This document shows positions 1-64,000 of a DNA stretch of 64,000 nucleotides, one piece after another (within the stretch, counting starts at the first letter, position 1; each line of letters opens with the position of its first letter). The translations under genes and the position numbers were made by a program. The notes beneath the pieces were generated by a model, which worked only from the letters and a program-made list of their open reading frames with translations, made no database searches and was not told the origin of the DNA. Location of the stretch: positions 74,870-138,869 of the forward strand of contig CANHCR010000001.1 in the NCBI GenBank assembly GCA_947459205.1, written 5' to 3'. This DNA is from Bacillales bacterium. Its GTDB lineage: Bacteria > Bacillota > Bacilli > Paenibacillales > CANHCR01.

Positions 1-10
1 GCAAGCACAA

Positions 11-1489
11 GTGAAACTGGAACAACTGTCGCAACTTTTGATGCAAATGAAAACACTTTCGGATCAGATTACGGGGCAAAATAGCGCCCAACCGAATGTT
101 GCGAAAAAATCAGAGGCGACGCGCTCGCCAATCGGGTTTTATGGTCCGATGAATACTCAAAATACGCCACCACAGGCATCACAGGGTAATGTTCAAAATA
201 ATAAACAGACGGCATCAATAAATAGTCGGCAAACAGAAATGGCAAACCTTGCTTATGGAAATCCAGAACGTAACGTAACGCCGGCGCCGACATTTGCAAA
301 TGACGGAAATTCGACCGGTGCGTCCTCTCGAAATCCGCAAATGGCTCAAGCGCCGCAAACTGCGCAGACAGGCCAAATAGGGCAGACAAACCAAGTTCCG
401 CAAACCGCGCAAAATCTGCAAAATGCACAAACGTCGCAGCCAGCGCAATCAGCACAATCGGCGCAACTCGGGCAACCGGCACAACCAGGGCAACCGGGGC
501 AACTCGGGCAAACGACGCAAGCACCTCAAGCACCACAAACGCCGCAAATGTCGCAGGCAGCACCTATATCGCAATCTGCTCAATCAGCGCAAACGGCGCA
601 AACGGCGCAAATTCCATTGAATCAACAAACGAGCGCATCGAATCAGGCTGCGACAATCAATGCCCCAATTACGAATAACTGGGCACCACAAACACCGAAC
701 AATTATGTTTCGTCCGGTGCTTACTCGCTTCAAAATAAAAATGGCGAACCGCAAATTGTTCAACAGTTGCTTCGTCATATGGGGATTCAGACTGAGCATG
801 GTTTGGCACAGTCGGTAAAACAAACCGAGACGGAACTGGCGGTCCAGCAAACCAGGCAATCGATGCAACAACTTGCTGCGAATATGCCGCCACAACCTGC
901 AAACGCTCCAGGTAGTGCGCTGAACCCGCTTGATTCATTTAAGGGAGCCCTCATGCAACTGCTTAGTATGAACGATATGCCGCCAGCGATGAAGGGAACT
1001 GTAGAGTCATTGGTACAACACATTACCGGTCAGCAACTATTGATGACGCCAGATAAATTCGGTTCGTTTTCCTATGTGACAATGACTGTTCCACTTTTTG
1101 ACCAACAGTCCGAAGGTCAGACGGCCGAGGTGTTCATTCAGTCGCGCAAGGGGAAAAAAGGACAATTGGATCCGAAAAACTGTCGCTTGCTTTTCGACTT
1201 GAACATGAATGCAATCGGTCAGACCCTGGTCGACGTGCAGGTGGTCGATCGCATCGTAAATGTATACGTGATGAATGATAATCCTGGTGTACAATCGATG
1301 TTTGAAATCTCGCGTGAAGAAATTGCCACGAGCATGGAAGGACTAGGATATCAGTTTTTGTCGTTGAAAGTATCCGATTATCCGCAAAGTCTCGGTGATT
1401 TGGAACCGCAGAAGGAATCGGAAGCGGGCGCCCACAAGTTACCGACGCAAAACGGTCAAAATTATCGAGGGGTGGACTACCGAGTATGA
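11..1489 (+). CDS. Q-rich FliK-like protein (hook-length-control C-terminal-domain-like). The frame is open to the window edge, so the 5' end may be truncated.
   Basis: 492-aa ORF with a long X-X-Q periodic tract. The C-terminal ~100 aa (LLFDLNMNAIGQTLVDVQVVDRIVNVYV...GLGYQFLSLKV) follow the same pattern as the C-terminal domain of the operon FliK at 21918-23405. The stop overlaps the next gene's start (ATGA). It occupies the ylqG position upstream of ylqH, as in B. subtilis. Confidence 0.55.
   Translation: MKLEQLSQLLMQMKTLSDQITGQNSAQPNVAKKSEATRSPIGFYGPMNTQNTPPQASQGNVQNNKQTASINSRQTEMANLAYGNPERNVTPAPTFANDGNSTGASSRNPQMAQAPQTAQTGQIGQTNQVPQTAQNLQNAQTSQPAQSAQSAQLGQPAQPGQPGQLGQTTQAPQAPQTPQMSQAAPISQSAQSAQTAQTAQIPLNQQTSASNQAATINAPITNNWAPQTPNNYVSSGAYSLQNKNGEPQIVQQLLRHMGIQTEHGLAQSVKQTETELAVQQTRQSMQQLAANMPPQPANAPGSALNPLDSFKGALMQLLSMNDMPPAMKGTVESLVQHITGQQLLMTPDKFGSFSYVTMTVPLFDQQSEGQTAEVFIQSRKGKKGQLDPKNCRLLFDLNMNAIGQTLVDVQVVDRIVNVYVMNDNPGVQSMFEISREEIATSMEGLGYQFLSLKVSDYPQSLGDLEPQKESEAGAHKLPTQNGQNYRGVDYRV
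332..610 (+). repeat. Coding low-complexity tract with strict 3-residue (9-nt) periodicity: about 31 consecutive triplets, 30 with Gln in the third position
   Basis: Read directly from the translation, aa 108-200: NPQ MAQ APQ TAQ TGQ IGQ TNQ VPQ TAQ NLQ NAQ TSQ PAQ SAQ SAQ LGQ PAQ PGQ PGQ LGQ TTQ APQ APQ TPQ MSQ AAP ISQ SAQ SAQ TAQ TAQ. Confidence 0.85.
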
Positions 1490-1809
1490 GCGAAGAGAAA
1501 GATCAAAAAACTTCTCTGGCTTCGAAAAAAGCAGTCGCACTCCGCTATTTGAAAGGTCAAGATCAAGCGCCGACCGTCATCGCCAAAGGACAAGGGCTTG
1601 TGGCGGAAACGATCATTCGCAAAGCGGCGGAGAACGGCGTGCATGTGCATGAAGATCCGTCACTTGTCGAAGTGCTGAGCAAACTTGATTTGGATTCGCA
1701 AATTCCTGCGGAGTTGTATCAGATGGTCGCTGAAATACTAACTTTCGTTTACAGTGTCGACAAGCGTGCTAGGGAAAGAGTGGATTTGTTTGGCGAAAAA
1801 CGATCGTAA
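1486..1809 (+). CDS. ylqH: Stand-alone FlhB C-terminal-domain-like protein (EscU/YscU/HrcU family, YlqH-like)
   Basis: The 107-aa product aligns by eye with the C-terminus of the operon FlhB in this window. KAVALRYLKGQDQAPTVIAKGQG...IPAELYQMVAEILTFVY matches YAVAIKYDPKKMSAPVVVAKGVD...IPGDLFKAVADVFAYVY. It begins just after the position of the NPTH autocleavage site. Confidence 0.8.
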   Translation: MSEEKDQKTSLASKKAVALRYLKGQDQAPTVIAKGQGLVAETIIRKAAENGVHVHEDPSLVEVLSKLDLDSQIPAELYQMVAEILTFVYSVDKRARERVDLFGEKRS

Positions 1810-2173
1810 ACAAACGGGTAAGTTGGGTGAGCAACTCGCCGTCCAGTATGTGATGCAGTTGCCGTCCGAGGAACGTTGGCGCATCGAAGCGCGCAATTGG
1901 CGCTGCCGCGTCGGTGAACTAGACTTAGTTGCGCGCGAAGGGGATGTGCTCGTTTTTTTCGAAGTACGCACCCGTCACGCGGGCGGAACGTTCGGCGAGG
2001 CTGCGGAATCGGTCGATACACGAAAACAACGTCAAGTTCGGCGCACGGCACTCCATTACATGACTGCGCATGGCTTGCATGAGGTGCCGGTCCGATTTGA
2101 CGTGATTGCTGTCACGTTGGATGCGGCAGATCAGCAGTTACGCCTCGAACATTATCGCAATGCTTTTTCATAA
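1754..2173 (+). CDS. YraN-family (UPF0102) endonuclease-like protein. The true start is probably TTG 1790.
   Basis: Motifs GEQLAVQYV...WRIEARNWRCRVGELDLVAREGDVLVFFEVRTR are typical of the YraN family. GGAAAGAG lies upstream of TTG 1790. The GTG 1754 start would overlap ylqH by 56 nt. Confidence 0.7.
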   Translation: MSTSVLGKEWICLAKNDRKQTGKLGEQLAVQYVMQLPSEERWRIEARNWRCRVGELDLVAREGDVLVFFEVRTRHAGGTFGEAAESVDTRKQRQVRRTALHYMTAHGLHEVPVRFDVIAVTLDAADQQLRLEHYRNAFS

Positions 2174-3768
2174 AGTTGTGCAAAACGATCGAGCGCACGC
2201 ATTTGTAGCGCCTCTGCCAGATGCGGATAGCGGATGCTGTCGCTGCCGTCTAAATCGGCGATGGTTCGTGCCATTCGCAGAATGCGGTCGTGCGCACGTG
2301 CACTCAACCCCATGTTCTTGTAGGCGGTTTGCATCAGTTTGCGACTTTCCTTGTCGAGCTGGCAATGTTTGCGCAAGCGCTCGCCATCGAGTTGGCTGTT
2401 ATAAAATGAGAGTGGAGCGTCGTTGTCCCGTTGCGGACAACGATTTTTTTGTATGTCGTGGGCAACTTGCACAGCGGCCCGCGCCTGTTCCGATGTCAGC
2501 AAATCGTGCTTCTGGGCTTCGTCCTGCTCGTGGATCAGATTGAACTCAACGGGCGACATTTCGACTTGGATGTCAATTCGATCGAGCAGCGGCCCTGATA
2601 GTTTGGCGCGATACTGGCGAATCCGGTGGATGGTGCAACGACATTCGCGTTCACCGCTGTAGTCGAAGCCGAGGTATCCGCAAGGACACGGGTTCATCGC
2701 CGCGAGCAGCATGAAGCGCGCAGGAAAGCGCAAGGTCGCACGAGCGCGACCGATGCTAACGAAGCGCTCCTCCAGCGGTTGGCGCAACATTTCCAACAAA
2801 TGACGCGGGAATTCGGGCAGCTCGTCGAGAAAAAGTACGCCACAATGGGCGAGACTGATTTCGCCGGGGCGAACGCGCGCATCGCCGCCGATTAAGTTGC
2901 TGAGCGTCGTCGAGTGATGTGGCGCACGAAACGGGCGTTTGCTGATGATGGCATCGCGTTCCGCCAATCGATTGGCGACGCTGTAAATTTTCGTTACTTC
3001 GAGCATCTCGCGTTCGTCGAGTGGCGGCAGGATGGAGATGAGTCGTTTGGCTAGCATCGTTTTCCCTGCACCTGGCGGTCCCAACATGAGCATGTTGTGC
3101 ATGCCTGCGGCGGCAATCATCAGCGCGCGCTTGGCACGTTGCTGCCCTTTGACGTCGGCCAAATCTGCATGACCGTAGCGCGCATCGTCATTCGTAGGAT
3201 TGCTGGGCAAGAGGTGATCGACGTTAACGACAATTTCAGTTTTCGGCTCACCATTCAATACGTGTGTCGCATCGCGCAAGTGGTGGAGCGGGTAAAATTT
3301 CAAATTGCTGACAAACACCGTTTCACTCATGTTGGCGGCCGGTAAAAAAACATAGTCAATGCCCGCTTTGCGCGCCATTTCCAACATCGGCAAAATTCCG
3401 CGCACCGCCCGCACCGTACCGTCCAGCGCCAATTCGCCGAGCCATAGACAACGCTCCAGTGGCAACTGCACATTTCCGACACGCCATTGCTCGCTGGTCA
3501 GCAAAATGCCCGCGGCCATCGCCAAATCAAATGAGGCCCCTTCTTTGCGCAAATCGGCGGGCGCTAAATTGATGGTGATGCGCTCCATCGGAAAACGATA
3601 GCCGCTATTTTTAATCGCCGCTCGCACACGCTCCAACGCCTCGCGCACGGCACTATCTGGCAAGCCGACGATGTTCATTTGTGGCAGTCCGTGCGTCAGA
3701 TCAATTTCTACTTCAATTTTCTTACCGTCAATACCTAGGGTACAAGCGCTCCATACTTTTCCGTACAT
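2152..3768 (-). CDS. comM: YifB/ComM-family Mg-chelatase-like ATPase
   Basis: 538 aa. N-terminal Lon-like domain (ACTLGIDGKKIEVEIDL..GLPQMNIVGLPD), Walker A GPPGAGKT and a C-terminal Mg-chelatase domain. Converges on yraN with a 22-nt overlap. Confidence 0.9.
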   Translation of the reverse strand: MYGKVWSACTLGIDGKKIEVEIDLTHGLPQMNIVGLPDSAVREALERVRAAIKNSGYRFPMERITINLAPADLRKEGASFDLAMAAGILLTSEQWRVGNVQLPLERCLWLGELALDGTVRAVRGILPMLEMARKAGIDYVFLPAANMSETVFVSNLKFYPLHHLRDATHVLNGEPKTEIVVNVDHLLPSNPTNDDARYGHADLADVKGQQRAKRALMIAAAGMHNMLMLGPPGAGKTMLAKRLISILPPLDEREMLEVTKIYSVANRLAERDAIISKRPFRAPHHSTTLSNLIGGDARVRPGEISLAHCGVLFLDELPEFPRHLLEMLRQPLEERFVSIGRARATLRFPARFMLLAAMNPCPCGYLGFDYSGERECRCTIHRIRQYRAKLSGPLLDRIDIQVEMSPVEFNLIHEQDEAQKHDLLTSEQARAAVQVAHDIQKNRCPQRDNDAPLSFYNSQLDGERLRKHCQLDKESRKLMQTAYKNMGLSARAHDRILRMARTIADLDGSDSIRYPHLAEALQMRALDRFAQLYEKALR

Positions 3769-3844
3769 TTTCTACCTCTTTTTAACATTTATTTACAATC
3801 AATATAGCGTATTTCAAAGGCAAATGCAATTTTTTCAAAAAAAT

Positions 3845-3873
3845 GTGCAACTCGTATCGTCGCATGGTAAAAT
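3845..3873 (+). promoter_or_regulatory. Candidate sigma-A promoter for sucCD (GTGCAA-N17-TAAAAT with extended -10 TG)
   Basis: TGGTAAAAT at 3866-3873 and a weak -35 at 3845-3850, about 45 nt upstream of the sucC ATG. Pattern match only. Confidence 0.3.
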
Positions 3874-3917
3874 GATAGAAGTGTGTTTATCGAACAAGAT
3901 TGGGAGGATTGCAAGAT

Positions 3918-5078
3918 ATGAACATCCATGAGTATCAGGGAAAAGAAGTGTTGCGTCAGTACGGCGTTGCGGTTCCGCGCGGCTACGTCGCATTCACTGC
4001 GGATGAGGCGGTTGCAGCTGCTGAGAAGCTTGGTTCGGCGGTGACGGTTGTGAAGGCGCAAATTCATGCTGGCGGACGCGGTAAGGCGGGCGGCGTGAAA
4101 ATTGCCAAAAGTGTGGAGCAGGTGCGCGAGTTTGCTAGCGAGTTACTGGGCAAGGTGCTCGTCACGCATCAGACCGGACCAGAAGGCAAAGAAGTGAAGC
4201 GTCTTCTTATTGAAGAAGGTTGCGATATCAAAAAGGAATACTACATCGGCATCGTCGTCGACCGGGCAACGGGCTGTGTGGTTGTGATGGCTTCGGAAGA
4301 AGGCGGTACGGAAATTGAAGAAGTAGCTGAGCATACGCCTGAGAAAATTTTCAAAGAAGTGGTCGATCCAGCTGTCGGCCTGCAACCGTTCCAAGCGCGC
4401 AAATTGGCGTTCGCTATCAACATTCCTGGGGAACTCGTCAACAAAGCGGTCAAATTTATGTTGGCGCTGTATAAGGCTTTTGTCGAAAAAGATTGCTCGA
4501 TTGCCGAAATCAATCCGCTCGTTGTTACAGGTGGCGGCGACGTGATGGCGCTTGATGCGAAATTGAACTTTGACTCCAATGCGTTGTTCCGTCACAAAGA
4601 CGTGCAATCGTTGCGCGATTTGGATGAAGAAGACGCGAAAGAAATTGAAGCGTCGAAATTCGATTTGAGTTACATTGCGCTTGACGGCAATATCGGTTGC
4701 ATGGTCAACGGTGCTGGCTTGGCGATGGCGACGATGGATATCATTAAACATTTTGGCGGTGAGCCAGCGAACTTCCTTGATGTTGGCGGCGGTGCGACGA
4801 CGGAGAAGGTCACGGAAGCGTTCAAAATCATTTTGTCTGATGCCGGCGTGAAGGGAATTTTCGTCAACATTTTTGGCGGCATTATGCGATGTGATGTAAT
4901 TGCCAATGGTGTGGTCGAAGCGGCGAAACAAGTCGGACTCGATCGTCCGCTGGTCGTTCGTCTTGAAGGGACAAACGTTGAGTTGGGACGCAAAATTTTG
5001 AACGAATCGGGTCTGGAAATTACGACAGCCAATTCGATGGCGGACGGCGCACAAAAAATTGTCGCGCTCGTGCAATAA
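3918..5078 (+). CDS. sucC: Succinate--CoA ligase (ADP-forming) beta subunit
   Basis: [17 protein letters not shown]... is the canonical SucC N-terminus. GGGAGG lies 10 nt upstream of ATG 3918. The ORF-track start at 3900 is a TTG inside the RBS. Confidence 0.95.
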
Positions 5079-5101
5079 TCAGAAAGGAAGTGACATGACG
5101 A

Positions 5102-6046
5102 ATGAGCATTTTGATCAATAAAGATACGAAAGTGATTACGCAAGGGATTACGGGTGCGACGGGTTTGTTTCATACAAAAGGTGCGCTTGAGTACGGTTCA
5201 CAAATGGTGGGCGGTGTGACACCAGGTAAAGGCGGCACGTTCGTTGAGATTACGCTTGATAATGGTACGGTCGTCAAACAACCGGTATTCAATACTGTCG
5301 GCGAGGCTGTCGCTGCGACCGGCGCGAATGCTTCGGTCATTTATGTACCGCCGGCATTTGCTGCTGATGCGATCATGGAAGCGGTCGACGCTGAACTTGA
5401 CCTTGTCATCTGCATTACAGAAGGTATTCCGGTGCTTGATATGGTGAATGTGAAGCGTTATATGGAAGGTAAGAAAACGGTATTGGTCGGACCGAACTGT
5501 CCGGGCGTGATTACGCCAGACGAGTGCAAAATCGGCATCATGCCGGGTTACATTCATACGAAAGGGCATGTCGGCGTCGTATCGCGTAGCGGTACGCTAA
5601 CGTATGAAGCGGTACACCAGTTGACGACGCGTGGAATCGGTCAATCGACGGCTGTCGGTATCGGCGGCGATCCAGTGAAAGGCATGGAGTTTATTGACGT
5701 GTTGTCGCGCTTCAATGAAGATCCGGACACGTATGCAGTCATCATGATCGGTGAAATTGGCGGTACGGCGGAGGAAGAAGCGGCGGAGTGGATTGCTGCG
5801 AACATGAAGAAACCAGTTGTTGGTTTCATCGGCGGCAAGACGGCGCCTCCAGGCAAACGGATGGGACATGCTGGCGCGATCATTTCTGGCGGCAAGGGAA
5901 CGGCGGCTGAGAAAGTGGCGAAACTTGAGTCGTGCGGTATTCGCGTAGCGCCGACACCATCCGACATGGGTGCGACGCTTGTCGAAGTGTTGGTCGCTAA
6001 TCAGTTGCTTGAGAAATGCACAACCGCTACACCTGCAAATTCATAA
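5102..6046 (+). CDS. sucD: Succinate--CoA ligase alpha subunit
   Basis: [18 protein letters not shown]..., the phosphohistidine loop [11 protein letters not shown], and position immediately after sucC. Confidence 0.95.
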
Positions 6047-6059
6047 TTTATAAGACGAA

Positions 6060-6092
6060 CCTCTCCGAGTTGGACTTGGAGAGGTTTTTTGT
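6060..6092 (+). terminator. Rho-independent terminator after sucD
   Basis: CCTCTCC (6060-6066) pairs with GGAGAGG (6078-6084), followed by TTTTTT. Confidence 0.8.
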
Positions 6093-6145
6093 TGTATAAT
6101 ACCTTTAATTCCAATTTATAGAATTTAATTGAAAAGGAGTTAAAG

Positions 6146-7285
6146 GTGGAGCTACGAGAATTATTATTTATCATTCATCAACGGAACGGAGTGGGCAACG
6201 CAACGCTTTTGAAAATCATAGGAAGTGGTTTTGCTGCGCACGAACTTCGTTTGTTATCCTGTGAACAGTGGCAAGAAACAGTCGAGTCGAAACGTTTGGG
6301 CGAGATTATTTATGACAGCTTGCAGAACGATTGTTTGCAAAAACATTTGACGATTTATCGAAATCATGGTATTGATTTTATTACGCTGCTTGATGAGCGA
6401 TATCCGCCGCTGTTGAAGCAGATCAAAGACCCGCCGGTCATTTTGTACGGCAAGGGCGATTTGAGTTTGTTGAACATGTCATGCATCGCGATCGTCGGTA
6501 CGAGGGTGGCGACTGTGTATGGCAAACGTACGACCACACTTTTTTCGCGGGAGCTAGCTGAACGCGGGGTGTGCGTCGTCAGCGGCATGGCGAGCGGGGT
6601 TGACGGTTGTGCTCACGAGGGGGCATTGGCGGTGGGTGGGGCGACGATTGCCGTACTTGGTTGCTCGCTCGAATATGTATATCCGCGAGAGCATAAGGCA
6701 CTATATGAACAGGTAGCTACGCAAGGGTTGTTGCTGAGTGAATATCCGTTGATAACGCCACCGAAAGCAGGATTGTTTCCGATGCGTAACCGCATCATCG
6801 CTGGCTTAAGTCGAGGCATATTGGTGGTCGAGGCGGCCTTGCGCAGTGGATCGCTGATTACGGCGTATAACGGAGTCGACGAATCGCGTGATATTTTTGC
6901 AATCCCTGGACCGATCACCTCGCCGAAAAGTTTGGGTACATTAGATTTGATCAAACGCGGCGCCAAAATGGTAACCTCGGTTGATGAGATTCTCGAAGAG
7001 TACAAATATGATGAAACGTTCGCTGAGGCTTTGCGACCGCTCGGCGCTGATTCGGTTATGACTGCAAGTGTACCGCTAGCGAACAATTCACAACTGACGT
7101 CTGCACATCTGACGACGGCGGAACTTCGAGTGTTGGAGCAATTATCCGGTGAGCCGCTCGCATTTGACGAGTTGCTGGAATTGTTGCAATATGATTTTGG
7201 ACAACTGCATGCTCTTCTGTTATCGTTATTATTGAAGAAACGCATCTTGCAACATCCCGGAATGTGCTATACTTTGAATCATTAA
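6146..7285 (+). CDS. dprA: DNA-processing protein DprA (Smf) with a C-terminal winged-helix extension
   Basis: Rossmann-like core GMASGVDGCAHEGALAVGGATIAVLGCSLEYVYPREH. AAAGGAG lies 7 nt upstream of GTG 6146. Sits in the conserved position before topA. Confidence 0.9.
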   Translation: MELRELLFIIHQRNGVGNATLLKIIGSGFAAHELRLLSCEQWQETVESKRLGEIIYDSLQNDCLQKHLTIYRNHGIDFITLLDERYPPLLKQIKDPPVILYGKGDLSLLNMSCIAIVGTRVATVYGKRTTTLFSRELAERGVCVVSGMASGVDGCAHEGALAVGGATIAVLGCSLEYVYPREHKALYEQVATQGLLLSEYPLITPPKAGLFPMRNRIIAGLSRGILVVEAALRSGSLITAYNGVDESRDIFAIPGPITSPKSLGTLDLIKRGAKMVTSVDEILEEYKYDETFAEALRPLGADSVMTASVPLANNSQLTSAHLTTAELRVLEQLSGEPLAFDELLELLQYDFGQLHALLLSLLLKKRILQHPGMCYTLNH

Positions 7286-7310
7286 TCCATCGAAGGAGGA
7301 GTTTCACAAG

Positions 7311-9428
7311 ATGCCAAAGAAACAGCCTGCTAAGCAAGGCGAAACACTGGTGATCGTCGAATCACCGACGAAAGCCAAAACGATTCAAAAATATTTGGGA
7401 GGCAAGTACAGAGTGATTGCTTCGGTCGGTCACATTCGCGACTTGCCGAAAAGTAAGCTCGGTGTCGACATCGGGCAAAAGTTTCAACCCGAATATATTA
7501 CGGTGCGCGGTAAGGGCGATGTGCTCAAAAGTTTGCGTGATGCGAAGAAAAAAGCGTCCCGTGTATTTCTCGCAGCCGACCCTGATCGTGAAGGTGAATC
7601 GATCGCATGGCATCTTGCGACTTACCTCAATATCGATGAAAACGACGCGTGTCGTGTTGTGTTCAATGAAATTACGAAAGATACGGTGAAAGAAGCGTTC
7701 AAGTCGCCGCGCAAAATTAACATGAATTTGGTCGATGCACAGCAGACTCGACGGATTTTGGACCGCATCGTCGGCTATAAAATTAGTCCGCTTCTTTGGA
7801 AAAAAGTGAAAAAAGGGCTGTCGGCCGGACGTGTTCAGTCTGTGACGGTGAAATTGATTATCGACCGCGAACGTGAGATTGAGGCGTTTAAGGAAGAAGA
7901 GTATTGGTCGTTGCATGTTCAGTTGAGTGATGGTAGCCAGTCATTTCAAGCGAAATTCGTCAAATTTGGCGGCAAAGATTTTCCGATGCCGAACGAGCAA
8001 GCGATGCAAGTGATTGCGGCTCACGTGCAGGCGGCGACATTCACCGTCAACCAAGTGGTCGAAAAGGAGAAGTATCGTCAGCCGTCGGCGCCGTTTATTA
8101 CCAGTACGATGCAGCAGGAGGCGGCGCGCAAATTGAACTTCCGCACGAGCCGGACAATGTCGGTTGCGCAGAAACTGTACGAGGGTATCGATATCGGCAA
8201 GGAGGGCACGGTCGGTTTGATTACGTATATGCGTACCGATTCGACACGTGTTTCGCAGACTGCACAAGACGAGGCAAAACAGTACATTACGAGTGAATAC
8301 GGCGCTAATTATGTACCGGCACAACCGCGTAATTTTTCGAAAAAAGCGGCGGCACAAGATGCGCATGAAGCGATTCGACCGACGTCAGTGTTGCGTACGC
8401 CGGATATGTTGAAGGCGTATTTGGACCGTGATCAACATAGGTTGTACAAATTAATTTGGGAACGATTTGTCGCGAGTCAGATGGCGACTGCGGTGTATGA
8501 TGCGATGACTGTCGATGTGGCGGCAGGGCAAGCGTTGTTCCGTGCCAATGGATCGAAGATTAAATTTGCTGGCTTTACGAAAGTGTATGAAGAAGGACGC
8601 GACGATGAGTCGACGGAGGAACATCACGTTTTGCCGGCGCTGCAGGCACAACAGCAGCTGATCAACGAAAAACTCGATCCGAAGCAGCATTTCACGCAAC
8701 CGCCACCACGCTATACTGAGGCGCGCTTGATTCGTGAGCTTGAGGAAAACGGGATTGGTCGTCCGAGCACGTATTCGGCGACGTTGGAGACGATTCAAAA
8801 GCGCGGCTATGTGGCGCTTGATAGCAAAAAGTTTATGCCGACGGAATTGGGCCGGTTGGTGAACGATTTGATGGAAGAGTTTTTTGCTGAAATTCTCGAT
8901 GTCGAGTTTACCGCCGGCTTTGAGAGCAAATTGGACAGTGTCGAAGAGGGTAAAGATAACCGCATTCACGTGCTTGAGGATTTTTATCAGCCATTTTCCG
9001 GATTGCTGACGAAAGCGGAAGAGGAAATGAAGGACGTTGTCCTTAAAGATGAAGAGTCGGATGAAATTTGTGACAAGTGCGGGCGCAACATGGTGATTAA
9101 GCTCGGCAAGAAAGGCAAGTTTTTAGCTTGTCCGGGGTTCCCTGAGTGCCGCAATACGCGCAACATTGTGAAAGATACGGGCGTTACTTGTCCGTCATGT
9201 AAAGTCGGCAGGTTAGTGGAGCGCAAAGGAAAGAAGCGTTTGTTCTTTGGCTGTACGGAGTATCCGACGTGCAATCACGTGAGCTGGGACCGACCGCTGA
9301 AGACGCCGTGCCCATCATGTGGCTCGTTGCTAATCACGAAAAAAGAGCGTGGTCAGCAGAAAGCGATTTGCGGATCTTGCGGATTCAATGATTTGCTAGA
9401 GAAAGTCGAGCCAGACGAATCAAAATAG
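7311..9428 (+). CDS. topA: DNA topoisomerase I
   Basis: 705 aa. Toprim N-terminus LVIVESPTKAKTIQKYLG, active-site region GLITYMRTDS, and C-terminal Cys4 zinc ribbons. Confidence 0.97.
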   Translation: MPKKQPAKQGETLVIVESPTKAKTIQKYLGGKYRVIASVGHIRDLPKSKLGVDIGQKFQPEYITVRGKGDVLKSLRDAKKKASRVFLAADPDREGESIAWHLATYLNIDENDACRVVFNEITKDTVKEAFKSPRKINMNLVDAQQTRRILDRIVGYKISPLLWKKVKKGLSAGRVQSVTVKLIIDREREIEAFKEEEYWSLHVQLSDGSQSFQAKFVKFGGKDFPMPNEQAMQVIAAHVQAATFTVNQVVEKEKYRQPSAPFITSTMQQEAARKLNFRTSRTMSVAQKLYEGIDIGKEGTVGLITYMRTDSTRVSQTAQDEAKQYITSEYGANYVPAQPRNFSKKAAAQDAHEAIRPTSVLRTPDMLKAYLDRDQHRLYKLIWERFVASQMATAVYDAMTVDVAAGQALFRANGSKIKFAGFTKVYEEGRDDESTEEHHVLPALQAQQQLINEKLDPKQHFTQPPPRYTEARLIRELEENGIGRPSTYSATLETIQKRGYVALDSKKFMPTELGRLVNDLMEEFFAEILDVEFTAGFESKLDSVEEGKDNRIHVLEDFYQPFSGLLTKAEEEMKDVVLKDEESDEICDKCGRNMVIKLGKKGKFLACPGFPECRNTRNIVKDTGVTCPSCKVGRLVERKGKKRLFFGCTEYPTCNHVSWDRPLKTPCPSCGSLLITKKERGQQKAICGSCGFNDLLEKVEPDESK

Positions 9429-9449
9429 AACAGGAATGGAGTTTTTGCG

Positions 9450-10766
9450 ATGTCAGTCGCCGGGGAAATACGAACAGTTACGGTCATCGGTGCGGGGCTT
9501 GCTGGCAGTGAGGCTGCATGGCAAATTGCTTCTGCTGGTGCGCCAGTGAAATTATATGAGATGCGGCCCGTGCGCAAAACGGCGGCCCATCATACTTCGC
9601 AGTTTGCCGAGTTGGTATGCAGCAACTCGTTGCGGGCGAACGGATTGACGAATGCGGTTGGCGTGATGAAAGAGGAAATGCGCCGTCTGAATTCACTCAT
9701 TTTGCGATGTGCAGACGAGCATGCGGTGCCTGCAGGTGGGGCGCTAGCGGTCGATCGTGACGGCTTCTGCGCCGCGGTGACGGAGACGTTGCGCAACCAT
9801 CCGCTTATCGAAGTGGTCAATGAAGAATTGCCAGAGATACCAGACGGCATTGTCGTCGTTGCCACTGGTCCGCTCACCTCGCCTGATTTGTCGCAATGTA
9901 TCAAACAGTTGATTGGCGAAGAATATTTATATTTCTATGATGCGGCCGCGCCAATTATCGAAAAAGATTCGATTGACATGAGCAAGGTCTACTTGGCGTC
10001 ACGTTACGACAAAGGTGAGGCGGCTTATTTGAACTGCCCGATGAGCGAAGAGGAGTTCAATCATTTCTATGATAATTTGATTACGGCTGATGTCGCACCG
10101 CTCAAAGAGTTCGAGAAAGAGATTTATTTTGAAGGGTGCATGCCGATTGAGGTGATGGCGAAACGCGGTCGGCAAACGATGTTGTTCGGACCGTTGAAGC
10201 CGGTTGGTCTCATCAACCCGCATACAGGAAAAATGCCTTATGCGGTCGTGCAGCTAAGGCAAGACAATGCGGCGGGCACGTTGTATAACATGGTCGGATT
10301 TCAGACGCACCTCAAGTGGGGCGAGCAAAAGCGTGTGTTCGGCCTCATACCTGGGTTGGAGCAAGCGGAAATTGTGCGTTACGGGGTCATGCACCGCAAT
10401 ACGTTCATCAACTCACCGAACTGTTTGCGTCCGACGTATCAATTTAAAAATCGCGATGAGTTGTTTTTTGCTGGACAAATGACGGGTGTGGAGGGCTATG
10501 TTGAGTCGGCTGCATCAGGGTTGATTGCTGGCTTGAATGCTGCGCGCGTGGCCAAAGGACAATCGTGCCTCGTCTTGCCACCGGAGTCGACGCTCGGTTC
10601 GATGGCGCAATACATTACGTCTGCGGATGCGCGTCATTTTCAACCGATGAATGCAAATTTCGGTCTGTTGCCACCGCTTGAGGAGCGAATTCGAAATAAA
10701 AAGCTGAAAAACGAGCGTTTGGCCGAGCGGGCTCTAGCGGCCATTGAGCCGTATCAACTGACATGA
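9450..10766 (+). CDS. trmFO: Methylenetetrahydrofolate--tRNA-(uracil54-C5)-methyltransferase TrmFO (Gid)
   Basis: FAD motif [23 protein letters not shown] motif, 438 aa. Synteny topA-gid-codV. Confidence 0.95.
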
Positions 10767-11653
10767 ACGACGACTTGCTGGAACAGTTTTTGCTTTACTT
10801 GCAGGTGGAGAAAAATAGTTCTGCATACACTGTGCGCAACTATGCCGCTGACTTGCTCCAGTTTGGCGAATTTGTCAGCGAACGCGGCATCGCCAGCCTC
10901 CTAGCCGTTCAGTATCATGACGTGCGTGCTTTTTTGGCTTTTCTACATAGCGAACAATACGCTCGCCGTACTGTGTCGCGCAAGTTGTCAGCGCTTCGCT
11001 CGTTCTATGCCTATCTTGTAAAGCAGGAACAATTGAGCGCAAGTCCGTTGACGGCGATGAAGTCGCCGAAAATCGAAAAAAAATTACCGACATTTTTGTA
11101 TCCGGAAGAAATACGTCAGTTGCTCGAAGCGCCCGACGTGACGAAGACGCTCGGCATGCGCGATGCTGCATTGCTCGAGACGTTGTACGCTGCGGGGATG
11201 CGTGTCAGCGAGTTGGTCGGGCTCAACCTACGCGATGTTGATTTGCGCATCGGTACGGCGCTGGTGTTCGGTAAAGGGTCTAAAGAACGCTATGTGCCGT
11301 TGGGGGATTATGCGTGTCATGCAATCGCTCGATACTTGGATTCGGGACGTCCGCACTTGTTGACTGACGAGCGAGAGCAGGCACTGTTTTTGAATTACAA
11401 AGGTGGGCGCATGTCGGATCGCAGCGTACGGCGGATGCTCGACGGCTATATGCGTGCGTTGGCGCAGACGAAAAAAGTCAGTCCGCACACCTTGCGGCAT
11501 ACGTTTGCGACGCACTTATTGGAGGCTGGCGCTGATTTGCGTTCCGTGCAGGAGATGCTCGGGCACGTCAATATTTCGACGACACAAATTTACACGCACG
11601 TGACGCGCGATCATTTGCAGTCGGTGTACAATCAGTCGCATCCGCGCGCTTGA
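10763..11653 (+). CDS. xerC: Tyrosine recombinase XerC (CodV)
   Basis: Catalytic-region motifs [43 protein letters not shown] overlap with trmFO. Position upstream of hslVU-codY, so this is chromosomal Xer rather than a mobile-element integrase. Confidence 0.9.
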
Positions 11654-11691
11654 AGTGTATACGGGAAGCGAACATATTTATATGAGGAGGC

Positions 11692-12264
11692 ATGACGATG
11701 ATGGAGCATAACATGACAACGAACGGTTCGCCGTTTCACGCGACGACGATTTTTGCGATACGTCACAAAGGAAAAGGAGCGATGGCGGGCGATGGTCAGG
11801 TCACGTTTGCCAACTCGATGGTGATGAAGCAAACGGCAAAAAAAGTGCGGCGTCTCTATCGTGGACAGGTGGTCGCTGGTTTTGCTGGGGCAGTTGCCGA
11901 TGCGTTCACGCTGTTTGAAAAATTTGAAGCGAAACTTGAAGAATATCATGGTCAATTGCAACGCGCGGCGGTGGAACTTGCCAAGGATTGGCGACAAGAT
12001 AAAATGTTGCGGCGCCTCGAAGCGATGATGGTTGCGATGGATGGTGAAAATTTGTTGCTTATTTCGGGGACGGGTGAAATCATCGAACCAGACGATGGCA
12101 TTATTGCGATTGGGTCTGGAGGAAGTTTTGCCTTGGCGGCGGGACGAGCGCTGATTGCACATGCTGCTCATCTGTCAGCCGCAGAAATCGCCAGAGCATC
12201 GTTGGAAACCGCGGCTGACATTTGCGTATATACGAATCGAAATATAATCGTTGAGGAACTATGA
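11692..12264 (+). CDS. hslV: ATP-dependent protease subunit HslV (ClpQ/CodW); start ambiguous (ATG 11698, 11701 or 11713)
   Basis: [24 protein letters not shown] matches B. subtilis Cod[22 protein letters not shown] at 11685-11690 favours 11698/11701, and GGAG at 11703 favours 11713. Confidence 0.9.
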
Positions 12265-12280
12265 CGGAGGCAGGTAGAAG

Positions 12281-13570
12281 ATGGCAATCGACAAACACAA
12301 TTTGACACCGCGACAAATCGTAGCACAGTTAGATCAGTATATCGTCGGTCAAAAACGAGCCAAAAAAATGGTGGCAGTTGCGATGCGCAATCGGTTCCGT
12401 AGACAGGCGCTGTCCGAGCAATTGCGCGATGACGTGATTCCGAAAAACATTTTGATGATTGGACCGACTGGTGTCGGAAAAACGGAAATTGCTCGTCGTT
12501 TGGCGAAATTAGCCGATGCGCCGTTCGTCAAAGTTGAAGCTACCAAATTTACTGAGGTTGGTTATGTCGGGCGAGACGTCGAATCGATGGTTCGGGACTT
12601 GGTTGAAACGGCGATTCGGATGGTGCGCGAGGAAAGCATGGACAAAATGATGCACGTCGCACGCCAACGAGCGGAAGATCGCTTACAACAATTGCTGATT
12701 AAAGAAGGCAAAGTGCAGCCTGGTATGTCGGCGAGTGAGATAGAGGGACTAGAGATTGAAGTGGAGACGGAGGACGAGACCGTACCGCTATTTGACATGT
12801 TCGGTGGGCAGGGCAATGAGCAACTTGGTAATTTTCAAGAAATGCTTGGCAAATTCATGCCGAAGAAAAAGAAAAAGCGCCGTCTGAAAGTATCAGAGGC
12901 GCGAAAACTGTTGGAGCAGGAAGAAGCTGCGAAATTGATCGATATGGATGATGTGACGCAGCGAGCTTTGCGTCGTGCTGAACAAAACGGTATTATTTTT
13001 ATAGATGAAATCGACAAAGTAGCCGGTACGGGGAGAACCGCCGGACCTGATGTGTCGCGTGAAGGTGTGCAACGCGACATTTTGCCAATCGTTGAAGGTT
13101 GCACTGTCGTGACGAAACATGGGGCCATCAAGACTGATTACATTTTGTTTATTGCTGCGGGCGCATTTCACATATCCAAACCTTCTGATTTGATTCCAGA
13201 GTTGCAAGGGCGATTTCCTGTACGCGTGGAGCTCGACAGTTTGACGAAAGAAGACTTTATCGCGATTTTGACTGAGCCGCAAAATGCATTGACGAAGCAG
13301 TACGCTGCCTTGTTAGCTACTGAGGGAATGAATATTGCGTTTAGCGATGAGGCAATAGCTGAACTCGCAGAGATTGCTGCTGAAGTGAATCGCACAACGG
13401 AAAATATTGGCGCACGTCGTTTGCACACGATTTTGGAAAAACTGTTAGAAGATTTGTCGTTCGAAGCGCCAGACATCCAATTGGAGTATTTTCTCATTAC
13501 GCCTGAATATGTGCGTGAAAAGTTACAGTCGATTGCGCGTAACAAAGACTTGAGTCAGTATATTTTATAA
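12281..13570 (+). CDS. hslU: ATP-dependent protease ATPase subunit HslU (ClpY)
   Basis: [22 protein letters not shown], Walker [17 protein letters not shown]-terminal [10 protein letters not shown]. Confidence 0.95.
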
Positions 13571-13599
13571 ATTTTGTGATACAAGCAGGAGGACGGACA

Positions 13600-14379
13600 G
13601 TGAGCATATTGGCGAAAACAAGGCGTCTCAATAAATTGTTACAAAAGTCGGGCGGACAAGCGGTTAATTTCATGGACATGGCGGAGGTGCTGCGCGAGGC
13701 GATTCACGCTGATGTATACGTGGTCAGTCGCAAAGGGAAAATTCTCGGGTTTTCGATGGCATCGCCGTACGTCACACCAGGCATGAACATTATGGTAGTT
13801 GAAGAGCGGAGGTTTCCGGAAGGTTACAACGCAATGTTTTTGCAAATTGATGAAACGACATCCAATAATGATGTGCATAGTGCGTATAGCATTCTACTTT
13901 CGAAAATTCACGACTTTTTTAAACGCACACATACATTGGTTGTGCCGATAATCGGCGGCGGGCAACGGTGGGGCACATTGGTGCTGACGAGTGGTGAGCA
14001 GCCGTTTGACGAAACCGATTTGGTATTAGCCGAATATGGAGCGACCGTGGTCGGTATGGAAATTTTGCGTGTGCGCGCTGACGAAATCGAGCAAGAATCA
14101 CGCAATAAAGCGGTTGTTCAAGTTGCAGTGTCATCGCTATCTTTCAGTGAACAAGAAGCAGTTGGGCTTATTTTTGATGAACTGAATGGAACCGAAGGGT
14201 TGTTGGTCGCAAGTAAAATTGCGGATCGGGCTGATTTGACGCGCTCTGTTATCGTCAATGCGCTTCGCAAACTTGAGAGTGCCGGAGTAATCGAAACGCG
14301 CTCGCTTGGCATGAAGGGTACATATATCAAAATATTAAACGAACAGATCGTGACAGAGATTCGCCATTTTTCCAAATGA
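13600..14379 (+). CDS. codY: GTP/BCAA-sensing global regulator CodY
   Basis: Near-colinear with B. subtilis CodY (…ASKIADR..LTRSVIVNALRKLESAGVIE.RSLGMKGTYIK). AGGAGG lies 8 nt upstream of GTG 13600, giving 259 aa, the same length as B. subtilis CodY. Confidence 0.95.
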   Translation: MSILAKTRRLNKLLQKSGGQAVNFMDMAEVLREAIHADVYVVSRKGKILGFSMASPYVTPGMNIMVVEERRFPEGYNAMFLQIDETTSNNDVHSAYSILLSKIHDFFKRTHTLVVPIIGGGQRWGTLVLTSGEQPFDETDLVLAEYGATVVGMEILRVRADEIEQESRNKAVVQVAVSSLSFSEQEAVGLIFDELNGTEGLLVASKIADRADLTRSVIVNALRKLESAGVIETRSLGMKGTYIKILNEQIVTEIRHFSK

Positions 14380-14398
14380 GATTTTTTAAATTCCTATA

Positions 14399-14427
14399 TC
14401 GACAAATGATATAAAATAGTTTATAGT
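14399..14427 (+). promoter_or_regulatory. Candidate sigma-A promoter of the flagellar operon (TCGACA-N17-TATAGT)
   Basis: -35 at 14399-14404, exactly 17-nt spacer, -10 at 14422-14427, about 90 nt upstream of flgB. The position is analogous to the B. subtilis Pfla/che(A) promoter. Pattern match only. Confidence 0.45.
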
Positions 14428-14519
14428 TTTTGTGAACATTTTTTTAAAAAAAGAAGGAGTTTCGCAAAAGTTCACGAATTATTATTAAATCATTACTGTT
14501 GAAGGGGGTATTGTGCCCT

Positions 14520-14924
14520 ATGTCGTTTTTATTTAAACCAAGTTTATCGGTCTTAGAACGATCGCTGGACACATCTGCGCTTCGCCAAAAAGTCATCGCG
14601 AATAACATCGCAAACGCCGACACACCGTTCTTTAAACGGTCTGAAGTCGATTTTGAGAATGTGTTGAAGGATGCAATGAGCGAAACAAAATTCGCGGGGT
14701 TGCGTACAAATAGCAAGCACATTCCGATTGGTCGTGGTGTCGTTCGTGATGTCATGCCAGAAGTGATAGTGGATGACAAGACGTTGATCAAGAACAACAA
14801 GAATAATGTCGACATCGATTTGGAAATGGCACAGATGTCGAAAAATGCGATGCGTTATAACGTGCTCGTCGAACGTATGTCCAAAGAATTCAAAGGGTTG
14901 CGTACAGCAATTGAGGGGAGATGA
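14520..14924 (+). CDS. flgB: Flagellar basal-body rod protein FlgB
   Basis: ALRQKVIANNIANADTPFFKR rod-protein N-terminal motif. ATG 14520 lies downstream of GAAGGGGG. First gene after codY, as in B. subtilis. Confidence 0.9.
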   Translation: MSFLFKPSLSVLERSLDTSALRQKVIANNIANADTPFFKRSEVDFENVLKDAMSETKFAGLRTNSKHIPIGRGVVRDVMPEVIVDDKTLIKNNKNNVDIDLEMAQMSKNAMRYNVLVERMSKEFKGLRTAIEGR

Positions 14925-14930
14925 TAGAGG

Positions 14931-15377
14931 ATGAGAATTACCAATGCTTTTGACATTAGTACATCGGCTCTAACCGCACAACGGATGCGGATGGATGTTA
15001 TTTCCTCGAATATTGCCAACGCAGAAACAACGCGCGGACGCCTAGTCGACGGGAAATGGGTCCCTTACGCCCGCAAATTGGTACATTTTTCGCCAGTAGA
15101 GAAATCGTTTTCACAGATTCTGAATGAAGCGACGGACACGACTGGACGAGGTGTGACGATATCGAAAATTACCGAAGATCGAACACCTTTTAAAAGAGTA
15201 TTTAATCCAACACATCCGGACTCGGATGAAAACGGTTACTTATTAATGCCGAATGTCGACCCACTGAAAGAAATGGTGGATATGATATCTGCAACGCGCT
15301 CCTATGAAGCGAATGTGGCGGCACTGAATGCATCGAAAATCATGTTCGCCAAAGCACTAGATATCGGTAAACAATAA
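14931..15377 (+). CDS. flgC: Flagellar basal-body rod protein FlgC
   Basis: SALTAQRMRMDVISSNIANAETTR, plus C-terminal SYEANVAALNASKIMFAKALDIG. Confidence 0.93.
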   Translation: MRITNAFDISTSALTAQRMRMDVISSNIANAETTRGRLVDGKWVPYARKLVHFSPVEKSFSQILNEATDTTGRGVTISKITEDRTPFKRVFNPTHPDSDENGYLLMPNVDPLKEMVDMISATRSYEANVAALNASKIMFAKALDIGKQ

Positions 15378-15395
15378 CGGGAATGAGGGAATGAA

Positions 15396-15722
15396 ATGAT
15401 TAACGGCATAAATTCACAAAACTTTGCACCGTCAGCGATTAAATTTGGCTTTGATAACGTGCAAAACAAAGTGGCCGATGCGACTTCCGCTGTAGATGTG
15501 ACGAAAAGTTTCGGACAATTTTTAACGGATGCCGTCAGTGATATGAATCAACAAAGAACATACGTCGGTGATTTGCAACAGAAGTTCATAACCGGTGAGT
15601 TGCCGGATGTGCACCGATTAATGATTGAGGCTGAAAAAGCATCTCTTGCTACATCGCTAACGATTCAAATTCGCAATAAAGTCGTTGAAGCTTATCAAGA
15701 GATCATGCGCATACAAGTATAG
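15396..15722 (+). CDS. fliE: Flagellar hook-basal body complex protein FliE
   Basis: 108 aa. C-terminal pattern LHRLMIEAEKASLATSLTIQIRNKVVEAYQEIMRIQV is typical of FliE, and the operon position fits. Confidence 0.85.
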   Translation: MINGINSQNFAPSAIKFGFDNVQNKVADATSAVDVTKSFGQFLTDAVSDMNQQRTYVGDLQQKFITGELPDVHRLMIEAEKASLATSLTIQIRNKVVEAYQEIMRIQV

Positions 15723-15762
15723 TTATGGTTAATTTTCAGCAATTCTTGAATGGGGTGGCATA

Positions 15763-17352
15763 GTGAACGAAAAGTTGAACCAGTATCGCGGAACCCTTTC
15801 GCAATATTGGCAGCGGTTTACCAACGCGCAAAAGTGGATGCTAATTGGCAGTGCGGTTTTATTGCTAATCGTAATGTTTGTTGTCATCCTAAACTTCGCA
15901 AAAACCGAGTACTCGCTCGCTTTTACGGATTTGCAACCTGGAGATGCCGCGGCTATTAAAACGTACCTTGATTCGAACTCGATTCCTTATCAATTGAGTC
16001 CGGACGGTACGAGTATTGGTGTTCCTACAGAGATGGTTGCCGATGTTCGATTGAATGTCGAGTCGCAAGGTCTGAATCAGAACGGCGCACTCGGTTACGG
16101 AATTTTCAGAAACAACATGTCTGGCTTTGGTACAACCGAAAATGAGTTTAATGTTCTGAAAGTGGATGCGATTGCCGGTGAAATCCAGCAGATGCTGAAT
16201 TTGATTAACGGGGTTGCAAGTTCGAAAGTTGTCATCACGATGCCAGAACAATCGGTCTTCTTGAACACGGAAGATCAGACAGATTCTAGCGCATCCGTCA
16301 TTGTGAAAATCAAACCGGGATATGTGATTGATCAACCGAAAATTGACACCATGTATCACCTTGTTGCGAAAAGTGTGCCTGGCTTAGATTACGCTAACAT
16401 CTCGATTTCAAACCAAGACGGTGATTATCTCGCTTACTCCAAGGATGGCGAGCAAGACGGAAGCGCAGCGACGGCAGTTGCTGGTAACTTGCAAATTAAG
16501 AAACAGTTCGAAGTGGACATGCAGAAGAACATCAAGCAATGGCTCGGTATGATGTTCGGTCAAAACAAAGTTGCGGTAACCGTAACTTCGAACATGAATT
16601 TCGATCAAAAGAACACGGTCGAAAAATTGGTCGCTCCTGTTGTTGATACAAAAGGGTTGCCGATTAGCGAAGAGGAAATTAATAAATCGACGTCAAATCA
16701 GACGACCGAAGGCGGAACGACGGGTACTGGCGAATCGGAAGTATCGAACTTCAATACGCCAACCGCTAATGGTAATGCTGAAACGGAAGAAAGTGAACGT
16801 CGTACGAATTACGAAATTAATCGGACAGAAAATCAAATTGTTGCAAGTCCGTTTCAATTGCGAGATTTGTCGATTAGTGTTGCGTTAGAGTCGGCAGAGA
16901 CGGATAAAATGACGCCGCAACAGTTGACTGATATTAGATCATACCTGCAAAACATTATTCGTACCAGTTTGGCTGATAGTGATCAGGAATTGAACGACAC
17001 GAATCTTGCGAATCGTGTAACGGTTATGGAGAGCACTTCCTTCGAGGGGAAAACAGTACTCGAAGAACCGACAAACCTAACTACATACTTGTTGTTGGGC
17101 GGACTTGCTCTAGCACTTGTAGCGTTCGGAGCGCTTTGGTTCGTCAGACGTCGTCAAGCTCGTATTGCTGAAGAAGAAGTCAAAGCGGCAGCGGCGGCGG
17201 CAGCGGCAGCAGCCGAGCAACAAGGTGGTAAAATTCTCGATATCGAGATGGCAACAAACGAGAACCAAATTCGTCGTCAACTCGAGGCGCTTGCCCGCAG
17301 AAAACCGGAAGAATTCGTTTCCATCCTGCGTTCATGGATACTTGAAGAATAG
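15763..17352 (+). CDS. fliF: Flagellar MS-ring protein FliF
   Basis: 529 aa with an N-terminal TM, YscJ/FliF-family periplasmic domains, a second TM (LLLGGLALALVAFGALWFV) and a C-terminal FliG-binding tail. Confidence 0.93.
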   Translation: MNEKLNQYRGTLSQYWQRFTNAQKWMLIGSAVLLLIVMFVVILNFAKTEYSLAFTDLQPGDAAAIKTYLDSNSIPYQLSPDGTSIGVPTEMVADVRLNVESQGLNQNGALGYGIFRNNMSGFGTTENEFNVLKVDAIAGEIQQMLNLINGVASSKVVITMPEQSVFLNTEDQTDSSASVIVKIKPGYVIDQPKIDTMYHLVAKSVPGLDYANISISNQDGDYLAYSKDGEQDGSAATAVAGNLQIKKQFEVDMQKNIKQWLGMMFGQNKVAVTVTSNMNFDQKNTVEKLVAPVVDTKGLPISEEEINKSTSNQTTEGGTTGTGESEVSNFNTPTANGNAETEESERRTNYEINRTENQIVASPFQLRDLSISVALESAETDKMTPQQLTDIRSYLQNIIRTSLADSDQELNDTNLANRVTVMESTSFEGKTVLEEPTNLTTYLLLGGLALALVAFGALWFVRRRQARIAEEEVKAAAAAAAAAAEQQGGKILDIEMATNENQIRRQLEALARRKPEEFVSILRSWILEE

Positions 17353-17367
17353 AGGTGTAATCAATAA

Positions 17368-18381
17368 ATGGCTCGTCTCCAACAAGGGTTAACTGGTCGT
17401 CAGAAAGCCGCGGTTCTCATGATTAGCTTGGGACCGGATGTATCTGCGAACATTTTTAAACACTTATCCGATGATGAAATCGAACAGTTGACTCTTGAGA
17501 TTGCCAATGTAAGAAAGGTGGAGCCTCAAGAGAAAGAAAACGTCCTGTCCGAGTTCCATCAACTTTGTGTTGCCCAAGAATACATCTCATCGGGCGGTAT
17601 CAAATATGCGAAAGATGTACTTGAAAAGGCGCTTGGTCCTCAACGTGCAATTGAGATGATCAACCGACTTACGGCAACATTGCAGGTTCGTCCGTTTGAT
17701 TTTGCTCGAAAAGCTGATCCATCACAAATTTTGAACTTTATTCAAAATGAGAGCCCGCAAACGATTGCGCTCATATTGTCTTATTTGCAGGCAGAACAAG
17801 CATCGCTCATCCTATCCTCTTTGCCACAAGAGAAACAAGCGGACGTGGCGAAACGGATTGCATTGATGGAAAGTACCAATCCTGAAATCGTCAGCGAAGT
17901 CGAAAAAGTGCTTGAGCAAAAATTGTCAGCGACTGTCGTCTCCGATTACTCAAGTGCTGGCGGAATTCAAGCGATTGTCGACATCCTCAATGGTGTTGAT
18001 CGCGGAACAGAGCGCACCATTCTCGATTCGCTCGAAATTCAAGATCCAGAATTGGCGGAAGAAATCAAGAAGAGAATGTTCGTCTTCGAAGACATCGTGT
18101 CGCTTGATAATCGTGCCATTCAACGGATTATTCGTGAGATTGAAAATGCTGACTTACAACTCGCTTTGAAGGTAGCTGGCGATGAAGTGAAAGACGTTGT
18201 ATTTAAAAATATGTCGAAACGGATGGCCGAAACATTCAAAGAAGAAATGGAATATATGGGGCCCGTTCGTTTGCGTGACGTAGAAGAAGCACAAACACGG
18301 ATTGTTGCCATCATTCGTCGTCTAGAAGAATCCGGTGAAATCGTCATCGCTCGTGGCGGAAGGGATGATATCATTGTCTAG
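17368..18381 (+). CDS. fliG: Flagellar motor switch protein FliG
   Basis: LTGRQKAAVLMISLGPDVSANIFKHLSDDEIEQLTLEIA, MFVFEDI motif, 337 aa. Confidence 0.95.
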   Translation: MARLQQGLTGRQKAAVLMISLGPDVSANIFKHLSDDEIEQLTLEIANVRKVEPQEKENVLSEFHQLCVAQEYISSGGIKYAKDVLEKALGPQRAIEMINRLTATLQVRPFDFARKADPSQILNFIQNESPQTIALILSYLQAEQASLILSSLPQEKQADVAKRIALMESTNPEIVSEVEKVLEQKLSATVVSDYSSAGGIQAIVDILNGVDRGTERTILDSLEIQDPELAEEIKKRMFVFEDIVSLDNRAIQRIIREIENADLQLALKVAGDEVKDVVFKNMSKRMAETFKEEMEYMGPVRLRDVEEAQTRIVAIIRRLEESGEIVIARGGRDDIIV

Positions 18382-19186
18382 TGTTTTCAAACCTTATCAG
18401 GTGAGAACGGTTACGAATCCGGTGAAAATTACGTCACACATTCAACCGACAGAGCCAACAGATTCCGACTCGACTTCTTCGCATGAAGAACAACAGCAAG
18501 CGATCGATCAGACAGTTGTCGAAACCATGTTAGCCGATGCCAAACGTTTGGCAGAAGAAATTGTCGGTACCGCAAACCAAGAAGCGAATGCAATCAAAGA
18601 CAATACGCAGACTGAGATCGAAACTTGGTGGGCTGAACGCCGTGCCGAAGATGAGCAACTCGTGCAACAAGCGACCGAAACAGGTTTTACGACGGGATAT
18701 GAAGAAGGGGTAAAACTCGCCGAGGCTGAAGTTCGCCAGCAATATGAGGACGTTGTTACTCAAGCTGAGCAATTGGTCGAACAGGCATTCATCGTCAAAA
18801 ATCAAATCATTGCCGAAGCAGAACCGTTCCTACTGGAACTGAGCATACAAATTGCGGAGAAAATCATTCAAAAGCAATTGTCAGTCGATGAATCATACAT
18901 TAAAGAATTGATTCAAAAGCAGTTGCAACGAAAACGCGAAAAAGGTGTCATCACATTATGTGTTGCACCTGCGCAGTTTATGCTGATGAACGCGAGTCGC
19001 GAAGAATTGTCACGTTCGATTGACGCGCAAGCTGAGTTGCAAATTATCCCTGATGCGTCTGTACAAGATATGGGGTGTGTCATTCGTTCCGCGTTTGGAA
19101 CGATCGATGCTCGAATTGAAACTCAGTTAACGGAAATTAAGAAAGCGCTATATTCTGTGTTGCTAGCAGACGAGGAAGTGAAATAA
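18335..19186 (+). CDS. fliH: Flagellar assembly protein FliH; start uncertain (ATG 18365 or TTG 18374 is more likely than 18335)
   Basis: The E/Q-rich coiled-coil central region plus a C-terminal FliH/YscL-like domain (ITLCVAPAQF...GCVIRSAFGTIDARIETQL) support the call. Its stop overlaps the fliI start (TAATG). Confidence 0.75.
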   Translation: MKSSSLVAEGMISLSSVFKPYQVRTVTNPVKITSHIQPTEPTDSDSTSSHEEQQQAIDQTVVETMLADAKRLAEEIVGTANQEANAIKDNTQTEIETWWAERRAEDEQLVQQATETGFTTGYEEGVKLAEAEVRQQYEDVVTQAEQLVEQAFIVKNQIIAEAEPFLLELSIQIAEKIIQKQLSVDESYIKELIQKQLQRKREKGVITLCVAPAQFMLMNASREELSRSIDAQAELQIIPDASVQDMGCVIRSAFGTIDARIETQLTEIKKALYSVLLADEEVK

Positions 19187-20511
19187 TGATTCGAATCCCT
19201 GATGCCGCCAGATATGCGGATGCCATACGACAAGTTGACCCGATACGCGTGAATGGAAAGGTAACACAGGTGATTGGTTTGACCGTTGAATCGGAAGGAC
19301 CGGATGCGAACATTGGCGAGGTTTGTTACATTTATCCGTCAAAATCATCCAAACCGATTCCCGCCGAAGTAGTAGGTTTTAAAAACAACAAAGTGATTTT
19401 GATGCCGCTAGGTGAATTGAGTGCAATCGGTCCAGGTTGTGATGTTGAAGGCACAGGGCGTCCACTTTCTGTACCTGTAGGATATGAATTGTTAGGAAAA
19501 GTACTCGATGGACTTGGACAACCGCTTGACGGAAGTGCACTTCCATTACACATGACGCGCTACTCTACGAGCAATCAACCGGTTAATCCATTGAAAAAGC
19601 CTCGTATCGTTGAACCCTTAAGTGTCGGTGTTCGTTGTATCGACGGATTGCTGACGATGGGAAAAGGACAACGGGTCGGTATTTTCGCTGGTTCTGGGGT
19701 AGGAAAAAGTACGTTGATGGGTATGATTGCTAGGAACACGTCTGCGGACGTGAACGTCATCGGTTTGATTGGGGAACGCGGCCGTGAGGTGCTTGATTTC
19801 ATCGAACGTGATCTTGGGCCCGAGGGTTTGAGTCGCTCGGTGGTTATTGTAGCAACGTCCGATCAACCAGCATTGATTCGTATCAAAGGTGCACTGATTG
19901 CCACATCGATTGCCGAATACTTCCGCGATCGTGGTCTGAATGTAATGTTTATGATGGATTCAGTCACTCGCTATGCGATGGCGATGCGTGAAGTAGGTCT
20001 TGCCGTTGGTGAACCGCCGGCAACACGCGGATATACACCTTCCGTATTCGCCAACTTGCCGAAACTTTTGGAACGGTCGGGAAATTCAGCGCTAGGTTCG
20101 ATTACCGCTCTGTACACCGTTCTCGTCGATGGCGATGATATGAATGAACCGATTGCCGATGCAGTACGCGGCATCCTGGACGGACACATTGTTCTCGATC
20201 GTAATGTCGCTAACAAAGGCCATTATCCTGCGATTGATGTGCTGGCAAGTGTAAGCCGTGTAATGACCGAAATTGTTCCGCGAGAACATCGTATTGCTGC
20301 GAATCATCTTAAAAAATTACTTGCTGTTTATCGCGAATCGGAAGATTTGATTAATCTCGGTGCTTATCAAATGGGTGCAAATGACGGCATTGATCAAGCG
20401 ATTCAGTATATACATCAAATAAACGAATATACGAAGCAAGAAGTAGATGAGAAAGATGCTTTCGAGGCTGCGCAACAAAGATTGTTGGATGAATTTTTAG
20501 AACTACAATAA
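19186..20511 (+). CDS. fliI: Flagellum-specific ATPase FliI
   Basis: Walker A GSGVGKSTL, Walker B MFMMDSVTR, 441 aa, F1-beta-like. Confidence 0.95.
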   Translation: MIRIPDAARYADAIRQVDPIRVNGKVTQVIGLTVESEGPDANIGEVCYIYPSKSSKPIPAEVVGFKNNKVILMPLGELSAIGPGCDVEGTGRPLSVPVGYELLGKVLDGLGQPLDGSALPLHMTRYSTSNQPVNPLKKPRIVEPLSVGVRCIDGLLTMGKGQRVGIFAGSGVGKSTLMGMIARNTSADVNVIGLIGERGREVLDFIERDLGPEGLSRSVVIVATSDQPALIRIKGALIATSIAEYFRDRGLNVMFMMDSVTRYAMAMREVGLAVGEPPATRGYTPSVFANLPKLLERSGNSALGSITALYTVLVDGDDMNEPIADAVRGILDGHIVLDRNVANKGHYPAIDVLASVSRVMTEIVPREHRIAANHLKKLLAVYRESEDLINLGAYQMGANDGIDQAIQYIHQINEYTKQEVDEKDAFEAAQQRLLDEFLELQ

Positions 20512-20531
20512 AGTAGTTGGAGATGATTTCT

Positions 20532-20972
20532 ATGCGTTTTAAGTATCCGTTACAAAAAGTCGTAAACTTAAAGAAAACGGAAAAAACGAACGCGGAGATG
20601 CTGCTTGCCCGCTCACTTGGACATTTGCGACTTGTAGAGATGACTCTATCCGAACTTGAGCAAGAGTGGGAGGAAATTCAACAAATGCTGGTTGACACGG
20701 CACAATCCCCGTTTACAGTGACACAACTGATTACGATTCAAGGATATCTTGATTACTTGGAACAATGCATTCAACGAAAACGGATTGAAGCCCAACAAGC
20801 GGTAGAAGATGTGAAACAGAAACAAGTTCATCTTACGGAAAAAACGGTGGATGAAAAAGTTTGGTTGAAGACTAAAGAGCGTGCCTATCAAAAATATATG
20901 ACTGTCATGCAAAGAAAAGAGCAATATGAACTTGATGAAATTGCTCTAAGAAGGGGTACCGATCATGAGTGA
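20532..20972 (+). CDS. fliJ: Flagellar export chaperone FliJ
   Basis: About 146-aa coiled-coil protein, MRFKYPLQKVVNLKKTEK..., immediately after fliI. GGAG lies 9 nt upstream of ATG 20532. Confidence 0.7.
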   Translation: MRFKYPLQKVVNLKKTEKTNAEMLLARSLGHLRLVEMTLSELEQEWEEIQQMLVDTAQSPFTVTQLITIQGYLDYLEQCIQRKRIEAQQAVEDVKQKQVHLTEKTVDEKVWLKTKERAYQKYMTVMQRKEQYELDEIALRRGTDHE

Positions 20973-21882
20973 CGTTGGCGTAGAAAAAACGTACAGCACA
21001 TTTGAGAAAATTCTATACATTTTCATCATCCCCATTGTATTCACGGTAATTTTGGCGCTTTCCTTGTTCTCATTGTTTGATTATGACGTGAAGGATACGT
21101 TGCTAAAATACGGAAACGAAATACCATTCATTGGGCAATATTTACCGAAACCGTCTGATGAGAGCGTTACTACAATCGAGACAGCTGATGGCTCGGCGAC
21201 AGTTACAAAAAAAGTGGATGAATTTGGTGTCGATTATACGAAAGAGATTCGCAGCTTGAATGACAAAATTGCTGTGCAAGAATCAGAATTAAAAAAAGCA
21301 ATTCGTGATATTGAAACAAAAGACAAGCTAATCACTGAATTAAAAACAACATTGAAGCAACGAGACGAGCAATTAAAAGCGAAATCATTAACCGATAATG
21401 AATATATAAACAAAATTAAAGAACTTGCTACTGTTTATGCCAGTATGTCAGCGAGTAAAGCGGCACCAATTGTCGAGAAATTATCGACGGAAGAAGCCGT
21501 GCTTGTGTTAAACCAAATGTCTGCTGGCGACAAGAAAAATATTTTGCAGAAGATGGAACCTGGTAGAGCTGCTGAAATTTCGATTATGACGAAGGATGCA
21601 GTACCGGTCAAGGATCAAGAAATTGCGGCGTTACAAGCACGATTGAACCTGCAAAATCCGAATTCTGATGTGAAGGTTAAAGTTAGCAAACAAGATATGG
21701 CGTCGACATATGAGAACATGGACCCTAAAATAGCCTCTGCAGTACTAAGTGAATTGCTAAATGAAAATGCAAACCGTGTGTTTAGTATTATGGCGAATTT
21801 AAGTCCTGCAGCGCGTGCGAAGATTATCGAAGAGATGTCTCCGAAATTAGCGGCTAGAATTACCAGCAGAATCGGAGAATAA
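20965..21882 (+). CDS. YlxF/MotE-family flagellar protein (N-terminal TM, coiled coil, two MgtE_N-like repeats)
   Basis: The two repeats are ASMSASKAAPIVEKLSTEEAVLVLNQMSAGDKKNILQKMEPGRAAEI and ENMDPKIASAVLSELLNENANRVFSIMANLSPAARAKIIEEMSPKLAARI. Sits at the ylxF position between fliJ and fliK. Confidence 0.6.
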   Translation: MSDVGVEKTYSTFEKILYIFIIPIVFTVILALSLFSLFDYDVKDTLLKYGNEIPFIGQYLPKPSDESVTTIETADGSATVTKKVDEFGVDYTKEIRSLNDKIAVQESELKKAIRDIETKDKLITELKTTLKQRDEQLKAKSLTDNEYINKIKELATVYASMSASKAAPIVEKLSTEEAVLVLNQMSAGDKKNILQKMEPGRAAEISIMTKDAVPVKDQEIAALQARLNLQNPNSDVKVKVSKQDMASTYENMDPKIASAVLSELLNENANRVFSIMANLSPAARAKIIEEMSPKLAARITSRIGE

Positions 21883-21917
21883 TAGAGCATCACTTTTCGT
21901 GAAAGGGGGTGATAAAA

Positions 21918-23405
21918 ATGGCTATGAGTATATTTGATTTAAAAGCAGGTTTGAAAACGGATACAAATTTGAGTGTAACCAAGCCTTCGTCAAGCCAAGC
22001 GAAACACAGCGATTTTCGCAGTGTTTTAGAGAATGTGCAAAAAATAAGACAATCGCAACCGACGAGGATCAACGCTCCAACGGAGTCGAACGACAATCTT
22101 GATGTAAGCGTTCAAGTACCACCTAGTAGTGTGAAAACTGATGAGGTTGAACACGAAGTGGTTGTACAAGAAGTCGCTGAACATGAAGAGGTTGAACAAA
22201 AAGTGGCTGATGTGGTAACTCAACTTTCAAATCCAACGCAGTCACAAGAAACGATAGAGGTTAGTGATGCAATCGTCCAGTCTAGTTCACTCAATGAGGA
22301 AATGAAAGTTGTTGTGAATGAGTCTGACGAACAGATTCAGTTGACCAATGTTGAGGTAAATGTTGCAGTTGCAGAAGTACCATTCTCATTGGCGCCGCAA
22401 CAACGTATTGCTGTCCATGAATTTGAACAAATGATTACTCAATTGAATCAGTTCATGAATGGCAAACTTCAATTAGACGAGCAACAATTGCAGGCATTAA
22501 TGGCGAAGTTGATGAAGTTTTTGCAACAAAATGCGGATTGGATGGAAACGAATCCGATGTTCAAAAATAAACCAGTTGCAGAATTCATGGTTGCACTGAA
22601 TCAATTGTTATCCGGTGATCAAAAACCTAATTTGGAAACGCTTCAAAAATTGATAGCGCAATTCCAGAAGGTGGACGAACCTGTAACTGATGCTAAGAAT
22701 GCTGATGCAAAGCAAACGACAACAGCAACATCATCAGCAACTACTTCAGACACAAAGTCTCAACCAAGTGAACCAAAACTTGCGGCGAACGCCAAACAAG
22801 TCGTAGCTTTTTCTGAACAAAAAGTAGAGCAACCAGCAGTTGCCCCTACGCAAGCGAAGGCAACAGAACCAGTGACTGTGTCAAATCAGATTCAGCAACA
22901 AATCACGACTCAGCAACTTACTACTGCCAAACCTGAACAGACGCAAACATTCACACCACAACAGTTGCCACAAGAAATGCAAAAATTAGTGAAAAGTTTC
23001 CGCTTAAATCGAGCGAACGGCACAAACGAAGCGCGATTTGCATTAAATCCGGAACATCTTGGTCATATTAACGTAAAAATTAGCGTTACAAATGGCTCGG
23101 TGGTAGCACAAATCTATACGGACACTGCGATGGCTAAGGAAACGCTAGATGCACAATTGCTCCATTTAAGAGCTGCACTACAAAGTTCAGGCCTAATCGT
23201 AGAGAAGTTAGAAATTTTCAACAATACAATGCTTTCTCAACAATTCCACGAGCAAAAACGACAACAATCTTCACAGCAATTCAACAAGCAACAAAAACAA
23301 AAGCATGTTGATGTGACGGATGTGGGCATTCAAGAGGATGAATCTACGGATGTCGAATCTGGAATTCGCTTGAAAATGGGGGCGAGAATCGATGTCACCG
23401 CATAA
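21918..23405 (+). CDS. fliK: Flagellar hook-length control protein FliK
   Basis: Q/T-rich central region and C-terminal Flg_hook-type domain (ARFALNPEHLGHINVKISVTNGSVVAQIYTDTAMAKETLDAQLLHLRAALQSSGL). GAAAGGGGG lies upstream of ATG 21918. Confidence 0.8.
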   Translation: MAMSIFDLKAGLKTDTNLSVTKPSSSQAKHSDFRSVLENVQKIRQSQPTRINAPTESNDNLDVSVQVPPSSVKTDEVEHEVVVQEVAEHEEVEQKVADVVTQLSNPTQSQETIEVSDAIVQSSSLNEEMKVVVNESDEQIQLTNVEVNVAVAEVPFSLAPQQRIAVHEFEQMITQLNQFMNGKLQLDEQQLQALMAKLMKFLQQNADWMETNPMFKNKPVAEFMVALNQLLSGDQKPNLETLQKLIAQFQKVDEPVTDAKNADAKQTTTATSSATTSDTKSQPSEPKLAANAKQVVAFSEQKVEQPAVAPTQAKATEPVTVSNQIQQQITTQQLTTAKPEQTQTFTPQQLPQEMQKLVKSFRLNRANGTNEARFALNPEHLGHINVKISVTNGSVVAQIYTDTAMAKETLDAQLLHLRAALQSSGLIVEKLEIFNNTMLSQQFHEQKRQQSSQQFNKQQKQKHVDVTDVGIQEDESTDVESGIRLKMGARIDVTA

Positions 23406-23431
23406 TTTTCGCAGAATAGGAGGTAAAATCG

Positions 23432-23884
23432 ATGTCATCGACGAATAATATTGATAACAACTACTCATCGGTAACACTTGGTCCACCGAAAGCGCGTGTC
23501 GTTGGTCCGAATAATAATCTGGGCAAGGATCAGTTTTTGCAAATCTTAATGGTCCAATTAAAGAATCAAGACCCAATGTCGCCACTACAAGACAAAGATT
23601 TCATTGCACAGATGGCACAATTCACAAGCGTTGAACAATTGACAAAAATCAGCACTGCAGTCCAAGGGTCGCTAGATGAGATGAGAGCATTACGCGAATC
23701 ACTCGGTGTGGCATCCGGGCTGATTGATAAAACAATCAATTGGTCCATTCCAGCAGTTGGGAAAACACCTGCTAAAAATGGTAGCGGTAAAGTAGAAGCG
23801 ATTACCATTCGCGACGGAGTACAGTACGCGATTGTGAAAGGGGAGGAAATTTCTCTAAACCGAATCACACGAATCGGGAATTAG
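23432..23884 (+). CDS. flgD: Flagellar hook assembly/capping protein FlgD
   Basis: [40 protein letters not shown] is the canonical FlgD N-terminal motif. Confidence 0.9.
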
Positions 23885-23896
23885 AGAGAGTCGACA

Positions 23897-24310
23897 ATGA
23901 GCGATCGCCTGCCCATCCACCAACTTTACCAAAATGCGTTGCGAACACCGCAGGTAAAACCGGGGGTAAACGTACCGAACAAATTCAACGGTACGGTTAC
24001 AAAAGGGAATCAACAACCAGGCGCAGCAAGTTTCCAAAACATACTGCAACAACGAATTTTGCAGTTCAGTCAGCACGCGGAAACTCGGCTAAGACAAAGA
24101 GGGATTGTGTTGCGTAATGATCAAATCGAGAAAATTAACAACGCAATTGACAAAGCATCTGCGAAGGGCGCTAAAGATTCACTGATTTTGATGCAAGACG
24201 TTGCGATGATCGTCAACATCAAAAACAGAACCGTGATTACCGCGATGGATTCGCAATCACTAGAGGATCATGTTTTCACGCAAATAGACAGTGCAGTAAT
24301 TATTCCTTAA
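23897..24310 (+). CDS. Flagellar operon protein of the family found between flgD and flgE in Firmicutes (TIGR02530-like)
   Basis: FSQHAETRLRQRGIVL...AIDKASAKGAKDSLILMQDVAMIVNIKNRTVITAMD matches my recollection of that family, and the position fits. Function unknown. Confidence 0.6.
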   Translation: MSDRLPIHQLYQNALRTPQVKPGVNVPNKFNGTVTKGNQQPGAASFQNILQQRILQFSQHAETRLRQRGIVLRNDQIEKINNAIDKASAKGAKDSLILMQDVAMIVNIKNRTVITAMDSQSLEDHVFTQIDSAVIIP

Positions 24311-24388
24311 GGGCTGGACCGGAAGGGGGCCCTCCGACTGCCGATCGAATGACGCAGTTGAATCAATGACAATTAGGAGGAAGTAACA

Positions 24389-25555
24389 ATGATTAGAGCG
24401 ATGTATTCAGGTATTTCCGGTATGAGAGGCTTTCAAACAAAGTTGGATGTAATCTCCAACAACGTAGCGAACGTGAACACGACTGGTTACAAATTGGCAC
24501 GTACGACGTTTCGTGATATTTTGAGCCAAACGGTCGCTGCTGGTACTGTTCCAAATCAAGATCAAGGCGGTATCAATGCGCGTCAAATCGGTTTGGGTGT
24601 TGGCGTTGCTTCGATTGATACAATTTTCTCGCAAGGTTCCGCACAAAGCACTGGTGTTAAGACAGATTTGATGATTGAGGGCGATGGATTCTTCGTCGTT
24701 TCTGAAACTGCTTCAGGTTCTGCGCTTGGTAATACGGCAAACAAAACGAGCGTCAGTGTGGCAGCTATGGATGAAACGAGTGTTACGTTAGATATTTCTG
24801 CACCAACGAATCCAACAACTCCAATAGCTCAATATCGCATCCTTCGTGCACAAGGTGACAATCCGCCACAACAGATTGGTTTAATCAATGTTGAAGATGA
24901 ACCTTATCAAGCAACAGGACTTACTGCCGGTGAAACATACACATTCAGTGTTGAGGCACTAGATGCAGATGGTAATGTCATTTCCGGATATCCGAGTGAG
25001 ACTTTAGAAGTCGTGATGGATCCGAACATTAATCAAATTGGCAAAAGCAGCAGCGACTCCATCGGTCTTTTGTTCACTCGTGCGGGTAATTTCTATTTTG
25101 ATAAAAACCGTAACCTCGTAACTGCTGACGGTTTGTTCGTTATGGATACTGAAGGCAAGAAAATTACGATTGATCCGACAGCGGTTGCATATAACATTGA
25201 CGAGCGCGGATTCATTGTCCAAGTCAATAACAAAGGGGAGCAAATTGAGAATTCACCACAAATCGGTATTGCTAAGTTTGCCAACCCACAAGGTCTAGAA
25301 AAAGTCGGTTCAACTCGCTTCAGATATACGCGTGTTGCGGATGCTGATGATCAACCGAAACCATACATTTTCAAACCTGATACATTCGAAAAAGGTACCG
25401 GTAAAATTCGTTCCGGATTCCTTGAAATGTCGAACGTTGACCTCGGTGTTGAGTTCTCTGAAATGATCGTTTCGCAACGTGGATTTCAAGCGAACACAAG
25501 AATCATCACCACATCAGATGAACTGTTGCAAGAAGTCGTTAACCTGAAACGATAA
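24389..25555 (+). CDS. flgE: Flagellar hook protein FlgE with an internal fn3-like insertion
   Basis: N-terminal rod/hook motif MYSGISGMRGFQTKLDVISNNVANVNTTGYK and C-terminal LEMSNVDLGVEFSEMIVSQRGFQANTRIITTSDELLQEVVNLKR. AGGAGG RBS. See the finding for aa 119-208. Confidence 0.9.
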   Translation: MIRAMYSGISGMRGFQTKLDVISNNVANVNTTGYKLARTTFRDILSQTVAAGTVPNQDQGGINARQIGLGVGVASIDTIFSQGSAQSTGVKTDLMIEGDGFFVVSETASGSALGNTANKTSVSVAAMDETSVTLDISAPTNPTTPIAQYRILRAQGDNPPQQIGLINVEDEPYQATGLTAGETYTFSVEALDADGNVISGYPSETLEVVMDPNINQIGKSSSDSIGLLFTRAGNFYFDKNRNLVTADGLFVMDTEGKKITIDPTAVAYNIDERGFIVQVNNKGEQIENSPQIGIAKFANPQGLEKVGSTRFRYTRVADADDQPKPYIFKPDTFEKGTGKIRSGFLEMSNVDLGVEFSEMIVSQRGFQANTRIITTSDELLQEVVNLKR

Positions 25556-25659
25556 TCCGTTTGATTAGATTTTAGGGGGATGAGAGGTGTTTAACGCCTC
25601 TCTTCTCACTGTTTATCACATCGCCCAGCAATACAGTTTGAGTATATTGGAGGTTACAT

Positions 25660-25875
25660 ATGATTACTGTCACTCGCCTAAATGGACAACCAATCACAAT
25701 TAACGCACTGATGATCGAATCCATCGAACAAACCCCTGATACACTCATCGCTTTGACTACTGGAAAAAGATTAACTGTTCGCGAAAAGAGTGCTGATGTG
25801 ATAGACTTAATAAAGCAATACATGACATCCATTAATTATATCCGTCTGGATTTCAAGACTAAGGAGGACCAATAA
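25660..25875 (+). CDS. flbD: Flagellar protein FlbD (SwrD/YlzI-like)
   Basis: MITVTRLNGQPITINALMIESIEQTPDTLIALTTGKRLTVREKSADVIDLIKQY is the typical FlbD sequence pattern. Confidence 0.85.
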   Translation: MITVTRLNGQPITINALMIESIEQTPDTLIALTTGKRLTVREKSADVIDLIKQYMTSINYIRLDFKTKEDQ

Positions 25876-25876
25876 A

Positions 25877-26356
25877 GTGTTCAAAAATAAATTGCTCCAA
25901 CTTGGCGTCATTATTTTAATCGCGCTAGCACTAATCGCAGTCGTCGTTGTCATTCTATTCAATACGATTCTAGATACAAGTCCTGATCCGAATGACCCGA
26001 ATGCGAATGTGAAGGAAAAAGTTGAAAATGTGGATAGCAAAAAGTACACAGCTGATGAGTTGATCGAAATGTCTGTTCACATGAATGATCTGATTGCCAA
26101 TTTGTCGAATAAAGACATCGTGCAACTTAGTTTGACGTTCGAATTGGACAGCGTTGACGCTAAGGGAGAGTTCGAAAAGTTAGACTACATCACCAAAGAT
26201 ATCGTGCTAAAGACGATTGCTGACATGAAACCGGAAGATATTGAAGGAGCGAAAGGGATTGACTTCCTATCTGCAACTTTGATGAACAAAATCAATCCGA
26301 AATTAACCGAAGGTAAACTTCGCGAAATTTATGTCACCAAACTGATTCAGCCATAG
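25877..26356 (+). CDS. fliL: Flagellar basal body-associated protein FliL
   Basis: 159 aa with a single N-terminal TM (LLQLGVIILIALALIAVVVVILF) and C-terminal LREIYVTKLIQP. Sits before fliM. Confidence 0.85.
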   Translation: MFKNKLLQLGVIILIALALIAVVVVILFNTILDTSPDPNDPNANVKEKVENVDSKKYTADELIEMSVHMNDLIANLSNKDIVQLSLTFELDSVDAKGEFEKLDYITKDIVLKTIADMKPEDIEGAKGIDFLSATLMNKINPKLTEGKLREIYVTKLIQP

Positions 26357-26392
26357 TCACACCATTGTTTGTTCCGAAAGGGGGGATTGTTC

Positions 26393-27397
26393 TTGGTAGA
26401 CGTACTGTCACAAAGTGAGATTGATACGCTGTTAGCTGCGCTTTCGCGTGGCGAGGTAGACGGCGATCATTTGAAAAAGGATAACACTCAGCGACGTGTC
26501 AAAGTATATGATTTTAAACGTGCGGTTCGTTTCTCGAAAGATCATATCCGCAGTTTGACGAGAATTCACGAGACTTTTGCTAGATACTTGTCCACTTATT
26601 TTTCTGCGCAATTACGCACATTCGTGCAAATCAACGTCGTACAAGTTGAACAATTGCCATATGAAGAGTTTGTTCGCTCGATTCCGTCGATGACAATCTT
26701 GAACATCTTTCAAGCAGAACCTTTTGAAGGGCGTCTTGTTCTTGAAGTCAATCCGAACATTGCTTACACACTACTGGATCGCCTGTTTGGTGGGTTCGGT
26801 GGCTCGTTTGAAGAAGTCGATGATTTGACTGAGATTGAGCAAGTAGTCATCGAACGCGTGTTTGGAAATGCGCTTGATTCATTCCGTGAAGCGTGGAAGA
26901 CAGTTGTCGATTTGACACCAGAGCATGAGGCGCTTGAAACGAATCCGCAATTTATGCAAATCGTATCGCCGAATGAAACAATCGCGCTGATTTCGCTCAG
27001 TGTAAAAGTCGGTGAAGCGACGGGGATGATGAACTTGTGTATCCCTCATGTGACATTAGAGCCGTATATGCAAAAACTTTCCGTCAACAACTTGTTTTTT
27101 ACGTCTCGTAAAGAACGGAATGAAGAAGAAGAAAAGCAACTTCATAATCGGGTGCAGAAGACGAAAGTTGATCTCGTCGCTTTGCTTGGCGAAACATCAA
27201 TTACAGTCGAAGAACTTTTACAACTCTCAACTGGCGATTGTTTGAAACTAGACAATCACAAAGATGATATGATTCGACTTAAGGTCGGAGAAGATATTAA
27301 GTTTATCGGTAGCCCGGGAATTTCTCGCCATAAAATGGCTGTTCAAATCATTGAACACATTGAAGAGGGAGTGGAGCAAGATGATGAGCAACAGTAA
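26393..27397 (+). CDS. fliM: Flagellar motor switch protein FliM
   Basis: N-terminal CheY-binding peptide VLSQSEIDTLLAAL and the FliM middle and C-terminal SpoA domains. GAAAGGGGGG lies 7 nt upstream of TTG 26393. Confidence 0.92.
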   Translation: MVDVLSQSEIDTLLAALSRGEVDGDHLKKDNTQRRVKVYDFKRAVRFSKDHIRSLTRIHETFARYLSTYFSAQLRTFVQINVVQVEQLPYEEFVRSIPSMTILNIFQAEPFEGRLVLEVNPNIAYTLLDRLFGGFGGSFEEVDDLTEIEQVVIERVFGNALDSFREAWKTVVDLTPEHEALETNPQFMQIVSPNETIALISLSVKVGEATGMMNLCIPHVTLEPYMQKLSVNNLFFTSRKERNEEEEKQLHNRVQKTKVDLVALLGETSITVEELLQLSTGDCLKLDNHKDDMIRLKVGEDIKFIGSPGISRHKMAVQIIEHIEEGVEQDDEQQ

Positions 27398-28547
27398 AGA
27401 TTATTTATCACCAGATGAAATTGAAGCGTTGTTAAAAAACCAAGAGGAAGAAACGGCTCTTGATGAAGTACTTAACGTGAGTGACTATCTTACTTCCGAA
27501 GATCGTGATTCGCTTGCACAAGTAAATCATATTGCATATGGCGCAGCTGCTACTAGTTTGTCGTCATTGCTCGGCCAAAAGGTTGACATTACATCAACCG
27601 AAGTCGCAGTTGTCAAACGTGCTGCTTTGGGCCGTGATGCTGTTAATCCACAAATTGCTGTCAATGTACAGTATATGGAAGGCATTTATGGTGTGCAGTC
27701 CTTATTTTTGGCGACAGAAGATGCAAAAATTATCGCCGATTTGTTGAATGGCGGCAGCGGTGTTTCAGATGGTGAATCAACGCTGAATGAAGCACAAACA
27801 AGTGCTGTTCAAGAAGCGATGAATCAAATGATTGGATCTGCTTCGACTTCAATGAGCACATTGTTTAACGTGATGGTCAATAACGGTGCGCCAACTGTTG
27901 CTGCTATTGATTTCGCTAACCTGAGTGCAGAACAAATGATTCCACAAGATGATGTGTTAGTACAAGTCACGTTTGATTTGAAAATCGGTTCGATCAAGCA
28001 ATCGAAACTCATCCAATTGACAACCGTTCCATTTGTCAAAAATGTAGCCTCAGCTTTGAAAAATGCTGCAAATGCATCGACTGCTGCTGCATCTGCAAAT
28101 GAACCAGCAGAAGTACAACAAGTATTGAATCAAGCGGATGCTACACCTTCCTATTCTTATAATGCACCACAAGCTACGGGGTACTCTCAACCGCCGTCAC
28201 AAGCACCATCAAGAAATGTTAATGTGAGCGCGCAAACACCTGAATGGGCATCATTTAATTCCGGATCGCAATTAAATCCTTTTGAAGCGAATAATTTGAA
28301 TATGCTTATGCATATCCCGCTCAAATTATCTGTTGAATTAGGACGCACACAAAAATTGATTAAAGACATTTTGGACTTGTCACAAGGTTCGATTGTTGAA
28401 TTGGACAAACTTGCTGGCGAACCAGTGGACATTTTAGTGAACGACCAGTTGATTGCGAAAGGCGAAGTTGTTGTTATTGACGAAAACTTTGGTGTTCGTG
28501 TAACAGAGATTATTACTCAGTGGGATCGTTTGCAAAAACTTCGTTGA
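27381..28547 (+). CDS. fliY: Flagellar motor switch phosphatase FliY (CheC-like middle domain plus FliN-like C-terminus)
   Basis: N-terminal LSPDEIEALL peptide, CheC-like repeats, and C-terminal FliN/SpoA domain (IPLKLSVELGRTQKLIKDILDLSQGSIVELDKLAGEPVDILVNDQLIAKGEVVVIDENFGVRVTEI). Confidence 0.88.
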   Translation: MMSNSKDYLSPDEIEALLKNQEEETALDEVLNVSDYLTSEDRDSLAQVNHIAYGAAATSLSSLLGQKVDITSTEVAVVKRAALGRDAVNPQIAVNVQYMEGIYGVQSLFLATEDAKIIADLLNGGSGVSDGESTLNEAQTSAVQEAMNQMIGSASTSMSTLFNVMVNNGAPTVAAIDFANLSAEQMIPQDDVLVQVTFDLKIGSIKQSKLIQLTTVPFVKNVASALKNAANASTAAASANEPAEVQQVLNQADATPSYSYNAPQATGYSQPPSQAPSRNVNVSAQTPEWASFNSGSQLNPFEANNLNMLMHIPLKLSVELGRTQKLIKDILDLSQGSIVELDKLAGEPVDILVNDQLIAKGEVVVIDENFGVRVTEIITQWDRLQKLR

Positions 28548-28579
28548 TGAGTCGTTTGTATTTTTTGGGAGGATTATAA

Positions 28580-28942
28580 ATGGGCAATCGTATTCTCGTT
28601 GTTGATGATGCTGCTTTTATGCGCATGATGATCAAAGATATACTGGTTAAGGCCGGTTATGATGTTTGCGGCGAAGCGAATGACGGCATACAAGCGGTCG
28701 AGAAGTTTCGTGAACTTCGCCCTGACCTAATTACGATGAATATTACGATGCCTGAGATGGACGGAATTACTGCATTGCAGGAAATTCGAAAAATCGACGG
28801 TGGTGCGAAATTCATTATGTGCTCCGCGATGGGGCAACAACAAATGGTCATTAAGGCGATTAAATCCGGTGCAAAAGACTTTATTGTCAAACCGTTCCAA
28901 GCGGATCGCGTCTTAGAAGCGGTGAAAAAAATAATCGGGTAA
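28580..28942 (+). CDS. cheY: CheY-like single-domain response regulator with Asn at the phospho-acceptor position
   Basis: About 75% identical by eye to B. subtilis CheY (ILVVDDAAFMRMMIKDILVK...MPEMDGITAL...IMCSAMGQQ.MVI.AI..GAKDFIVKPFQADRVLEA). Codon 54 is AAT (28739-28741), where CheY proteins have GAT/GAC. Confidence 0.9.
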   Translation: MGNRILVVDDAAFMRMMIKDILVKAGYDVCGEANDGIQAVEKFRELRPDLITMNITMPEMDGITALQEIRKIDGGAKFIMCSAMGQQQMVIKAIKSGAKDFIVKPFQADRVLEAVKKIIG

Positions 28943-28954
28943 AGGGTTTTCGAA

Positions 28955-29638
28955 TTGAGACACTTTGTTCATTTCCTAAATAAAATATTGGTTCTAAAGC
29001 TTTCGATGATATTGTTTGTTTCGATAGTTTGCGCTTCTTCCTTCACTGTATTTGCACAAGAAGCGAAAAAAAGTGAACAATCACAAACAGAAACGCAAGG
29101 TGTACAATTTAGAGATTCCGGTACTGTGCCGGATGAAGTCGAATTGAAAGAACCGATGTCAGGTGCCGAAGTTATTTGGATGCTCATAAGAGTATTACTC
29201 GCTTTGGCACTTATTGTTGTTCTTATTTATGTGTTAATCCGCTTTCTCTCGCGAAAGACGCGTAACTATGACTCTCCTCGCAAGCTGAGGATCATTGCAG
29301 CAATCGGATTATCACCACAAAAGTCGATGCAGGTGGTAGAAGTCGGTCACAAACTGTATGTACTAGGTGTCGGACAAGATGTCGTTGTGTTAGATAAAAT
29401 CGAGCACCCGCAAGAAGTAGCGGAGTTAATCGAAATGATGGACATGACGAATCTTGAGAACCAAGTCATGATCAATTGGCGCGAGCGGATATTGTCTTTG
29501 TTTAAAAAAAAAGACGTGACGAGTGAAGAACTGGACATTGAGGATTATGAAAAATTGTTCTCGGAACAATTAAGAGAAGCGACTGCAAGAGAAAATGCTG
29601 AGGATCAGCCTGCTGAAGAAAACAAGGAGCGATTGTAG
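28955..29638 (+). CDS. fliO: Flagellar biosynthesis protein FliO (FliZ of B. subtilis); start uncertain
   Basis: 227 aa with a signal-like N-terminus and a central TM (VIWMLIRVLLALALIVVLIYVLIRFL). Position immediately upstream of fliP. Confidence 0.65.
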   Translation: MRHFVHFLNKILVLKLSMILFVSIVCASSFTVFAQEAKKSEQSQTETQGVQFRDSGTVPDEVELKEPMSGAEVIWMLIRVLLALALIVVLIYVLIRFLSRKTRNYDSPRKLRIIAAIGLSPQKSMQVVEVGHKLYVLGVGQDVVVLDKIEHPQEVAELIEMMDMTNLENQVMINWRERILSLFKKKDVTSEELDIEDYEKLFSEQLREATARENAEDQPAEENKERL

Positions 29639-29643
29639 GAATC

Positions 29644-30411
29644 ATGAAAAAACAATGGATACTGCTTGTTATCTTATTGCATTGTGTACTTTTTGTTACA
29701 ATATCCGGACAAGCGATGGCTGCTAACAGTTCAACCGTTATTCCTGGGTTAAATGTAACACTGGGCACATCAGATGAGCCCGCGGACGTCTCCAACACAT
29801 TGTCGATTATCGCCTTAATTACAGTTTTAAGTATTGCTCCATCAATCATCATCATGATGACCAGTTTTATTCGGGTTGTCATTGTTTTGGGTTTTGTACG
29901 TACAGCTTTGGCTACAAACCAAATGCCGCCAACTCAAGTTTTGGTCGCCATCGCTTTATTCATCACGCTGTTCGTGATGGCCCCGACTGTAGGCAAAATT
30001 AATGAAGTCGCTTTACAACCTTTACTTAAAGGCGAAATATCACAGACCGAAGCATTAGACCGCGCTTCAGTGCCAATGAAGCAATTCATGGCCAAACAAA
30101 CCCGCGAAAAAGATTTGATGTTGTTCATGAACTATTCGAAAGCGGAGAAACCAAAATCAGTGGAAGACATTCCTTTGACGGCGCTCATCCCTGCTTTTGC
30201 AATTAGCGAACTGAAGACCGCATTTCAAATGGGCTTTATGATATTCATACCATTTATCGTAATCGATATGATTATTGCCAGCGTGCTGATGGCAATGGGG
30301 ATGATGATGTTACCGCCTGTCATGATTTCACTCCCGTTTAAAATTTTGCTGTTTATATTGGTAGACGGTTGGTACCTTGTCGTCAAGTCTTTACTTCTAA
30401 GTTTTCAATAG
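29644..30411 (+). CDS. fliP: Flagellar export apparatus protein FliP
   Basis: Conserved TSFIRVVIVLGFVRTALATNQMPPTQVL and GFMIFIPFIVIDMIIASVLMAMGMMMLPP. Confidence 0.95.
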   Translation: MKKQWILLVILLHCVLFVTISGQAMAANSSTVIPGLNVTLGTSDEPADVSNTLSIIALITVLSIAPSIIIMMTSFIRVVIVLGFVRTALATNQMPPTQVLVAIALFITLFVMAPTVGKINEVALQPLLKGEISQTEALDRASVPMKQFMAKQTREKDLMLFMNYSKAEKPKSVEDIPLTALIPAFAISELKTAFQMGFMIFIPFIVIDMIIASVLMAMGMMMLPPVMISLPFKILLFILVDGWYLVVKSLLLSFQ

Positions 30412-30432
30412 CGATGTAGGAGGTAGTATACA

Positions 30433-30702
30433 ATGAGTCCCGAGTTTATCATCGGTCTTGCCGGCGACGCACTATACACAGTATTGAAAGCAAGTATGCC
30501 GATGCTTGTGGTTGCCTTAACGATTGGTCTCATTGTCAGTATCTTTCAGGCGACTACACAAATTCAGGAGCAGACATTAGCGTATGTCCCTAAAATTGTT
30601 GGCGTTTTACTTTCTATTTTGTTTTTCGGTCCATGGATTTTGACAACAGTATATGATTTTACTTATCAGCTATTAAATAATCTGTATAAATATATCGGGT
30701 AA
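30433..30702 (+). CDS. fliQ: Flagellar export apparatus protein FliQ
   Basis: 89 aa with two TMs; SIFQATTQIQEQTLAYVPKIV motif. Confidence 0.93.
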   Translation: MSPEFIIGLAGDALYTVLKASMPMLVVALTIGLIVSIFQATTQIQEQTLAYVPKIVGVLLSILFFGPWILTTVYDFTYQLLNNLYKYIG

Positions 30703-30707
30703 CAGAC

Positions 30708-31487
30708 ATGACATTATTCGTACTGCAATTTTTCCCGAATCTGTTGCTCATTTTTTGCCGAATATCAGCTTTTTTTGTAGTAGCGCCACTCTTCTCATCC
30801 AGATCGGTTTCTATCAAGTTTAAAGTCGGCGTTTCTTTTTTTATGACTTTGATCACGTTTTCGTCAATCGGTATGACAGAGCCAATTCCGATTGATAGTG
30901 CTTACTTCGCTTCCATCATCCGTGAAATTATGATGGGATTGGTTTTAGGGTATTTGGCACTTATGTTCTTCACAGCGATTCAAGTTGCCGGTACCTTTAT
31001 TGATTTTCAGATCGGATTCGCACTCGCGAGTGTCATCGATCCAATGACTGGAGCGCAAGCACCTGTTTTTGGTAACTTCAAGTATTATCTCGCGATCCTC
31101 ATCTTTTTATCGATTAATGCGCACCATTTTTTAATTCAAGGCATAATGCAAAGTTATGAATTTGTTCCGCTTGACGGTAATCTGTTTGCTAACATCGAAG
31201 CAGGCACAGTATCAAACTTCTTGGTTCAATCGTTTTCGACCGTGTTTATGCTAGCATTTCAAATGGCCACGCCGTTTATTGTCGTCATTTTCATGCTTGA
31301 TCTCGTGCTTGGTATTATGTCGAAAACGACGCCGCAGCTCAATATTTTTGTGGTTGGAATTCCTACGAAAATTTTAGTAGGCTTCATTGTATTCATCTTA
31401 ATTGCTTATGGATTAATCAGTATTTTCGAAGATTTGTTTGAAGACATGTTTAACGCGATGTATCAACTTTTGAGAATATTACAGTAG
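30708..31487 (+). CDS. fliR: Flagellar export apparatus protein FliR
   Basis: 259-aa polytopic membrane protein; GTFIDFQIGFALASVIDPMTG motif. Sits between fliQ and flhB. Confidence 0.9.
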   Translation: MTLFVLQFFPNLLLIFCRISAFFVVAPLFSSRSVSIKFKVGVSFFMTLITFSSIGMTEPIPIDSAYFASIIREIMMGLVLGYLALMFFTAIQVAGTFIDFQIGFALASVIDPMTGAQAPVFGNFKYYLAILIFLSINAHHFLIQGIMQSYEFVPLDGNLFANIEAGTVSNFLVQSFSTVFMLAFQMATPFIVVIFMLDLVLGIMSKTTPQLNIFVVGIPTKILVGFIVFILIAYGLISIFEDLFEDMFNAMYQLLRILQ

Positions 31488-31516
31488 TTACGTTTGGAAA
31501 GGTGGGTGTGCTTCAA

Positions 31517-32611
31517 ATGAAAACGTTTATCGACTGGAAACTTGATCTTCAGTTGTTTAACGGTGAAAAAACAGAAGCACCGACTCCGCGGAAACTAGAA
31601 CAAGCCCGCGAAAAAGGACAAGTCGCGAAGAGCATGGAAATTTCCAAGACTTTTATATTCTTGGGGATTTTCGCTTGTTTTTTCGCGATTCCAACGTTTT
31701 TCTTGGAACGCTTGATTTCTCTTGTTCGTACGCTGTTTAATACGAAATTAACGATGGACATCTCGATTCCGAACATTATTGAACTATTCGAAGGGTTACT
31801 CATCGATTCACTAATCATGTTAGCGCCTATATTTGCAATAACGATGATTATTGGCTTGGCAAGCGGTTATGTGCAATTCGGCTTTTTGTTTACGGTCGAA
31901 CCGCTCAAACTCAGTTTGAATAAAATCAACCCGATCAATGGTTTCAAACAAATTTTTTCACTCAAATCAGTCGTTGAGTTTATTAAATCGTTGATCAAGA
32001 TTACCGTGATTTTTGTGATTGGTTATCTCACGTTCTTGAATGAAAGAGAAACGATTTTGTCGATGGCGACTGTGCCGCTTGATGGTGTACTTAAATACAC
32101 CGTTCATACTGCCGTCGTGATGGGATTGCAAATTGCAACTGCGTTAGCTGTGTTGGCAATCCTCGATTATTTGTATCAACGCTACGAGCATTTCAAACAA
32201 TTACGCATGTCAAAGCAGGATATTAAAGATGAGATGAAGAATATATATGGTGACCCGTTAATTAAATCGAAAATTAAGCAAAAGCAGATGCAAGTTGCGA
32301 TGCAAAGAATGATGCAGGCCATTCCAACTGCTGACGTGGTCGTAACGAACCCGACGCATTATGCTGTTGCTATCAAATATGATCCTAAAAAAATGTCAGC
32401 CCCTGTGGTAGTTGCCAAAGGTGTTGATTATGTTGCTTTCAAAATACGCGAGGTTGCCACGAAAAATGACATCGTCATTATGGAGAATAAGCCACTGGCA
32501 CGAGCGCTCTATGATCAGGTAGAGATTGACCAACAAATACCTGGCGATTTGTTTAAAGCTGTTGCCGACGTATTTGCTTATGTATACAAAGTGAAGCGTA
32601 GAACGATGTAA
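31517..32611 (+). CDS. flhB: Flagellar export switch protein FlhB
   Basis: N-terminal FNGEKTEAPTPRKLEQAREKGQVAKS, four TMs and the autocleavage site VVTNPTHYAVAIKY. Confidence 0.93.
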   Translation: MKTFIDWKLDLQLFNGEKTEAPTPRKLEQAREKGQVAKSMEISKTFIFLGIFACFFAIPTFFLERLISLVRTLFNTKLTMDISIPNIIELFEGLLIDSLIMLAPIFAITMIIGLASGYVQFGFLFTVEPLKLSLNKINPINGFKQIFSLKSVVEFIKSLIKITVIFVIGYLTFLNERETILSMATVPLDGVLKYTVHTAVVMGLQIATALAVLAILDYLYQRYEHFKQLRMSKQDIKDEMKNIYGDPLIKSKIKQKQMQVAMQRMMQAIPTADVVVTNPTHYAVAIKYDPKKMSAPVVVAKGVDYVAFKIREVATKNDIVIMENKPLARALYDQVEIDQQIPGDLFKAVADVFAYVYKVKRRTM

Positions 32612-32634
32612 TGTAACGAAAGGAGCAAGCGAAT

Positions 32635-34674
32635 TTGAGGATTCAAGATTTAGTCGTATTGATCGGCATTATTCTCATCGTATTGATGATGGTCATTCCG
32701 ATTCCACTACCTTTGCTTGACCTTTTGCTAATTATCAACATTTCCGTTGCGATATTGATTTTACTTGTCGCAATGAATACGGAAGATGCCCTCAATTTTT
32801 CGATTTTCCCGACGTTGTTGCTCATTACAACGTTATTTAGGCTCACCTTGAATATTTCTACTACACGAAATATTTTGACTACAGGTGAAGGTGGCAGCGT
32901 TGTCGAAGCATTCGGTTCATTCGTGGCAGGCGGAAACATTGTCGTTGGTTTCGTTATCTTTTTGATTCTAGTGATTGTCCAATTTATCGTTATCACCAAA
33001 GGTTCAGAGCGGGTAGCGGAAGTTGCTGCGCGGTTTACGCTCGATGCAATGCCTGGTAAACAAATGGCGATCGATGCAGATTTGAACGCTGGCATTATCA
33101 GCGAACAGGAAGCGAAAGACCGTCGCGAAAAAGTTTCTCGAGAAGCCGATTTTTATGGAGCGATGGACGGGGGTAGTAAATTCGTTAAAGGTGACGCCAT
33201 CGCCGGTATTATTATCGTATTAATCAATCTTATTGGCGGTCTCATCATCGGTATGGTGATGATGGACATGCCATTTACTGAAGCGATGTCGACGTTTGCC
33301 ATTCTTACCATCGGTGACGGTTTGGTCAGTTCGATTCCGGCATTGCTTATTTCAACGGCAACCGGTGTCATTGTCACAAGGGCTGTATCCGAAGGCAATT
33401 TGGCATTTGACATGCAGTCGCAATTGTTCCGTTATCCGAAATTGTTATACATTGTTGCAGGTGCGATTGCTGGACTTGGATTGTTCACGCCGATTCATTT
33501 GTTGCCTTCGCTTGGAGTAGCTGGAGCGCTAGCATTTGCCGGTTTCCAAATGCAACGAAATCTCAAAAAAATCGAACTCGAAGAGTCGCGCCAGGAGGAA
33601 GAGCAAGAAATCGAAGAAGTGCGCTCACCAGAAAGTGTCGTCGGCTTGTTGCAAATTGATCCGATTGAATTTGAATTCGGTTATGGCTTGATCCCGTTAG
33701 CAGATACTCAACAAGGTGGAGACTTGCTCGATCGCGTCATTATGATTCGCCGTCAATGTGCGATTGAGATGGGGATTATCGTTCCAGTCATTCGGATTCG
33801 TGATAATGTTCAATTAAAACCAAATCAATATGTCATTAAAATTAAGGGTGACGAAGTGTCGCGCGGTGAACTTTTGCTCAACAACTACTTGGCAATGAGT
33901 CCTGGTATCGAAGAAGCAGACGATTCGATTACTGGTATCGAAACTGTCGAACCAGCGTTTGGACTGCCGGCTCTTTGGATCGATGAAGCAATGAAAGATC
34001 AGGCTGAATTCGCTGGCTACACAGTCGTAGATCCACCATCCGTCGTGGCAACGCATCTAACAGAGATCATTAAGCGTTTTGCACATGAGTTGCTCGGTAG
34101 ACAAGAAACCAAATCACTCATTGATAACATTAAAGAAACGCATCCTGCGTTGGTCGAAGAACTAATCCCAAGTTTACTTACGCTTGGTGAAGTACAAAAG
34201 GTACTGGTCAACTTATTGCGCGAGAAAGTATCCATCAAAAATTTAGTGCAAATCTTGGAGGCACTCGCAGACAATGTGATGTTCACCAAAGACACAGATG
34301 TACTGACGGAATACGTAAGACAAAGATTAGCACGCCAAATTACGCTCCAATATTCCAACGGAGAAGAACAATTAAAAGTGATTACACTTGGCCCTAAATT
34401 AGAGCGCAAAATCGCAGAATCGCTTCAACAAAGTGACCAAGGCATGTACGTTGCCTTAGATCCCTCTTCCAATCAAATGTTTATGCAAAGTCTCAATGAA
34501 CAAATCGAGAAGATGGTTCAGTTCGGCCAACAACCAATCATACTCAGTTCGCCGGCCGTACGTATGTACGTTCGTCAAATCTTAGAGCGAACAATGGCGG
34601 ATTTACCGATATTGTCATACAATGAACTTGATCCAAATGTTGAAATCCAGAGCGTTGGAGTGGTTAACTTATGA
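32635..34674 (+). CDS. flhA: Flagellar export gate protein FlhA
   Basis: 679 aa. FHIPEP motifs (ERVAEVAARFTLDAMPGKQMAIDADLNAG) and a C-terminal cytoplasmic domain. Confidence 0.96.
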   Translation: MRIQDLVVLIGIILIVLMMVIPIPLPLLDLLLIINISVAILILLVAMNTEDALNFSIFPTLLLITTLFRLTLNISTTRNILTTGEGGSVVEAFGSFVAGGNIVVGFVIFLILVIVQFIVITKGSERVAEVAARFTLDAMPGKQMAIDADLNAGIISEQEAKDRREKVSREADFYGAMDGGSKFVKGDAIAGIIIVLINLIGGLIIGMVMMDMPFTEAMSTFAILTIGDGLVSSIPALLISTATGVIVTRAVSEGNLAFDMQSQLFRYPKLLYIVAGAIAGLGLFTPIHLLPSLGVAGALAFAGFQMQRNLKKIELEESRQEEEQEIEEVRSPESVVGLLQIDPIEFEFGYGLIPLADTQQGGDLLDRVIMIRRQCAIEMGIIVPVIRIRDNVQLKPNQYVIKIKGDEVSRGELLLNNYLAMSPGIEEADDSITGIETVEPAFGLPALWIDEAMKDQAEFAGYTVVDPPSVVATHLTEIIKRFAHELLGRQETKSLIDNIKETHPALVEELIPSLLTLGEVQKVLVNLLREKVSIKNLVQILEALADNVMFTKDTDVLTEYVRQRLARQITLQYSNGEEQLKVITLGPKLERKIAESLQQSDQGMYVALDPSSNQMFMQSLNEQIEKMVQFGQQPIILSSPAVRMYVRQILERTMADLPILSYNELDPNVEIQSVGVVNL

Positions 34675-36059
34675 GAGTAAAACGTTATATCGTAGATACG
34701 ATGCCGGAAGCGATGAAAAAAATTCGCGAAGAACTAGGGAAAGACGCCGTTATTTTGAATCAGAAGGAAGTTCGTGTCGGCGGGTTCCTCGGCTTGTTCT
34801 CACAGAAGAAAATTGAAGTAGTGGCGGCTGTCGATCCGAGCATCCAGCAATCCAAACCGCGGCAACAGCAAGCGCCTGTAGCGACCACGCCGGTTCGGAC
34901 GCAAACCACCGCAATGACGCAATCGGCCGCTACAACATTGAATGTTGCAGGAGCAAATGCAGCATATGGCATCAATACAAATACACGAACAGAGGCAACC
35001 GCTCAAACGAATCCAGTGATTGCGACAACGGATGCAGGCAAACCTGCTTCCACTGCTACTGCGGCAGCGGTGGCCGTTGCTACCGAGCCAGATAAGCAAG
35101 GAACGCTTGTCGATGCAGTGAATGCGTCGGACAAATCGCAACCGAGCAAAGAAACAGTTGAAGAACCAAAACGTACAGATGAATCGGTGCTAAGTGAACT
35201 TCGTCAAATGAAGGAAATGATGCTGAAACTTTCGACAGCATCGCGCGAACAAAACCAAGACCATGAAAATATTCAGAAGATGATTGAACACCTCGAAAAT
35301 CAGGAGTTCGATTCGGTTCTCATCGAAGAAATCATCTTGCACGTGAAAAACCAATTGGAACAAAGCGGCATTGCTGACCCAGACGAAGAAACGGTGCGCA
35401 GTCTTGTGCGTGAACAATTGGAGAAAATCGTCTACAGTAATGGTGTCATGACAATCGCACCTGAAACGAAAATTGTCCATTTTGTCGGTCCGACTGGGGT
35501 CGGTAAAACGACGACGATTGCCAAACTTGCTGCGTTGCAAGTGCTTGAAAACAAACGCAAAGTAGGCTTCATTACAGCGGATACGTATCGGATTGCTGCA
35601 GTAGAACAGTTGCGCACCTATGCAAGCATCCTCAACGCGCCGATTGAAGTGGCGATGTCACCACAGGACCTGGCTCGCGCATACGAATCGATGAAAGATC
35701 TCGATATCATTTTCATGGACACGGCTGGACGAAATTTCCGCAATGAGATGTATGTTTCCGAGTTGAATACGATGTTGAATTCAAGTGAGCATTCGGAAAC
35801 GTATCTCGTGCTTAGTATGACGATGAAGTACAAGGATATGAAAGCGATTACCGAAAATTTCAGCCGGATTCGCATTGATCGACTGTTATTCTCTAAAATT
35901 GATGAATCCGCTTCATATGGTGCCATCGTGAATTTGATTCATCAGTTTTCCATTCCACTCTCTTATTTCACATTCGGACAACAAGTTCCTAATGACATCG
36001 AGGTTGTGAAAGAAGACCGCTTCGTCGGTCAGTTGATGGGGGAAGATACGAATGAATGA
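34671..36059 (+). CDS. flhF: Flagellar SRP-type GTPase FlhF (with an expanded low-complexity B-domain)
   Basis: G1 [17 protein letters not shown]3 DTAGR, G4-like SKIDE. ATGA overlap with flhA. Confidence 0.9.
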   Translation: MRVKRYIVDTMPEAMKKIREELGKDAVILNQKEVRVGGFLGLFSQKKIEVVAAVDPSIQQSKPRQQQAPVATTPVRTQTTAMTQSAATTLNVAGANAAYGINTNTRTEATAQTNPVIATTDAGKPASTATAAAVAVATEPDKQGTLVDAVNASDKSQPSKETVEEPKRTDESVLSELRQMKEMMLKLSTASREQNQDHENIQKMIEHLENQEFDSVLIEEIILHVKNQLEQSGIADPDEETVRSLVREQLEKIVYSNGVMTIAPETKIVHFVGPTGVGKTTTIAKLAALQVLENKRKVGFITADTYRIAAVEQLRTYASILNAPIEVAMSPQDLARAYESMKDLDIIFMDTAGRNFRNEMYVSELNTMLNSSEHSETYLVLSMTMKYKDMKAITENFSRIRIDRLLFSKIDESASYGAIVNLIHQFSIPLSYFTFGQQVPNDIEVVKEDRFVGQLMGEDTNE

Positions 36060-36942
36060 TCAGGCTCAAGAATTACGGCAAATGGTCAACAATGTCATTG
36101 CCAGCCAGGATCCGAATCGTAAGCAGACGAAAGTCATTACCGTTACGAGTGGCAAAGGTGGCGTAGGCAAGTCCAACTTCACGTTAAACTTCGCCTTGAT
36201 TTTACAAAGTTACGGGTATAAAGTACTGATTTTTGATGCTGATATCGGGTTTGCAAACATCGATGTATTGATGGGGATGACGCCACAGTATAATTTGCAC
36301 CATATGCTCAAACGAGAGAAGACGATTTGGGAAATCATCAATGTCGGTCATAATAACTTGCAGTTTATTGGTGGTGGCTCAGGATTCCAAGACTTGATTC
36401 GGTTATCCGAGAGTGAAGTCGAATATTTCGTATCACAAGTAAATCAATTGAACGGACATGTCGATTTCATCATCTTCGATACGGGTGCCGGATTATCCAA
36501 AGAAACATTGCGCTTTATCATCGCAGCCAACGAAACGATTGTGCTCACTACGCCCGAACCGACTTCTGTTATGGATGCGTATTCGATTATTAAAATGGTG
36601 CGCGCGATGAACTATAAAATCAAGTTTCAGTTGGTCGTCAATCGGGTTGCTGATGCGAAAGAAGGCAAGCAGACTGCAGACAAAATCAGCATGGTTTGTC
36701 AACGGTTTTTAAATATCGAATTGCCTGTTCTTGGATATGTACCTGACGATCTCAATGTCACGAAAGCGGTCAAAAAACAAGTCCCGTTTTCACTTGCTTT
36801 TCCGAACTCCGAAGCGACGCGTGGCGTCTCAAGCATTGTGCAGCGTTTTGTTGCCGGTCAAACGGCGTCGCCTGAACCTGAAACCGAAAACAGTGGTATC
36901 AAGGGCTTCTTAGGAAAGATGATGAAACTTTTGAAACAGTAA
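36052..36942 (+). CDS. flhG: MinD/ParA-type ATPase FlhG (YlxH)
   Basis: Deviant Walker A TSGKGGVGKSNFTLNFA. Overlaps the flhF stop. The C-terminal basic/amphipathic tail GFLGKMMKLLKQ resembles a membrane-targeting sequence. Confidence 0.88.
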   Translation: MNDQAQELRQMVNNVIASQDPNRKQTKVITVTSGKGGVGKSNFTLNFALILQSYGYKVLIFDADIGFANIDVLMGMTPQYNLHHMLKREKTIWEIINVGHNNLQFIGGGSGFQDLIRLSESEVEYFVSQVNQLNGHVDFIIFDTGAGLSKETLRFIIAANETIVLTTPEPTSVMDAYSIIKMVRAMNYKIKFQLVVNRVADAKEGKQTADKISMVCQRFLNIELPVLGYVPDDLNVTKAVKKQVPFSLAFPNSEATRGVSSIVQRFVAGQTASPEPETENSGIKGFLGKMMKLLKQ

Positions 36943-36973
36943 ATTACACAAACCATTAAGGGAGATTTGATCG

Positions 36974-37405
36974 ATGTACGGAACAATCGGCTGGAACTTC
37001 ATCATATCGGCGGTATCGGCGGTGCTGGCTTTTTTCGTATCACTTTCCAGCAACCTGTTTTTGACTGCGCTTATTCAATCGCTATATGTGTTCGGGATTA
37101 TGTTCCTTGTTGCGTTCATATTCCGTTTTCTGGTCGGATTACTCATCGCAATTAATTTGCCCGTAGATACGAATTTGGAGTTCACTTCGACGAATCAAAT
37201 TTTAGATGCAGGTGGCAACGTTAACATCCAAACTCCAAATAATGATGATTTCTTGCAAGATATTTTGCGCCAAAATTACATGAACAACGGTGAGGAGCAG
37301 CAACAAGACTTTTCACCGCTGAATCCTACGCGATTGTCGAGTGCGCCTGAGACTCAGGCAGATCCATTGGTGGAAGCTGTGCGTTCTTCACTTCGCCAAA
37401 ACTAG
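36974..37405 (+). CDS. Hypothetical small membrane protein (2 predicted TMs plus an acidic Q/N-rich tail)
   Basis: 143-aa ORF with GGGAG RBS. It occupies the slot where B. subtilis-type operons carry cheB-cheA-cheW-cheC-cheD. I recognise no family. Confidence 0.5.
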   Translation: MYGTIGWNFIISAVSAVLAFFVSLSSNLFLTALIQSLYVFGIMFLVAFIFRFLVGLLIAINLPVDTNLEFTSTNQILDAGGNVNIQTPNNDDFLQDILRQNYMNNGEEQQQDFSPLNPTRLSSAPETQADPLVEAVRSSLRQN

Positions 37406-37418
37406 GAGGTGACTGGGG

Positions 37419-38201
37419 ATGGTGGAAGGTAAACCTGCTGAGTTAACTTATGTTGATTTGTGGGTAAAATTCAAAGAAGAAGGTTCAGATGAAGCGCGCA
37501 AGCAGTTGATTGTTAACTACATGAAAATTGTTGACGTCGTCGTCAATCGGCTGGCGATTGGCTTGCCGAAGAACATATCTAGAGATGATTTGGCTGGATA
37601 TGGTATAATGGGCTTAATTGACGCGGTCAATCGCTTCGATCACAAACGTGGTTGGCAGTTTGAAACGTATGCTTCTTGGCGAATTCGCGGTGCTATCATC
37701 GACAGTCTCCGCCAAAGCGATTGGGTTCCACGCTCGATCCGCGAGAAGGCAAAACGAATTGAAGATGCCTACACTTCGCTCGAACAGAAATATATGCGTG
37801 ACGTCAAGGATGAAGAAATCTCAACGTTTTTGAATGTTTCGATTGATGAATTTCACAAAATGTTACAAGAAACCGCGATATCTACCGTGATCTCGTTTGA
37901 TGAACCAATCAAAGACGAAGAAACTGATTCGAGACTCTCTCTGCTGATTGACATCAATGCGGTCAATCCAGAGAGCAAAGTGAACGAAGTATTTCTGAAG
38001 GAGATTCTCGCGAAAACATTAGAAAAACTCACGGTCAACGAAAGACAGGTCGTCACTTTGTTTTATTTTGAGGAACTATCGTTGACTGAAATCGCAGATG
38101 TGATGAATCTTTCTCCTTCTCGTATTTCACAACTTCACTCGAAGGCTATCCTAAGATTAAGAGGTTCATTAGCAAGATTTAAATCGCAATTGTTTGTTTA
38201 A
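37419..38201 (+). CDS. sigD: Flagellar sigma factor SigD (FliA/WhiG family)
   Basis: Region 2 (YASWRIRGAIIDSLR), region 3, and region 4 HTH (LSLTEIADVMNLSPSRISQLHSKAILRLR). AGGAGG RBS. Confidence 0.92.
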   Translation: MVEGKPAELTYVDLWVKFKEEGSDEARKQLIVNYMKIVDVVVNRLAIGLPKNISRDDLAGYGIMGLIDAVNRFDHKRGWQFETYASWRIRGAIIDSLRQSDWVPRSIREKAKRIEDAYTSLEQKYMRDVKDEEISTFLNVSIDEFHKMLQETAISTVISFDEPIKDEETDSRLSLLIDINAVNPESKVNEVFLKEILAKTLEKLTVNERQVVTLFYFEELSLTEIADVMNLSPSRISQLHSKAILRLRGSLARFKSQLFV

Positions 38202-38218
38202 TCCGGAGGTGCATAGTC

Positions 38219-38542
38219 ATGAATATGAAACCGATTGATTTGCAAATGGCGATTCCACGTGCTACCGAAGTAGGCAGAGTTCAGCAACAAATGCAGCATA
38301 AACCTCAACAAGACCAAGCTATGTTACAGCAAACGAATTCGAAAGACAGTGATCTGGCAGCACAGAAGCCGACAGAAGTAGACAAGTCGGACCAGGATGC
38401 TATCAGCAAAGATGAAAAAAAAGAAAACCAGAACCAAGAGCAGGGGCAAAAGAAGCGTGCTCGTAAGAATAAAGCTTACGCAAAAAAGCCGGATGATGCA
38501 GAGCATCCTTACAAAGGTAAAAATCTTGATTTGTCACTCTAA
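38219..38542 (+). CDS. Hypothetical K/Q/D/E-rich small protein
   Basis: 107-aa ORF with GGAGG RBS, tightly packed after sigD. The low-complexity, highly charged composition gives no recognisable family. Confidence 0.45.
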   Translation: MNMKPIDLQMAIPRATEVGRVQQQMQHKPQQDQAMLQQTNSKDSDLAAQKPTEVDKSDQDAISKDEKKENQNQEQGQKKRARKNKAYAKKPDDAEHPYKGKNLDLSL

Positions 38543-38566
38543 TATCGAAGTAAAGGAGTACGTCTT

Positions 38567-39100
38567 GTGAACTTATGGATTTATTTAATCATCGCTGGGA
38601 TTATCGCGGTCATTTGGTCATTTGTACTGCCTTCCCAACCTAACAAGTCGAAACAAGGCACTTCACTTGATGATTTAGAAGAATCATTGAATAGTTTCAC
38701 TTCTGGTTTAGAGGAAGATAATAAGGATCTTAATGCAAGATTACAATCGATGAAAATCGATCATGAGATTCAAAAAAGCGAATTGTTGATGCGCATCGAC
38801 TATCTCGAGCGTAAGAGCAATCAAATCGAAGAGGATACAAAGCGCGTGGCCAGAACCGTTGAAGATGAGATCATTCATCAAGCGCGTACTGGCGGACGTC
38901 CGGCGGATGGACCGCTTGGAACTGCACCAGAACCAGAGCAAGAAGAGCAGGCTCCGCAAACGATGGTCGAGCGTTATCCTGAGTTGTTCGAACTGTACAA
39001 AGAAGGCAAATCGATCGAGTTTATCGCCAAAAAAGTCGGCAAAAATAAAGGTGAAGTCATTTTGATTATTGACTTGGCGAAGCAAGGAGAAGAAATTTAA
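38567..39100 (+). CDS. SwrB-like protein (N-terminal TM, coiled coil, C-terminal HTH-like motif)
   Basis: The architecture and the C-terminal ELFELYKEGKSIEFIAKKVGKNKGEVILIIDLAKQG resemble my recollection of the B. subtilis SwrB C-terminus (..ELYEQGYSASQIAQKMKSGKTEIELFLKF..). Sits downstream of sigD. AAAGGAG RBS. Confidence 0.5.
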   Translation: MNLWIYLIIAGIIAVIWSFVLPSQPNKSKQGTSLDDLEESLNSFTSGLEEDNKDLNARLQSMKIDHEIQKSELLMRIDYLERKSNQIEEDTKRVARTVEDEIIHQARTGGRPADGPLGTAPEPEQEEQAPQTMVERYPELFELYKEGKSIEFIAKKVGKNKGEVILIIDLAKQGEEI

Positions 39101-39642
39101 TGGCAAAGAAATCATTTTTACTTGGTCTCGGACTCGGTTTGTTATTGGCAACATTAACGTTACAACTTGATTTTTGGAAAGTGCAGACGGACCAGCAGAT
39201 CAATGCTGGCGAGATGACGGTCGAAAAACTGCGTGAAGAAGCGAAAAAATTCGATTACGAATTGAAGACGAAAAATGAGATTCAATTGGAAATCGAAAAA
39301 GCAATCGAGCAATACAAAAACAAACAAAATTCCGGACAACCGCAGTCAAACAGTCAGACCAAACCTACGCAGCAGACTTCCGGGAATGCTGCGAATGTCA
39401 CAACCACACTGAATGGTACGAAGAAAACGCCGACGAGCATCAAAATTACCATTCAAAAAGGTTGGGATGCAACGCAAGTTGCGAACTACTTACATAATTC
39501 GAATGTCGTTAAAGATAAGAACGCGTTGCTGAAAGCGCTTGTCGGCATCTCGAAAACGCGGCAAATTGCTGCCCGTTCGTTTTTCTTAGAGCCGAACTCA
39601 GATCCGAAAGAAGTCGCACAAAAGATCACTACTGGTAAATAA
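39100..39642 (+). CDS. Hypothetical membrane-anchored protein with a C-terminal YceG/MltG-N-terminal-like (LysM-like) segment
   Basis: N-terminal TM (FLLGLGLGLLLATLTL). The C-terminal IKITIQKGWDATQVANYLHNSNVVKDKNALLKAL...FFLEPNSDPKEVAQKI follows the pattern of the MltG N-terminal domain. Last gene before the operon terminator. Confidence 0.45.
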   Translation: MAKKSFLLGLGLGLLLATLTLQLDFWKVQTDQQINAGEMTVEKLREEAKKFDYELKTKNEIQLEIEKAIEQYKNKQNSGQPQSNSQTKPTQQTSGNAANVTTTLNGTKKTPTSIKITIQKGWDATQVANYLHNSNVVKDKNALLKALVGISKTRQIAARSFFLEPNSDPKEVAQKITTGK

Positions 39643-39646
39643 CAAA

Positions 39647-39681
39647 CCTCTGTTCCCGAGCGGAATACAGAGGTTTTTTTA
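39647..39681 (+). terminator. Rho-independent terminator ending the flagellar operon
   Basis: CCTCTGTTCC-CGAGC-GGAATACAGAGG hairpin followed by TTTTTTT (39674-39680). Confidence 0.85.
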
Positions 39682-39755
39682 TGGGATATGAGATGATTGT
39701 ATTTGAATGCACGATACGATAACATAATGATAGTATTAGGCGAGGGAGGACAAGC

Positions 39756-40100
39756 ATGTCAGAACCAACGTTGCACGATTTGCAAAAACAAGTGGATGAT
39801 TACATTTCACAATTCAAGGAAGGCTATTTTCAACCGTTGTCGATGTTGGCGCGGATGACCGAAGAGGTCGGTGAATTGGCGCGTGAAGTCAATCATCGGT
39901 TCGGTGAAAAACCGAAAAAGACAGACGAAGCGGATAACTCGATCGATATGGAATTGGGCGACATTTTGTTCATCATCATTTGTTTCGCCAATTCGCTAAA
40001 CATCGATCTCAATACTGCGTTTCAACAAGTGATGCACAAATTCAACACGCGCGATGCCAATCGCTGGACAAGAATCGAAAAGGAGACACATCATGAGTAA
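39756..40100 (+). CDS. ypjD: MazG-like nucleotide pyrophosphohydrolase (YpjD-like)
   Basis: MTEEVGELAREVNHRFGEKPKK...ELGDILFIIICFANSLNIDL (EExxE...D motifs). Position upstream of dapB, as in B. subtilis. Confidence 0.8.
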   Translation: MSEPTLHDLQKQVDDYISQFKEGYFQPLSMLARMTEEVGELAREVNHRFGEKPKKTDEADNSIDMELGDILFIIICFANSLNIDLNTAFQQVMHKFNTRDANRWTRIEKETHHE

Positions 40101-40896
40101 AACATTGCGAGTCGCCGTCACTGGCGCAAAAGGAAAAATGGGACAGGAAGTCGTCAAAATGGTATTGCAGGAAGCCGATTTTCAACTGGTCGTCGCGATT
40201 GACCCAAGTAGTGCGGGCGTTGATGCGGGTGTGCTGGTCGGCAAAGAGCCATGCGGCGTCATCGTGCAAGCGGACTTGGATCAAGCTTTGCGCGAATCAG
40301 CGGCAGATGTACTCGTTGATTTCACCATTCCGCAAGTGGTAATGGACAACGTCCGCACCGCCATTCGCCACGGCGTGCGCCCAGTCATCGGTACGACTGG
40401 CATGTCGCCAGCAGACATTGAGGAAATCGACAACTTGCTGAAAGAAAAAGCAATCGGCGGTTTGATTGCCCCTAACTTTTCCATCGGCGCTATCTTAATG
40501 ATGAAATTCGCTGCGCAAGTGGCCAAATATATGCCACATGTTGAGATTATCGAATATCATGGCGATCAAAAACTTGATGCGCCTTCCGGCACATCAATCA
40601 AAACGGCGGAATTAATCGCCGCCAATCGCCAGGAACTGCGCCAAGGCAATCCGCACGAGCACGAGACGATAGATGGTGCACGCGGCGGCTATTATAACGG
40701 CTTCCGTATCCACAGCGTACGTTTGCCAGGCGTGTTTGCTCAGCAAGAAGTTGTATTCGGCGGGTACGGGCAGACACTCAAAATTCGCCACGATTCCTAC
40801 GAGCGCGCGGGCTATATGCCGGGCGTTGCAGTGGCGGTGCGCAAGGTGATGGACTGCACCGGCGTCGTCTATGGGTTTGAGCATTTTATCGACTAA
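40093..40896 (+). CDS. dapB: 4-hydroxy-tetrahydrodipicolinate reductase
   Basis: LRVAVTGAKGKMGQEV NAD(P) motif and EIIEYHGDQKLDAPSGT active-site motif. AGGAG lies 7 nt upstream of ATG 40093, which overlaps the ypjD stop by 8 nt. Confidence 0.93.
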   Translation: MSKTLRVAVTGAKGKMGQEVVKMVLQEADFQLVVAIDPSSAGVDAGVLVGKEPCGVIVQADLDQALRESAADVLVDFTIPQVVMDNVRTAIRHGVRPVIGTTGMSPADIEEIDNLLKEKAIGGLIAPNFSIGAILMMKFAAQVAKYMPHVEIIEYHGDQKLDAPSGTSIKTAELIAANRQELRQGNPHEHETIDGARGGYYNGFRIHSVRLPGVFAQQEVVFGGYGQTLKIRHDSYERAGYMPGVAVAVRKVMDCTGVVYGFEHFID

Positions 40897-40922
40897 TCGA
40901 TTTGTTAGCGGGGTGACAGGCA

Positions 40923-41342
40923 ATGAACATCGCTTTAATTGCACACGACCGTAAAAAAGAGCAACTTGTCCATTTTGTCATCGCATACGAGGCCGTGTTT
41001 CTCGGGCATCAACTGTTTGCGACCGGCACCACAGGTCTGCGGATAATGGAACATACGAAACTGCAAGTCGAGCGCTTCATGTCGGGCCCGCTCGGCGGGG
41101 ACCAGCAGATTGGCGCTATGGTCGCACGCAACGAGATGGACTTGGTCATTTTCTTTCGCGATCCGCTGATGGCGCAGCCGCACGAGCCGGATATTATCGC
41201 ATTGCTTCGGCTATGTGATGTCCAGGGTGTGCCGGTAGCGACCAATTTGGCGACCGCGGAACTGCTGATTCGTTCCTTGCAGCGCGGCGACATGTCTTGG
41301 CGTGAGCTGACGACTAAATACAAGCCGGGCGACCGTATGTAA
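40923..41342 (+). CDS. mgsA: Methylglyoxal synthase
   Basis: [16 protein letters not shown]...LFATGTTG...[11 protein letters not shown]...FFRDPL...HEPDI are the canonical MgsA motifs. Confidence 0.93.
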
Positions 41343-41354
41343 GGAGGGACAGGC

Positions 41355-42053
41355 ATGAGTCAACTGGATTTACTCGTTTTTGCGGCCCATCCTGACGATG
41401 CGGAAATCGGCATGGGTGCGACGATTGCTAAACATCTCACAGCAGGCCTGCGCGTCGGCATATGTGACTTGACCGAGGCGGAGTTGTCTTCGAACGGCAC
41501 ACCGGCGCTACGCCGCGCTGAGGCTGTTGCCGCTAGTGAAATTTTGGGTTTGACGTTGCGCATCAATCTTGCATTGCCCGACCGTGGTTTGCGCTGTGAT
41601 CGGAAGCAACTGGATCAAATCGCTACGGTCATTCGTGAAACGCGTCCACGGCTCGTATTTGCGCCATATTGGTTCGATCGCCACCCTGACCATGTGATGT
41701 GTAGTCAAATGGTGGAGGAAGCTGTTTTTAACGCCAAATTGCGTCGTTATCCGCTTGCTGGTGAGGCGCATCAAGTCGAACAAGTCTATTACTATTTCAT
41801 TCATGAGCTACCGCAAGCTGACGTCGTCATGGATGTAAGTGCGGAGCATGAGTCCAAGATGCTGGCGCTGGCGGCGTATCGTTCGCAATTTTTGCATATA
41901 GATGAATTGGATATGGTAGTAACGCCGTTGAACCAAGGCTATTTGGAGCAAGTCGTTGAGCGCGATCGATTGCTCGGACGCCGTTATGGTATGAAGTTTG
42001 CCGAGGGATTCGCGAGTAAGACGGCACAGCGGCGTACGCTCTTTTTGGATTGA
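41355..42053 (+). CDS. bshB1: Bacillithiol biosynthesis deacetylase BshB1 (LmbE/PIG-L family)
   Basis: LLVFAAHPDDAEIGMGATIAKH zinc-site motif. Synteny mgsA-bshB1-bshA. Confidence 0.85.
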   Translation: MSQLDLLVFAAHPDDAEIGMGATIAKHLTAGLRVGICDLTEAELSSNGTPALRRAEAVAASEILGLTLRINLALPDRGLRCDRKQLDQIATVIRETRPRLVFAPYWFDRHPDHVMCSQMVEEAVFNAKLRRYPLAGEAHQVEQVYYYFIHELPQADVVMDVSAEHESKMLALAAYRSQFLHIDELDMVVTPLNQGYLEQVVERDRLLGRRYGMKFAEGFASKTAQRRTLFLD

Positions 42054-42070
42054 CCATTTGAGGTGATGAG

Positions 42071-43207
42071 ATGCTGAAAATCGGAATTACGTGCTACCCG
42101 ACATTGGGCGGTTCGGGCGTAGTCGCCACAGAACTAGGGAAATTGTTGGCCGAGCGCGGTCATCAAGTGCATTTCATAACACACGGGATGCCGTTTCGAC
42201 TCGGCAAATATCAAAAAAACATTTTTTATCATGAAGTCGAAGTGAACGACTATTATGTGTTCAAATATCCGCCGTTTAATTTGGCGTTAGCAAGCAAATT
42301 GGCGCAAGTGGCGAAGATTCAGCAACTGGACATTTTGCATGTTCATTATGCGTTTCCGCATGCGGTGAGCGCTTATCTCGCCAAGCAAATCGCGGCTGAC
42401 ACTCGCTTGAAAGTGGTGACAACGTTACATGGCACCGACATTACCGTACTCGGACAAGATCCGACGCTGATTGACATTATCCGATTCGCTATCAATGAGA
42501 GCGACATGGTAACGGCTGTCTCACAAAGTTTAATCGACGACACGCGCCGTACATTGCAAATCGAGCGTTCGATCGAGCTCGCACACAATTTTGTCGATGA
42601 ACGCATCTACTTCCCGCGAGAGGTTAGCGCTTTGCGTGCCGAATTCGCGCAGCCGCATGAAAAAGTGCTGATGCACATTTCCAACTTCCGCCCCGTCAAA
42701 CGCGTGTCCGATGTTGTCGATCTGTTCACGCTTGTTCGCCGTCAAATGCCGGCCAAACTGCTATTTGTCGGCGAAGGTCCAGAACTGCCGAAAATTATGG
42801 CGCGTGTGCGTGAAGCGGGACTTGCTGAGTGTGTCTATTTTCTCGGCAAACAGGACGAAGTGGCGGAACTCATTTCGATTGCCGATTTGTTGTTATTGCC
42901 GTCGGAAAAAGAAAGTTTCGGCTTGGCCGCGCTGGAGGCGATGGCTTGCGGCGTGCCGGTACTCGCATCGAACACAGGCGGAATTCCAGAGTTGATTGAG
43001 CATGAAGTGAGCGGCTTAATGGCACCAGTCGGCGAAATTTCGACGATGGCGCGCCTCGCACTCTCGTTGCTGAGCGATGAACAGCGACTCGCCGACATGC
43101 GCCAAGCGGCGATTGCACGTGCGCGAGCGCGATTCAGTGCTGACGCGATTGTCCGTCGTTACGAACAACTATATGAACAAGTGTTAAAAATAGAGGATCA
43201 ATCATGA
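42071..43207 (+). CDS. bshA: N-acetyl-alpha-D-glucosaminyl L-malate synthase BshA (GT4)
   Basis: MLKIGITCYPTLGGSGVVATELGKLLAERGHQVHFI and the E-x7-E region SEKESFGLAALEAMACGVP. Synteny supports the call. Confidence 0.88.
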   Translation: MLKIGITCYPTLGGSGVVATELGKLLAERGHQVHFITHGMPFRLGKYQKNIFYHEVEVNDYYVFKYPPFNLALASKLAQVAKIQQLDILHVHYAFPHAVSAYLAKQIAADTRLKVVTTLHGTDITVLGQDPTLIDIIRFAINESDMVTAVSQSLIDDTRRTLQIERSIELAHNFVDERIYFPREVSALRAEFAQPHEKVLMHISNFRPVKRVSDVVDLFTLVRRQMPAKLLFVGEGPELPKIMARVREAGLAECVYFLGKQDEVAELISIADLLLLPSEKESFGLAALEAMACGVPVLASNTGGIPELIEHEVSGLMAPVGEISTMARLALSLLSDEQRLADMRQAAIARARARFSADAIVRRYEQLYEQVLKIEDQS

Positions 43208-44508
43208 GCGATCATTCGATAACAAACGATAAATGGGTGGCAGCGCGCTCGATTTTACAAACGTTACTAAACGCCGGTCATGAGGCGTATTTTGTCGGCG
43301 GTTACGTCCGCGATTGTTTGTTAGGCGAGCCAGTCAAAGACATTGATATCGCAACGTCTGCCTTACCTGACGAGGTGTTGGCGTTGTTTCCACATACGGT
43401 CGCGACCGGTCTGCAACATGGCACAGTCAGTATCATCATCGCCAAAGTCGCCTATGAAGTGACGACTTTTCGAGCGGAGTCAGTGTACGAGCAGGCGCGC
43501 CGTCCGAAAGAGGTGCGTTTCATTCGCGACCTGCGTGCCGACCTCGAGCGTCGTGATTTTACGATCAACGCGATGGCACTCGACAGCGAAGAACGGCTGA
43601 TCGATCCGTTCGCTGGGCAAGCGGACTTACAACTGCGATTGTTGCGTGCGGTCGGCGACGCAAACGAACGGTTTGCCGAAGATGCTTTACGCATGCTGCG
43701 CTGCTTGCGCTTTGCCGCCCAGTACGAGTTGCAGATCGAATCGCATACATGGCAGGCACTGATCGCCAATCGCAGCAACCTTGAACACATTTCCATCGAA
43801 CGTGTGCGCATGGAACTGGACAAAATGTTCGAAGGCCGCCACCCGATGCGTGCACTCGCACTGCTTTGCGAGAGCGGGCTTTTTCATCATTTTCGCGGCT
43901 TGACGGATTGGGACAAGTTGTTGACTGCATGGATGCAACTGGCGCCGAATGAGCGCCCATTTGCTCTCGACCCACAATTATTGCAAAACGCGGCCGGTCG
44001 CTGGGCACATCTTTTCTTTACGATTGCTGCCACACCTGAGCAAACGGTCGACATTTGCCGCAAACTGACCCATTCCAATCAAAAAACGGCGGATATTGTC
44101 GATCAATTGCGGTTTTTTCACTCGCTAGCAGCATGTGCCACATCTGACAATTTGGAGCGCATCTGGAAAACGACGACCGTTGAATATAGCAAGCAGACGG
44201 CGCTCGCGGTGCTCGAGTGGCTGCACAATGATTGGCAGGGCGCACGTCTATGTCCGGTGTCGGAACAGTTGGTCGCGCATGGTGAGCGATGGTTGGCGCA
44301 GATGAGCGTCTTTCATACGCGCGATTTGGCGGTGAACGGCAACGACTTGATGAAACATTTACAGCGTAAAAACGGTCCGTGGCTACGAGCGCTACTCACC
44401 TCGCTACTGCGAGCGGCAGCAAACGCGGATGTTGCCAACGAAGAGGCTGATCTGCTGGAATTGGCTGAGCGACTTGTTGAAGCAGAGGATGGCGGTGCGC
44501 AGACATGA
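43204..44508 (+). CDS. cca: CCA-adding tRNA nucleotidyltransferase
   Basis: YFVGGYVRDCLLGEPVKDIDIATSA, RRDFTINAMA and ERF.EDALRMLR motifs. ATGA overlap with bshA. Confidence 0.9.
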   Translation: MSDHSITNDKWVAARSILQTLLNAGHEAYFVGGYVRDCLLGEPVKDIDIATSALPDEVLALFPHTVATGLQHGTVSIIIAKVAYEVTTFRAESVYEQARRPKEVRFIRDLRADLERRDFTINAMALDSEERLIDPFAGQADLQLRLLRAVGDANERFAEDALRMLRCLRFAAQYELQIESHTWQALIANRSNLEHISIERVRMELDKMFEGRHPMRALALLCESGLFHHFRGLTDWDKLLTAWMQLAPNERPFALDPQLLQNAAGRWAHLFFTIAATPEQTVDICRKLTHSNQKTADIVDQLRFFHSLAACATSDNLERIWKTTTVEYSKQTALAVLEWLHNDWQGARLCPVSEQLVAHGERWLAQMSVFHTRDLAVNGNDLMKHLQRKNGPWLRALLTSLLRAAANADVANEEADLLELAERLVEAEDGGAQT

Positions 44509-45485
44509 GTCACGTCGATACGATCATTCGCTTATTGGTGGCTTCCGACAACGCGTTTGTTTCGGGCGAGCAACTGAGCCGCGAACTCGGCATCAGTCGC
44601 ACGGCCATTTGGAAATACATGAAACAGCTGCGACAAATGGGTTACGAACTCGAATCGGTGTCGCATAAAGGGTATCGGCTTCTGCATGCCCCTGATTGCT
44701 TGGACACGCCTGAGTTTATGCTTGCGCTCGAGCGGAGCGGAGCGGCGGCGGTTCACTTTTTCGAAGAAGTAGACTCTACCCAAACCGTTGCACGCCGTTT
44801 AGCTGAACAAGGTGCACCTGCTGGCACGTTAGTGATCGCCGAACGTCAGACGGCGGGGCGTGGTAGATTTGATCGCAAATGGCAGTCTCCATATGGGCGC
44901 GGGATTTGGCTCAGTTTGATTTTGCGACCCGACGTCACCGTGCAATGGTCCTCGCAACTGACGCTTTTGAGCTCGGTCGCATTGTGTATGGCGATCCGTG
45001 AACAGACGGGATTGCCGGCCGGTATCAAATGGCCGAACGACATCCTCATCGGCGAGCGCAAACTATCGGGCATGCTCCTCGAAAGTGTTGCTGAAGCGGA
45101 GCAAATCCGCTACGTAATCGTCGGCATCGGCATCAACGTCAATCAGTTGGAGAGCGATTTTTCAGCGGACATAGCGCATACCGCCACCTCACTGCGGATT
45201 GCTGCAGATCGGCCGTTTCAACGGGCACCGCTCATCGCAGCACTGCTCGTTCATTTGCAACAACTTTTGCATGAGTACGCAGTCGCCGGCTTCACGCCGA
45301 TTGGCGAACGATGGCGTGCAATGAGTGTTTCCCTAAATCGAGCGGTCAAAATCACGAGCAGTCGCGGGATCGTCGAAGGATATGCGGAAACGATCGATGA
45401 GTATGGAGCACTCGTGCTGCGCATGGCCGACGGCACGCTTCGCAAACAATTTTCCGGCGACTTGGAACTGTTGCCACTCGCCTGA
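44505..45485 (+). CDS. birA: Bifunctional biotin--[acetyl-CoA-carboxylase] ligase / biotin operon repressor
   Basis: N-terminal HTH (FVSGEQLSRELGISRTAIWKYMKQLRQMGY) and catalytic GRGRFDRKWQSP motif. Confidence 0.92.
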   Translation: MSHVDTIIRLLVASDNAFVSGEQLSRELGISRTAIWKYMKQLRQMGYELESVSHKGYRLLHAPDCLDTPEFMLALERSGAAAVHFFEEVDSTQTVARRLAEQGAPAGTLVIAERQTAGRGRFDRKWQSPYGRGIWLSLILRPDVTVQWSSQLTLLSSVALCMAIREQTGLPAGIKWPNDILIGERKLSGMLLESVAEAEQIRYVIVGIGINVNQLESDFSADIAHTATSLRIAADRPFQRAPLIAALLVHLQQLLHEYAVAGFTPIGERWRAMSVSLNRAVKITSSRGIVEGYAETIDEYGALVLRMADGTLRKQFSGDLELLPLA

Positions 45486-45727
45486 AATGCGTTTGTCGTA
45501 TAAGTTTGGTATAATGAATGTGGGTGACATCTGCTCGGCGGAGTCGCACCGCTGAATATGATTGTTTCTAGTAGTTGCACGTCAAATGGGCGAGCATGCC
45601 CGTTTTATATGAACTGCTCACAGCCGAGAGGATTGAGACAGTGGTGACATATAGATAGATGAGAACGCCACTCCAATCGACCTTTTAGCTGCTGCTAAAG
45701 GTTTTATTTTTAGGATGGTGATTGCAT
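45486..45727 (+). promoter_or_regulatory. panB 5' region: extended -10 promoter (TGGTATAAT, 45507-45515), a ~200-nt structured leader and an intrinsic terminator abutting the panB RBS. This is a candidate attenuator or riboswitch-type leader.
   Basis: The 242-nt non-coding gap is the largest in the window. Local hairpins lie at about 45588-45601 (GGGC/GCCC) and about 45632-45685 (GATTG..AGTGG/CCACT..CAATC). The 8-mer GGTGACAT occurs twice (45523, 45643). See the terminator feature. Confidence 0.45.
45680..45711 (+). terminator. Intrinsic terminator inside the panB leader
   Basis: ACCTTTTAGC-TGCT-GCTAAAGGT (one bulged T) followed by TTTTATTTTT. The T-tract ends at 45711, directly before the AGGATGGTG Shine-Dalgarno of panB. 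Confidence 0.7.
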
Positions 45728-46582
45728 ATGAACAACAAAGAAGTGAGTACGGCGTCGCTTCGTGCGATGAAGGAGCGGGGCGAGCCGATTGCTGTCATTA
45801 CGGCCTATGATTTTCCGTCGGCAAAATTGGCGGAGGAAGCGGGAGCGGATGTGTTGCTCGTCGGCGATTCGCTCGGCATGGTGGTGCTCGGCTACGACTC
45901 GACGATTCCCGTGACGCTCGAAGACATGCTCCATCATACGAAAGCGGTGACGCGTGCGGCGCGTCGGTGTTTCGTCGTAACCGACATGCCTTTTGCCACC
46001 TACCACGGCAGCGTCGATGTCACGCTCAACCATGCCGCGCGCTTGATGCGTGAAGGGTTGGCGAAAGCGGTCAAAATGGAAGGCGGACGGGAGATCGTCG
46101 ATTCAGTTGCTGTCTGTGTAAAGGCTGGCATCCCCGTGATGGGGCATATCGGCCTCACACCGCAAGCCGTGTACCAACTCGGTGGTTATAAGATTCAAGG
46201 TAGATTGCCGGAGCAAGCGCGCAAACTGCTCGACGATGCGCTCGCCTTAGAAGCGGCTGGCGTGTTTGCGATTGTGCTGGAGTTAGTGCCCGAACCTTTA
46301 GCAAAACTCATCAGTGAAAAATTGACGGTGCCGACGATTGGCATCGGCGCAGGAAGATATTGCGATGGTCAGGTGCTCGTTTATCATGATTTGCTGCAGT
46401 ATGGTTCGCCGCTTGCACCGAAATTCGCCAAGTCTTACGCGGCTGTCGGTGCGGTGATCAAATTGGCGGTCAGCCAGTACGTAGAAGAAGTGAAAACGCG
46501 CCGTTTTCCCGAAGAAACGCATTCCTTTTCGATGGATGAAACGGTCATTGAAAAACTGTATGGCGGTGGGGGTCCGAAATGA
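45728..46582 (+). CDS. panB: 3-methyl-2-oxobutanoate hydroxymethyltransferase
   Basis: [36 protein letters not shown]...HHTKAV...VTDMPF closely follows B. subtilis PanB. Confidence 0.93.
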
Positions 46583-47496
46583 ACGTTTGCACAACCATCA
46601 CACAGTTTCGCAGTGCATTGAAACAATTACAGCAAGAAAAGATACAGCACTCGGGAGCTGCGGAAGCGACCGTCGGATTTGTCCCGACCATGGGCTATTT
46701 ACATGCCGGACACGGCAGCCTGCTCGCCCGCGCTCGCCGAGAATGTGAGATTGTCGTACTCAGCATCTTCGTCAATCCGTTGCAGTTTGCTGTTGGTGAA
46801 GATTTGACAATCTACCCGCGCGACGAGCAACGCGATTTGGCGGTCGCCGCTGAGTATGGTGTTGATCTTGTGTTCATGCCGACAGTTGCCGAAATGTACC
46901 CTGCTGGCGCTACGTCGCTGACTACCGTCCATGTAACCCAGGTGACGGAAAAGTTATGCGGAGCCTCGCGTCCTGGGCATTTTGCCGGTGTCGCCACTGT
47001 CGTCAGCAAGTTGTTTCATATCGTGCAACCGGACAAAGCCTACTTCGGCTTAAAGGATGCGCAGCAAGTGGCGGTCATCGAGCAGATGGTCGGCGACCTC
47101 AATTTTCCGGTGCAAATTGTCGCTTGTCCGACCGTGCGTGAAGCGGACGGCTTGGCACTCAGTTCACGAAATGTTTATTTGTCGGCGGAGGAGCGGGCAG
47201 CGGCGCCGGTCATTGCGCGTACGCTTGCTGAAGTAGATGATTGGCTAGAGGATACGTCGCTAACGTTCGCTGACTTACAGGACCGTTTGGAGGCAGCAAT
47301 CCATGCGCAGCCTTTGGCGACAGTAGACTATATCGAATGTTTGCAATACCCTTCGTTTGCCGATTTGCCTCAGGATTTGAGTTGCGCCGAATGGCTGGCG
47401 CAATCAGGGCGTCGAGTGCTGATTGCGGCCGCGGTCAAATTCGGTAAAACGAGATTGATTGATAATCGATTGTTGGGAGGTGGTCACCGTGTTTAG
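46579..47496 (+). CDS. panC: Pantoate--beta-alanine ligase
   Basis: [25 protein letters not shown] and [12 protein letters not shown] motifs. ATGA overlap with panB. Confidence 0.93.
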
Positions 47497-47875
47497 AAAC
47501 ATGATGAGGGCAAAAATACATCGCGCCACTGTGACCGAAGCGAATTTAAATTATGTAGGCAGCATCACCATCGACGAGGACATTCTTGATGCGGTCGGGA
47601 TCTACCCGCACGAGCAGGTGCAAATCGTCGACAACAACAATGGTGCACGTTTCGAAACGTATACCATTGCCGGACCGCGCGGTACGGGCATGGTCTGTTT
47701 GAATGGCGCCGCCGCTAGATTGGTGCAACCAGGAGATATCATTATCATCATGGCCTACTCGATGATGACCGATGAAGCGGCTCGTGCTTTGCAACCAACC
47801 ATTGCGATTTTGGGAGAAGATAACCGCATCGTGCAAATGATGTTTAAAGAAAAACCGACGACAATGCTCGAATAA
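47489..47875 (+). CDS. panD: Aspartate 1-decarboxylase
   Basis: [32 protein letters not shown] includes the G-S self-processing site. GGGAGGTGG lies upstream of GTG 47489, and that start aligns with B. subtilis MYRTMMSGKLHRATV. Confidence 0.92.
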
Positions 47876-47895
47876 CGAGGAAATCGGGGTAACGG

Positions 47896-50748
47896 ATGAA
47901 ATTTGCGGTTTTAGATTTTGAGACGACCGGCAGTCAGGCGCACGACAGCGTTATTCAAGCGGGCGTGGCGATTGTCGAGCACGGCAAAGTGACGGAAACA
48001 TATGGATCGCTCGTTTTTACAGAGCAGACGATCCCTGAAGATATACGCCAGTTGACCGGCATTGATCAAGAGGACTTGCTCGATGCTCCCACGCTGGAGG
48101 AAGTAATGGGCGAAATGGTGCGCTTGCTGGACGGAGCAGTCCTTTGTGCACATAACGCTTCGTTTGATGTTGGCTTTTTGCAACGTTCGCTTCAGCTTTG
48201 CGGACTTCCGCGCTTTAAGGGACGTGTGCTCGATACGGTGGAAATGGCGCGCATCTGCTTTCCGACGTTGCCGGCTCTTAATTTGGGGATGCTGTCGGCG
48301 CATTTTGGCATCGTTCACGATCGTCCGCATCAGGCGGATAGCGACGCACTCGCCACTGCGGAGGTGTTGCTTCGCTGTTTAGCTCGCATTCGCACATGGC
48401 CGCTGCTCGTTGCGCAGCGCGTCGACGATGTGCTGCGGCCTTACAGTAACGCCGACATCGCATGGTTTTTCAAGCAGATGCGCGAGGAGCGGGAAGCGGC
48501 GGTTGCACTTGATACGAACAATCATCGCTACCATCGCCGTTTTTCATTGGCGGTGCAAAATTGGGGCGAAACAGCAGACAATCAATCGTCGCCATTTGTC
48601 GAACAATGGCAGCACGGCTCGTTCGCCGATTTTTACGAACAATTGAAAGACAAGTTGCGCGCGAAGTTTGCCAATTACGAGGAGCGAGCGGCACAGGATG
48701 AGATGATTGCATCGGTGTTTGAGACGCTTGAGCATGAACAACACTTGCTCGTAGAAGCGGGCACAGGGACGGGCAAATCGCTCGCTTATTTGATTTCCTC
48801 TTTGTTTTACGCGCTCAAAAATGAAGAAAAAATGGTCGTCGGCACGCATACCATTAATTTGATGGAGCAACTTGTCACGCGCGATGTACCGCTTTTGCAG
48901 GAACTGTGGCCAGGCTCGTTTGAGGCGGCAATCGTCAAAGGTCGCAACCATTACATGTGCTTGCGCAAATTTGAGCATTCCATCAATGGCAATGAGTTTT
49001 CGCCAACGCATGATATGTACATCACGGCGGCGCAGCTGATTGTATGGCTCAATGAGACGCAGACAGGTGACGATGAAGAACTGCAGTTTTGGCAAAAGGG
49101 CAAAGACTTTTGGAAATTGGTCGAAAGCGATTCACAGTCTTGCCTGAATCGCGCTTGTCCATGGTACAAAAAATGTTTCTACCATCGTTCGCGTCATGAG
49201 GCGAATCGCGCCGATTTGATCATTACCAATCACTCGATGGTATTTGCTGACATGCAAACGGACAACAAATTGTTGCCGCCGTACGAGCATGTGGTCATCG
49301 ACGAGGCGCACCATTTTGAAGATGCGGCGGGTAAGCATTTCGGCATCGAATTGACACATCCCGGATTTCTCAATACACTGTTTCGCCTCTACCGTGATCA
49401 GCGCAACGGGCAGTTGCCGTTGTTTCGCAGCCGCTTGCGTGCTTTTACGGAACCGGAAATGAGCGCGCTGTCGGTGTTGGTTGAGCAAATGATGGAGTTT
49501 TGCGTCACTGTCAAAGAATATTGGGAGCAACTTAGTGAAGTGATGTTTCTCCTGTTGCAACGGTTCGGCGGCCAAAGCGACGGCGAACAAGAACAGTATG
49601 TGCTTCGTTTGAAGCCGGGCGAAGCGCCTGCTGACTGGGACAAACTGCAATTGTTGGCTGCCAATCTTTGCCTCACCTGTACCGATCTTTTAAAAGGCTT
49701 CGAAAAATTGACGAACGGTTTGCGCGAATCAGATTATGAGCAGGAATTTCAGGGTGCGCTGACCGACTTGAGCGGTGCGCTCCAACAGTTGCTGCGGCTG
49801 CGCGACAACGTTGAGTTTTTCTTCGCTTTGCAAAATGTAGATTACGTCTATTGGCTGGAAGCGAGCAGTAAAAATCACGTCAAGTCGCTGCACTATTTCG
49901 CCACGCCAATCGATGTCAGTGGCCTGTTGCGCGATGCATTTTTTGAACAAAAACAGAGTGTCATTATGACCTCGGCGACGCTATCTGTCGACCAATCATT
50001 CTCTCATCTGACCGAGCGACTTGGTCTGAAGCAAGCGCAGGAAGATGGCAAATTGCAAACGAAACAGTTGAGTTCGCCGTTTGCCTATGAGAAGCAAGCG
50101 CTCGTCTGTATCCCGAACGATTTTCCTGATGTGCGCGGCAACGGCGACGGTGGCTTTGTCGCGGCGCTTGTCGATTCGCTGACAAATGTCGCACGCGTGA
50201 CGAAGGGGCGCATGCTCGTGCTGTTCACTTCGAATCGGATGTTGAAACAAGTGCACGCGCAGTTGCAACCGGTTTGTGCCAGGTACGGAATCCGCGTACT
50301 CGCACAAAACGTTACGACTACCAGTCGCAGCAAGTTGACGCGAATGTTTCAAGAACACGCCAACTGTGTGCTGCTTGGGACGAGCAGTTTTTGGGAAGGA
50401 GTCGACATCCCAGGCGACGCGCTTAGCTGTTTGGCGATTGTCCGGCTGCCGTTTCAGCCGCCCACACATCCGCTGTTCGAGGCGAAAAGCGAGCACCTAA
50501 AGGCGCAAAACAAAAATTCGTTTATGCAACTGGCGGTGCCGCAAGCGGTCATCCGTTTCAAACAAGGATTCGGACGACTCATTCGCACCGCGGCCGACCG
50601 AGGCATCGTCATTTTGTACGATGGCAGAGTCATCCACACGCGCTACGGTGCACATTTCTTGCGTTCATTGCCGTCGCCTCGCATCGAACGGATGCCGAGC
50701 GAACAGTTGCCGACGCGAATTGCCTCATGGTTGCAGGAATTGTCGTAA
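47896..50748 (+). CDS. dinG: DinG-family helicase with an N-terminal DEDD 3'-5' exonuclease domain
   Basis: Exo motif I FAVLDFETTG, exo III HQADSDALATAEV, helicase motif I EAGTGTGKSLAYL and DEAH box VIDEAHHF; 950 aa. Synteny panD-dinG. Confidence 0.9.
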   Translation: MKFAVLDFETTGSQAHDSVIQAGVAIVEHGKVTETYGSLVFTEQTIPEDIRQLTGIDQEDLLDAPTLEEVMGEMVRLLDGAVLCAHNASFDVGFLQRSLQLCGLPRFKGRVLDTVEMARICFPTLPALNLGMLSAHFGIVHDRPHQADSDALATAEVLLRCLARIRTWPLLVAQRVDDVLRPYSNADIAWFFKQMREEREAAVALDTNNHRYHRRFSLAVQNWGETADNQSSPFVEQWQHGSFADFYEQLKDKLRAKFANYEERAAQDEMIASVFETLEHEQHLLVEAGTGTGKSLAYLISSLFYALKNEEKMVVGTHTINLMEQLVTRDVPLLQELWPGSFEAAIVKGRNHYMCLRKFEHSINGNEFSPTHDMYITAAQLIVWLNETQTGDDEELQFWQKGKDFWKLVESDSQSCLNRACPWYKKCFYHRSRHEANRADLIITNHSMVFADMQTDNKLLPPYEHVVIDEAHHFEDAAGKHFGIELTHPGFLNTLFRLYRDQRNGQLPLFRSRLRAFTEPEMSALSVLVEQMMEFCVTVKEYWEQLSEVMFLLLQRFGGQSDGEQEQYVLRLKPGEAPADWDKLQLLAANLCLTCTDLLKGFEKLTNGLRESDYEQEFQGALTDLSGALQQLLRLRDNVEFFFALQNVDYVYWLEASSKNHVKSLHYFATPIDVSGLLRDAFFEQKQSVIMTSATLSVDQSFSHLTERLGLKQAQEDGKLQTKQLSSPFAYEKQALVCIPNDFPDVRGNGDGGFVAALVDSLTNVARVTKGRMLVLFTSNRMLKQVHAQLQPVCARYGIRVLAQNVTTTSRSKLTRMFQEHANCVLLGTSSFWEGVDIPGDALSCLAIVRLPFQPPTHPLFEAKSEHLKAQNKNSFMQLAVPQAVIRFKQGFGRLIRTAADRGIVILYDGRVIHTRYGAHFLRSLPSPRIERMPSEQLPTRIASWLQELS

Positions 50749-50792
50749 AAAAAGCGAATGTTTAGCAAGAGTGTGAGCAATGGGTTGGGGGG

Positions 50793-51422
50793 ATGATTGT
50801 GAAAAAGGTGAAAATATCGGATGCGGTTGTTCGTAGGCTGCCCATTTATTTGCGTTTTTTAACGGAACTGCACAATCAAAAGATCAAAACGGTCTCATCG
50901 GCTTCGCTTGGTCAAAAACTTGACATGAATCCTGCACAAATTCGCAAGGACTTAGCCTATTTCGGTGAGTTTGGACAGAAGGGCGTCGGTTATGACGTTG
51001 ACTTTTTAATCGATAAAATTCGCAACATTCTCAAACTCAATCAGCAAATCTATGTGGCGCTGGTCGGTGCCGGCAACCTGGGTCGGGCGCTCTGTAACTA
51101 TAACATGTATTTGAAGGACAACATGAAAATTGTCGCTGTGTTTGATGCTGGCGATAGCAAAATCGGTGAACGCATCAATGATTTGATCGTACAGCCGATG
51201 GCCGAGTTGCGACAGACGATTGCCGAACGTGCGATTCGCATCGGTATTATTACCGTGCCGGCCGATGAAGCGCCGACGGTGGCGAAACAATTTGCTGATG
51301 CAGGTGTGGAAGCGATTCTCAACTTTGCGCCCGTCAAAATCAGGCTCCCCAAAGAAATTCGCGTGCATAATGCCGATTTTACGACGGAACTGCAAAGTTT
51401 GGCATTTTATTTGGATGAATAA
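50793..51422 (+). CDS. rex: Redox-sensing transcriptional repressor Rex (start possibly GTG 50799)
   Basis: RRLPIYLRFL, the winged helix and the Rossmann motif VALVGAGNLGRAL. C-terminal FTTELQSLAFYL. Confidence 0.88.
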   Translation: MIVKKVKISDAVVRRLPIYLRFLTELHNQKIKTVSSASLGQKLDMNPAQIRKDLAYFGEFGQKGVGYDVDFLIDKIRNILKLNQQIYVALVGAGNLGRALCNYNMYLKDNMKIVAVFDAGDSKIGERINDLIVQPMAELRQTIAERAIRIGIITVPADEAPTVAKQFADAGVEAILNFAPVKIRLPKEIRVHNADFTTELQSLAFYLDE

Positions 51423-51443
51423 ACGAAGAAAGAGGAGCAACTT

Positions 51444-52739
51444 ATGTCGCGCATCGTCATTGAAAATGGAACGTTTTTGAGTATGGTCGAAGGAGAGTCG
51501 GTATTTCGCGGCTATCTGGTGGTGGAAGCGGACCGCATCGCTTCCATCGGCGAGTCAGCACCAGCGCAACTGGACGGTGATGTACGCATTGATGGGCACG
51601 GCAAATTGTATATGCCCGGTCTAGTGAATACGCATGGCCATGCAGCTATGTCCTTGTTGCGCGGTGTCGGTGACGATCTAGCGTTGCAGGTATGGTTGGA
51701 ACAAAAAATGTGGCCGCTTGAGGCGAAGTTTAACGCGGCTGACGTGCGTGTTGGCAGCGAACTGTCCATCTTGGAAATGTTGAAGGGCGGTACCACGAGT
51801 TTCGTCGACATGTACTCCTTTATGGACGAAGTGGCGCAAGTGGTTGAAACGTCGGGTATCCGCGGATGTTTGACACGCGGCGTAATCGGCTATTGTCCGC
51901 CTGACGAAGCGGCGGCTAAACTGGTTGAAGCGCGCGCTTTCGCAAAGGATTGGCACGGCCGTGCGGATGGACGCATCACGACGATGATGGCGCCGCATGC
52001 TCCGTACACCTGTCCGCCAGAATATATCGAAAAAATTGTTGCCATCGCCGAAGAGTTGCAGTTGCCGATTCATACGCATCTGTCAGAAACGCGTGGCGAG
52101 GTCGAGCGTCATGAGCAGCAGTACGGCATTCGTCCAGTCGAACATTTGCGCAGACTAGGCGTCTTTAACCGTCCGTGTATCGTCGCACACGGCGTCCATT
52201 TGAACGACGAAGAAATCGAAATTTGTCGTGCTCACGACGTGCGCATTTCCCATAATCCGGGCAGTAACTTGAAGTTGGCCAGCGGTATCGCACGTGTGCC
52301 GGAATATTTGCGTGCTGGCTTGCTCGTGTCGCTCGGCACGGATAGTGCAGCTAGTAATAACAATTTGGATATGTTCGAAGAGGTTCGCTTGGCGGCGCTT
52401 ATCCATAAAGGCGTGAGCGGCGATCCGACTGCCGTCCCCGCGTTCACAGCGCTTAGCATGGCCACGTCAATCGGCGCACGTTCGATTTGGTTGGAAGAAG
52501 TCGGTCTTTTGCAGGCCGGGATGAAAGCCGACTTGATTGCCATCGATATCGACCAACCGCATTTTCAGCCGCTCACTGACCTCGTTTCTCATATCGTGTA
52601 CGCTGCGGCTGCGCAAGATGTGACCGACGTTTTTGTCGACGGCAAGCAACTGGTCCGCAATCGCCAATGTTTGACGCTCGACGAAGAACGAATTAAGGCA
52701 GAAGCGAATCAAGCGCTTCTAAGGCTGCGCAGTTCATAA
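51444..52739 (+). CDS. mtaD: Amidohydrolase, 5-methylthioadenosine/S-adenosylhomocysteine deaminase-like (MtaD)
   Basis: PGLVNTHGHAAMSLLRG metal-binding HxH, IHTHLSET, and later HGVHL...LGTDSAASNN. Confidence 0.8.
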   Translation: MSRIVIENGTFLSMVEGESVFRGYLVVEADRIASIGESAPAQLDGDVRIDGHGKLYMPGLVNTHGHAAMSLLRGVGDDLALQVWLEQKMWPLEAKFNAADVRVGSELSILEMLKGGTTSFVDMYSFMDEVAQVVETSGIRGCLTRGVIGYCPPDEAAAKLVEARAFAKDWHGRADGRITTMMAPHAPYTCPPEYIEKIVAIAEELQLPIHTHLSETRGEVERHEQQYGIRPVEHLRRLGVFNRPCIVAHGVHLNDEEIEICRAHDVRISHNPGSNLKLASGIARVPEYLRAGLLVSLGTDSAASNNNLDMFEEVRLAALIHKGVSGDPTAVPAFTALSMATSIGARSIWLEEVGLLQAGMKADLIAIDIDQPHFQPLTDLVSHIVYAAAAQDVTDVFVDGKQLVRNRQCLTLDEERIKAEANQALLRLRSS

Positions 52740-52741
52740 CG

Positions 52742-53236
52742 ATGAAAATCGGCAAACGGTGGTTATTTCTCGCGCTATTCATTGTCGTATTGCTCGTCAG
52801 CGTTGCATTTTGGTTCGTCTATAGCATCGACGACGAGCTTGCGTCACGCACGGCAGATCGCATCGCCTATGCAAAAAAACATACGTCACTCAAAAAAGTA
52901 GGTACTGTTTATTCTTTCGTATCTGACAAACACTATACTGTAATTAGCGGCTTCAATCGCGATGGCGAGAAAATGATCGTTTGGTTGGGGCGTAATGATG
53001 TGCTCGAAAAATATGCAGTCGAAGGGATCAGTGCTGTCGACGCCAAGCAACGAGTGCTTGTTGAGCGACCGAAAGCGCAAGTGTTGCGCATTACGCCCGG
53101 CGTCGTTGATGACGAGCCTGCGTGGGAGGTATACTATACTTTCACCGATCAGCAGGGTGCCAAACGTTTGGCATATAACTATTATCGTTTCGAAGACGGT
53201 AGCGCACTGCGCAGCGTGATTTTGCCAAAACCATAA
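52742..53236 (+). CDS. YpmB-like membrane-anchored PepSY-type protein
   Basis: N-terminal TM followed by PepSY-like repeats (…ISAVDAKQRVLVERPKAQVLRITPGVVDDEPAWEVYY). ypmB lies in this neighbourhood in B. subtilis. Confidence 0.6.
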   Translation: MKIGKRWLFLALFIVVLLVSVAFWFVYSIDDELASRTADRIAYAKKHTSLKKVGTVYSFVSDKHYTVISGFNRDGEKMIVWLGRNDVLEKYAVEGISAVDAKQRVLVERPKAQVLRITPGVVDDEPAWEVYYTFTDQQGAKRLAYNYYRFEDGSALRSVILPKP

Positions 53237-53254
53237 TATCAAATCAGACTGAAG

Positions 53255-54568
53255 GTGAAACGGATGCAAACTCCAGAATGTACGTGTTCGATTGCGCAGG
53301 TTGGTGCATACGTGACGCAACAAGTGACGATCGGCGCATGGCTATCAAAAAGTCGTTCAAGTGGCAAAATTCAGTTTCTCCAACTTCGCGACGGCAGTGG
53401 CTTTATACAGGCAGTACTCGTCAAAAGTGAAGTGACTGAGGAAGTGTGGCAGGCTGGTCAACAATTGACGCAGGAAAGTTCACTATATGTTACCGGTGTG
53501 GTCCGTGAAGATCCACGCAGTCCAGGTGGCTATGAACTGTCCGTGACGAATGTACACATCATCCAAATCGCTGATGGCTATCCTATTACGCCCAAAGAGC
53601 ATGGCGTTGATTTTTTGATGGACCATCGTCATCTATGGTTACGCAGTCCGCGCCAACGTGCGATATTGCGTATCCGCGCTCAGATTGTGCGCGCGATTCA
53701 GCAATTTTTTGATGAGCGCGGCTTCACGCTCGTCGATCCGCCGATTTTGACCCCTTCTTCTTGTGAAGGGACGACCAACCTGTTTCAAACGAAATATTTT
53801 GACGAAGACGCGTATTTGACGCAGAGTGGTCAACTTTATATGGAAGCAGCTGCGATGGCGCTCGGTAAAGTGTACTCCTTCGGACCAACGTTTCGTGCGG
53901 AAAAATCGAAAACGCGCCGTCACCTCATCGAGTTTTGGATGATTGAACCAGAAATGGCGTTTGTCGATCATGAACAAAACTTGCGTGTCCAAGAGCAGTT
54001 TATTGAAGCCATCGTCCAATCGGTGTTGGCGAATTGCCGCGATGAGTTGCAAACGATTGAACGCGATACGAGTAAATTGCAACAGATTCAGGCGCCGTTT
54101 CCGCGCATCAGCTATGACGACGCGATACGCTTTTTGCAAGAGCGCGGTCACGACATTCAATGGGGCGATGATTTTGGGGCGCCGCATGAGACGGAAATCG
54201 CCGCCTCGTATGATAAACCAGTGTTCATTACGTGCTATCCGACGGAAATCAAGGCTTTCTACATGAAGCCAGACCCGCAGCGCCCAGAAGTAGTGCTCTG
54301 TGCCGACCTGATTGCACCGGAAGGATACGGCGAGATTATTGGCGGCAGTCAGCGCATTGATGATCCGCAGTTGCTAACGGAGCGCTATGAGGAGCATGAA
54401 CTGTCAACCGAAGCTTATCAGTGGTATATGGATTTGCGCAAATATGGCACGGTACCACACTCCGGTTTTGGACTCGGTCTAGAGCGGACGGTGGCTTGGA
54501 TTTGCGGACTTGAGCATGTGCGTGAAACGATTCCGTTTCCGAGATTGTTATATCGACTGTACCCATAG
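53255..54568 (+). CDS. asnS: Asparagine--tRNA ligase (start possibly ATG 53264)
   Basis: OB-fold N-terminus ([16 protein letters not shown]) and class II motifs [21 protein letters not shown] and [13 protein letters not shown]. Confidence 0.93.
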
Positions 54569-54596
54569 AGCATGGCAGAGAGGGGAGTCACGAATC

Positions 54597-55295
54597 GTGA
54601 GTTTGGACAAACAACTGAAAGAAGCATATGCGCAAGGCATGTTAGAGGCGCTGCATCAACCTGGGATGCAGTTGCCTTTCTTTGTCACGCGCTATTACCG
54701 ACAATGCGGGTTGAACGAATGCGAAGCGATGATTGTGTTGCAACTCATGGCTTTTCGCGCCCAAGGGAATGAATTTCCGCTTGTGCAAGACATGGAGAAG
54801 CAGATGAGCGTGAAAGCAAATGTGATTGTGCAAAGTTTGCAAAAGTTGCTGCAAATCGGCTATTTGCTGATCGATGAAAATGTCGATGAGGGAAGTGGTA
54901 TACGTAGTGAAGGTTATAACTTGACGCCGTTGTTGCTGAAAATGTTTGAACTGCACGCGGCCACTCAAAAGCAAAACAAAGCAACTACGCCAACTTCCAT
55001 TAAAAAACAGCCGGGCGGACAAGCGCCGACTGTCCAGGATAAATCAGTACACCAAATGTTCGAAGAAGAGTTTGGAAGGTTGCTGTCGCCGATGGAATGC
55101 GAAACCATCAGCAAATGGCTGGACGAGGAACAATATGCGCAAGCGCTCGTGTTACATGCCTTACGTGAGGCAGTGTTTGCTGGCAAACTCAACTTCCGTT
55201 ATATCGACCGCATATTGCTGGAATGGCAACAACATAAAGTGCGGACCGTAGAGCAGGCGAAAGAACACGCCGCCAATTTTCGCGGACTACGCTGA
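54597..55295 (+). CDS. dnaD: DNA replication initiation protein DnaD
   Basis: C-terminal DnaD/DnaB-type domain FEEEFGRLLSPMECETISKWLDEE..ALVLHALREAVFAGKLNFRYIDRILLEWQQHKV. GAGAGGGGAG lies 9 nt upstream of GTG 54597. Synteny asnS-dnaD. Confidence 0.8.
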   Translation: MSLDKQLKEAYAQGMLEALHQPGMQLPFFVTRYYRQCGLNECEAMIVLQLMAFRAQGNEFPLVQDMEKQMSVKANVIVQSLQKLLQIGYLLIDENVDEGSGIRSEGYNLTPLLLKMFELHAATQKQNKATTPTSIKKQPGGQAPTVQDKSVHQMFEEEFGRLLSPMECETISKWLDEEQYAQALVLHALREAVFAGKLNFRYIDRILLEWQQHKVRTVEQAKEHAANFRGLR

Positions 55296-55316
55296 GCGAG
55301 TTTACGCTGAGCGAGT
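55288..55316. repeat. Two copies of TACGCTGAGCGAGT at a 15-bp period, at the convergent dnaD/spo0E-like junction
   Basis: Copies lie at 55288-55301 and 55303-55316. Copy 1 holds the dnaD stop (TGA 55293-55295). Copy 2, read on the minus strand, encodes the last residues (TRSA) of the Spo0E-like ORF; its TAA stop (55302-55304) straddles the spacer nucleotide and copy 2. Confidence 0.85.
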
Positions 55317-55517
55317 CGAGTGGACCGTGCTCGCTGCTGTTTTTTTCGCTTGCAGTTGGTAGTACATGCTGATTTTCTCGTCGAGCAACTGGCTTAGTTC
55401 AATCACGCGGCAATCTCCGAGGTGCGTTGTTTGCGCGACCAAATCATGCAGTTGTTCGCGAAGCATGCGAATTTCTTGTTTCAATTTGTCGCTGATCTTG
55501 TCGATAGATATTGGCAT
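55302..55517 (-). CDS. Spo0E-family aspartyl-phosphate phosphatase-like sporulation regulator
   Basis: 71 aa. IRMLREQLHDLV....LGDCRVIELSQLLDEKISMYY fits the Spo0E family pattern (SQxLDxxI). GAGGTGG RBS lies upstream of ATG 55517. Confidence 0.65.
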   Translation of the reverse strand: MPISIDKISDKLKQEIRMLREQLHDLVAQTTHLGDCRVIELSQLLDEKISMYYQLQAKKTAASTVHSTRSA

Positions 55518-55583
55518 CCATGCCACCTCTTTTTAGGTTGAGTTGAAAGCGATTACACCAAAAATGTTAATACATTTGTTGCG

Positions 55584-56252
55584 TTAATTCAACAAATCAT
55601 TTTCGTCACGTTTCGACAAATCAATCGCTCTTACAAGTTCTGCTGCTCGTTTTGTGATTTGTTGGTAATCACCGTTCGCAATCGCTTGCTGATCCAGCAC
55701 CGAACTACCGACACCGACAGCATAACACCCAAGTCGGATGAACTTAGAAACGTTTGTTACATCGATGCCGCCTAACGCCATCATTGGAATGTGTCCGAGC
55801 GGACCTTGCAATTCTCGGATGATTTCCAATGTACGAGAGCCTGTCGGAAAAATTTTCACAGCGGTTGCACCGCTTTGCCAGGCTACGACAATTTCCGTCG
55901 GTGTGTATGCGCCTGGGAAGATCGGTACAGCCGCTTTGTTCGCCAACTCGATAACGGCAACATCCGTATTTGGCGTCACTAGAAATTGCGCGCCAGCCGC
56001 CAGTGCTGTACGGGCTTCCGCAACATTTGTTACGGTCCCCGCACCGACAAACATCCGCTCGCCAGCATGCTGTACCAACCGCTCAATCAGACGCGGTGCA
56101 CCATCCGTATTCATCGTTATTTCCAGCACGCGAACGCCGCCCTCCAATAATGCATCGGCTACTGGCAACAAGTGTTTGCTGCCAAGGCCGCGCGAGATGA
56201 CCATCAACCGACTATTCGTCAGTGCCGTCAATCCATCTGCCGTTTGCATCAC
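55584..56252 (-). CDS. eda: 2-dehydro-3-deoxyphosphogluconate / 4-hydroxy-2-oxoglutarate aldolase (Eda family)
   Basis: VLEITMNTDGA...VGAGTVTN..EARTALAAGAQFLVTPN...PGAYTPTE....GATAVKIFP, including the Schiff-base Lys context. Confidence 0.88.
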   Translation of the reverse strand: MMQTADGLTALTNSRLMVISRGLGSKHLLPVADALLEGGVRVLEITMNTDGAPRLIERLVQHAGERMFVGAGTVTNVAEARTALAAGAQFLVTPNTDVAVIELANKAAVPIFPGAYTPTEIVVAWQSGATAVKIFPTGSRTLEIIRELQGPLGHIPMMALGGIDVTNVSKFIRLGCYAVGVGSSVLDQQAIANGDYQQITKRAAELVRAIDLSKRDENDLLN

Positions 56253-56353
56253 TACTCATCCCACTTTCTTGAATATGCTAATTTGATGACATAAATACTT
56301 AAAAAGATGATGATGGCGGCGACAACTCCCGCCAATACGAACACAACACCCAT
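56252..56353 (-). CDS. Candidate 33-aa single-TM micropeptide translationally coupled to eda (not in the ORF track because it is under 60 aa)
   Basis: The minus strand reads GAGGTG-N8-ATG, encoding MGVVFVLAGVVAAIIIFLSIYVIKLAYSRKWDE. Its TAG stop overlaps the eda GTG start by 1 nt (TAGTG). It sits just downstream of the cytochrome c terminator. Confidence 0.35.
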   Translation of the reverse strand: MGVVFVLAGVVAAIIIFLSIYVIKLAYSRKWDE

Positions 56354-56385
56354 CTTCACTTCACCTCAAATTTGAACTCATGCAC

Positions 56386-56414
56386 AAAACAAAAAACGAG
56401 AGCGATTCGCTCTC
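56386..56414 (-). terminator. Rho-independent terminator after the cytochrome c gene
   Basis: Perfect 7-bp stem GAGAGCG-ATT-CGCTCTC (56398-56414). On the minus strand it is followed by GTTTTTTGTTTT. Confidence 0.8.
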
Positions 56415-56470
56415 ATTATTTTGCCAAGTCGATTTAAAATTATGTTCAGTTCTGCTTGTGACTTCCGTTT

Positions 56471-56860
56471 TTATTGCGCTTTCTGTTTGCTGAGCCATTC
56501 AGCTAATGCATTCATATCAGCATCAGTCAAACCTTGTGCGATGTTCGCATCGTATTGTGCGCCCATCGTGCCGACACCTTCTTTAATAATTTTCATGATC
56601 GCGTCTTTGTCGTGTTTGTCACCGACGCCAAGTAGGGATGGTCCCATCGTGCCTTTCAAATCCGTACCGTGACACATCAAGCAAGTAGATTTCTGATACA
56701 CATTCTTGTTCGCCGGATCACTCTCGGCTACGAGCACCGCAGGTTTTTTGATTACCGTTTCCGCACCTTCCTCTGGTTTATCGGACGGGGATAATACCAA
56801 GTAACCGACACCGAACACACAGCCTCCGAAAAACAAAACGGCCATAATCCATTTGTACAT
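56471..56860 (-). CDS. Membrane-anchored c-type cytochrome (CccA/CccB-like)
   Basis: N-terminal TM (WIMAVLFFGGCVFGVGYLVL), heme-binding CLMCH motif and a distal Met region. AAAGGAG RBS. Confidence 0.85.
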   Translation of the reverse strand: MYKWIMAVLFFGGCVFGVGYLVLSPSDKPEEGAETVIKKPAVLVAESDPANKNVYQKSTCLMCHGTDLKGTMGPSLLGVGDKHDKDAIMKIIKEGVGTMGAQYDANIAQGLTDADMNALAEWLSKQKAQ

Positions 56861-56915
56861 AATCGAAGCTCCTTTTTATTCAATTTCTTTACTAATCATA
56901 ACGGAAAACAACAAG

Positions 56916-58037
56916 TTATTTCAAGTCTTTGAACGTAATCAGTTTCGGGATTTCTTCATCTGTATGGTCAAACACTTTTTCAGCCACTAAACTTTGCAAC
57001 ACCTGCGCACGCACATCGGCATACGTTTTCACGCTGCGCTTCTCGACACGCATCACGTGATAGCCGTAATCGGTTTTGACCGCTTCACTAACTGTATTCA
57101 GCGGCAGGCTAATCGCAGCTTCGCGAAACTCCGGCACCCAGTTTTTGACGGGCGCATCGGCATACAAGCCCCCCTCACTTTTGGAACCTGGATCATCCGA
57201 ATATTGCTGAGCTAAGGCCGCGAAATCATCGCCGTCCGCCAACTTCGTGCGAATATTATTGGCAAGCGCTAACGCTTCCTCGTCCGTGCGCGATTCATTC
57301 GCAATCAAAATGTGTCGCACACTCGCTGTCGTAAATGTATCTTTATCTTTCGCGATTTGTGCATCGTACTGCTTGCGAATGTCCGCCTCTTTCACCATCA
57401 ACTCCATCCGTTTGCGCAGCGCCAAACTGTTTTCGATGAATTGCAACACATCTTTCTCAGCCACCGCAAATCGTTTCAACTGTAGGGCAAACCGATCAGC
57501 GCCAGTGTCCTCATCCTTCATGAATTCCTTTACATTCTTCAACTCCGATGCCGCCTGCTTCTTCACATCCGCCCATTGCGCAGCGTTCAGTTTGCCGCTA
57601 TTTAGTCGATGGGCAAGCAGTTGGTGGAGGAAATCCGCGCGGAAATCGACGTCAGCGCGCTGTTCGTCGTTAAAATTGTTGAAAATGTTGACGATGTCCA
57701 TTTGCTTCTCCAACTCCTGCACCGTCACGAAGCCACCTTTGTAACGAGCGACTACCTTGCGCTCGCCGATCCACACCGTATTCGTAGCGCTATCAAAACT
57801 GACCGGCCAGTCCAAACTTTCGCCGACAAAGCGCATCGGCACATAGGTCGTTCCTTTGTACAGAATGGGCGTCGTGCCGTTCATTTTTTTCTCGAACCCG
57901 TCCACGCGAAAATTCATCGCTTTAAAGACAACGTCGATTTTCGCTTTGCCAGACGTCGCCACAACTGCGCCGCCACTGACCATCGTACCGATGACGATGC
58001 CGATGATGATTCCTTTTGCCTTATCGCTGATTCCCAT
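56916..58037 (-). CDS. Membrane-anchored parvulin-type peptidyl-prolyl isomerase (PrsA-like) with an N-terminal copper-amine-oxidase-N-like domain
   Basis: The PPIC domain is VRHILIANES...DDFAALAQQYSDDPGSKSEGGLY...YGYHVMRVE. The N-terminal segment FRVDGFEKKMNGTTPILYKGTTYVPMRFVGESLDWPVSFDSATNTVWIG follows the Cu_amine_oxidN1 pattern. GGAGG RBS lies upstream of ATG 58037; the upstream extension to 58211 overlaps the queD promoter region. Confidence 0.8.
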   Translation of the reverse strand: MGISDKAKGIIIGIVIGTMVSGGAVVATSGKAKIDVVFKAMNFRVDGFEKKMNGTTPILYKGTTYVPMRFVGESLDWPVSFDSATNTVWIGERKVVARYKGGFVTVQELEKQMDIVNIFNNFNDEQRADVDFRADFLHQLLAHRLNSGKLNAAQWADVKKQAASELKNVKEFMKDEDTGADRFALQLKRFAVAEKDVLQFIENSLALRKRMELMVKEADIRKQYDAQIAKDKDTFTTASVRHILIANESRTDEEALALANNIRTKLADGDDFAALAQQYSDDPGSKSEGGLYADAPVKNWVPEFREAAISLPLNTVSEAVKTDYGYHVMRVEKRSVKTYADVRAQVLQSLVAEKVFDHTDEEIPKLITFKDLK

Positions 58038-58109
58038 TTCATAGCCTCCGCTTCGTTTGCTCCTCATATTTTGACATGAAGCGCCTGTCATGTAAACTCT
58101 TGACGAACG

Positions 58110-58118
58110 TGGTATAAT
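58110..58118 (+). promoter_or_regulatory. Candidate extended -10 promoter (TGGTATAAT) for queD-queE-queC
   Basis: TGGTATAAT lies 34 nt upstream of the queD ATG, with no good -35 at 17 nt. Pattern match only. Confidence 0.35.
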
Positions 58119-58151
58119 AAAAATTGTGCCTACAACGAAGGGAGTCATAGC

Positions 58152-58619
58152 ATGAAGTACGAAGCGCCGCATCGGGTGCATCATTTTGGCGAAGATATTC
58201 AGCCCGAGCAATTACGATATCATCAGAAGGCGGTACTGTTGACCAAAGAGTTTGTGTTCGACAGCGCCCATCACTTATATGAATACGACGGCAAATGCAA
58301 AAGTTTGCACGGTCATACGTACAAATTGACGGTTACACTTAAGGGGAAACCAGATGCGCGGGGCATCGTCATCGATTTCGGCGACATCAAGCGGATCACA
58401 AATGAGCGCGTCGTCGATCGCATGGATCATCAATATTTGAATGCGATGTTGCCAGCGATGAATACGACCGCGGAAAACATGGTCGTCTGGATTTATGAGC
58501 AAATTCAGCAGGCGCTCGTTGAGGAAGGACTCTATCCGAATGTGCTGCTTGAGGAGGTGCGCCTGTGGGAAACACCGACAAGTTGCGCGACGATCACCCG
58601 AGCGTTGATGGAGGAATAG
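58152..58619 (+). CDS. queD: 6-carboxy-5,6,7,8-tetrahydropterin synthase QueD
   Basis: FVFDSAHHLYEYDGKCKSLHGHTYKLTVTLKG (Zn-binding His plus catalytic Cys pattern), 155 aa. Confidence 0.88.
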   Translation: MKYEAPHRVHHFGEDIQPEQLRYHQKAVLLTKEFVFDSAHHLYEYDGKCKSLHGHTYKLTVTLKGKPDARGIVIDFGDIKRITNERVVDRMDHQYLNAMLPAMNTTAENMVVWIYEQIQQALVEEGLYPNVLLEEVRLWETPTSCATITRALMEE

Positions 58620-58642
58620 CGTCGCTCGAACAGACGTTGCCG

Positions 58643-59302
58643 ATGGTCGAAATCTACGAGACGATTGAAGGCGAGGGCATGCGCGCAGGGTTCGCTACCG
58701 TATTCGTGCGCGTGTTCGGTTGCAATTTGCGTTGCAGTTGGTGTGACACGCCGTACAGCTATGCGCCGGCGAAGGCCGAACGGACAATGAGCATCGGCGA
58801 GATTGTTGCAGAGGCGCGTCAATTCAATGCACGGCACGTCTGCCTAACTGGCGGTGAGCCACTGATGTACGGTGAAAAGTCACTGCAATTGGTGCAGGCG
58901 CTCGTGGACGTGGAACAATTTTCCGACATCCATATCGAGACGAACGGCGCCATCGATTTGCAACCGTTCATCGAAGCCATCGACAGCAGCAAAGTGCGCT
59001 ACATCATGGATTACAAATTGCACGACTCGGGCGAGACAGCGCAAATGTGCGTTGCCAATCTAGCGTTGCTGCGGGCAACAGACGAACTCAAATTTGTGAT
59101 TGCCGGCGAGCGTGATTTTCAGCAGGCAGTCGACGTGCTGAAGCGCTATCCAACACAAGCCACGGCATTGTTCAGCCCGGTTTGGGAGACGATGCCGCCA
59201 CAGCGTTTGGCCGAGTTGATTCTAGCGAACGGCTTAGTGCAGGTACGCATGTCGTTGCAAATGCATAAATTGATTTGGGAAGCAGGGCGTCGCGGCGTCT
59301 AG
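58643..59302 (+). CDS. queE: 7-carboxy-7-deazaguanine synthase QueE (radical SAM)
   Basis: MVEIYETIEGEGMRAGFATVFVRVFGCNLRCSWCDTPYS contains the CxxxCxxC-type radical-SAM cluster motif in QueE context. Confidence 0.88.
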   Translation: MVEIYETIEGEGMRAGFATVFVRVFGCNLRCSWCDTPYSYAPAKAERTMSIGEIVAEARQFNARHVCLTGGEPLMYGEKSLQLVQALVDVEQFSDIHIETNGAIDLQPFIEAIDSSKVRYIMDYKLHDSGETAQMCVANLALLRATDELKFVIAGERDFQQAVDVLKRYPTQATALFSPVWETMPPQRLAELILANGLVQVRMSLQMHKLIWEAGRRGV

Positions 59303-59355
59303 TTGCGGCTAACGAATCATCAACTTTCTTAGGAGACGAGGGGGCGGAGAGGAGC

Positions 59356-60039
59356 ATGAAGCAGTCGCCAAAAGCGGTTATCATTTCGAGTGGCGGTCTA
59401 GACAGCACGACTTGCATGGGCATTGCCCAAGCAGCGGGCTATGAACTTTATCCGCTCACCTTTGATTACGGACAGCGCCATCGTATTGAACTCGAATATG
59501 CAGCCAAAGTGGCCGGTTTTTATGGTGTCGGTACGCGTCATCGTGTGGTCGACTTGACTTTTTTCCGCGAGTGGGGAGGGAGTGCGCTGACCGACGCCAC
59601 GATCGCTGTGCCAGAGCAGCCGACCCCTGACATTCCCGTGACGTATGTGCCTGGTCGCAATTTGCTGTTTCTCAGCATCGCCACTTCCTATGCCGAAGTC
59701 ATCGGTGCGAGCGCGATTTACATCGGCGTCAACGCACTTGATTACAGCGGCTATCCCGATTGTCGTCCGGCATTTATCGCGAAAGTAGAGGAAACCGTCG
59801 GTCTGGCGACAAAAGTTGGCGTGGAAGGGGCGCCGATTCGCATCGAGACGCCGCTCATTCATTGGACAAAGGCGCAAATCATCGAATGCGGTATGAGTCT
59901 GAACGTGCCGTATCATTTGACGACATCCTGTTACAACGGACACGAACGCGCTTGTGGCAAATGTGACAGTTGCCGATTGCGCTTGAAAGGATTTGCCGAT
60001 GCGGGACACACGGACCCGATCGCTTATGAACAGGGGTAG
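59356..60039 (+). CDS. queC: 7-cyano-7-deazaguanine (preQ0) synthase QueC
   Basis: KAVIISSGGLDSTTC PP-loop and C-terminal zinc motif CYNGHERACGKCDSCRLR. GGAGAGGAG RBS lies upstream of ATG 59356. Confidence 0.92.
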   Translation: MKQSPKAVIISSGGLDSTTCMGIAQAAGYELYPLTFDYGQRHRIELEYAAKVAGFYGVGTRHRVVDLTFFREWGGSALTDATIAVPEQPTPDIPVTYVPGRNLLFLSIATSYAEVIGASAIYIGVNALDYSGYPDCRPAFIAKVEETVGLATKVGVEGAPIRIETPLIHWTKAQIIECGMSLNVPYHLTTSCYNGHERACGKCDSCRLRLKGFADAGHTDPIAYEQG

Positions 60040-60045
60040 AAACGT

Positions 60046-61176
60046 ATGAAAGTATTGCAGGCATTATTTTTCCCGCCGGAACAACCGGGCGGGGTATCGT
60101 CCATGATACCGTACATTATGGAGCGGTTTGATCGGCTGGAGTGGCAAATGGAGTTGTTCTTTTTGCCGAAAAGGGTGCGCAATAAAGGTCATGAAGATGT
60201 TGCATTTGCCACCTTTGACGCAAGTGAATTCGCCGGAAATCCGGTCATTGACAAGTACATACAGACGATTCGCGATTACATTTGGTGGGTGCAGCTGCGA
60301 ATGCGAGAAGAGTATGATCTCATTCATGCGCACCATCCGATTCCTGCGCTCGTTTTCAAAATGTTATATCCGCAAACGCCGCTGATTATCACGATTCATT
60401 CTAGTTTTGAGCGCGAGTTGCTGCTTAACGGGCAAATTGCCGAGGACGGTGCAGAAGTACGCTTTCTCACTTCAATCTACCGCGAGTTGGAGAGCCGGAC
60501 GAACGGCATCCTCACCGTCTCTCGCTCCTTTCGTGATTATTTGGCGCAACATGTCGAGCGCCCTCAGAATCTTCTCGTGATTCCGAACGGCTTTGATGAG
60601 GCGCGCTTCCGTCCGATTTTGCATGACAACAAAGTGCCGCAGTTCATCACTGTTTGCCGACTTGTTGAAGCGAAAGGTCTCGACGTCCTGCTGCAAGCGT
60701 TAGCGTTGCTCAAACAAAGAGGATACTCCTTCGTGCTCCATTTAATCGGAGACGGGCCGATGCGCGCAGAACTAGAAAAAATGGCGCATACGTTCGATAT
60801 ATATGAAGAGACGATTTTTTACGGCTACATGTTGCATCCCGAACAATTCATGCCATTCTCCGATATTTTCGTATTGCCGTCGCGTGCCGAGGCGTTCGGC
60901 AACGTGTTCGCTGAGGCAGCATTATGCAAATTGGCGCTCGTCGGCACCGCGGTCGGAGGCATTTCCGAACAAATTGAAGACGGTCACAACGGCTTTTTGG
61001 TGCCGTTAAACGATCCGCAGGCGCTTAGTGAAGCGTTGCGCAAGCTCATCGAAGACCCGCAACTGCGCATGCAGATGGCCGAGCATGCCTGGCAAAAAGC
61101 GCACCGCGAATACTCGCTTGATCGCGTCATTTCGCAACTGATTCATCAGTATCGGCAAATTGCTATCAGTCGGTAA
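60046..61176 (+). CDS. GT4-family (group 1) glycosyltransferase of unknown specificity
   Basis: C-terminal GT-B domain with E-x7-E (PSRAEAFGNVFAEAA) and GGISEQIEDGHNGFLV. Starts 6 nt after the queC stop. Confidence 0.8.
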   Translation: MKVLQALFFPPEQPGGVSSMIPYIMERFDRLEWQMELFFLPKRVRNKGHEDVAFATFDASEFAGNPVIDKYIQTIRDYIWWVQLRMREEYDLIHAHHPIPALVFKMLYPQTPLIITIHSSFERELLLNGQIAEDGAEVRFLTSIYRELESRTNGILTVSRSFRDYLAQHVERPQNLLVIPNGFDEARFRPILHDNKVPQFITVCRLVEAKGLDVLLQALALLKQRGYSFVLHLIGDGPMRAELEKMAHTFDIYEETIFYGYMLHPEQFMPFSDIFVLPSRAEAFGNVFAEAALCKLALVGTAVGGISEQIEDGHNGFLVPLNDPQALSEALRKLIEDPQLRMQMAEHAWQKAHREYSLDRVISQLIHQYRQIAISR

Positions 61177-61202
61177 GCGGTTGCCTTTAGGAGTGTGTTT
61201 TT

Positions 61203-61640
61203 ATGTACGTTTGGCTGGGGTGGTTTGCCATTTTCGCAGGCGTCTGCGTGATTGCTGCAACCACATGGGAAATGTTGAAATTGTGGCGAGCGACACGTGC
61301 GAATCCGGAGACGCCACTCTCCACACATCTGCTTCGCCTGTTCAGCCGTTGGACGTGGCTCGACATTGCCATGACGATGCTGTTCATTGTCGGCATGATG
61401 TTTTTGCTTGCCGATGTAATCGCCATGGGCCGCGACCGGCATCTCTATCCGATGTATCGCTACGGCTATTTGTTGAGCAGTTTCTGCTACTTGTTCTTCG
61501 GCATCCTATTTCTTTGGTTGCGAATGTTCATCTTGCTCCATTTTGGCAACGTCAGTCCGTCATTTTCCACATCAACTTCACAAACCATACAAGCCCCAGA
61601 ATCCCAAACAGCGGATACAGAAAGCCCAGCAGCTCCTTAA
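61203..61640 (+). CDS. Hypothetical polytopic membrane protein (about 4 TMs plus an S/T/Q-rich tail)
   Basis: 145-aa ORF 26 nt after the GT4 gene with hydrophobic segments. Its last ~30 codons overlap the 3' end of the convergent ykvI-like gene, so the 3' end or the whole call is uncertain. Confidence 0.4.
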   Translation: MYVWLGWFAIFAGVCVIAATTWEMLKLWRATRANPETPLSTHLLRLFSRWTWLDIAMTMLFIVGMMFLLADVIAMGRDRHLYPMYRYGYLLSSFCYLFFGILFLWLRMFILLHFGNVSPSFSTSTSQTIQAPESQTADTESPAAP

Positions 61641-62589
61641 ATCCGAATTGGCTGATGGCATAGCAGACGAGCAAAATGAGAAGTATAATCATTGGTTGGC
61701 GAAGTGGTAGGCGCGACTGCAATTGCAAGCCAAGACCGTATACGTTGGCGATTAGCGTCGTGAATATTTCTGCAAACAAGATGAATAAAAATAGGATTTG
61801 CACGAGCCAACCATGCTCGATGATGACTTGAGCCATTGGAATGTCGAACTGGCGGACACCCGGCATGAGCGGCGCCATCGCAAAATGTGCAATCCAAATG
61901 AGCAGGCCGATGCCCAATCCGCCGCCAACGCTGCCCACGATGATGGTGCGGCGTTTTTTAATGGTCGCACCGAGTGGTACGAGAACTGCCTGCGCCATCC
62001 ATAGATTGAAAGAGACGTAGAGCAGTGGCGCAAGCCAGGCGATGCCGAACGAATGATCGCTGTCGATCGAAAGCCAGCGTCCAGTGAGCGGCGCATCGAT
62101 GGTGGCTACGATGAGAATCGCTCCAAACAGTAGCATCAGCGGTACGACCAACGAATTGATGGACAAAATCGCGTCCATGCCTCGTTGCAACACGAAATAA
62201 GTAAGCAGTAACGTGAGCAACAATCCCAATTGGTAAGACCATTGCAAATGCTCCTCAAAAATCGCGCCAGCACCTGCCAGCATCACACCGGTGACCGCCA
62301 GTAAAATGACGAGCGTGAACCAACTCATGGCCTGTCCGAATGTGCGCCCGAACAGGTGGACGTTCAAATCCTCGTACGATTTCGCACGGATTTGGCGAGA
62401 CAGCAACATCAAGCGCGCACCGCAGACGACGAATAGCAGCGAAGCGAACGACATCGTCAAAATCGCGACCCAACCGAACTGTGTGAAAAATTGCAAAATC
62501 TCCTGCCCAGTCGCAAATCCAGCACCGACTACCGTGCCGATGTAGGCGAACATAATTTGTAACGTATGCCACACTTCTTTCGCATTCAT
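61552..62589 (-). CDS. ykvI: YkvI-family membrane protein (APC/GerAB-like transporter fold)
   Basis: MNAKEVWHTLQIMFAYIGTVVGAGFATGQEILQFF is the typical YkvI N-terminus, with about 10-11 TMs. ykvI neighbours queCDEF (ykvJKLM) in B. subtilis. Confidence 0.75.
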   Translation of the reverse strand: MNAKEVWHTLQIMFAYIGTVVGAGFATGQEILQFFTQFGWVAILTMSFASLLFVVCGARLMLLSRQIRAKSYEDLNVHLFGRTFGQAMSWFTLVILLAVTGVMLAGAGAIFEEHLQWSYQLGLLLTLLLTYFVLQRGMDAILSINSLVVPLMLLFGAILIVATIDAPLTGRWLSIDSDHSFGIAWLAPLLYVSFNLWMAQAVLVPLGATIKKRRTIIVGSVGGGLGIGLLIWIAHFAMAPLMPGVRQFDIPMAQVIIEHGWLVQILFLFILFAEIFTTLIANVYGLGLQLQSRLPLRQPMIILLILLVCYAISQFGFKELLGFLYPLFGILGLVWFVKLMWKMTD

Positions 62590-62651
62590 CCATTCATCAC
62601 TCCGCTTGTACGATGTCAGTTCATCGTATGCGGCGAGGCGAATAATCATAA

Positions 62652-62677
62652 CAAAAAAAGACTGCGAAGGCAGTCTT
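62652..62677 (-). terminator. Rho-independent terminator after the 62685-63395 gene
   Basis: The minus strand reads AAGACTGC-CTTC-GCAGTCTT followed by TTTTTTGTT. Confidence 0.8.
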
Positions 62678-62684
62678 GAATGAT

Positions 62685-63395
62685 TTATTCCACTTGTTTG
62701 AAAAGTTTGATCGAACTGACGATTTGCAGTTCGGGGTCGATGTCAAATTTCAAAATCGCACCATTTTTTGAATACGTCATCACATAGGTGCTGAAACTGT
62801 CTGCCGCACCGAGCGTTTGCGCAACATCATTCACGTTGCTGCCGATGGCCACATTACCTAGCCCTACGTTGCTATTTTCAGCGATGACGTTAATGAATTC
62901 AGCGCGCCCGTCAGAGTCGAAGCCGGCGATAAACTCACTGAATTCCATGACGAGGAGCGGTTCCGAGTGACCGTCCGTAAAATATTCGTTAAGTGGCGAG
63001 CCGTGACTGCTGAGGAACAGTGACTTGTCGTCACCGATGCTCATCCCGAACAAAGAAAATACATCGCCTTTAAATGGCGCTGCGTTCGCCGCATCAGGCT
63101 CATCCGGACTCGACTGCTTCGCGTCGGACGTATCGTTACTTTGCACTTTAATTTTGTCATCGTTGTTCTCTTTATTCGAGACATTGCCTTCCGCATCGTT
63201 CGTGGCACCACTGTCACCGCTCTTTTCGCTGGACTGGTTGCCTTCTTCTTTCAACTCATTACTTTGTCCTTGCTTCGTTTCTTCTGCACTTTGTTGCTTA
63301 TGTGACTCGCGCGATGGTGTATAGATGAGGGCGAGGAAAATAATAACACTCAGCAGGGTAATCGAAAGCAGCCACCACGGCTTTGCTCTTTGCAT
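62685..63395 (-). CDS. Hypothetical membrane-anchored/secreted protein (TM, acidic S/N/E/K-rich linker, ~110-aa C-terminal globular domain)
   Basis: ATG 63395 follows AAGGGGA. The product starts MQRAKPWWLLSITLLSVIIFLALIY. I recognise no family. Confidence 0.55.
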   Translation of the reverse strand: MQRAKPWWLLSITLLSVIIFLALIYTPSRESHKQQSAEETKQGQSNELKEEGNQSSEKSGDSGATNDAEGNVSNKENNDDKIKVQSNDTSDAKQSSPDEPDAANAAPFKGDVFSLFGMSIGDDKSLFLSSHGSPLNEYFTDGHSEPLLVMEFSEFIAGFDSDGRAEFINVIAENSNVGLGNVAIGSNVNDVAQTLGAADSFSTYVMTYSKNGAILKFDIDPELQIVSSIKLFKQVE

Positions 63396-63465
63396 GACAA
63401 TCCCCTTTTTTTTAAAAATTCTTTGTAATATAATCATACTATATACAGGAGCGGAGGTCGAGAGG

Positions 63466-64000
63466 ATGGACAGTCTAAAACAAAGAATTTTGCAAGAAGG
63501 CATCGTAGTTTCTGATCAGTTGCTGCGCGTCGATTCATTTTTGAACCATCAGGTCGATCCGCCGTTGTTGCTTGAGATGGGGCGCGAGTTTGCCGCTCGC
63601 TTTCGCGATGCAGGCATTACGAAAGTGATTACCGTCGAGTCGTCGGGGATATCCATTGGATTTGCGATGGCGCTCGATTTGAATGTGCCGATGGTATTTG
63701 TGCGTAAAAAGAAGACGGTCATTATGGATCAAGATGCGTATGTGGCGCGCGTACCTTCATTTACAAAAGGAATCGTGACCGATTTGGCGATTGCTAAAAA
63801 ATATTTATCGGCTGAAGATACGGTCGTTTTGGTCGATGATTTCATTGCGAATGGTGACGCGGCGTTGGCAATTATTAAAATTGTCGAGGAGTCGGGCGCC
63901 AAGTTGGCGGGCGTGGGAATCGCCATCGAGAAGCTGTTCCAAGCGGGTGGCAATGCCATTCGCGAGCAAGGGATTCGCGTCGAGTCACTCGTGCAAATTC
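63466..64000 (+). CDS. xpt: Xanthine phosphoribosyltransferase, 3'-truncated by the window end (absent from the ORF track because no stop is reached)
   Basis: My own translation gives MDSLKQRILQEGIVVSDQLLRVDSFLNHQVDPPLL...ITKVITVESSGI...VVLVDDFIANGDAA...GIAIEK, closely parallel to B. subtilis Xpt. GGAGG..GAGAGG lies upstream of ATG 63466. Confidence 0.9.
   Translation, partial: MDSLKQRILQEGIVVSDQLLRVDSFLNHQVDPPLLLEMGREFAARFRDAGITKVITVESSGISIGFAMALDLNVPMVFVRKKKTVIMDQDAYVARVPSFTKGIVTDLAIAKKYLSAEDTVVLVDDFIANGDAALAIIKIVEESGAKLAGVGIAIEKLFQAGGNAIREQGIRVESLVQI

Follow-up and report, generated by a model that had tools for sequence, protein, structure and literature searches.

A single fibronectin type III domain nested in the first D1 hairpin of a flagellar hook protein that has no D2 domain

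The window, by which we mean the whole 64-kb stretch of DNA that was analyzed, contains a flagellar operon in which fliK, flgD, a small gene of the PF12611 family, flgE, flbD, fliL, fliM, and fliY follow one another in this order (Table 1). The wider surroundings of the operon hold sucCD, dprA, topA, trmFO, xerC, hslVU, codY, and the export-gate genes, a layout which is the chromosomal arrangement typical of Bacillales. The TopA encoded in the window is only 64-66% identical to that of any named Paenibacillus, Cohnella or Marinicrinis species, and the host therefore represents an uncultured Paenibacillaceae-like lineage. The FlgD protein is short, and Pfam matched its N-terminal region only.

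Table 1 Positions of the hook protein gene, the parts of its product, and the neighboring flagellar genes within the window
Feature	Positions	Strand	Basis
fliK, hook-length control, upstream of flgE	21909..23405	+	ORF; PF02120 Flg_hook at the orthologous position of related contigs
flgD, hook cap, 150 aa	23432..23884	+	Pfam FlgD, E 2.5e-19
Small flagellar gene, PF12611 Flagellar_put	23897..24310	+	Pfam, E 3.8e-13
flgE, hook protein gene, 388 aa and stop	24389..25555	+	ORF; Pfam; PRK12636; core against Salmonella FlgG/FlgE chains
N-terminal core, aa 1-114: D0 helix, long Dc segment, first D1 strands up to GDGFFVVSETASGSALG	24389..24730	+	Alignment
N-side linker, aa 115-120 (NTANKT)	24731..24748	+	pLDDT below 50 at 115-117; missing from insert-free P0005
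Net in-frame insertion, 315 nt or 105 codons against the insert-free orthologue	24734..25048	+	DNA alignment; edges ambiguous by a few codons
fn3 body, aa 121-209, strands A, B, C, C', E, F, G	24749..25015	+	Pfam; AlphaFold; Foldseek
Return linker, aa 210-224 (MDPNINQIGKSSSDS), leading into the D1 hairpin again	25016..25060	+	Conservation; low AlphaFold confidence at 215-224
C-terminal core, aa 225-388 (IGLLFTRAGNF...): remaining D1, C-terminal D0 helix	25061..25552	+	Alignment; Pfam
Codons A265 and V266, equivalent to the point where canonical D2 is inserted, empty	25181..25186	+	Alignment with E. coli FlgE
flbD	25660..25875	+	Pfam FlbD, E 4.4e-23
fliL	25877..26356	+	Pfam FliL, E 7.3e-10

The fourth gene of this series, flgE, is the structural hook protein gene of a Bacillus/Paenibacillus-type flagellum. 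Its product matched three Pfam families of rod and hook proteins well above their cutoffs: Flg_bb_rod (PF00460) at residues 5-35 with 47.0 bits against a cutoff of 20.7, LlgE_F_G_D1 (PF22692) at residues 227-276 with 50.9 bits against 27, and Flg_bbr_C (PF06429) at residues 341-386 with 58.8 bits against 23. The PF22692 model is broken by an insert between its positions 16 and 17. Among the NCBIfam models, the product passed the TIGR03506 subfamily model (193 against a cutoff of 70), and no FlgE equivalog was found at or above its cutoff. The top NCBIfam model was PRK12636, a model of 263 positions that still carries the name FlgG; it aligned in two pieces flanking the insert and reached 330 bits against a cutoff of 350. 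The split of this match by a domain lying in the D1 hairpin is what pulls the score just under the cutoff.

When the full AlphaFold model was searched with Foldseek, FlgG and FlgE cryo-EM chains came first, followed by fibronectin type III (fn3) domains, and the core matched the FlgG/FlgE cryo-EM chains of Salmonella with E values of about 1e-9 to 1e-10. The position of the gene directly 3' of the fliK and flgD group is common to the window and to four related loci, namely those encoding P0002, P0003, P0004, and P0005, the last of which is insert-free. In B. subtilis, the gene at the equivalent position, once called flgG, is reported to encode the hook, a finding said to come from the work of Courtney, Cozy and Kearns in J Bacteriol in 2012.

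The preliminary description of this DNA had proposed that FlgE carries an fn3 module at 24743-25012, and this was borne out by Pfam, HMMER, and AlphaFold. The segment lies on the plus strand and encodes residues 119-208 of the 388-residue ORF; its translation matches the 90 residues quoted in that description exactly. With the whole protein as query, fn3 (PF00041) was matched at residues 122-197 with 29.9 bits (E 6.7e-7), and with the insert alone the score was 31.9 bits (E 1.6e-7). Both matches are significant and lie above the curated Pfam threshold of 25, in keeping with the HMM result that the preliminary description had foreseen. In related hook proteins bearing the insert, the same model scored 32.2 bits for P0002, 23.6 for P0003, and 19.0 for P0004, the latter two being under the cutoff. 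Public annotation pipelines already flag PF00041 on P0002 and on P0001, whose sequence is identical to that of the window protein.

A word-indexed homology search with the insert missed even the parent protein, and an exhaustive HMMER search, with residues 110-225 as the query against 1.84 billion representatives, was used instead. At E<=1e-3 it returned 2,323 proteins, of which 371 reached E<=1e-10, nearly all of them long multi-repeat proteins and most of these tandem-fn3 giants. The single protein of FlgE size among the 2,323 matches was P0002. The closest per-domain matches that were sampled were fn3 arrays in eight of eight cases, with identities of up to 46%, and the best per-domain identities to repeats of giant fn3-array proteins were 40-47%.

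The AlphaFold model, made with an alignment of 118 sequences, showed residues 121-209 as seven strands (121-127, 131-137, 148-155, 161-167, 173-176, 183-191, and 206-209) with pLDDT of about 76-90, bounded by low-confidence or disordered linkers at 115-117 and 215-224. Modeled alone, the insert again formed seven strands, with a mean pLDDT of 85. Foldseek found 181 significant PDB matches to this insert-only model, and the best 50 were all fn3 domains, including those of monobodies, titin, and receptor phosphatases, with rmsd of 2.2-3 A over about 90 residues and target TM-scores up to 0.78. Neither a FlgE chain nor a D2-type fold was present among these best 50 matches. The structure prediction thus gave a seven-strand fn3 sandwich and not the FlgE D2 barrel, which was the alternative that the preliminary description had named. 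We conclude that residues ~119-209 are a genuine fn3 domain. No second fn3 domain or donor gene and no Rfam family was found in the 64-kb window, and the insert showed no GC anomaly relative to the rest of the gene or its flanks. An intein or mobile-element origin was also considered and was ruled out, the insert being ~105 residues with an fn3 fold and not a Hint/intein element.

Alignment by MAFFT with E. coli FlgE and FlgG placed the fn3 domain between residues 114 and 225 of the window protein, at the tip of the first D1 hairpin. On one side it is flanked by the segment GDGFFVV..GSALG (GDGFFVVSETASGSALG), which runs to residue 114, and on the other by IGLLFTRAGNF, which begins at residue 225. 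The N-terminal core aligned with residues 1-106 of E. coli FlgG and 2-107 of C. jejuni FlgE, and the C-terminal core aligned without break to residues 113-259 of E. coli FlgG. The D2 block of E. coli FlgE, about 155 columns in length, fell instead at 265/266 of the window protein, between IDPTA and VAYNI. The fn3 site is thus ~40 core residues upstream of the D2 site, and the alignment shows the window hook protein to be without D2. At the DNA level, alignment of the window gene with the gene for P0005 (L001:395-1246) gave one clean in-frame gap of 315 nt.

The preliminary description had also placed the insert in the variable region of FlgE. This holds insofar as the hairpin loop is variable in length among short hooks; the implied equation of the site with "D2 and beyond" does not, since fn3 lies at 114/225 and D2 at 265/266. 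The difference between the two sites was also seen in a motif-spacing survey of 124 sequences, made up of the FlgE genes from fetched loci, the window, and the E. coli references. Of these, 108 had a large insertion at the canonical D2 site and 11 had no large insertion. Those with a large insertion at the hairpin site were limited to the window protein, a copy identical to it, and P0003 in three identical copies. A histogram drawn from an HMM alignment had put 96 large insertions at the fn3 site, and we discarded it as an artefact. Long inserts are driven by the profile into whichever of its insert states is most permissive, and it could not locate the E. coli D2. The alignment-free motif spacing gave the opposite answer, in agreement with MAFFT.

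In E. coli FlgE, the fn3 site corresponds to the turn VDSNGS, that is, to Ser87-Asn88 in numbering without the initial Met, which is Ser87-Asn88 of Salmonella FlgE. In the native Salmonella hook, Ser87-Asn88 touches Gly348-Gly350 of the 6-start neighbor only in compressed protofilaments (Kato et al., PMC6874566). The hairpin tip in Salmonella is a lateral contact between D1 domains and not the radial tip of D1.

The insert is narrowly distributed, being limited to four lineages known from metagenomes. Of the best 120 homologues, only P0001, P0002, P0003, and P0004 bear it, whereas P0005 (283 aa) and P0006 (282 aa), which are closely related, are without it. As P0005 is encoded in the same operon context, it is the positional orthologue. 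The length of the hairpin loop was measured as the spacing between the GFF and TRxGxF motifs in 114 of the best 120 homologues. This spacing was 15-18 residues in 104 of the 114, whereas P0005 and P0006 had 25-26 and the four insert bearers 131-144. The statement of the preliminary description that B. subtilis FlgE is much shorter agrees both with the 263 positions of PRK12636 and with a loop of 15-26 residues in 110 of 114 homologues. Several independent assemblies and samples show this architecture, and its operon context is the same in every case; NCBI, ENA, and Logan sources all yielded the identical protein, and further samples gave diverged versions. The source metagenomes are JGI 3300059473, 3300042430 and 3300042473, ERR3761229, and SRR27422569. 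Close relatives represented by DNA are few, and scans of genome and metagenome collections added none, their FlgE matches being distant and having at most ~37% full-length identity.

A tree made from the core only had the topology ((window, P0002, P0003), (P0004, P0005)), P0006, with a bootstrap value of 0.85 for the pairing of P0004 with P0005. The grouping of P0004 with an insert-free protein implies either one gain and one loss of the domain or two gains. The return linker, with the pattern DPNxxxIGKxSxDSIG, is identical at 9 of 15 positions between the window and P0004, and this common linker favors a single gain. It is also the best-conserved part of the insert among the window, P0002, and P0003, only 2 of its 15 columns varying.

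Core and insert have diverged at very different rates. Identity to the window protein was 99.3% for P0002, 98.2% for P0003, and 88.1% for P0004 in the core, and 75.7%, 70.9%, and 25.5%, respectively, in the insert. Against the DNA encoding P0003, the core had a dN/dS of 0.013 and the fn3 domain one of 0.15, values which are rough given that dS is saturated (1.1-1.9). The fn3 domain is under purifying selection, yet its evolution is far faster than that of the core. The BC loop, with 9 of 14 columns substituted, and the C' strand, with 5 of 7, are where changes cluster, and the conserved parts of the insert are the AB region, strand B, the FG loop, strand G, and the return linker. We hold it as nearly certain that the gene encodes the hook protein, that the insert has an fn3 fold and lies at the site described, that it is narrowly distributed, and that it combines purifying selection with fast divergence.

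The two termini of an fn3 fold lie at opposite poles of the domain. Nesting such a domain in a hairpin needs a return linker that is longer than the short linker at its entry, and this explains the conserved segment of ~15 residues that follows strand G. The D2-less hook protein has acquired one complete fn3 domain through the in-frame insertion of ~105 codons. In the mechanism we propose, with D1 being presumably the outermost layer of a D2-less hook, the new domain would lie on or between the D1 domains of every subunit. The conserved part of the insert, comprising strands A and B, the FG loop, strand G, and the linker, may dock on the hook, and the variable part, comprising the BC loop and C', may face the solvent. 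A layer of fn3 domains arranged in this manner would add contacts between subunits or limit the compression of protofilaments, and a thicker and tougher universal joint would result, comparable to the effect of D2 in Salmonella and of D3/D4 in Campylobacter. We give roughly even chances to the reading in which the fn3 domain forms an added outer layer of the hook, docked through its conserved parts, with an effect that is most likely mechanical.

The fn3 domain should be present in roughly a hundred copies per hook, presumably exposed at its surface, given that there are ~120 subunits per hook in Salmonella and other bacteria (PMC4032328). Precedents for an influence of outer domains on the hook come from other lineages. 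D2 forms six-start arrays on the hook surface (PMC6769732) and shapes hook supercoiling (PMC6874566). Deletion of D2 in Salmonella leaves a hook that works but is straight, and D2 is thus dispensable for joint function (PMC6874566). The additional D3 and D4 domains of the Campylobacter hook add contacts, stability, and robustness (PMC5097172). Nonetheless, a bulky domain at a lateral D1-D1 contact could equally hinder packing, and the low AlphaFold confidence of both linkers suggests a flexible tether. The fast divergence of the fn3 domain, together with the existence of the insert-free P0005, moreover fits a decoration that can be dispensed with more readily than it fits a precise lattice. 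A more specific and rather doubtful extension of the mechanical reading is that the tip of the first D1 hairpin would be a second, unrecognized site of domain acquisition, at which the fn3 domain may act as a spacer or outer lattice and so reset how stiffly a D2-less joint bends. If true, hook mechanics would here have been solved structurally in a new way, one seen so far in an uncultured Paenibacillaceae-like clade only.

The fn3 domain might instead be a surface decoration that has no mechanical role, serving to shield against flagellotropic phages, predators, or antibodies or to act as a decoy for them, or as an adhesive or glycan-binding module that would make the hook a contact organelle. 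We consider this a possible reading, albeit on the unlikely side. It is in keeping with the much faster divergence of the insert than of the core, with the concentration of substitutions in the BC loop and C' strand, and with the mixture of presence and absence within one tight clade. The linkers of low predicted confidence would also fit a tethered domain, and the nearest sequence relatives of the insert are repeats in giant fn3/Ig-like proteins which, by their architecture, are probably located at the cell surface. On the other hand, the overall dN/dS of 0.15 revealed no positive selection at the given resolution, no ligand-binding motif was identified, and the hook makes up such a tiny share of the flagellar surface compared to the filament that it would serve poorly as shield or adhesin. 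Conservation of the return linker and of strands points instead to a fixed docking geometry.

It is also conceivable, but improbable, that the domain is a tolerated passenger, a stable and fast-folding module that entered an already enlarged and permissive loop and does little harm there. The loop had indeed been enlarged in this clade, at 25-26 residues in P0005 and P0006 against 15-18 in 104 of the 114 homologues measured, P0005 functions in the same operon context with no fn3 domain, and Salmonella with a foreign insertion of 386 residues in FlgE is still motile (PMC5069557). A mere passenger would nevertheless hardly have kept its fold intact through saturation of synonymous sites and across lineages whose TopA proteins are only 76% identical, with dN/dS well below 1 and a strongly conserved linker. 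Nor would about a hundred extra domains per hook, all exported unfolded through the type III channel, be free of cost. Least probable by far is that the insert is an artefact, such as a chimeric assembly, a pseudogene, or an intein-like element, or that the gene encodes a rod paralogue instead of the hook. The name FlgG on the top NCBIfam model and its score just under the cutoff could be read in this way, and with a view of 64 kb of the genome a second flgE may sit elsewhere. Against this, the ORF is intact and in frame, the same protein was obtained from three sources with diverged versions elsewhere, the GC content equals that of the flanks, the insert is under purifying selection, and a place after fliK and flgD is that of the hook gene in Bacillus-type operons.

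Returning to the fn3 domain as an outer layer of the hook, the natural alleles offer a means to examine how such a layer alters the mechanics of the universal joint. Alleles without the insert (P0005), with it, and with a highly diverged form of it (P0004) stand on nearly the same core and amount to a natural experiment. The hairpin loop is also suggested as a permissive site for engineered display on B. subtilis-type hooks, and the window protein shows how a domain whose termini lie at opposite poles can be nested by way of a conserved return linker.

Among known systems, the closest is the short FlgE of the B. subtilis type (about 264 aa, PRK12636), which has the same operon position and the same D0-Dc-D1 core without D2; the named Paenibacillaceae hooks are 54-59% identical to the window hook protein. 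What the short FlgE proteins do not have is the ~105 residues of fn3 domain and linkers seen in the first D1 hairpin of the window protein. The insert shares the PF00041 family and fold with the multi-repeat fn3 proteins of bacteria, but it is a single copy nested in a hairpin with a return linker of ~15 residues, whereas theirs are beads in tandem arrays. An fn3 domain is also present in the FlgD of Salmonella and others, which is a cap protein and not a hook subunit. This was the only hook-related flagellar fn3 found in the literature searched (PMC8595650). Full-text literature searches found no fn3 in FlgE or in an outer domain of flagellin, the FlgD case alone being retrieved; together with the NCBIfam equivalogs, they also gave no catalogued FlgE subtype and no paper on an fn3 hook, an outcome in favor of the preliminary description.

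The D2 of Salmonella, E. coli, and Caulobacter is likewise an extra beta-rich domain on D1 that is repeated in every subunit. Canonical D2 (residues ~145-284 of Salmonella/E. coli FlgE), however, sits between the two halves of D1 and folds as a barrel, and the window insert does not occupy that position and is an fn3 sandwich. D3 and D4 of C. jejuni and D3 of Caulobacter are, like the window insert, lineage-specific and hypervariable outer hook domains that arose from insertion. Lineage-specific outer domains of the hook are therefore known as such; what is new here is that the fold is fn3, that it is inserted at another site, and that the background lacks D2. D3 and D4 are nested inside D2 and have folds reported to be absent from the PDB (PMC5069557). 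The described cases of outer domains that we found are thus in or on D2 and of unusual fold, whereas the window protein carries a standard and common fold, fn3, in another loop, set directly in the D1 domain of a D2-less Gram-positive hook.

The metagenomic hook homologue P0004, encoded on a 30.6-kb contig (JGI 3300059473), is a protein of 401 residues that carries an insert at the same site as that of the window FlgE, the tip of the first D1 hairpin. The two inserts share approximately 25% identity, as compared to 88% identity for the core, and the match of P0004 to the Pfam fn3 model was weak, at 19 bits. The P0004 insert is either a replaced module or an extremely diverged one. The FlgE encoded at L025, a locus retrieved from an Oscillospiraceae MAG (JAISXU010000023.1), has approximately 26 additional residues at the hairpin site, suggesting that the hairpin may be a recurrent, if minor, point of expansion. 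The canonical D2 site of the L025 protein is also modestly expanded.

Across lineages, conservation within the insert is highest in the return linker that follows the fn3 domain (FlgE aa 210-224). Residues 215-224 of this linker had pLDDT values below 50 in the AlphaFold model, and the linker may become ordered only within the assembled hook.

Features of the window
Feature	Position	Strand	Remarks
ORF, 492 aa	11-1489		no Pfam match, E<=1e-5
FlgD, 150 aa	23432-23884		Pfam match to N-terminal region only
Return linker, FlgE aa 210-224	25016-25060		C-terminal to fn3
flhF, flhG, then sigD immediately	34671-38201		flagellar operon
ORF, 180 aa	39100-39642		no Pfam match, E<=1e-5
ORF, 272 aa	62685-63503	(-)	no Pfam match, E<=1e-5

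Three sizeable ORFs of the window (492, 180, and 272 aa) lacked a Pfam match at E<=1e-5. Separately, the record of another retrieved locus, L053 (SPQJ01000062.1), is labelled 'UNVERIFIED_ORG: Bacillus sp. AZ43', and its FlgE was listed among the matches from Blastococcus and Geodermatophilus and was similar to these in length and identity; the record is probably contaminated or mislabelled.

In the fla/che operon of B. subtilis, a cheB/cheA/cheW/cheC/cheD block lies between flhG and sigD, whereas this block is absent between the two genes in the flagellar operon of the window. The chemotaxis genes of the organism may be located elsewhere. When the window FlgE was aligned by MAFFT with E. coli FlgE and FlgG, its long Dc segment (aa ~44-62, window 24518-24574) paired with a FlgG-specific insertion of 18 residues that is present in E. 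coli FlgG but absent from E. coli FlgE. A fibronectin type III domain is present in Salmonella FlgD (PMC8595650). The organism studied here has fn3 in the hook subunit rather than in the cap.

Follow-up and report, generated by a model that had tools for sequence, protein, structure and literature searches.

A flagellar-operon CheY with asparagine at the phospho-acceptor position in an uncultured freshwater Paenibacillaceae-like lineage

The cheY locus

The stretch of DNA analysed here, 64 kb in all and referred to below as the window, carries a flagellar operon in which every structural and export gene, flgB through flhG, is intact and in synteny with Paenibacillus and Bacillus. The cheY gene lies between fliY and fliO/fliZ, the same slot that it has in the canonical operon, and is the subject of this report (Table 1). 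The ORFs at 10763-14379 were assigned by position alone, matching the B. subtilis order xerC, hslV, hslU, codY.

Table 1. Coordinates of the features discussed, in positions of the window.
Feature	Position	Strand	Description	Basis
fliM	26393..27397	+	Docking peptide LSQSEIDTLL at 26405-26434 kept	Pfam FliM, FliMN_C
fliY	27381..28547	+	Docking peptide LSPDEIEALL at 27405-27434 retained	Alignments, Pfam, NCBIfam
FliY site 1	27507-27599	+	DSLAQVNH...ITST; E to Q, N to H, P to T; dead	Alignment
FliY site 2	27801-27893	+	SAVQEAMN...GAP; intact	Alignment
Ribosome-binding site GGGAGG	28567..28572	+	7 nt upstream of the cheY ATG	Inspection only
cheY	28580..28942	+	120-aa single-domain receiver with Asn at the phospho-acceptor position (pseudo-receiver CheY)	ORF, translation, PF00072, 1TMY match, purifying selection
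Codon 54	28739..28741	+	AAT, Asn replacing the phospho-acceptor Asp	Sequence; opposite D54 of 1TMY
flhG	36052..36942	+	Last flagellar gene before the usual cheB slot	Pfam ParA/MinD-type families; synteny with L001, L002, L036 and L087
143-aa predicted membrane protein	36974..37405	+	Fills the flhG-sigD slot	No Pfam match; hydrophobic N-terminal segments in translation
sigD/fliA	37419..38201	+	Flagellar sigma factor, right after the 143-aa ORF	Pfam Sigma70 r2, r3, r4; cluster mate named flagellar-operon FliA

The translation of cheY reads MGNRILVVDDAAFMRMM...LITMNITMPEMDG...CSAMG...FIVKPF... over its 120 residues, and the PF00072 receiver domain is the precomputed assignment for P0001, a database protein identical to it. 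The acidic pair D9 and D10 (VVDDAAF), the Ser/Thr residue S82 (CSAMG), the aromatic residue F101 and the lysine K104 (VKPF) are all present, but the acceptor Asp is not. Residues 1-118 align without gaps with Thermotoga maritima CheY, 1TMY (phmmer against PDB sequences, E = 1.7e-52), and N54 of the window protein faces D54 of 1TMY within ...TMDITMPEM.... D54 is the established phosphorylation site of T. maritima CheY. Asn is unable to form an acyl phosphate; because the phospho-acceptor Asp54 is Asn here, phosphotransfer from CheA to Asp is impossible with the protein as encoded. The original prediction, that codon 54 is AAT and specifies Asn in an otherwise textbook CheY, is thus borne out by the sequence, the motifs and the gap-free alignment with 1TMY. 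As a recognised receiver whose acceptor is not Asp, the protein falls under the definition of an aspartate-less receiver (ALR), or pseudo-receiver (PMC4395418, PMC12632262).

The chemotaxis genes that would normally accompany such an operon were looked for in several ways. Between flhG and sigD, where Bacillus-type operons have cheB-cheA-cheW-cheC-cheD, the window has the 143-aa ORF alone, 31 bases downstream of flhG. An ORF of equal length occupies the same slot in two other contigs of the N54 lineage: a second contig of the window group repeats the order flhG, 143-aa ORF, sigD, and on the P0007 contig flhG and the 143-aa ORF are followed by an uncharacterised ORF that reaches the contig end. 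Searching the window by tblastn with cheB and with the N-terminal parts of cheA, taken from loci of Paenibacillus and Bacillus, returned the CheY receiver alone, and the methylesterase domain of cheB had no match in the 64-kb window. Pfam identified no chemotaxis protein among the ORFs at 11-10763 and 34671-62649, and no second receiver domain was found in the 64-kb window. The lack of che genes in the operon, which had been remarked upon originally, therefore holds: none lies between flhG and sigD, and none was found elsewhere in the window.

The inference drawn from that lack is nevertheless weaker than first stated. A cheB gene lies directly 3' of flhG in 87 of the 95 Asp-bearing loci with enough flank, while the other eight lack it there and keep the Asp, so operon content alone does not prove loss of the pathway. 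In the Asp-bearing sister P0003 (locus L087), flhG is followed by cheB and then by a gene for a CheC-type protein, and cheA and cheW are absent from this stretch of the operon.

Distribution of Asn54

Among the 122 CheY sequences closest to that of the window, residue 54 is Asp in 117 and Asn in five, while D9, D10, S82, F101, K104 and F106 are invariant in all 122. The Asp-bearing relatives encode residue 54 by GAT or GAC. Other related loci, from genomes and metagenomes, have Asp in 163 of 163 cases, and scans of genome and metagenome contigs with CheY yielded no N54 contexts; their best matches, 80% identical and all with Asp, were used as outgroups. Aligning the orthologues, a check proposed along with the original prediction, extends N54 from P0001 (the window protein) to four further sequences. 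P0121 and P0122 belong to the 90% cluster of the window CheY and retain N54 at 97-98% identity, with two to four other differences. P0007 and P0008 are 82-83% identical to the window CheY and encode N54 by AAC, not AAT. The next-closest group, P0002-P0006 (86-88% identity), has D54.

A protein identical to the window CheY is found on at least seven contigs in the public protein collection. Contigs from runs SRR6754089, ERR3761228 and ERR3761229 match the window at 100% identity over 10,276, 4,746 and 4,657 bases, respectively, with the AAT codon included. The samples with an N54 CheY are freshwater lakes, and the four further N54 sequences come from other lake metagenomes; JGI 3300059473 is a Lake Mendota time-series co-assembly (PMC11374980), and a study of Swedish lakes (PMC10244341) cites run ERR3761228. 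Among cultured bacteria, species of Paenibacillus and Cohnella come nearest, with CheY about 80% and FlhA about 72% identical.

Codon 54 of the window, AAT, differs from GAT by a single G-to-A change, as might be expected of a sequencing or assembly error or of a strain-specific laboratory mutation. We give such explanations practically no weight: three runs agree at 100% identity, the protein recurs on all those contigs, and N54 appears in four more sequences from other lakes. Sequencing error had been raised as a caveat when the substitution was first noticed; three independent runs with identical DNA, and four other distinct sequences with N54, exclude it.

Selection on the N54 CheY

P0007 (L084) and P0008 (L168), both of which have N54, differ by 56.5 synonymous and 8.5 non-synonymous changes (pS 0.71, dS ~2.2, dN 0.031; Fisher p ~3e-37 between site classes). 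The resulting dN/dS of about 0.014 is on par with the value of 0.019 between two Asp-bearing Paenibacillus cheY genes, and across the N54 comparisons dN/dS ranges from 0.014 to 0.06 at saturated synonymous divergence. Between the window and P0008, dN is 0.098 for CheY, 0.113 for FliP and 0.122 for FliQ. When seven Paenibacillus-type CheYs serve as the reference for relative rates, the window group has 79.5-81.2% identity and the Asp-bearing sisters 76.8-81.4%, with P0007 and P0008 slightly more diverged at 74-75%. An alignment of 23 sequences contains one substitution specific to all N54 sequences, D54N itself. Judging by these rates, purifying selection on the N54 CheY is strong and matches that on FliP and FliQ.

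Maintenance of the substitution through evolution is the second mark of an ALR, and it is seen here in five distinct N54 sequences, in the dN/dS of 0.014 and in the use of either AAT or AAC for the Asn. A recent loss-of-function mutation, the other caveat originally attached to the observation, is excluded because dN/dS between N54 genes is about 0.014 at saturated synonymous divergence and the Asn codon varies between AAT and AAC. Taken over the alignments, the occurrence of Asn at position 54 is far from chance, and N54 is an old, strongly conserved trait of an uncultured freshwater lineage resembling the Paenibacillaceae.

We considered the possibility that CheY has simply lost its function and is on its way to becoming a pseudogene; the lineage would then be non-chemotactic, and its CheY dead but still undecayed. 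That Asn cannot form an acyl phosphate is established chemistry, and the missing che genes of the operon and the decaying FliY phosphatase (described below) would fit such a history as well. A dead protein would not be expected to give a dN/dS of 0.014-0.06, a dN no higher than those of FliP and FliQ, and no acceleration relative to the Asp-bearing sisters; moreover, the cheY ORF and its ribosome-binding site are intact. The CheC-like domain of FliY in the same genomes displays what relaxation looks like. Decay toward a pseudogene is therefore a very improbable account of this gene.

Retention of CheY through translational coupling as the sole cause was also considered, and was rejected because coupling would preserve the open frame but would not constrain the amino-acid sequence, leaving non-synonymous sites free to change.

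FliY phosphatase sites

In Bacillus-type systems, FliY sits at the switch and dephosphorylates CheY-P (PMC340952). Active sites of the CheC type come in pairs and follow the consensus D/S-x3-E-x2-N-x21/22-P, E and N being the catalytic residues (PMC12887009). The window FliY departs from this two-site pattern of the CheC/CheX/FliY phosphatases, its site 1 reading D-x3-Q-x2-H...T beside an intact site 2, and the other N54 lineages depart from it in ways of their own (Table 2).

Table 2. State of the two CheC-type sites in FliY proteins from Asp-bearing and N54 lineages.
FliY protein	CheY lineage	Site 1	Site 2
Three sister and three Paenibacillus proteins	Asp	Intact	Intact
Window (P0123) and P0124	N54	E to Q, N to H, P to T	Intact
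P0125 (beside P0121)	N54	E to Q, N to H, P to A	N to Q
P0129 (beside P0007)	N54	D to A	S to T, E to D, N to A

Substitutions that differ from one sublineage to the next, as here, are the mark of constraint that has relaxed following a substrate loss common to all. Between the genomes of the window and P0121, CheY is 98% identical and FliM 96%, with FliY only 77% identical. The relaxation is specific to one domain. Identity to Paenibacillus FliY in the CheC-like domain is 30-45% for the N54 lineages as against 53-56% for the Asp-bearing sisters, while in the FliN-like C-terminal domain the two sets are alike, at 71-73% and 71-76%, respectively; the acceleration is confined to the CheC-like domain. 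Pfam CheC matches one stretch of the window FliY (36 bits) as against two (82 bits) in the Asp-bearing L087, and no CheC stretch is on record for the FliY proteins P0125 and P0129. With the NCBIfam model 'phosphatase FliY', whose cut-off is 218 bits, the window protein scores 375 bits and the Asp-bearing sisters 438-444, and the FliY proteins of the N54 lineages all lie above the cut-off.

These changes bear on the possibility that the N54 protein is a precursor, whose Asn54 is converted to Asp by active-site-assisted deamidation and is then phosphorylated by a CheA from another part of the genome. Maule et al. (PMC4395418), who cite Wolanin et al. 2003 on CheY, state that receivers in which Asn takes the acceptor position are capable of rapid reversion to Asp. 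The remaining active-site residues for deamidation and phosphorylation are invariant in the N54 lineages, site 2 of FliY is intact in the window, and a kinase could be encoded elsewhere, since an Asp-bearing sister lineage already lacks cheA and cheW in its operon (which has cheB and then cheC). If CheY were phosphorylated after such a conversion, however, the phosphatase residues of FliY should stay constrained, and instead both sites are altered in P0125 and P0129 and site 1 is altered in the window. The absence of cheB and cheC from the operon also speaks against this route. Finally, the Asn has survived a synonymous codon change, with no single G/A reversion, over saturating divergence, and it therefore seems to be the Asn itself that is favoured. 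We regard the deamidation route as distinctly unlikely.

Docking peptides and the CheY binding face

The docking peptides of both switch proteins, FliM and FliY, had been described as retained, and both were found in the window where they were expected (Table 1). The N-terminal peptide of FliM (VLSQSEIDTLLAAL) is identical in the window, in P0255 of the N54 lineage and in most of the Asp-bearing sisters, and is conservatively changed in P0260, a FliM of unassigned lineage with 76% identity. The corresponding FliY peptide, KDYLSxxEIxALL, is invariant in all ten aligned FliY proteins, four of them from N54 lineages, the most diverged of these included. On the side of CheY, we mapped the FliM-binding alpha4-beta5-alpha5 face by offset from E. 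coli CheY, taking it to comprise G85, Q87, A98, F101, V103, K104, A114 and K117. These putative contact residues are invariant in the 23-sequence alignment, which includes all five N54 proteins.

It had been suggested at the outset that the protein still visits the switch independently of phosphorylation. The docking peptides, the conserved putative FliM face and a constraint on CheY like that on FliP and FliQ all lend this suggestion indirect support, and binding itself is a prediction that they make plausible; conservation of docking peptides across modest divergence is not proof of binding.

Strong purifying selection together with conserved docking surfaces would suit any binding role, however, including that of a non-signalling competitor or modulator. 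The genome would then encode cheA, cheW, MCPs and an Asp-bearing CheY or CheV elsewhere, and the N54 CheY would occupy the docking sites of FliM, FliY or CheA and so tune the gain or bias of the response. The operon cannot by itself show that the pathway is lost, given the eight of 95 Asp-bearing loci that are likewise without cheB after flhG. On the other hand, no second receiver gene lies within the 64-kb window, and the phosphatase sites of FliY have decayed in all N54 sublineages, which argues that no CheY-P reaches the switch. A competitor role thus seems unlikely.

One or two origins

The markers compared give no consistent grouping of the window group and the P0007/P0008 group. CheY distances alone weakly pair the window with P0007. 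FliP and FliQ identities leave a trichotomy of the window, P0008 and P0003, and in the quartet of these three with eight outgroups (CheY, FliO, FliP and FliQ) the shared-derived sites divide 4:5:5. Parsimony favours a single origin of N54, because both N54 groups have the same rare operon architecture. Two origins, one in the window group and one in the P0007/P0008 group, would mean a convergent and adaptive route, and would make the stronger case.

A proposed phosphorylation-independent CheY

The explanation that we prefer, with a probability of roughly 0.6, is that a natural pseudo-receiver CheY, acting at the motor switch without phosphorylation, has become fixed in this lineage. CheY-N54 would no longer take phosphate from CheA, but would still bind the FliM/FliY switch and contribute to motor bias or function, as the conserved docking surfaces suggest. 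This contribution might be constitutive, with the protein either 'on' or 'off but needed', or might be under the control of some input other than Asp phosphorylation. Those enzymes that would be meaningful only with phospho-CheY are disappearing, cheB and cheC being gone from the operon and FliY losing its catalytic residues. The original description of the system as rewired or decaying thus divides by gene: rewiring agrees with the constraint on CheY, and decay, which does not apply to CheY, does describe the FliY phosphatase sites and the cheB and cheC of the operon.

A reason for keeping such a protein can be found in B. subtilis, where deletion of cheY leads to exclusive tumbling and CheY-P promotes runs (PMC340952). 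Since a Bacillus-type motor tumbles without CheY and runs with CheY-P, there would be reason to keep a phosphorylation-independent CheY after the kinase input has been lost, and the retained CheY is plausibly required to hold the motor in a swimming-competent state.

Several observations count against the pseudo-receiver explanation. Unphosphorylated CheY normally binds FliM weakly, and in the 23-sequence alignment N54 comes without any activating substitution known from E. coli CheY. Site 2 of the window FliY is intact. Pseudo-receivers usually lack the full acidic pocket, so that retention of the whole pocket, D9, D10, S82 and K104, could hint at some residual chemistry.

We offer more tentatively, and as a proposal that we think could well be wrong, a fuller history in which the primary CheY, after the loss of CheA-dependent signalling, became a component of the flagellar switch, or a regulator of it, that is obligatory and independent of phosphorylation, with Asn54 positively maintained as a safeguard against spurious phosphorylation. 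The CheY so converted might act constitutively as a 'run' factor in a Bacillus-type motor, or it might respond to acetylation or to a small ligand in the acidic pocket.

Pseudo-receivers are common, and little is known of how they work (PMC12632262). No receiver is better understood than CheY, and none has an output that is easier to measure; the N54 protein differs from a canonical CheY essentially at the acceptor only, so it offers a clean system in which to study an unphosphorylatable receiver at the motor. The protein could reveal, too, what keeps a Bacillus-type motor useful after the loss of kinase signalling, given that such a motor tumbles in the absence of CheY-P. The parallel decay of the phosphatase sites in FliY provides an internal evolutionary control that separates the functions lost from those kept.

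Annotation pipelines would still call these proteins 'chemotaxis protein CheY' and 'phosphatase FliY'. A protein identical to the window CheY already bears the label chemotaxis protein CheY in one source, and the FliY proteins exceed the NCBIfam cut-off.

Comparison with known systems

A limited literature search turned up no account of a primary CheY, encoded in a flagellar operon, that is naturally without the acceptor Asp and is kept by selection, although this is not proof of novelty. The protein is a pseudo-receiver of the CheY orthologue itself, and as such lies within the known pseudo-receiver class.

In comparison with the canonical CheY of Bacillus and Thermotoga, the window protein has the same length and operon slot, the same acidic pair, Ser/Thr residue, lysine and F101, and the same docking peptides on its partners; identity to the Bacillus protein is 74%. 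It differs in having Asn in place of Asp54, and its operon differs in being without cheB, cheA, cheW, cheC and cheD.

The same replacement of the acceptor Asp by Asn is known from the D57N laboratory mutant of E. coli CheY, which is non-chemotactic and shows residual phosphorylation on the neighbouring Ser56. The window variant, by contrast, is natural and selected. An alternative phospho-site of the Ser56 kind was considered for it and rejected: every aligned sequence has Met at residue 53, which closes that route, and P0007 and P0008 have Ile in place of T52.

Most of the ALRs and pseudo-receivers characterised so far either regulate by binding DNA or serve as scaffolds, and several of their active-site residues have diverged. 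The window CheY is unlike them: apart from one substitution it is a canonical motor-switch CheY, and the other members of the active-site quintet are intact. As a class, aspartate-less receivers are recognised as common, and Asn is the second most common replacement, found in 16% of ALRs (PMC4395418; for the class see also PMC12632262). What the window CheY has in common with ALRs such as RitR, which has Asn53 (PMC4395418, PMC12632262), is a receiver fold without the acceptor Asp and a function presumed to be independent of phosphorylation.

A further comparison is with the Cle proteins of Caulobacter, which are CheY-like c-di-GMP effectors that bind the flagellar switch, and whose recruitment to the motor is independent of the potential phosphoryl-acceptor residue (PMC5677366). 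Cle proteins bind c-di-GMP through an Arg-rich C-terminal extension (PMC5677366), whereas the window CheY has no such extension and ends after 120 residues in ...AVKKIIG. The two also differ in standing within their genomes, since the Cle proteins are accessory paralogues and the window protein is the primary CheY orthologue.

Freshwater distribution of the lineages

In the Lake Mendota time-series co-assembly (JGI 3300059473), both the N54 lineages, which have asparagine in place of the phospho-acceptor Asp54 of the flagellar-operon CheY, and their Asp-bearing sister lineages are present. The window strain was also found in runs of other projects; a study of Swedish lakes (PMC10244341) cites one of these runs, ERR3761228. 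From the co-occurrence in Lake Mendota and the recovery of the window strain elsewhere, we conclude that the window lineage and its sisters are a widespread freshwater group; no cultured representative of this group was found among the matches.

Coordinates of the features discussed in this section
Feature	Sequence	Position	Strand	Remark
492-aa ORF	window	11-1489	+	
107-aa FlhB-C-terminal-like protein	window	1486-1809	+	Bac_export_2, model positions 262-335
flgE, hook protein, 388 aa	window	24389-25555	+	
143-aa ORF	window	36974-37405	+	between flhG and sigD
region after sigD	window	38219-47875	+	synteny break
two ORFs, 365 aa and 272 aa	window	61552-63503	-	
CheY P0007	L084	346-708		
CheY P0008	L168	431-793		
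cheB then CheC-type gene	L087	11838-13542		Asp-bearing sister lineage

Additional CheY substitutions and the hook protein

The more divergent pair of N54 proteins, P0007 and P0008, differ in the alignment at four further positions (T52 to I, M60 to L or S, M80 to I and A93 to S), all of which are near-invariant in other CheY sequences and close in sequence to the conserved active-site residues. These additional substitutions may represent secondary adaptation, or a mild relaxation, following the loss of phosphorylation. As for the hook protein, only the C-terminal 160 or so residues of the window FlgE align to the 263-276-aa FlgE proteins of Paenibacillus and Bacillus loci, and the homologue from the contig that encodes the N54 CheY P0121 has a weak fn3 match, which together suggest an inserted domain within the hook protein of this clade.

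ORFs and gene order around the flagellar operon

The 143-aa ORF, with two or three hydrophobic segments at the N-terminus and a low-complexity tail that is acidic and glutamine-rich, matches no Pfam family; two further N54-lineage contigs have an ORF of equal length at this place. Directly 3' of the operon comes a different ORF of 107 aa, then genes for a DUF6115 protein and for a YceG-like protein, followed by MazG, dapB, mgsA, bshB-like (PIG-L), bshA-like (GT4), cca, birA and panBCD. This order is matched in a second contig of the window lineage up to cca, where that contig ends, and differs from B. subtilis, in which rpsB-tsf-pyrH come after the fla/che operon.

At the window's left edge, the 492-aa ORF matches no Pfam family, and its end is overlapped by the start of the gene for the FlhB-like protein. 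The latter is similar only to the C-terminal part of FlhB and resembles the product of ylqH, a small FlhB-like gene that in B. subtilis precedes sucCD. Neither of the two minus-strand ORFs at the right edge matches a Pfam family at E <= 1e-4, and the 272-aa product, as delimited, has no exact entry in the protein collection.

The che cluster of an Asp-bearing sister

In the Asp-bearing contig L087, the CheC-type gene lies directly after cheB and overlaps its end. Judging from this adjacency, the che cluster had been rearranged in the wider clade already, before or independently of the D54N replacement: Paenibacillus and Bacillus have cheA-cheW between cheB and cheC, whereas L087 lacks cheA-cheW there.
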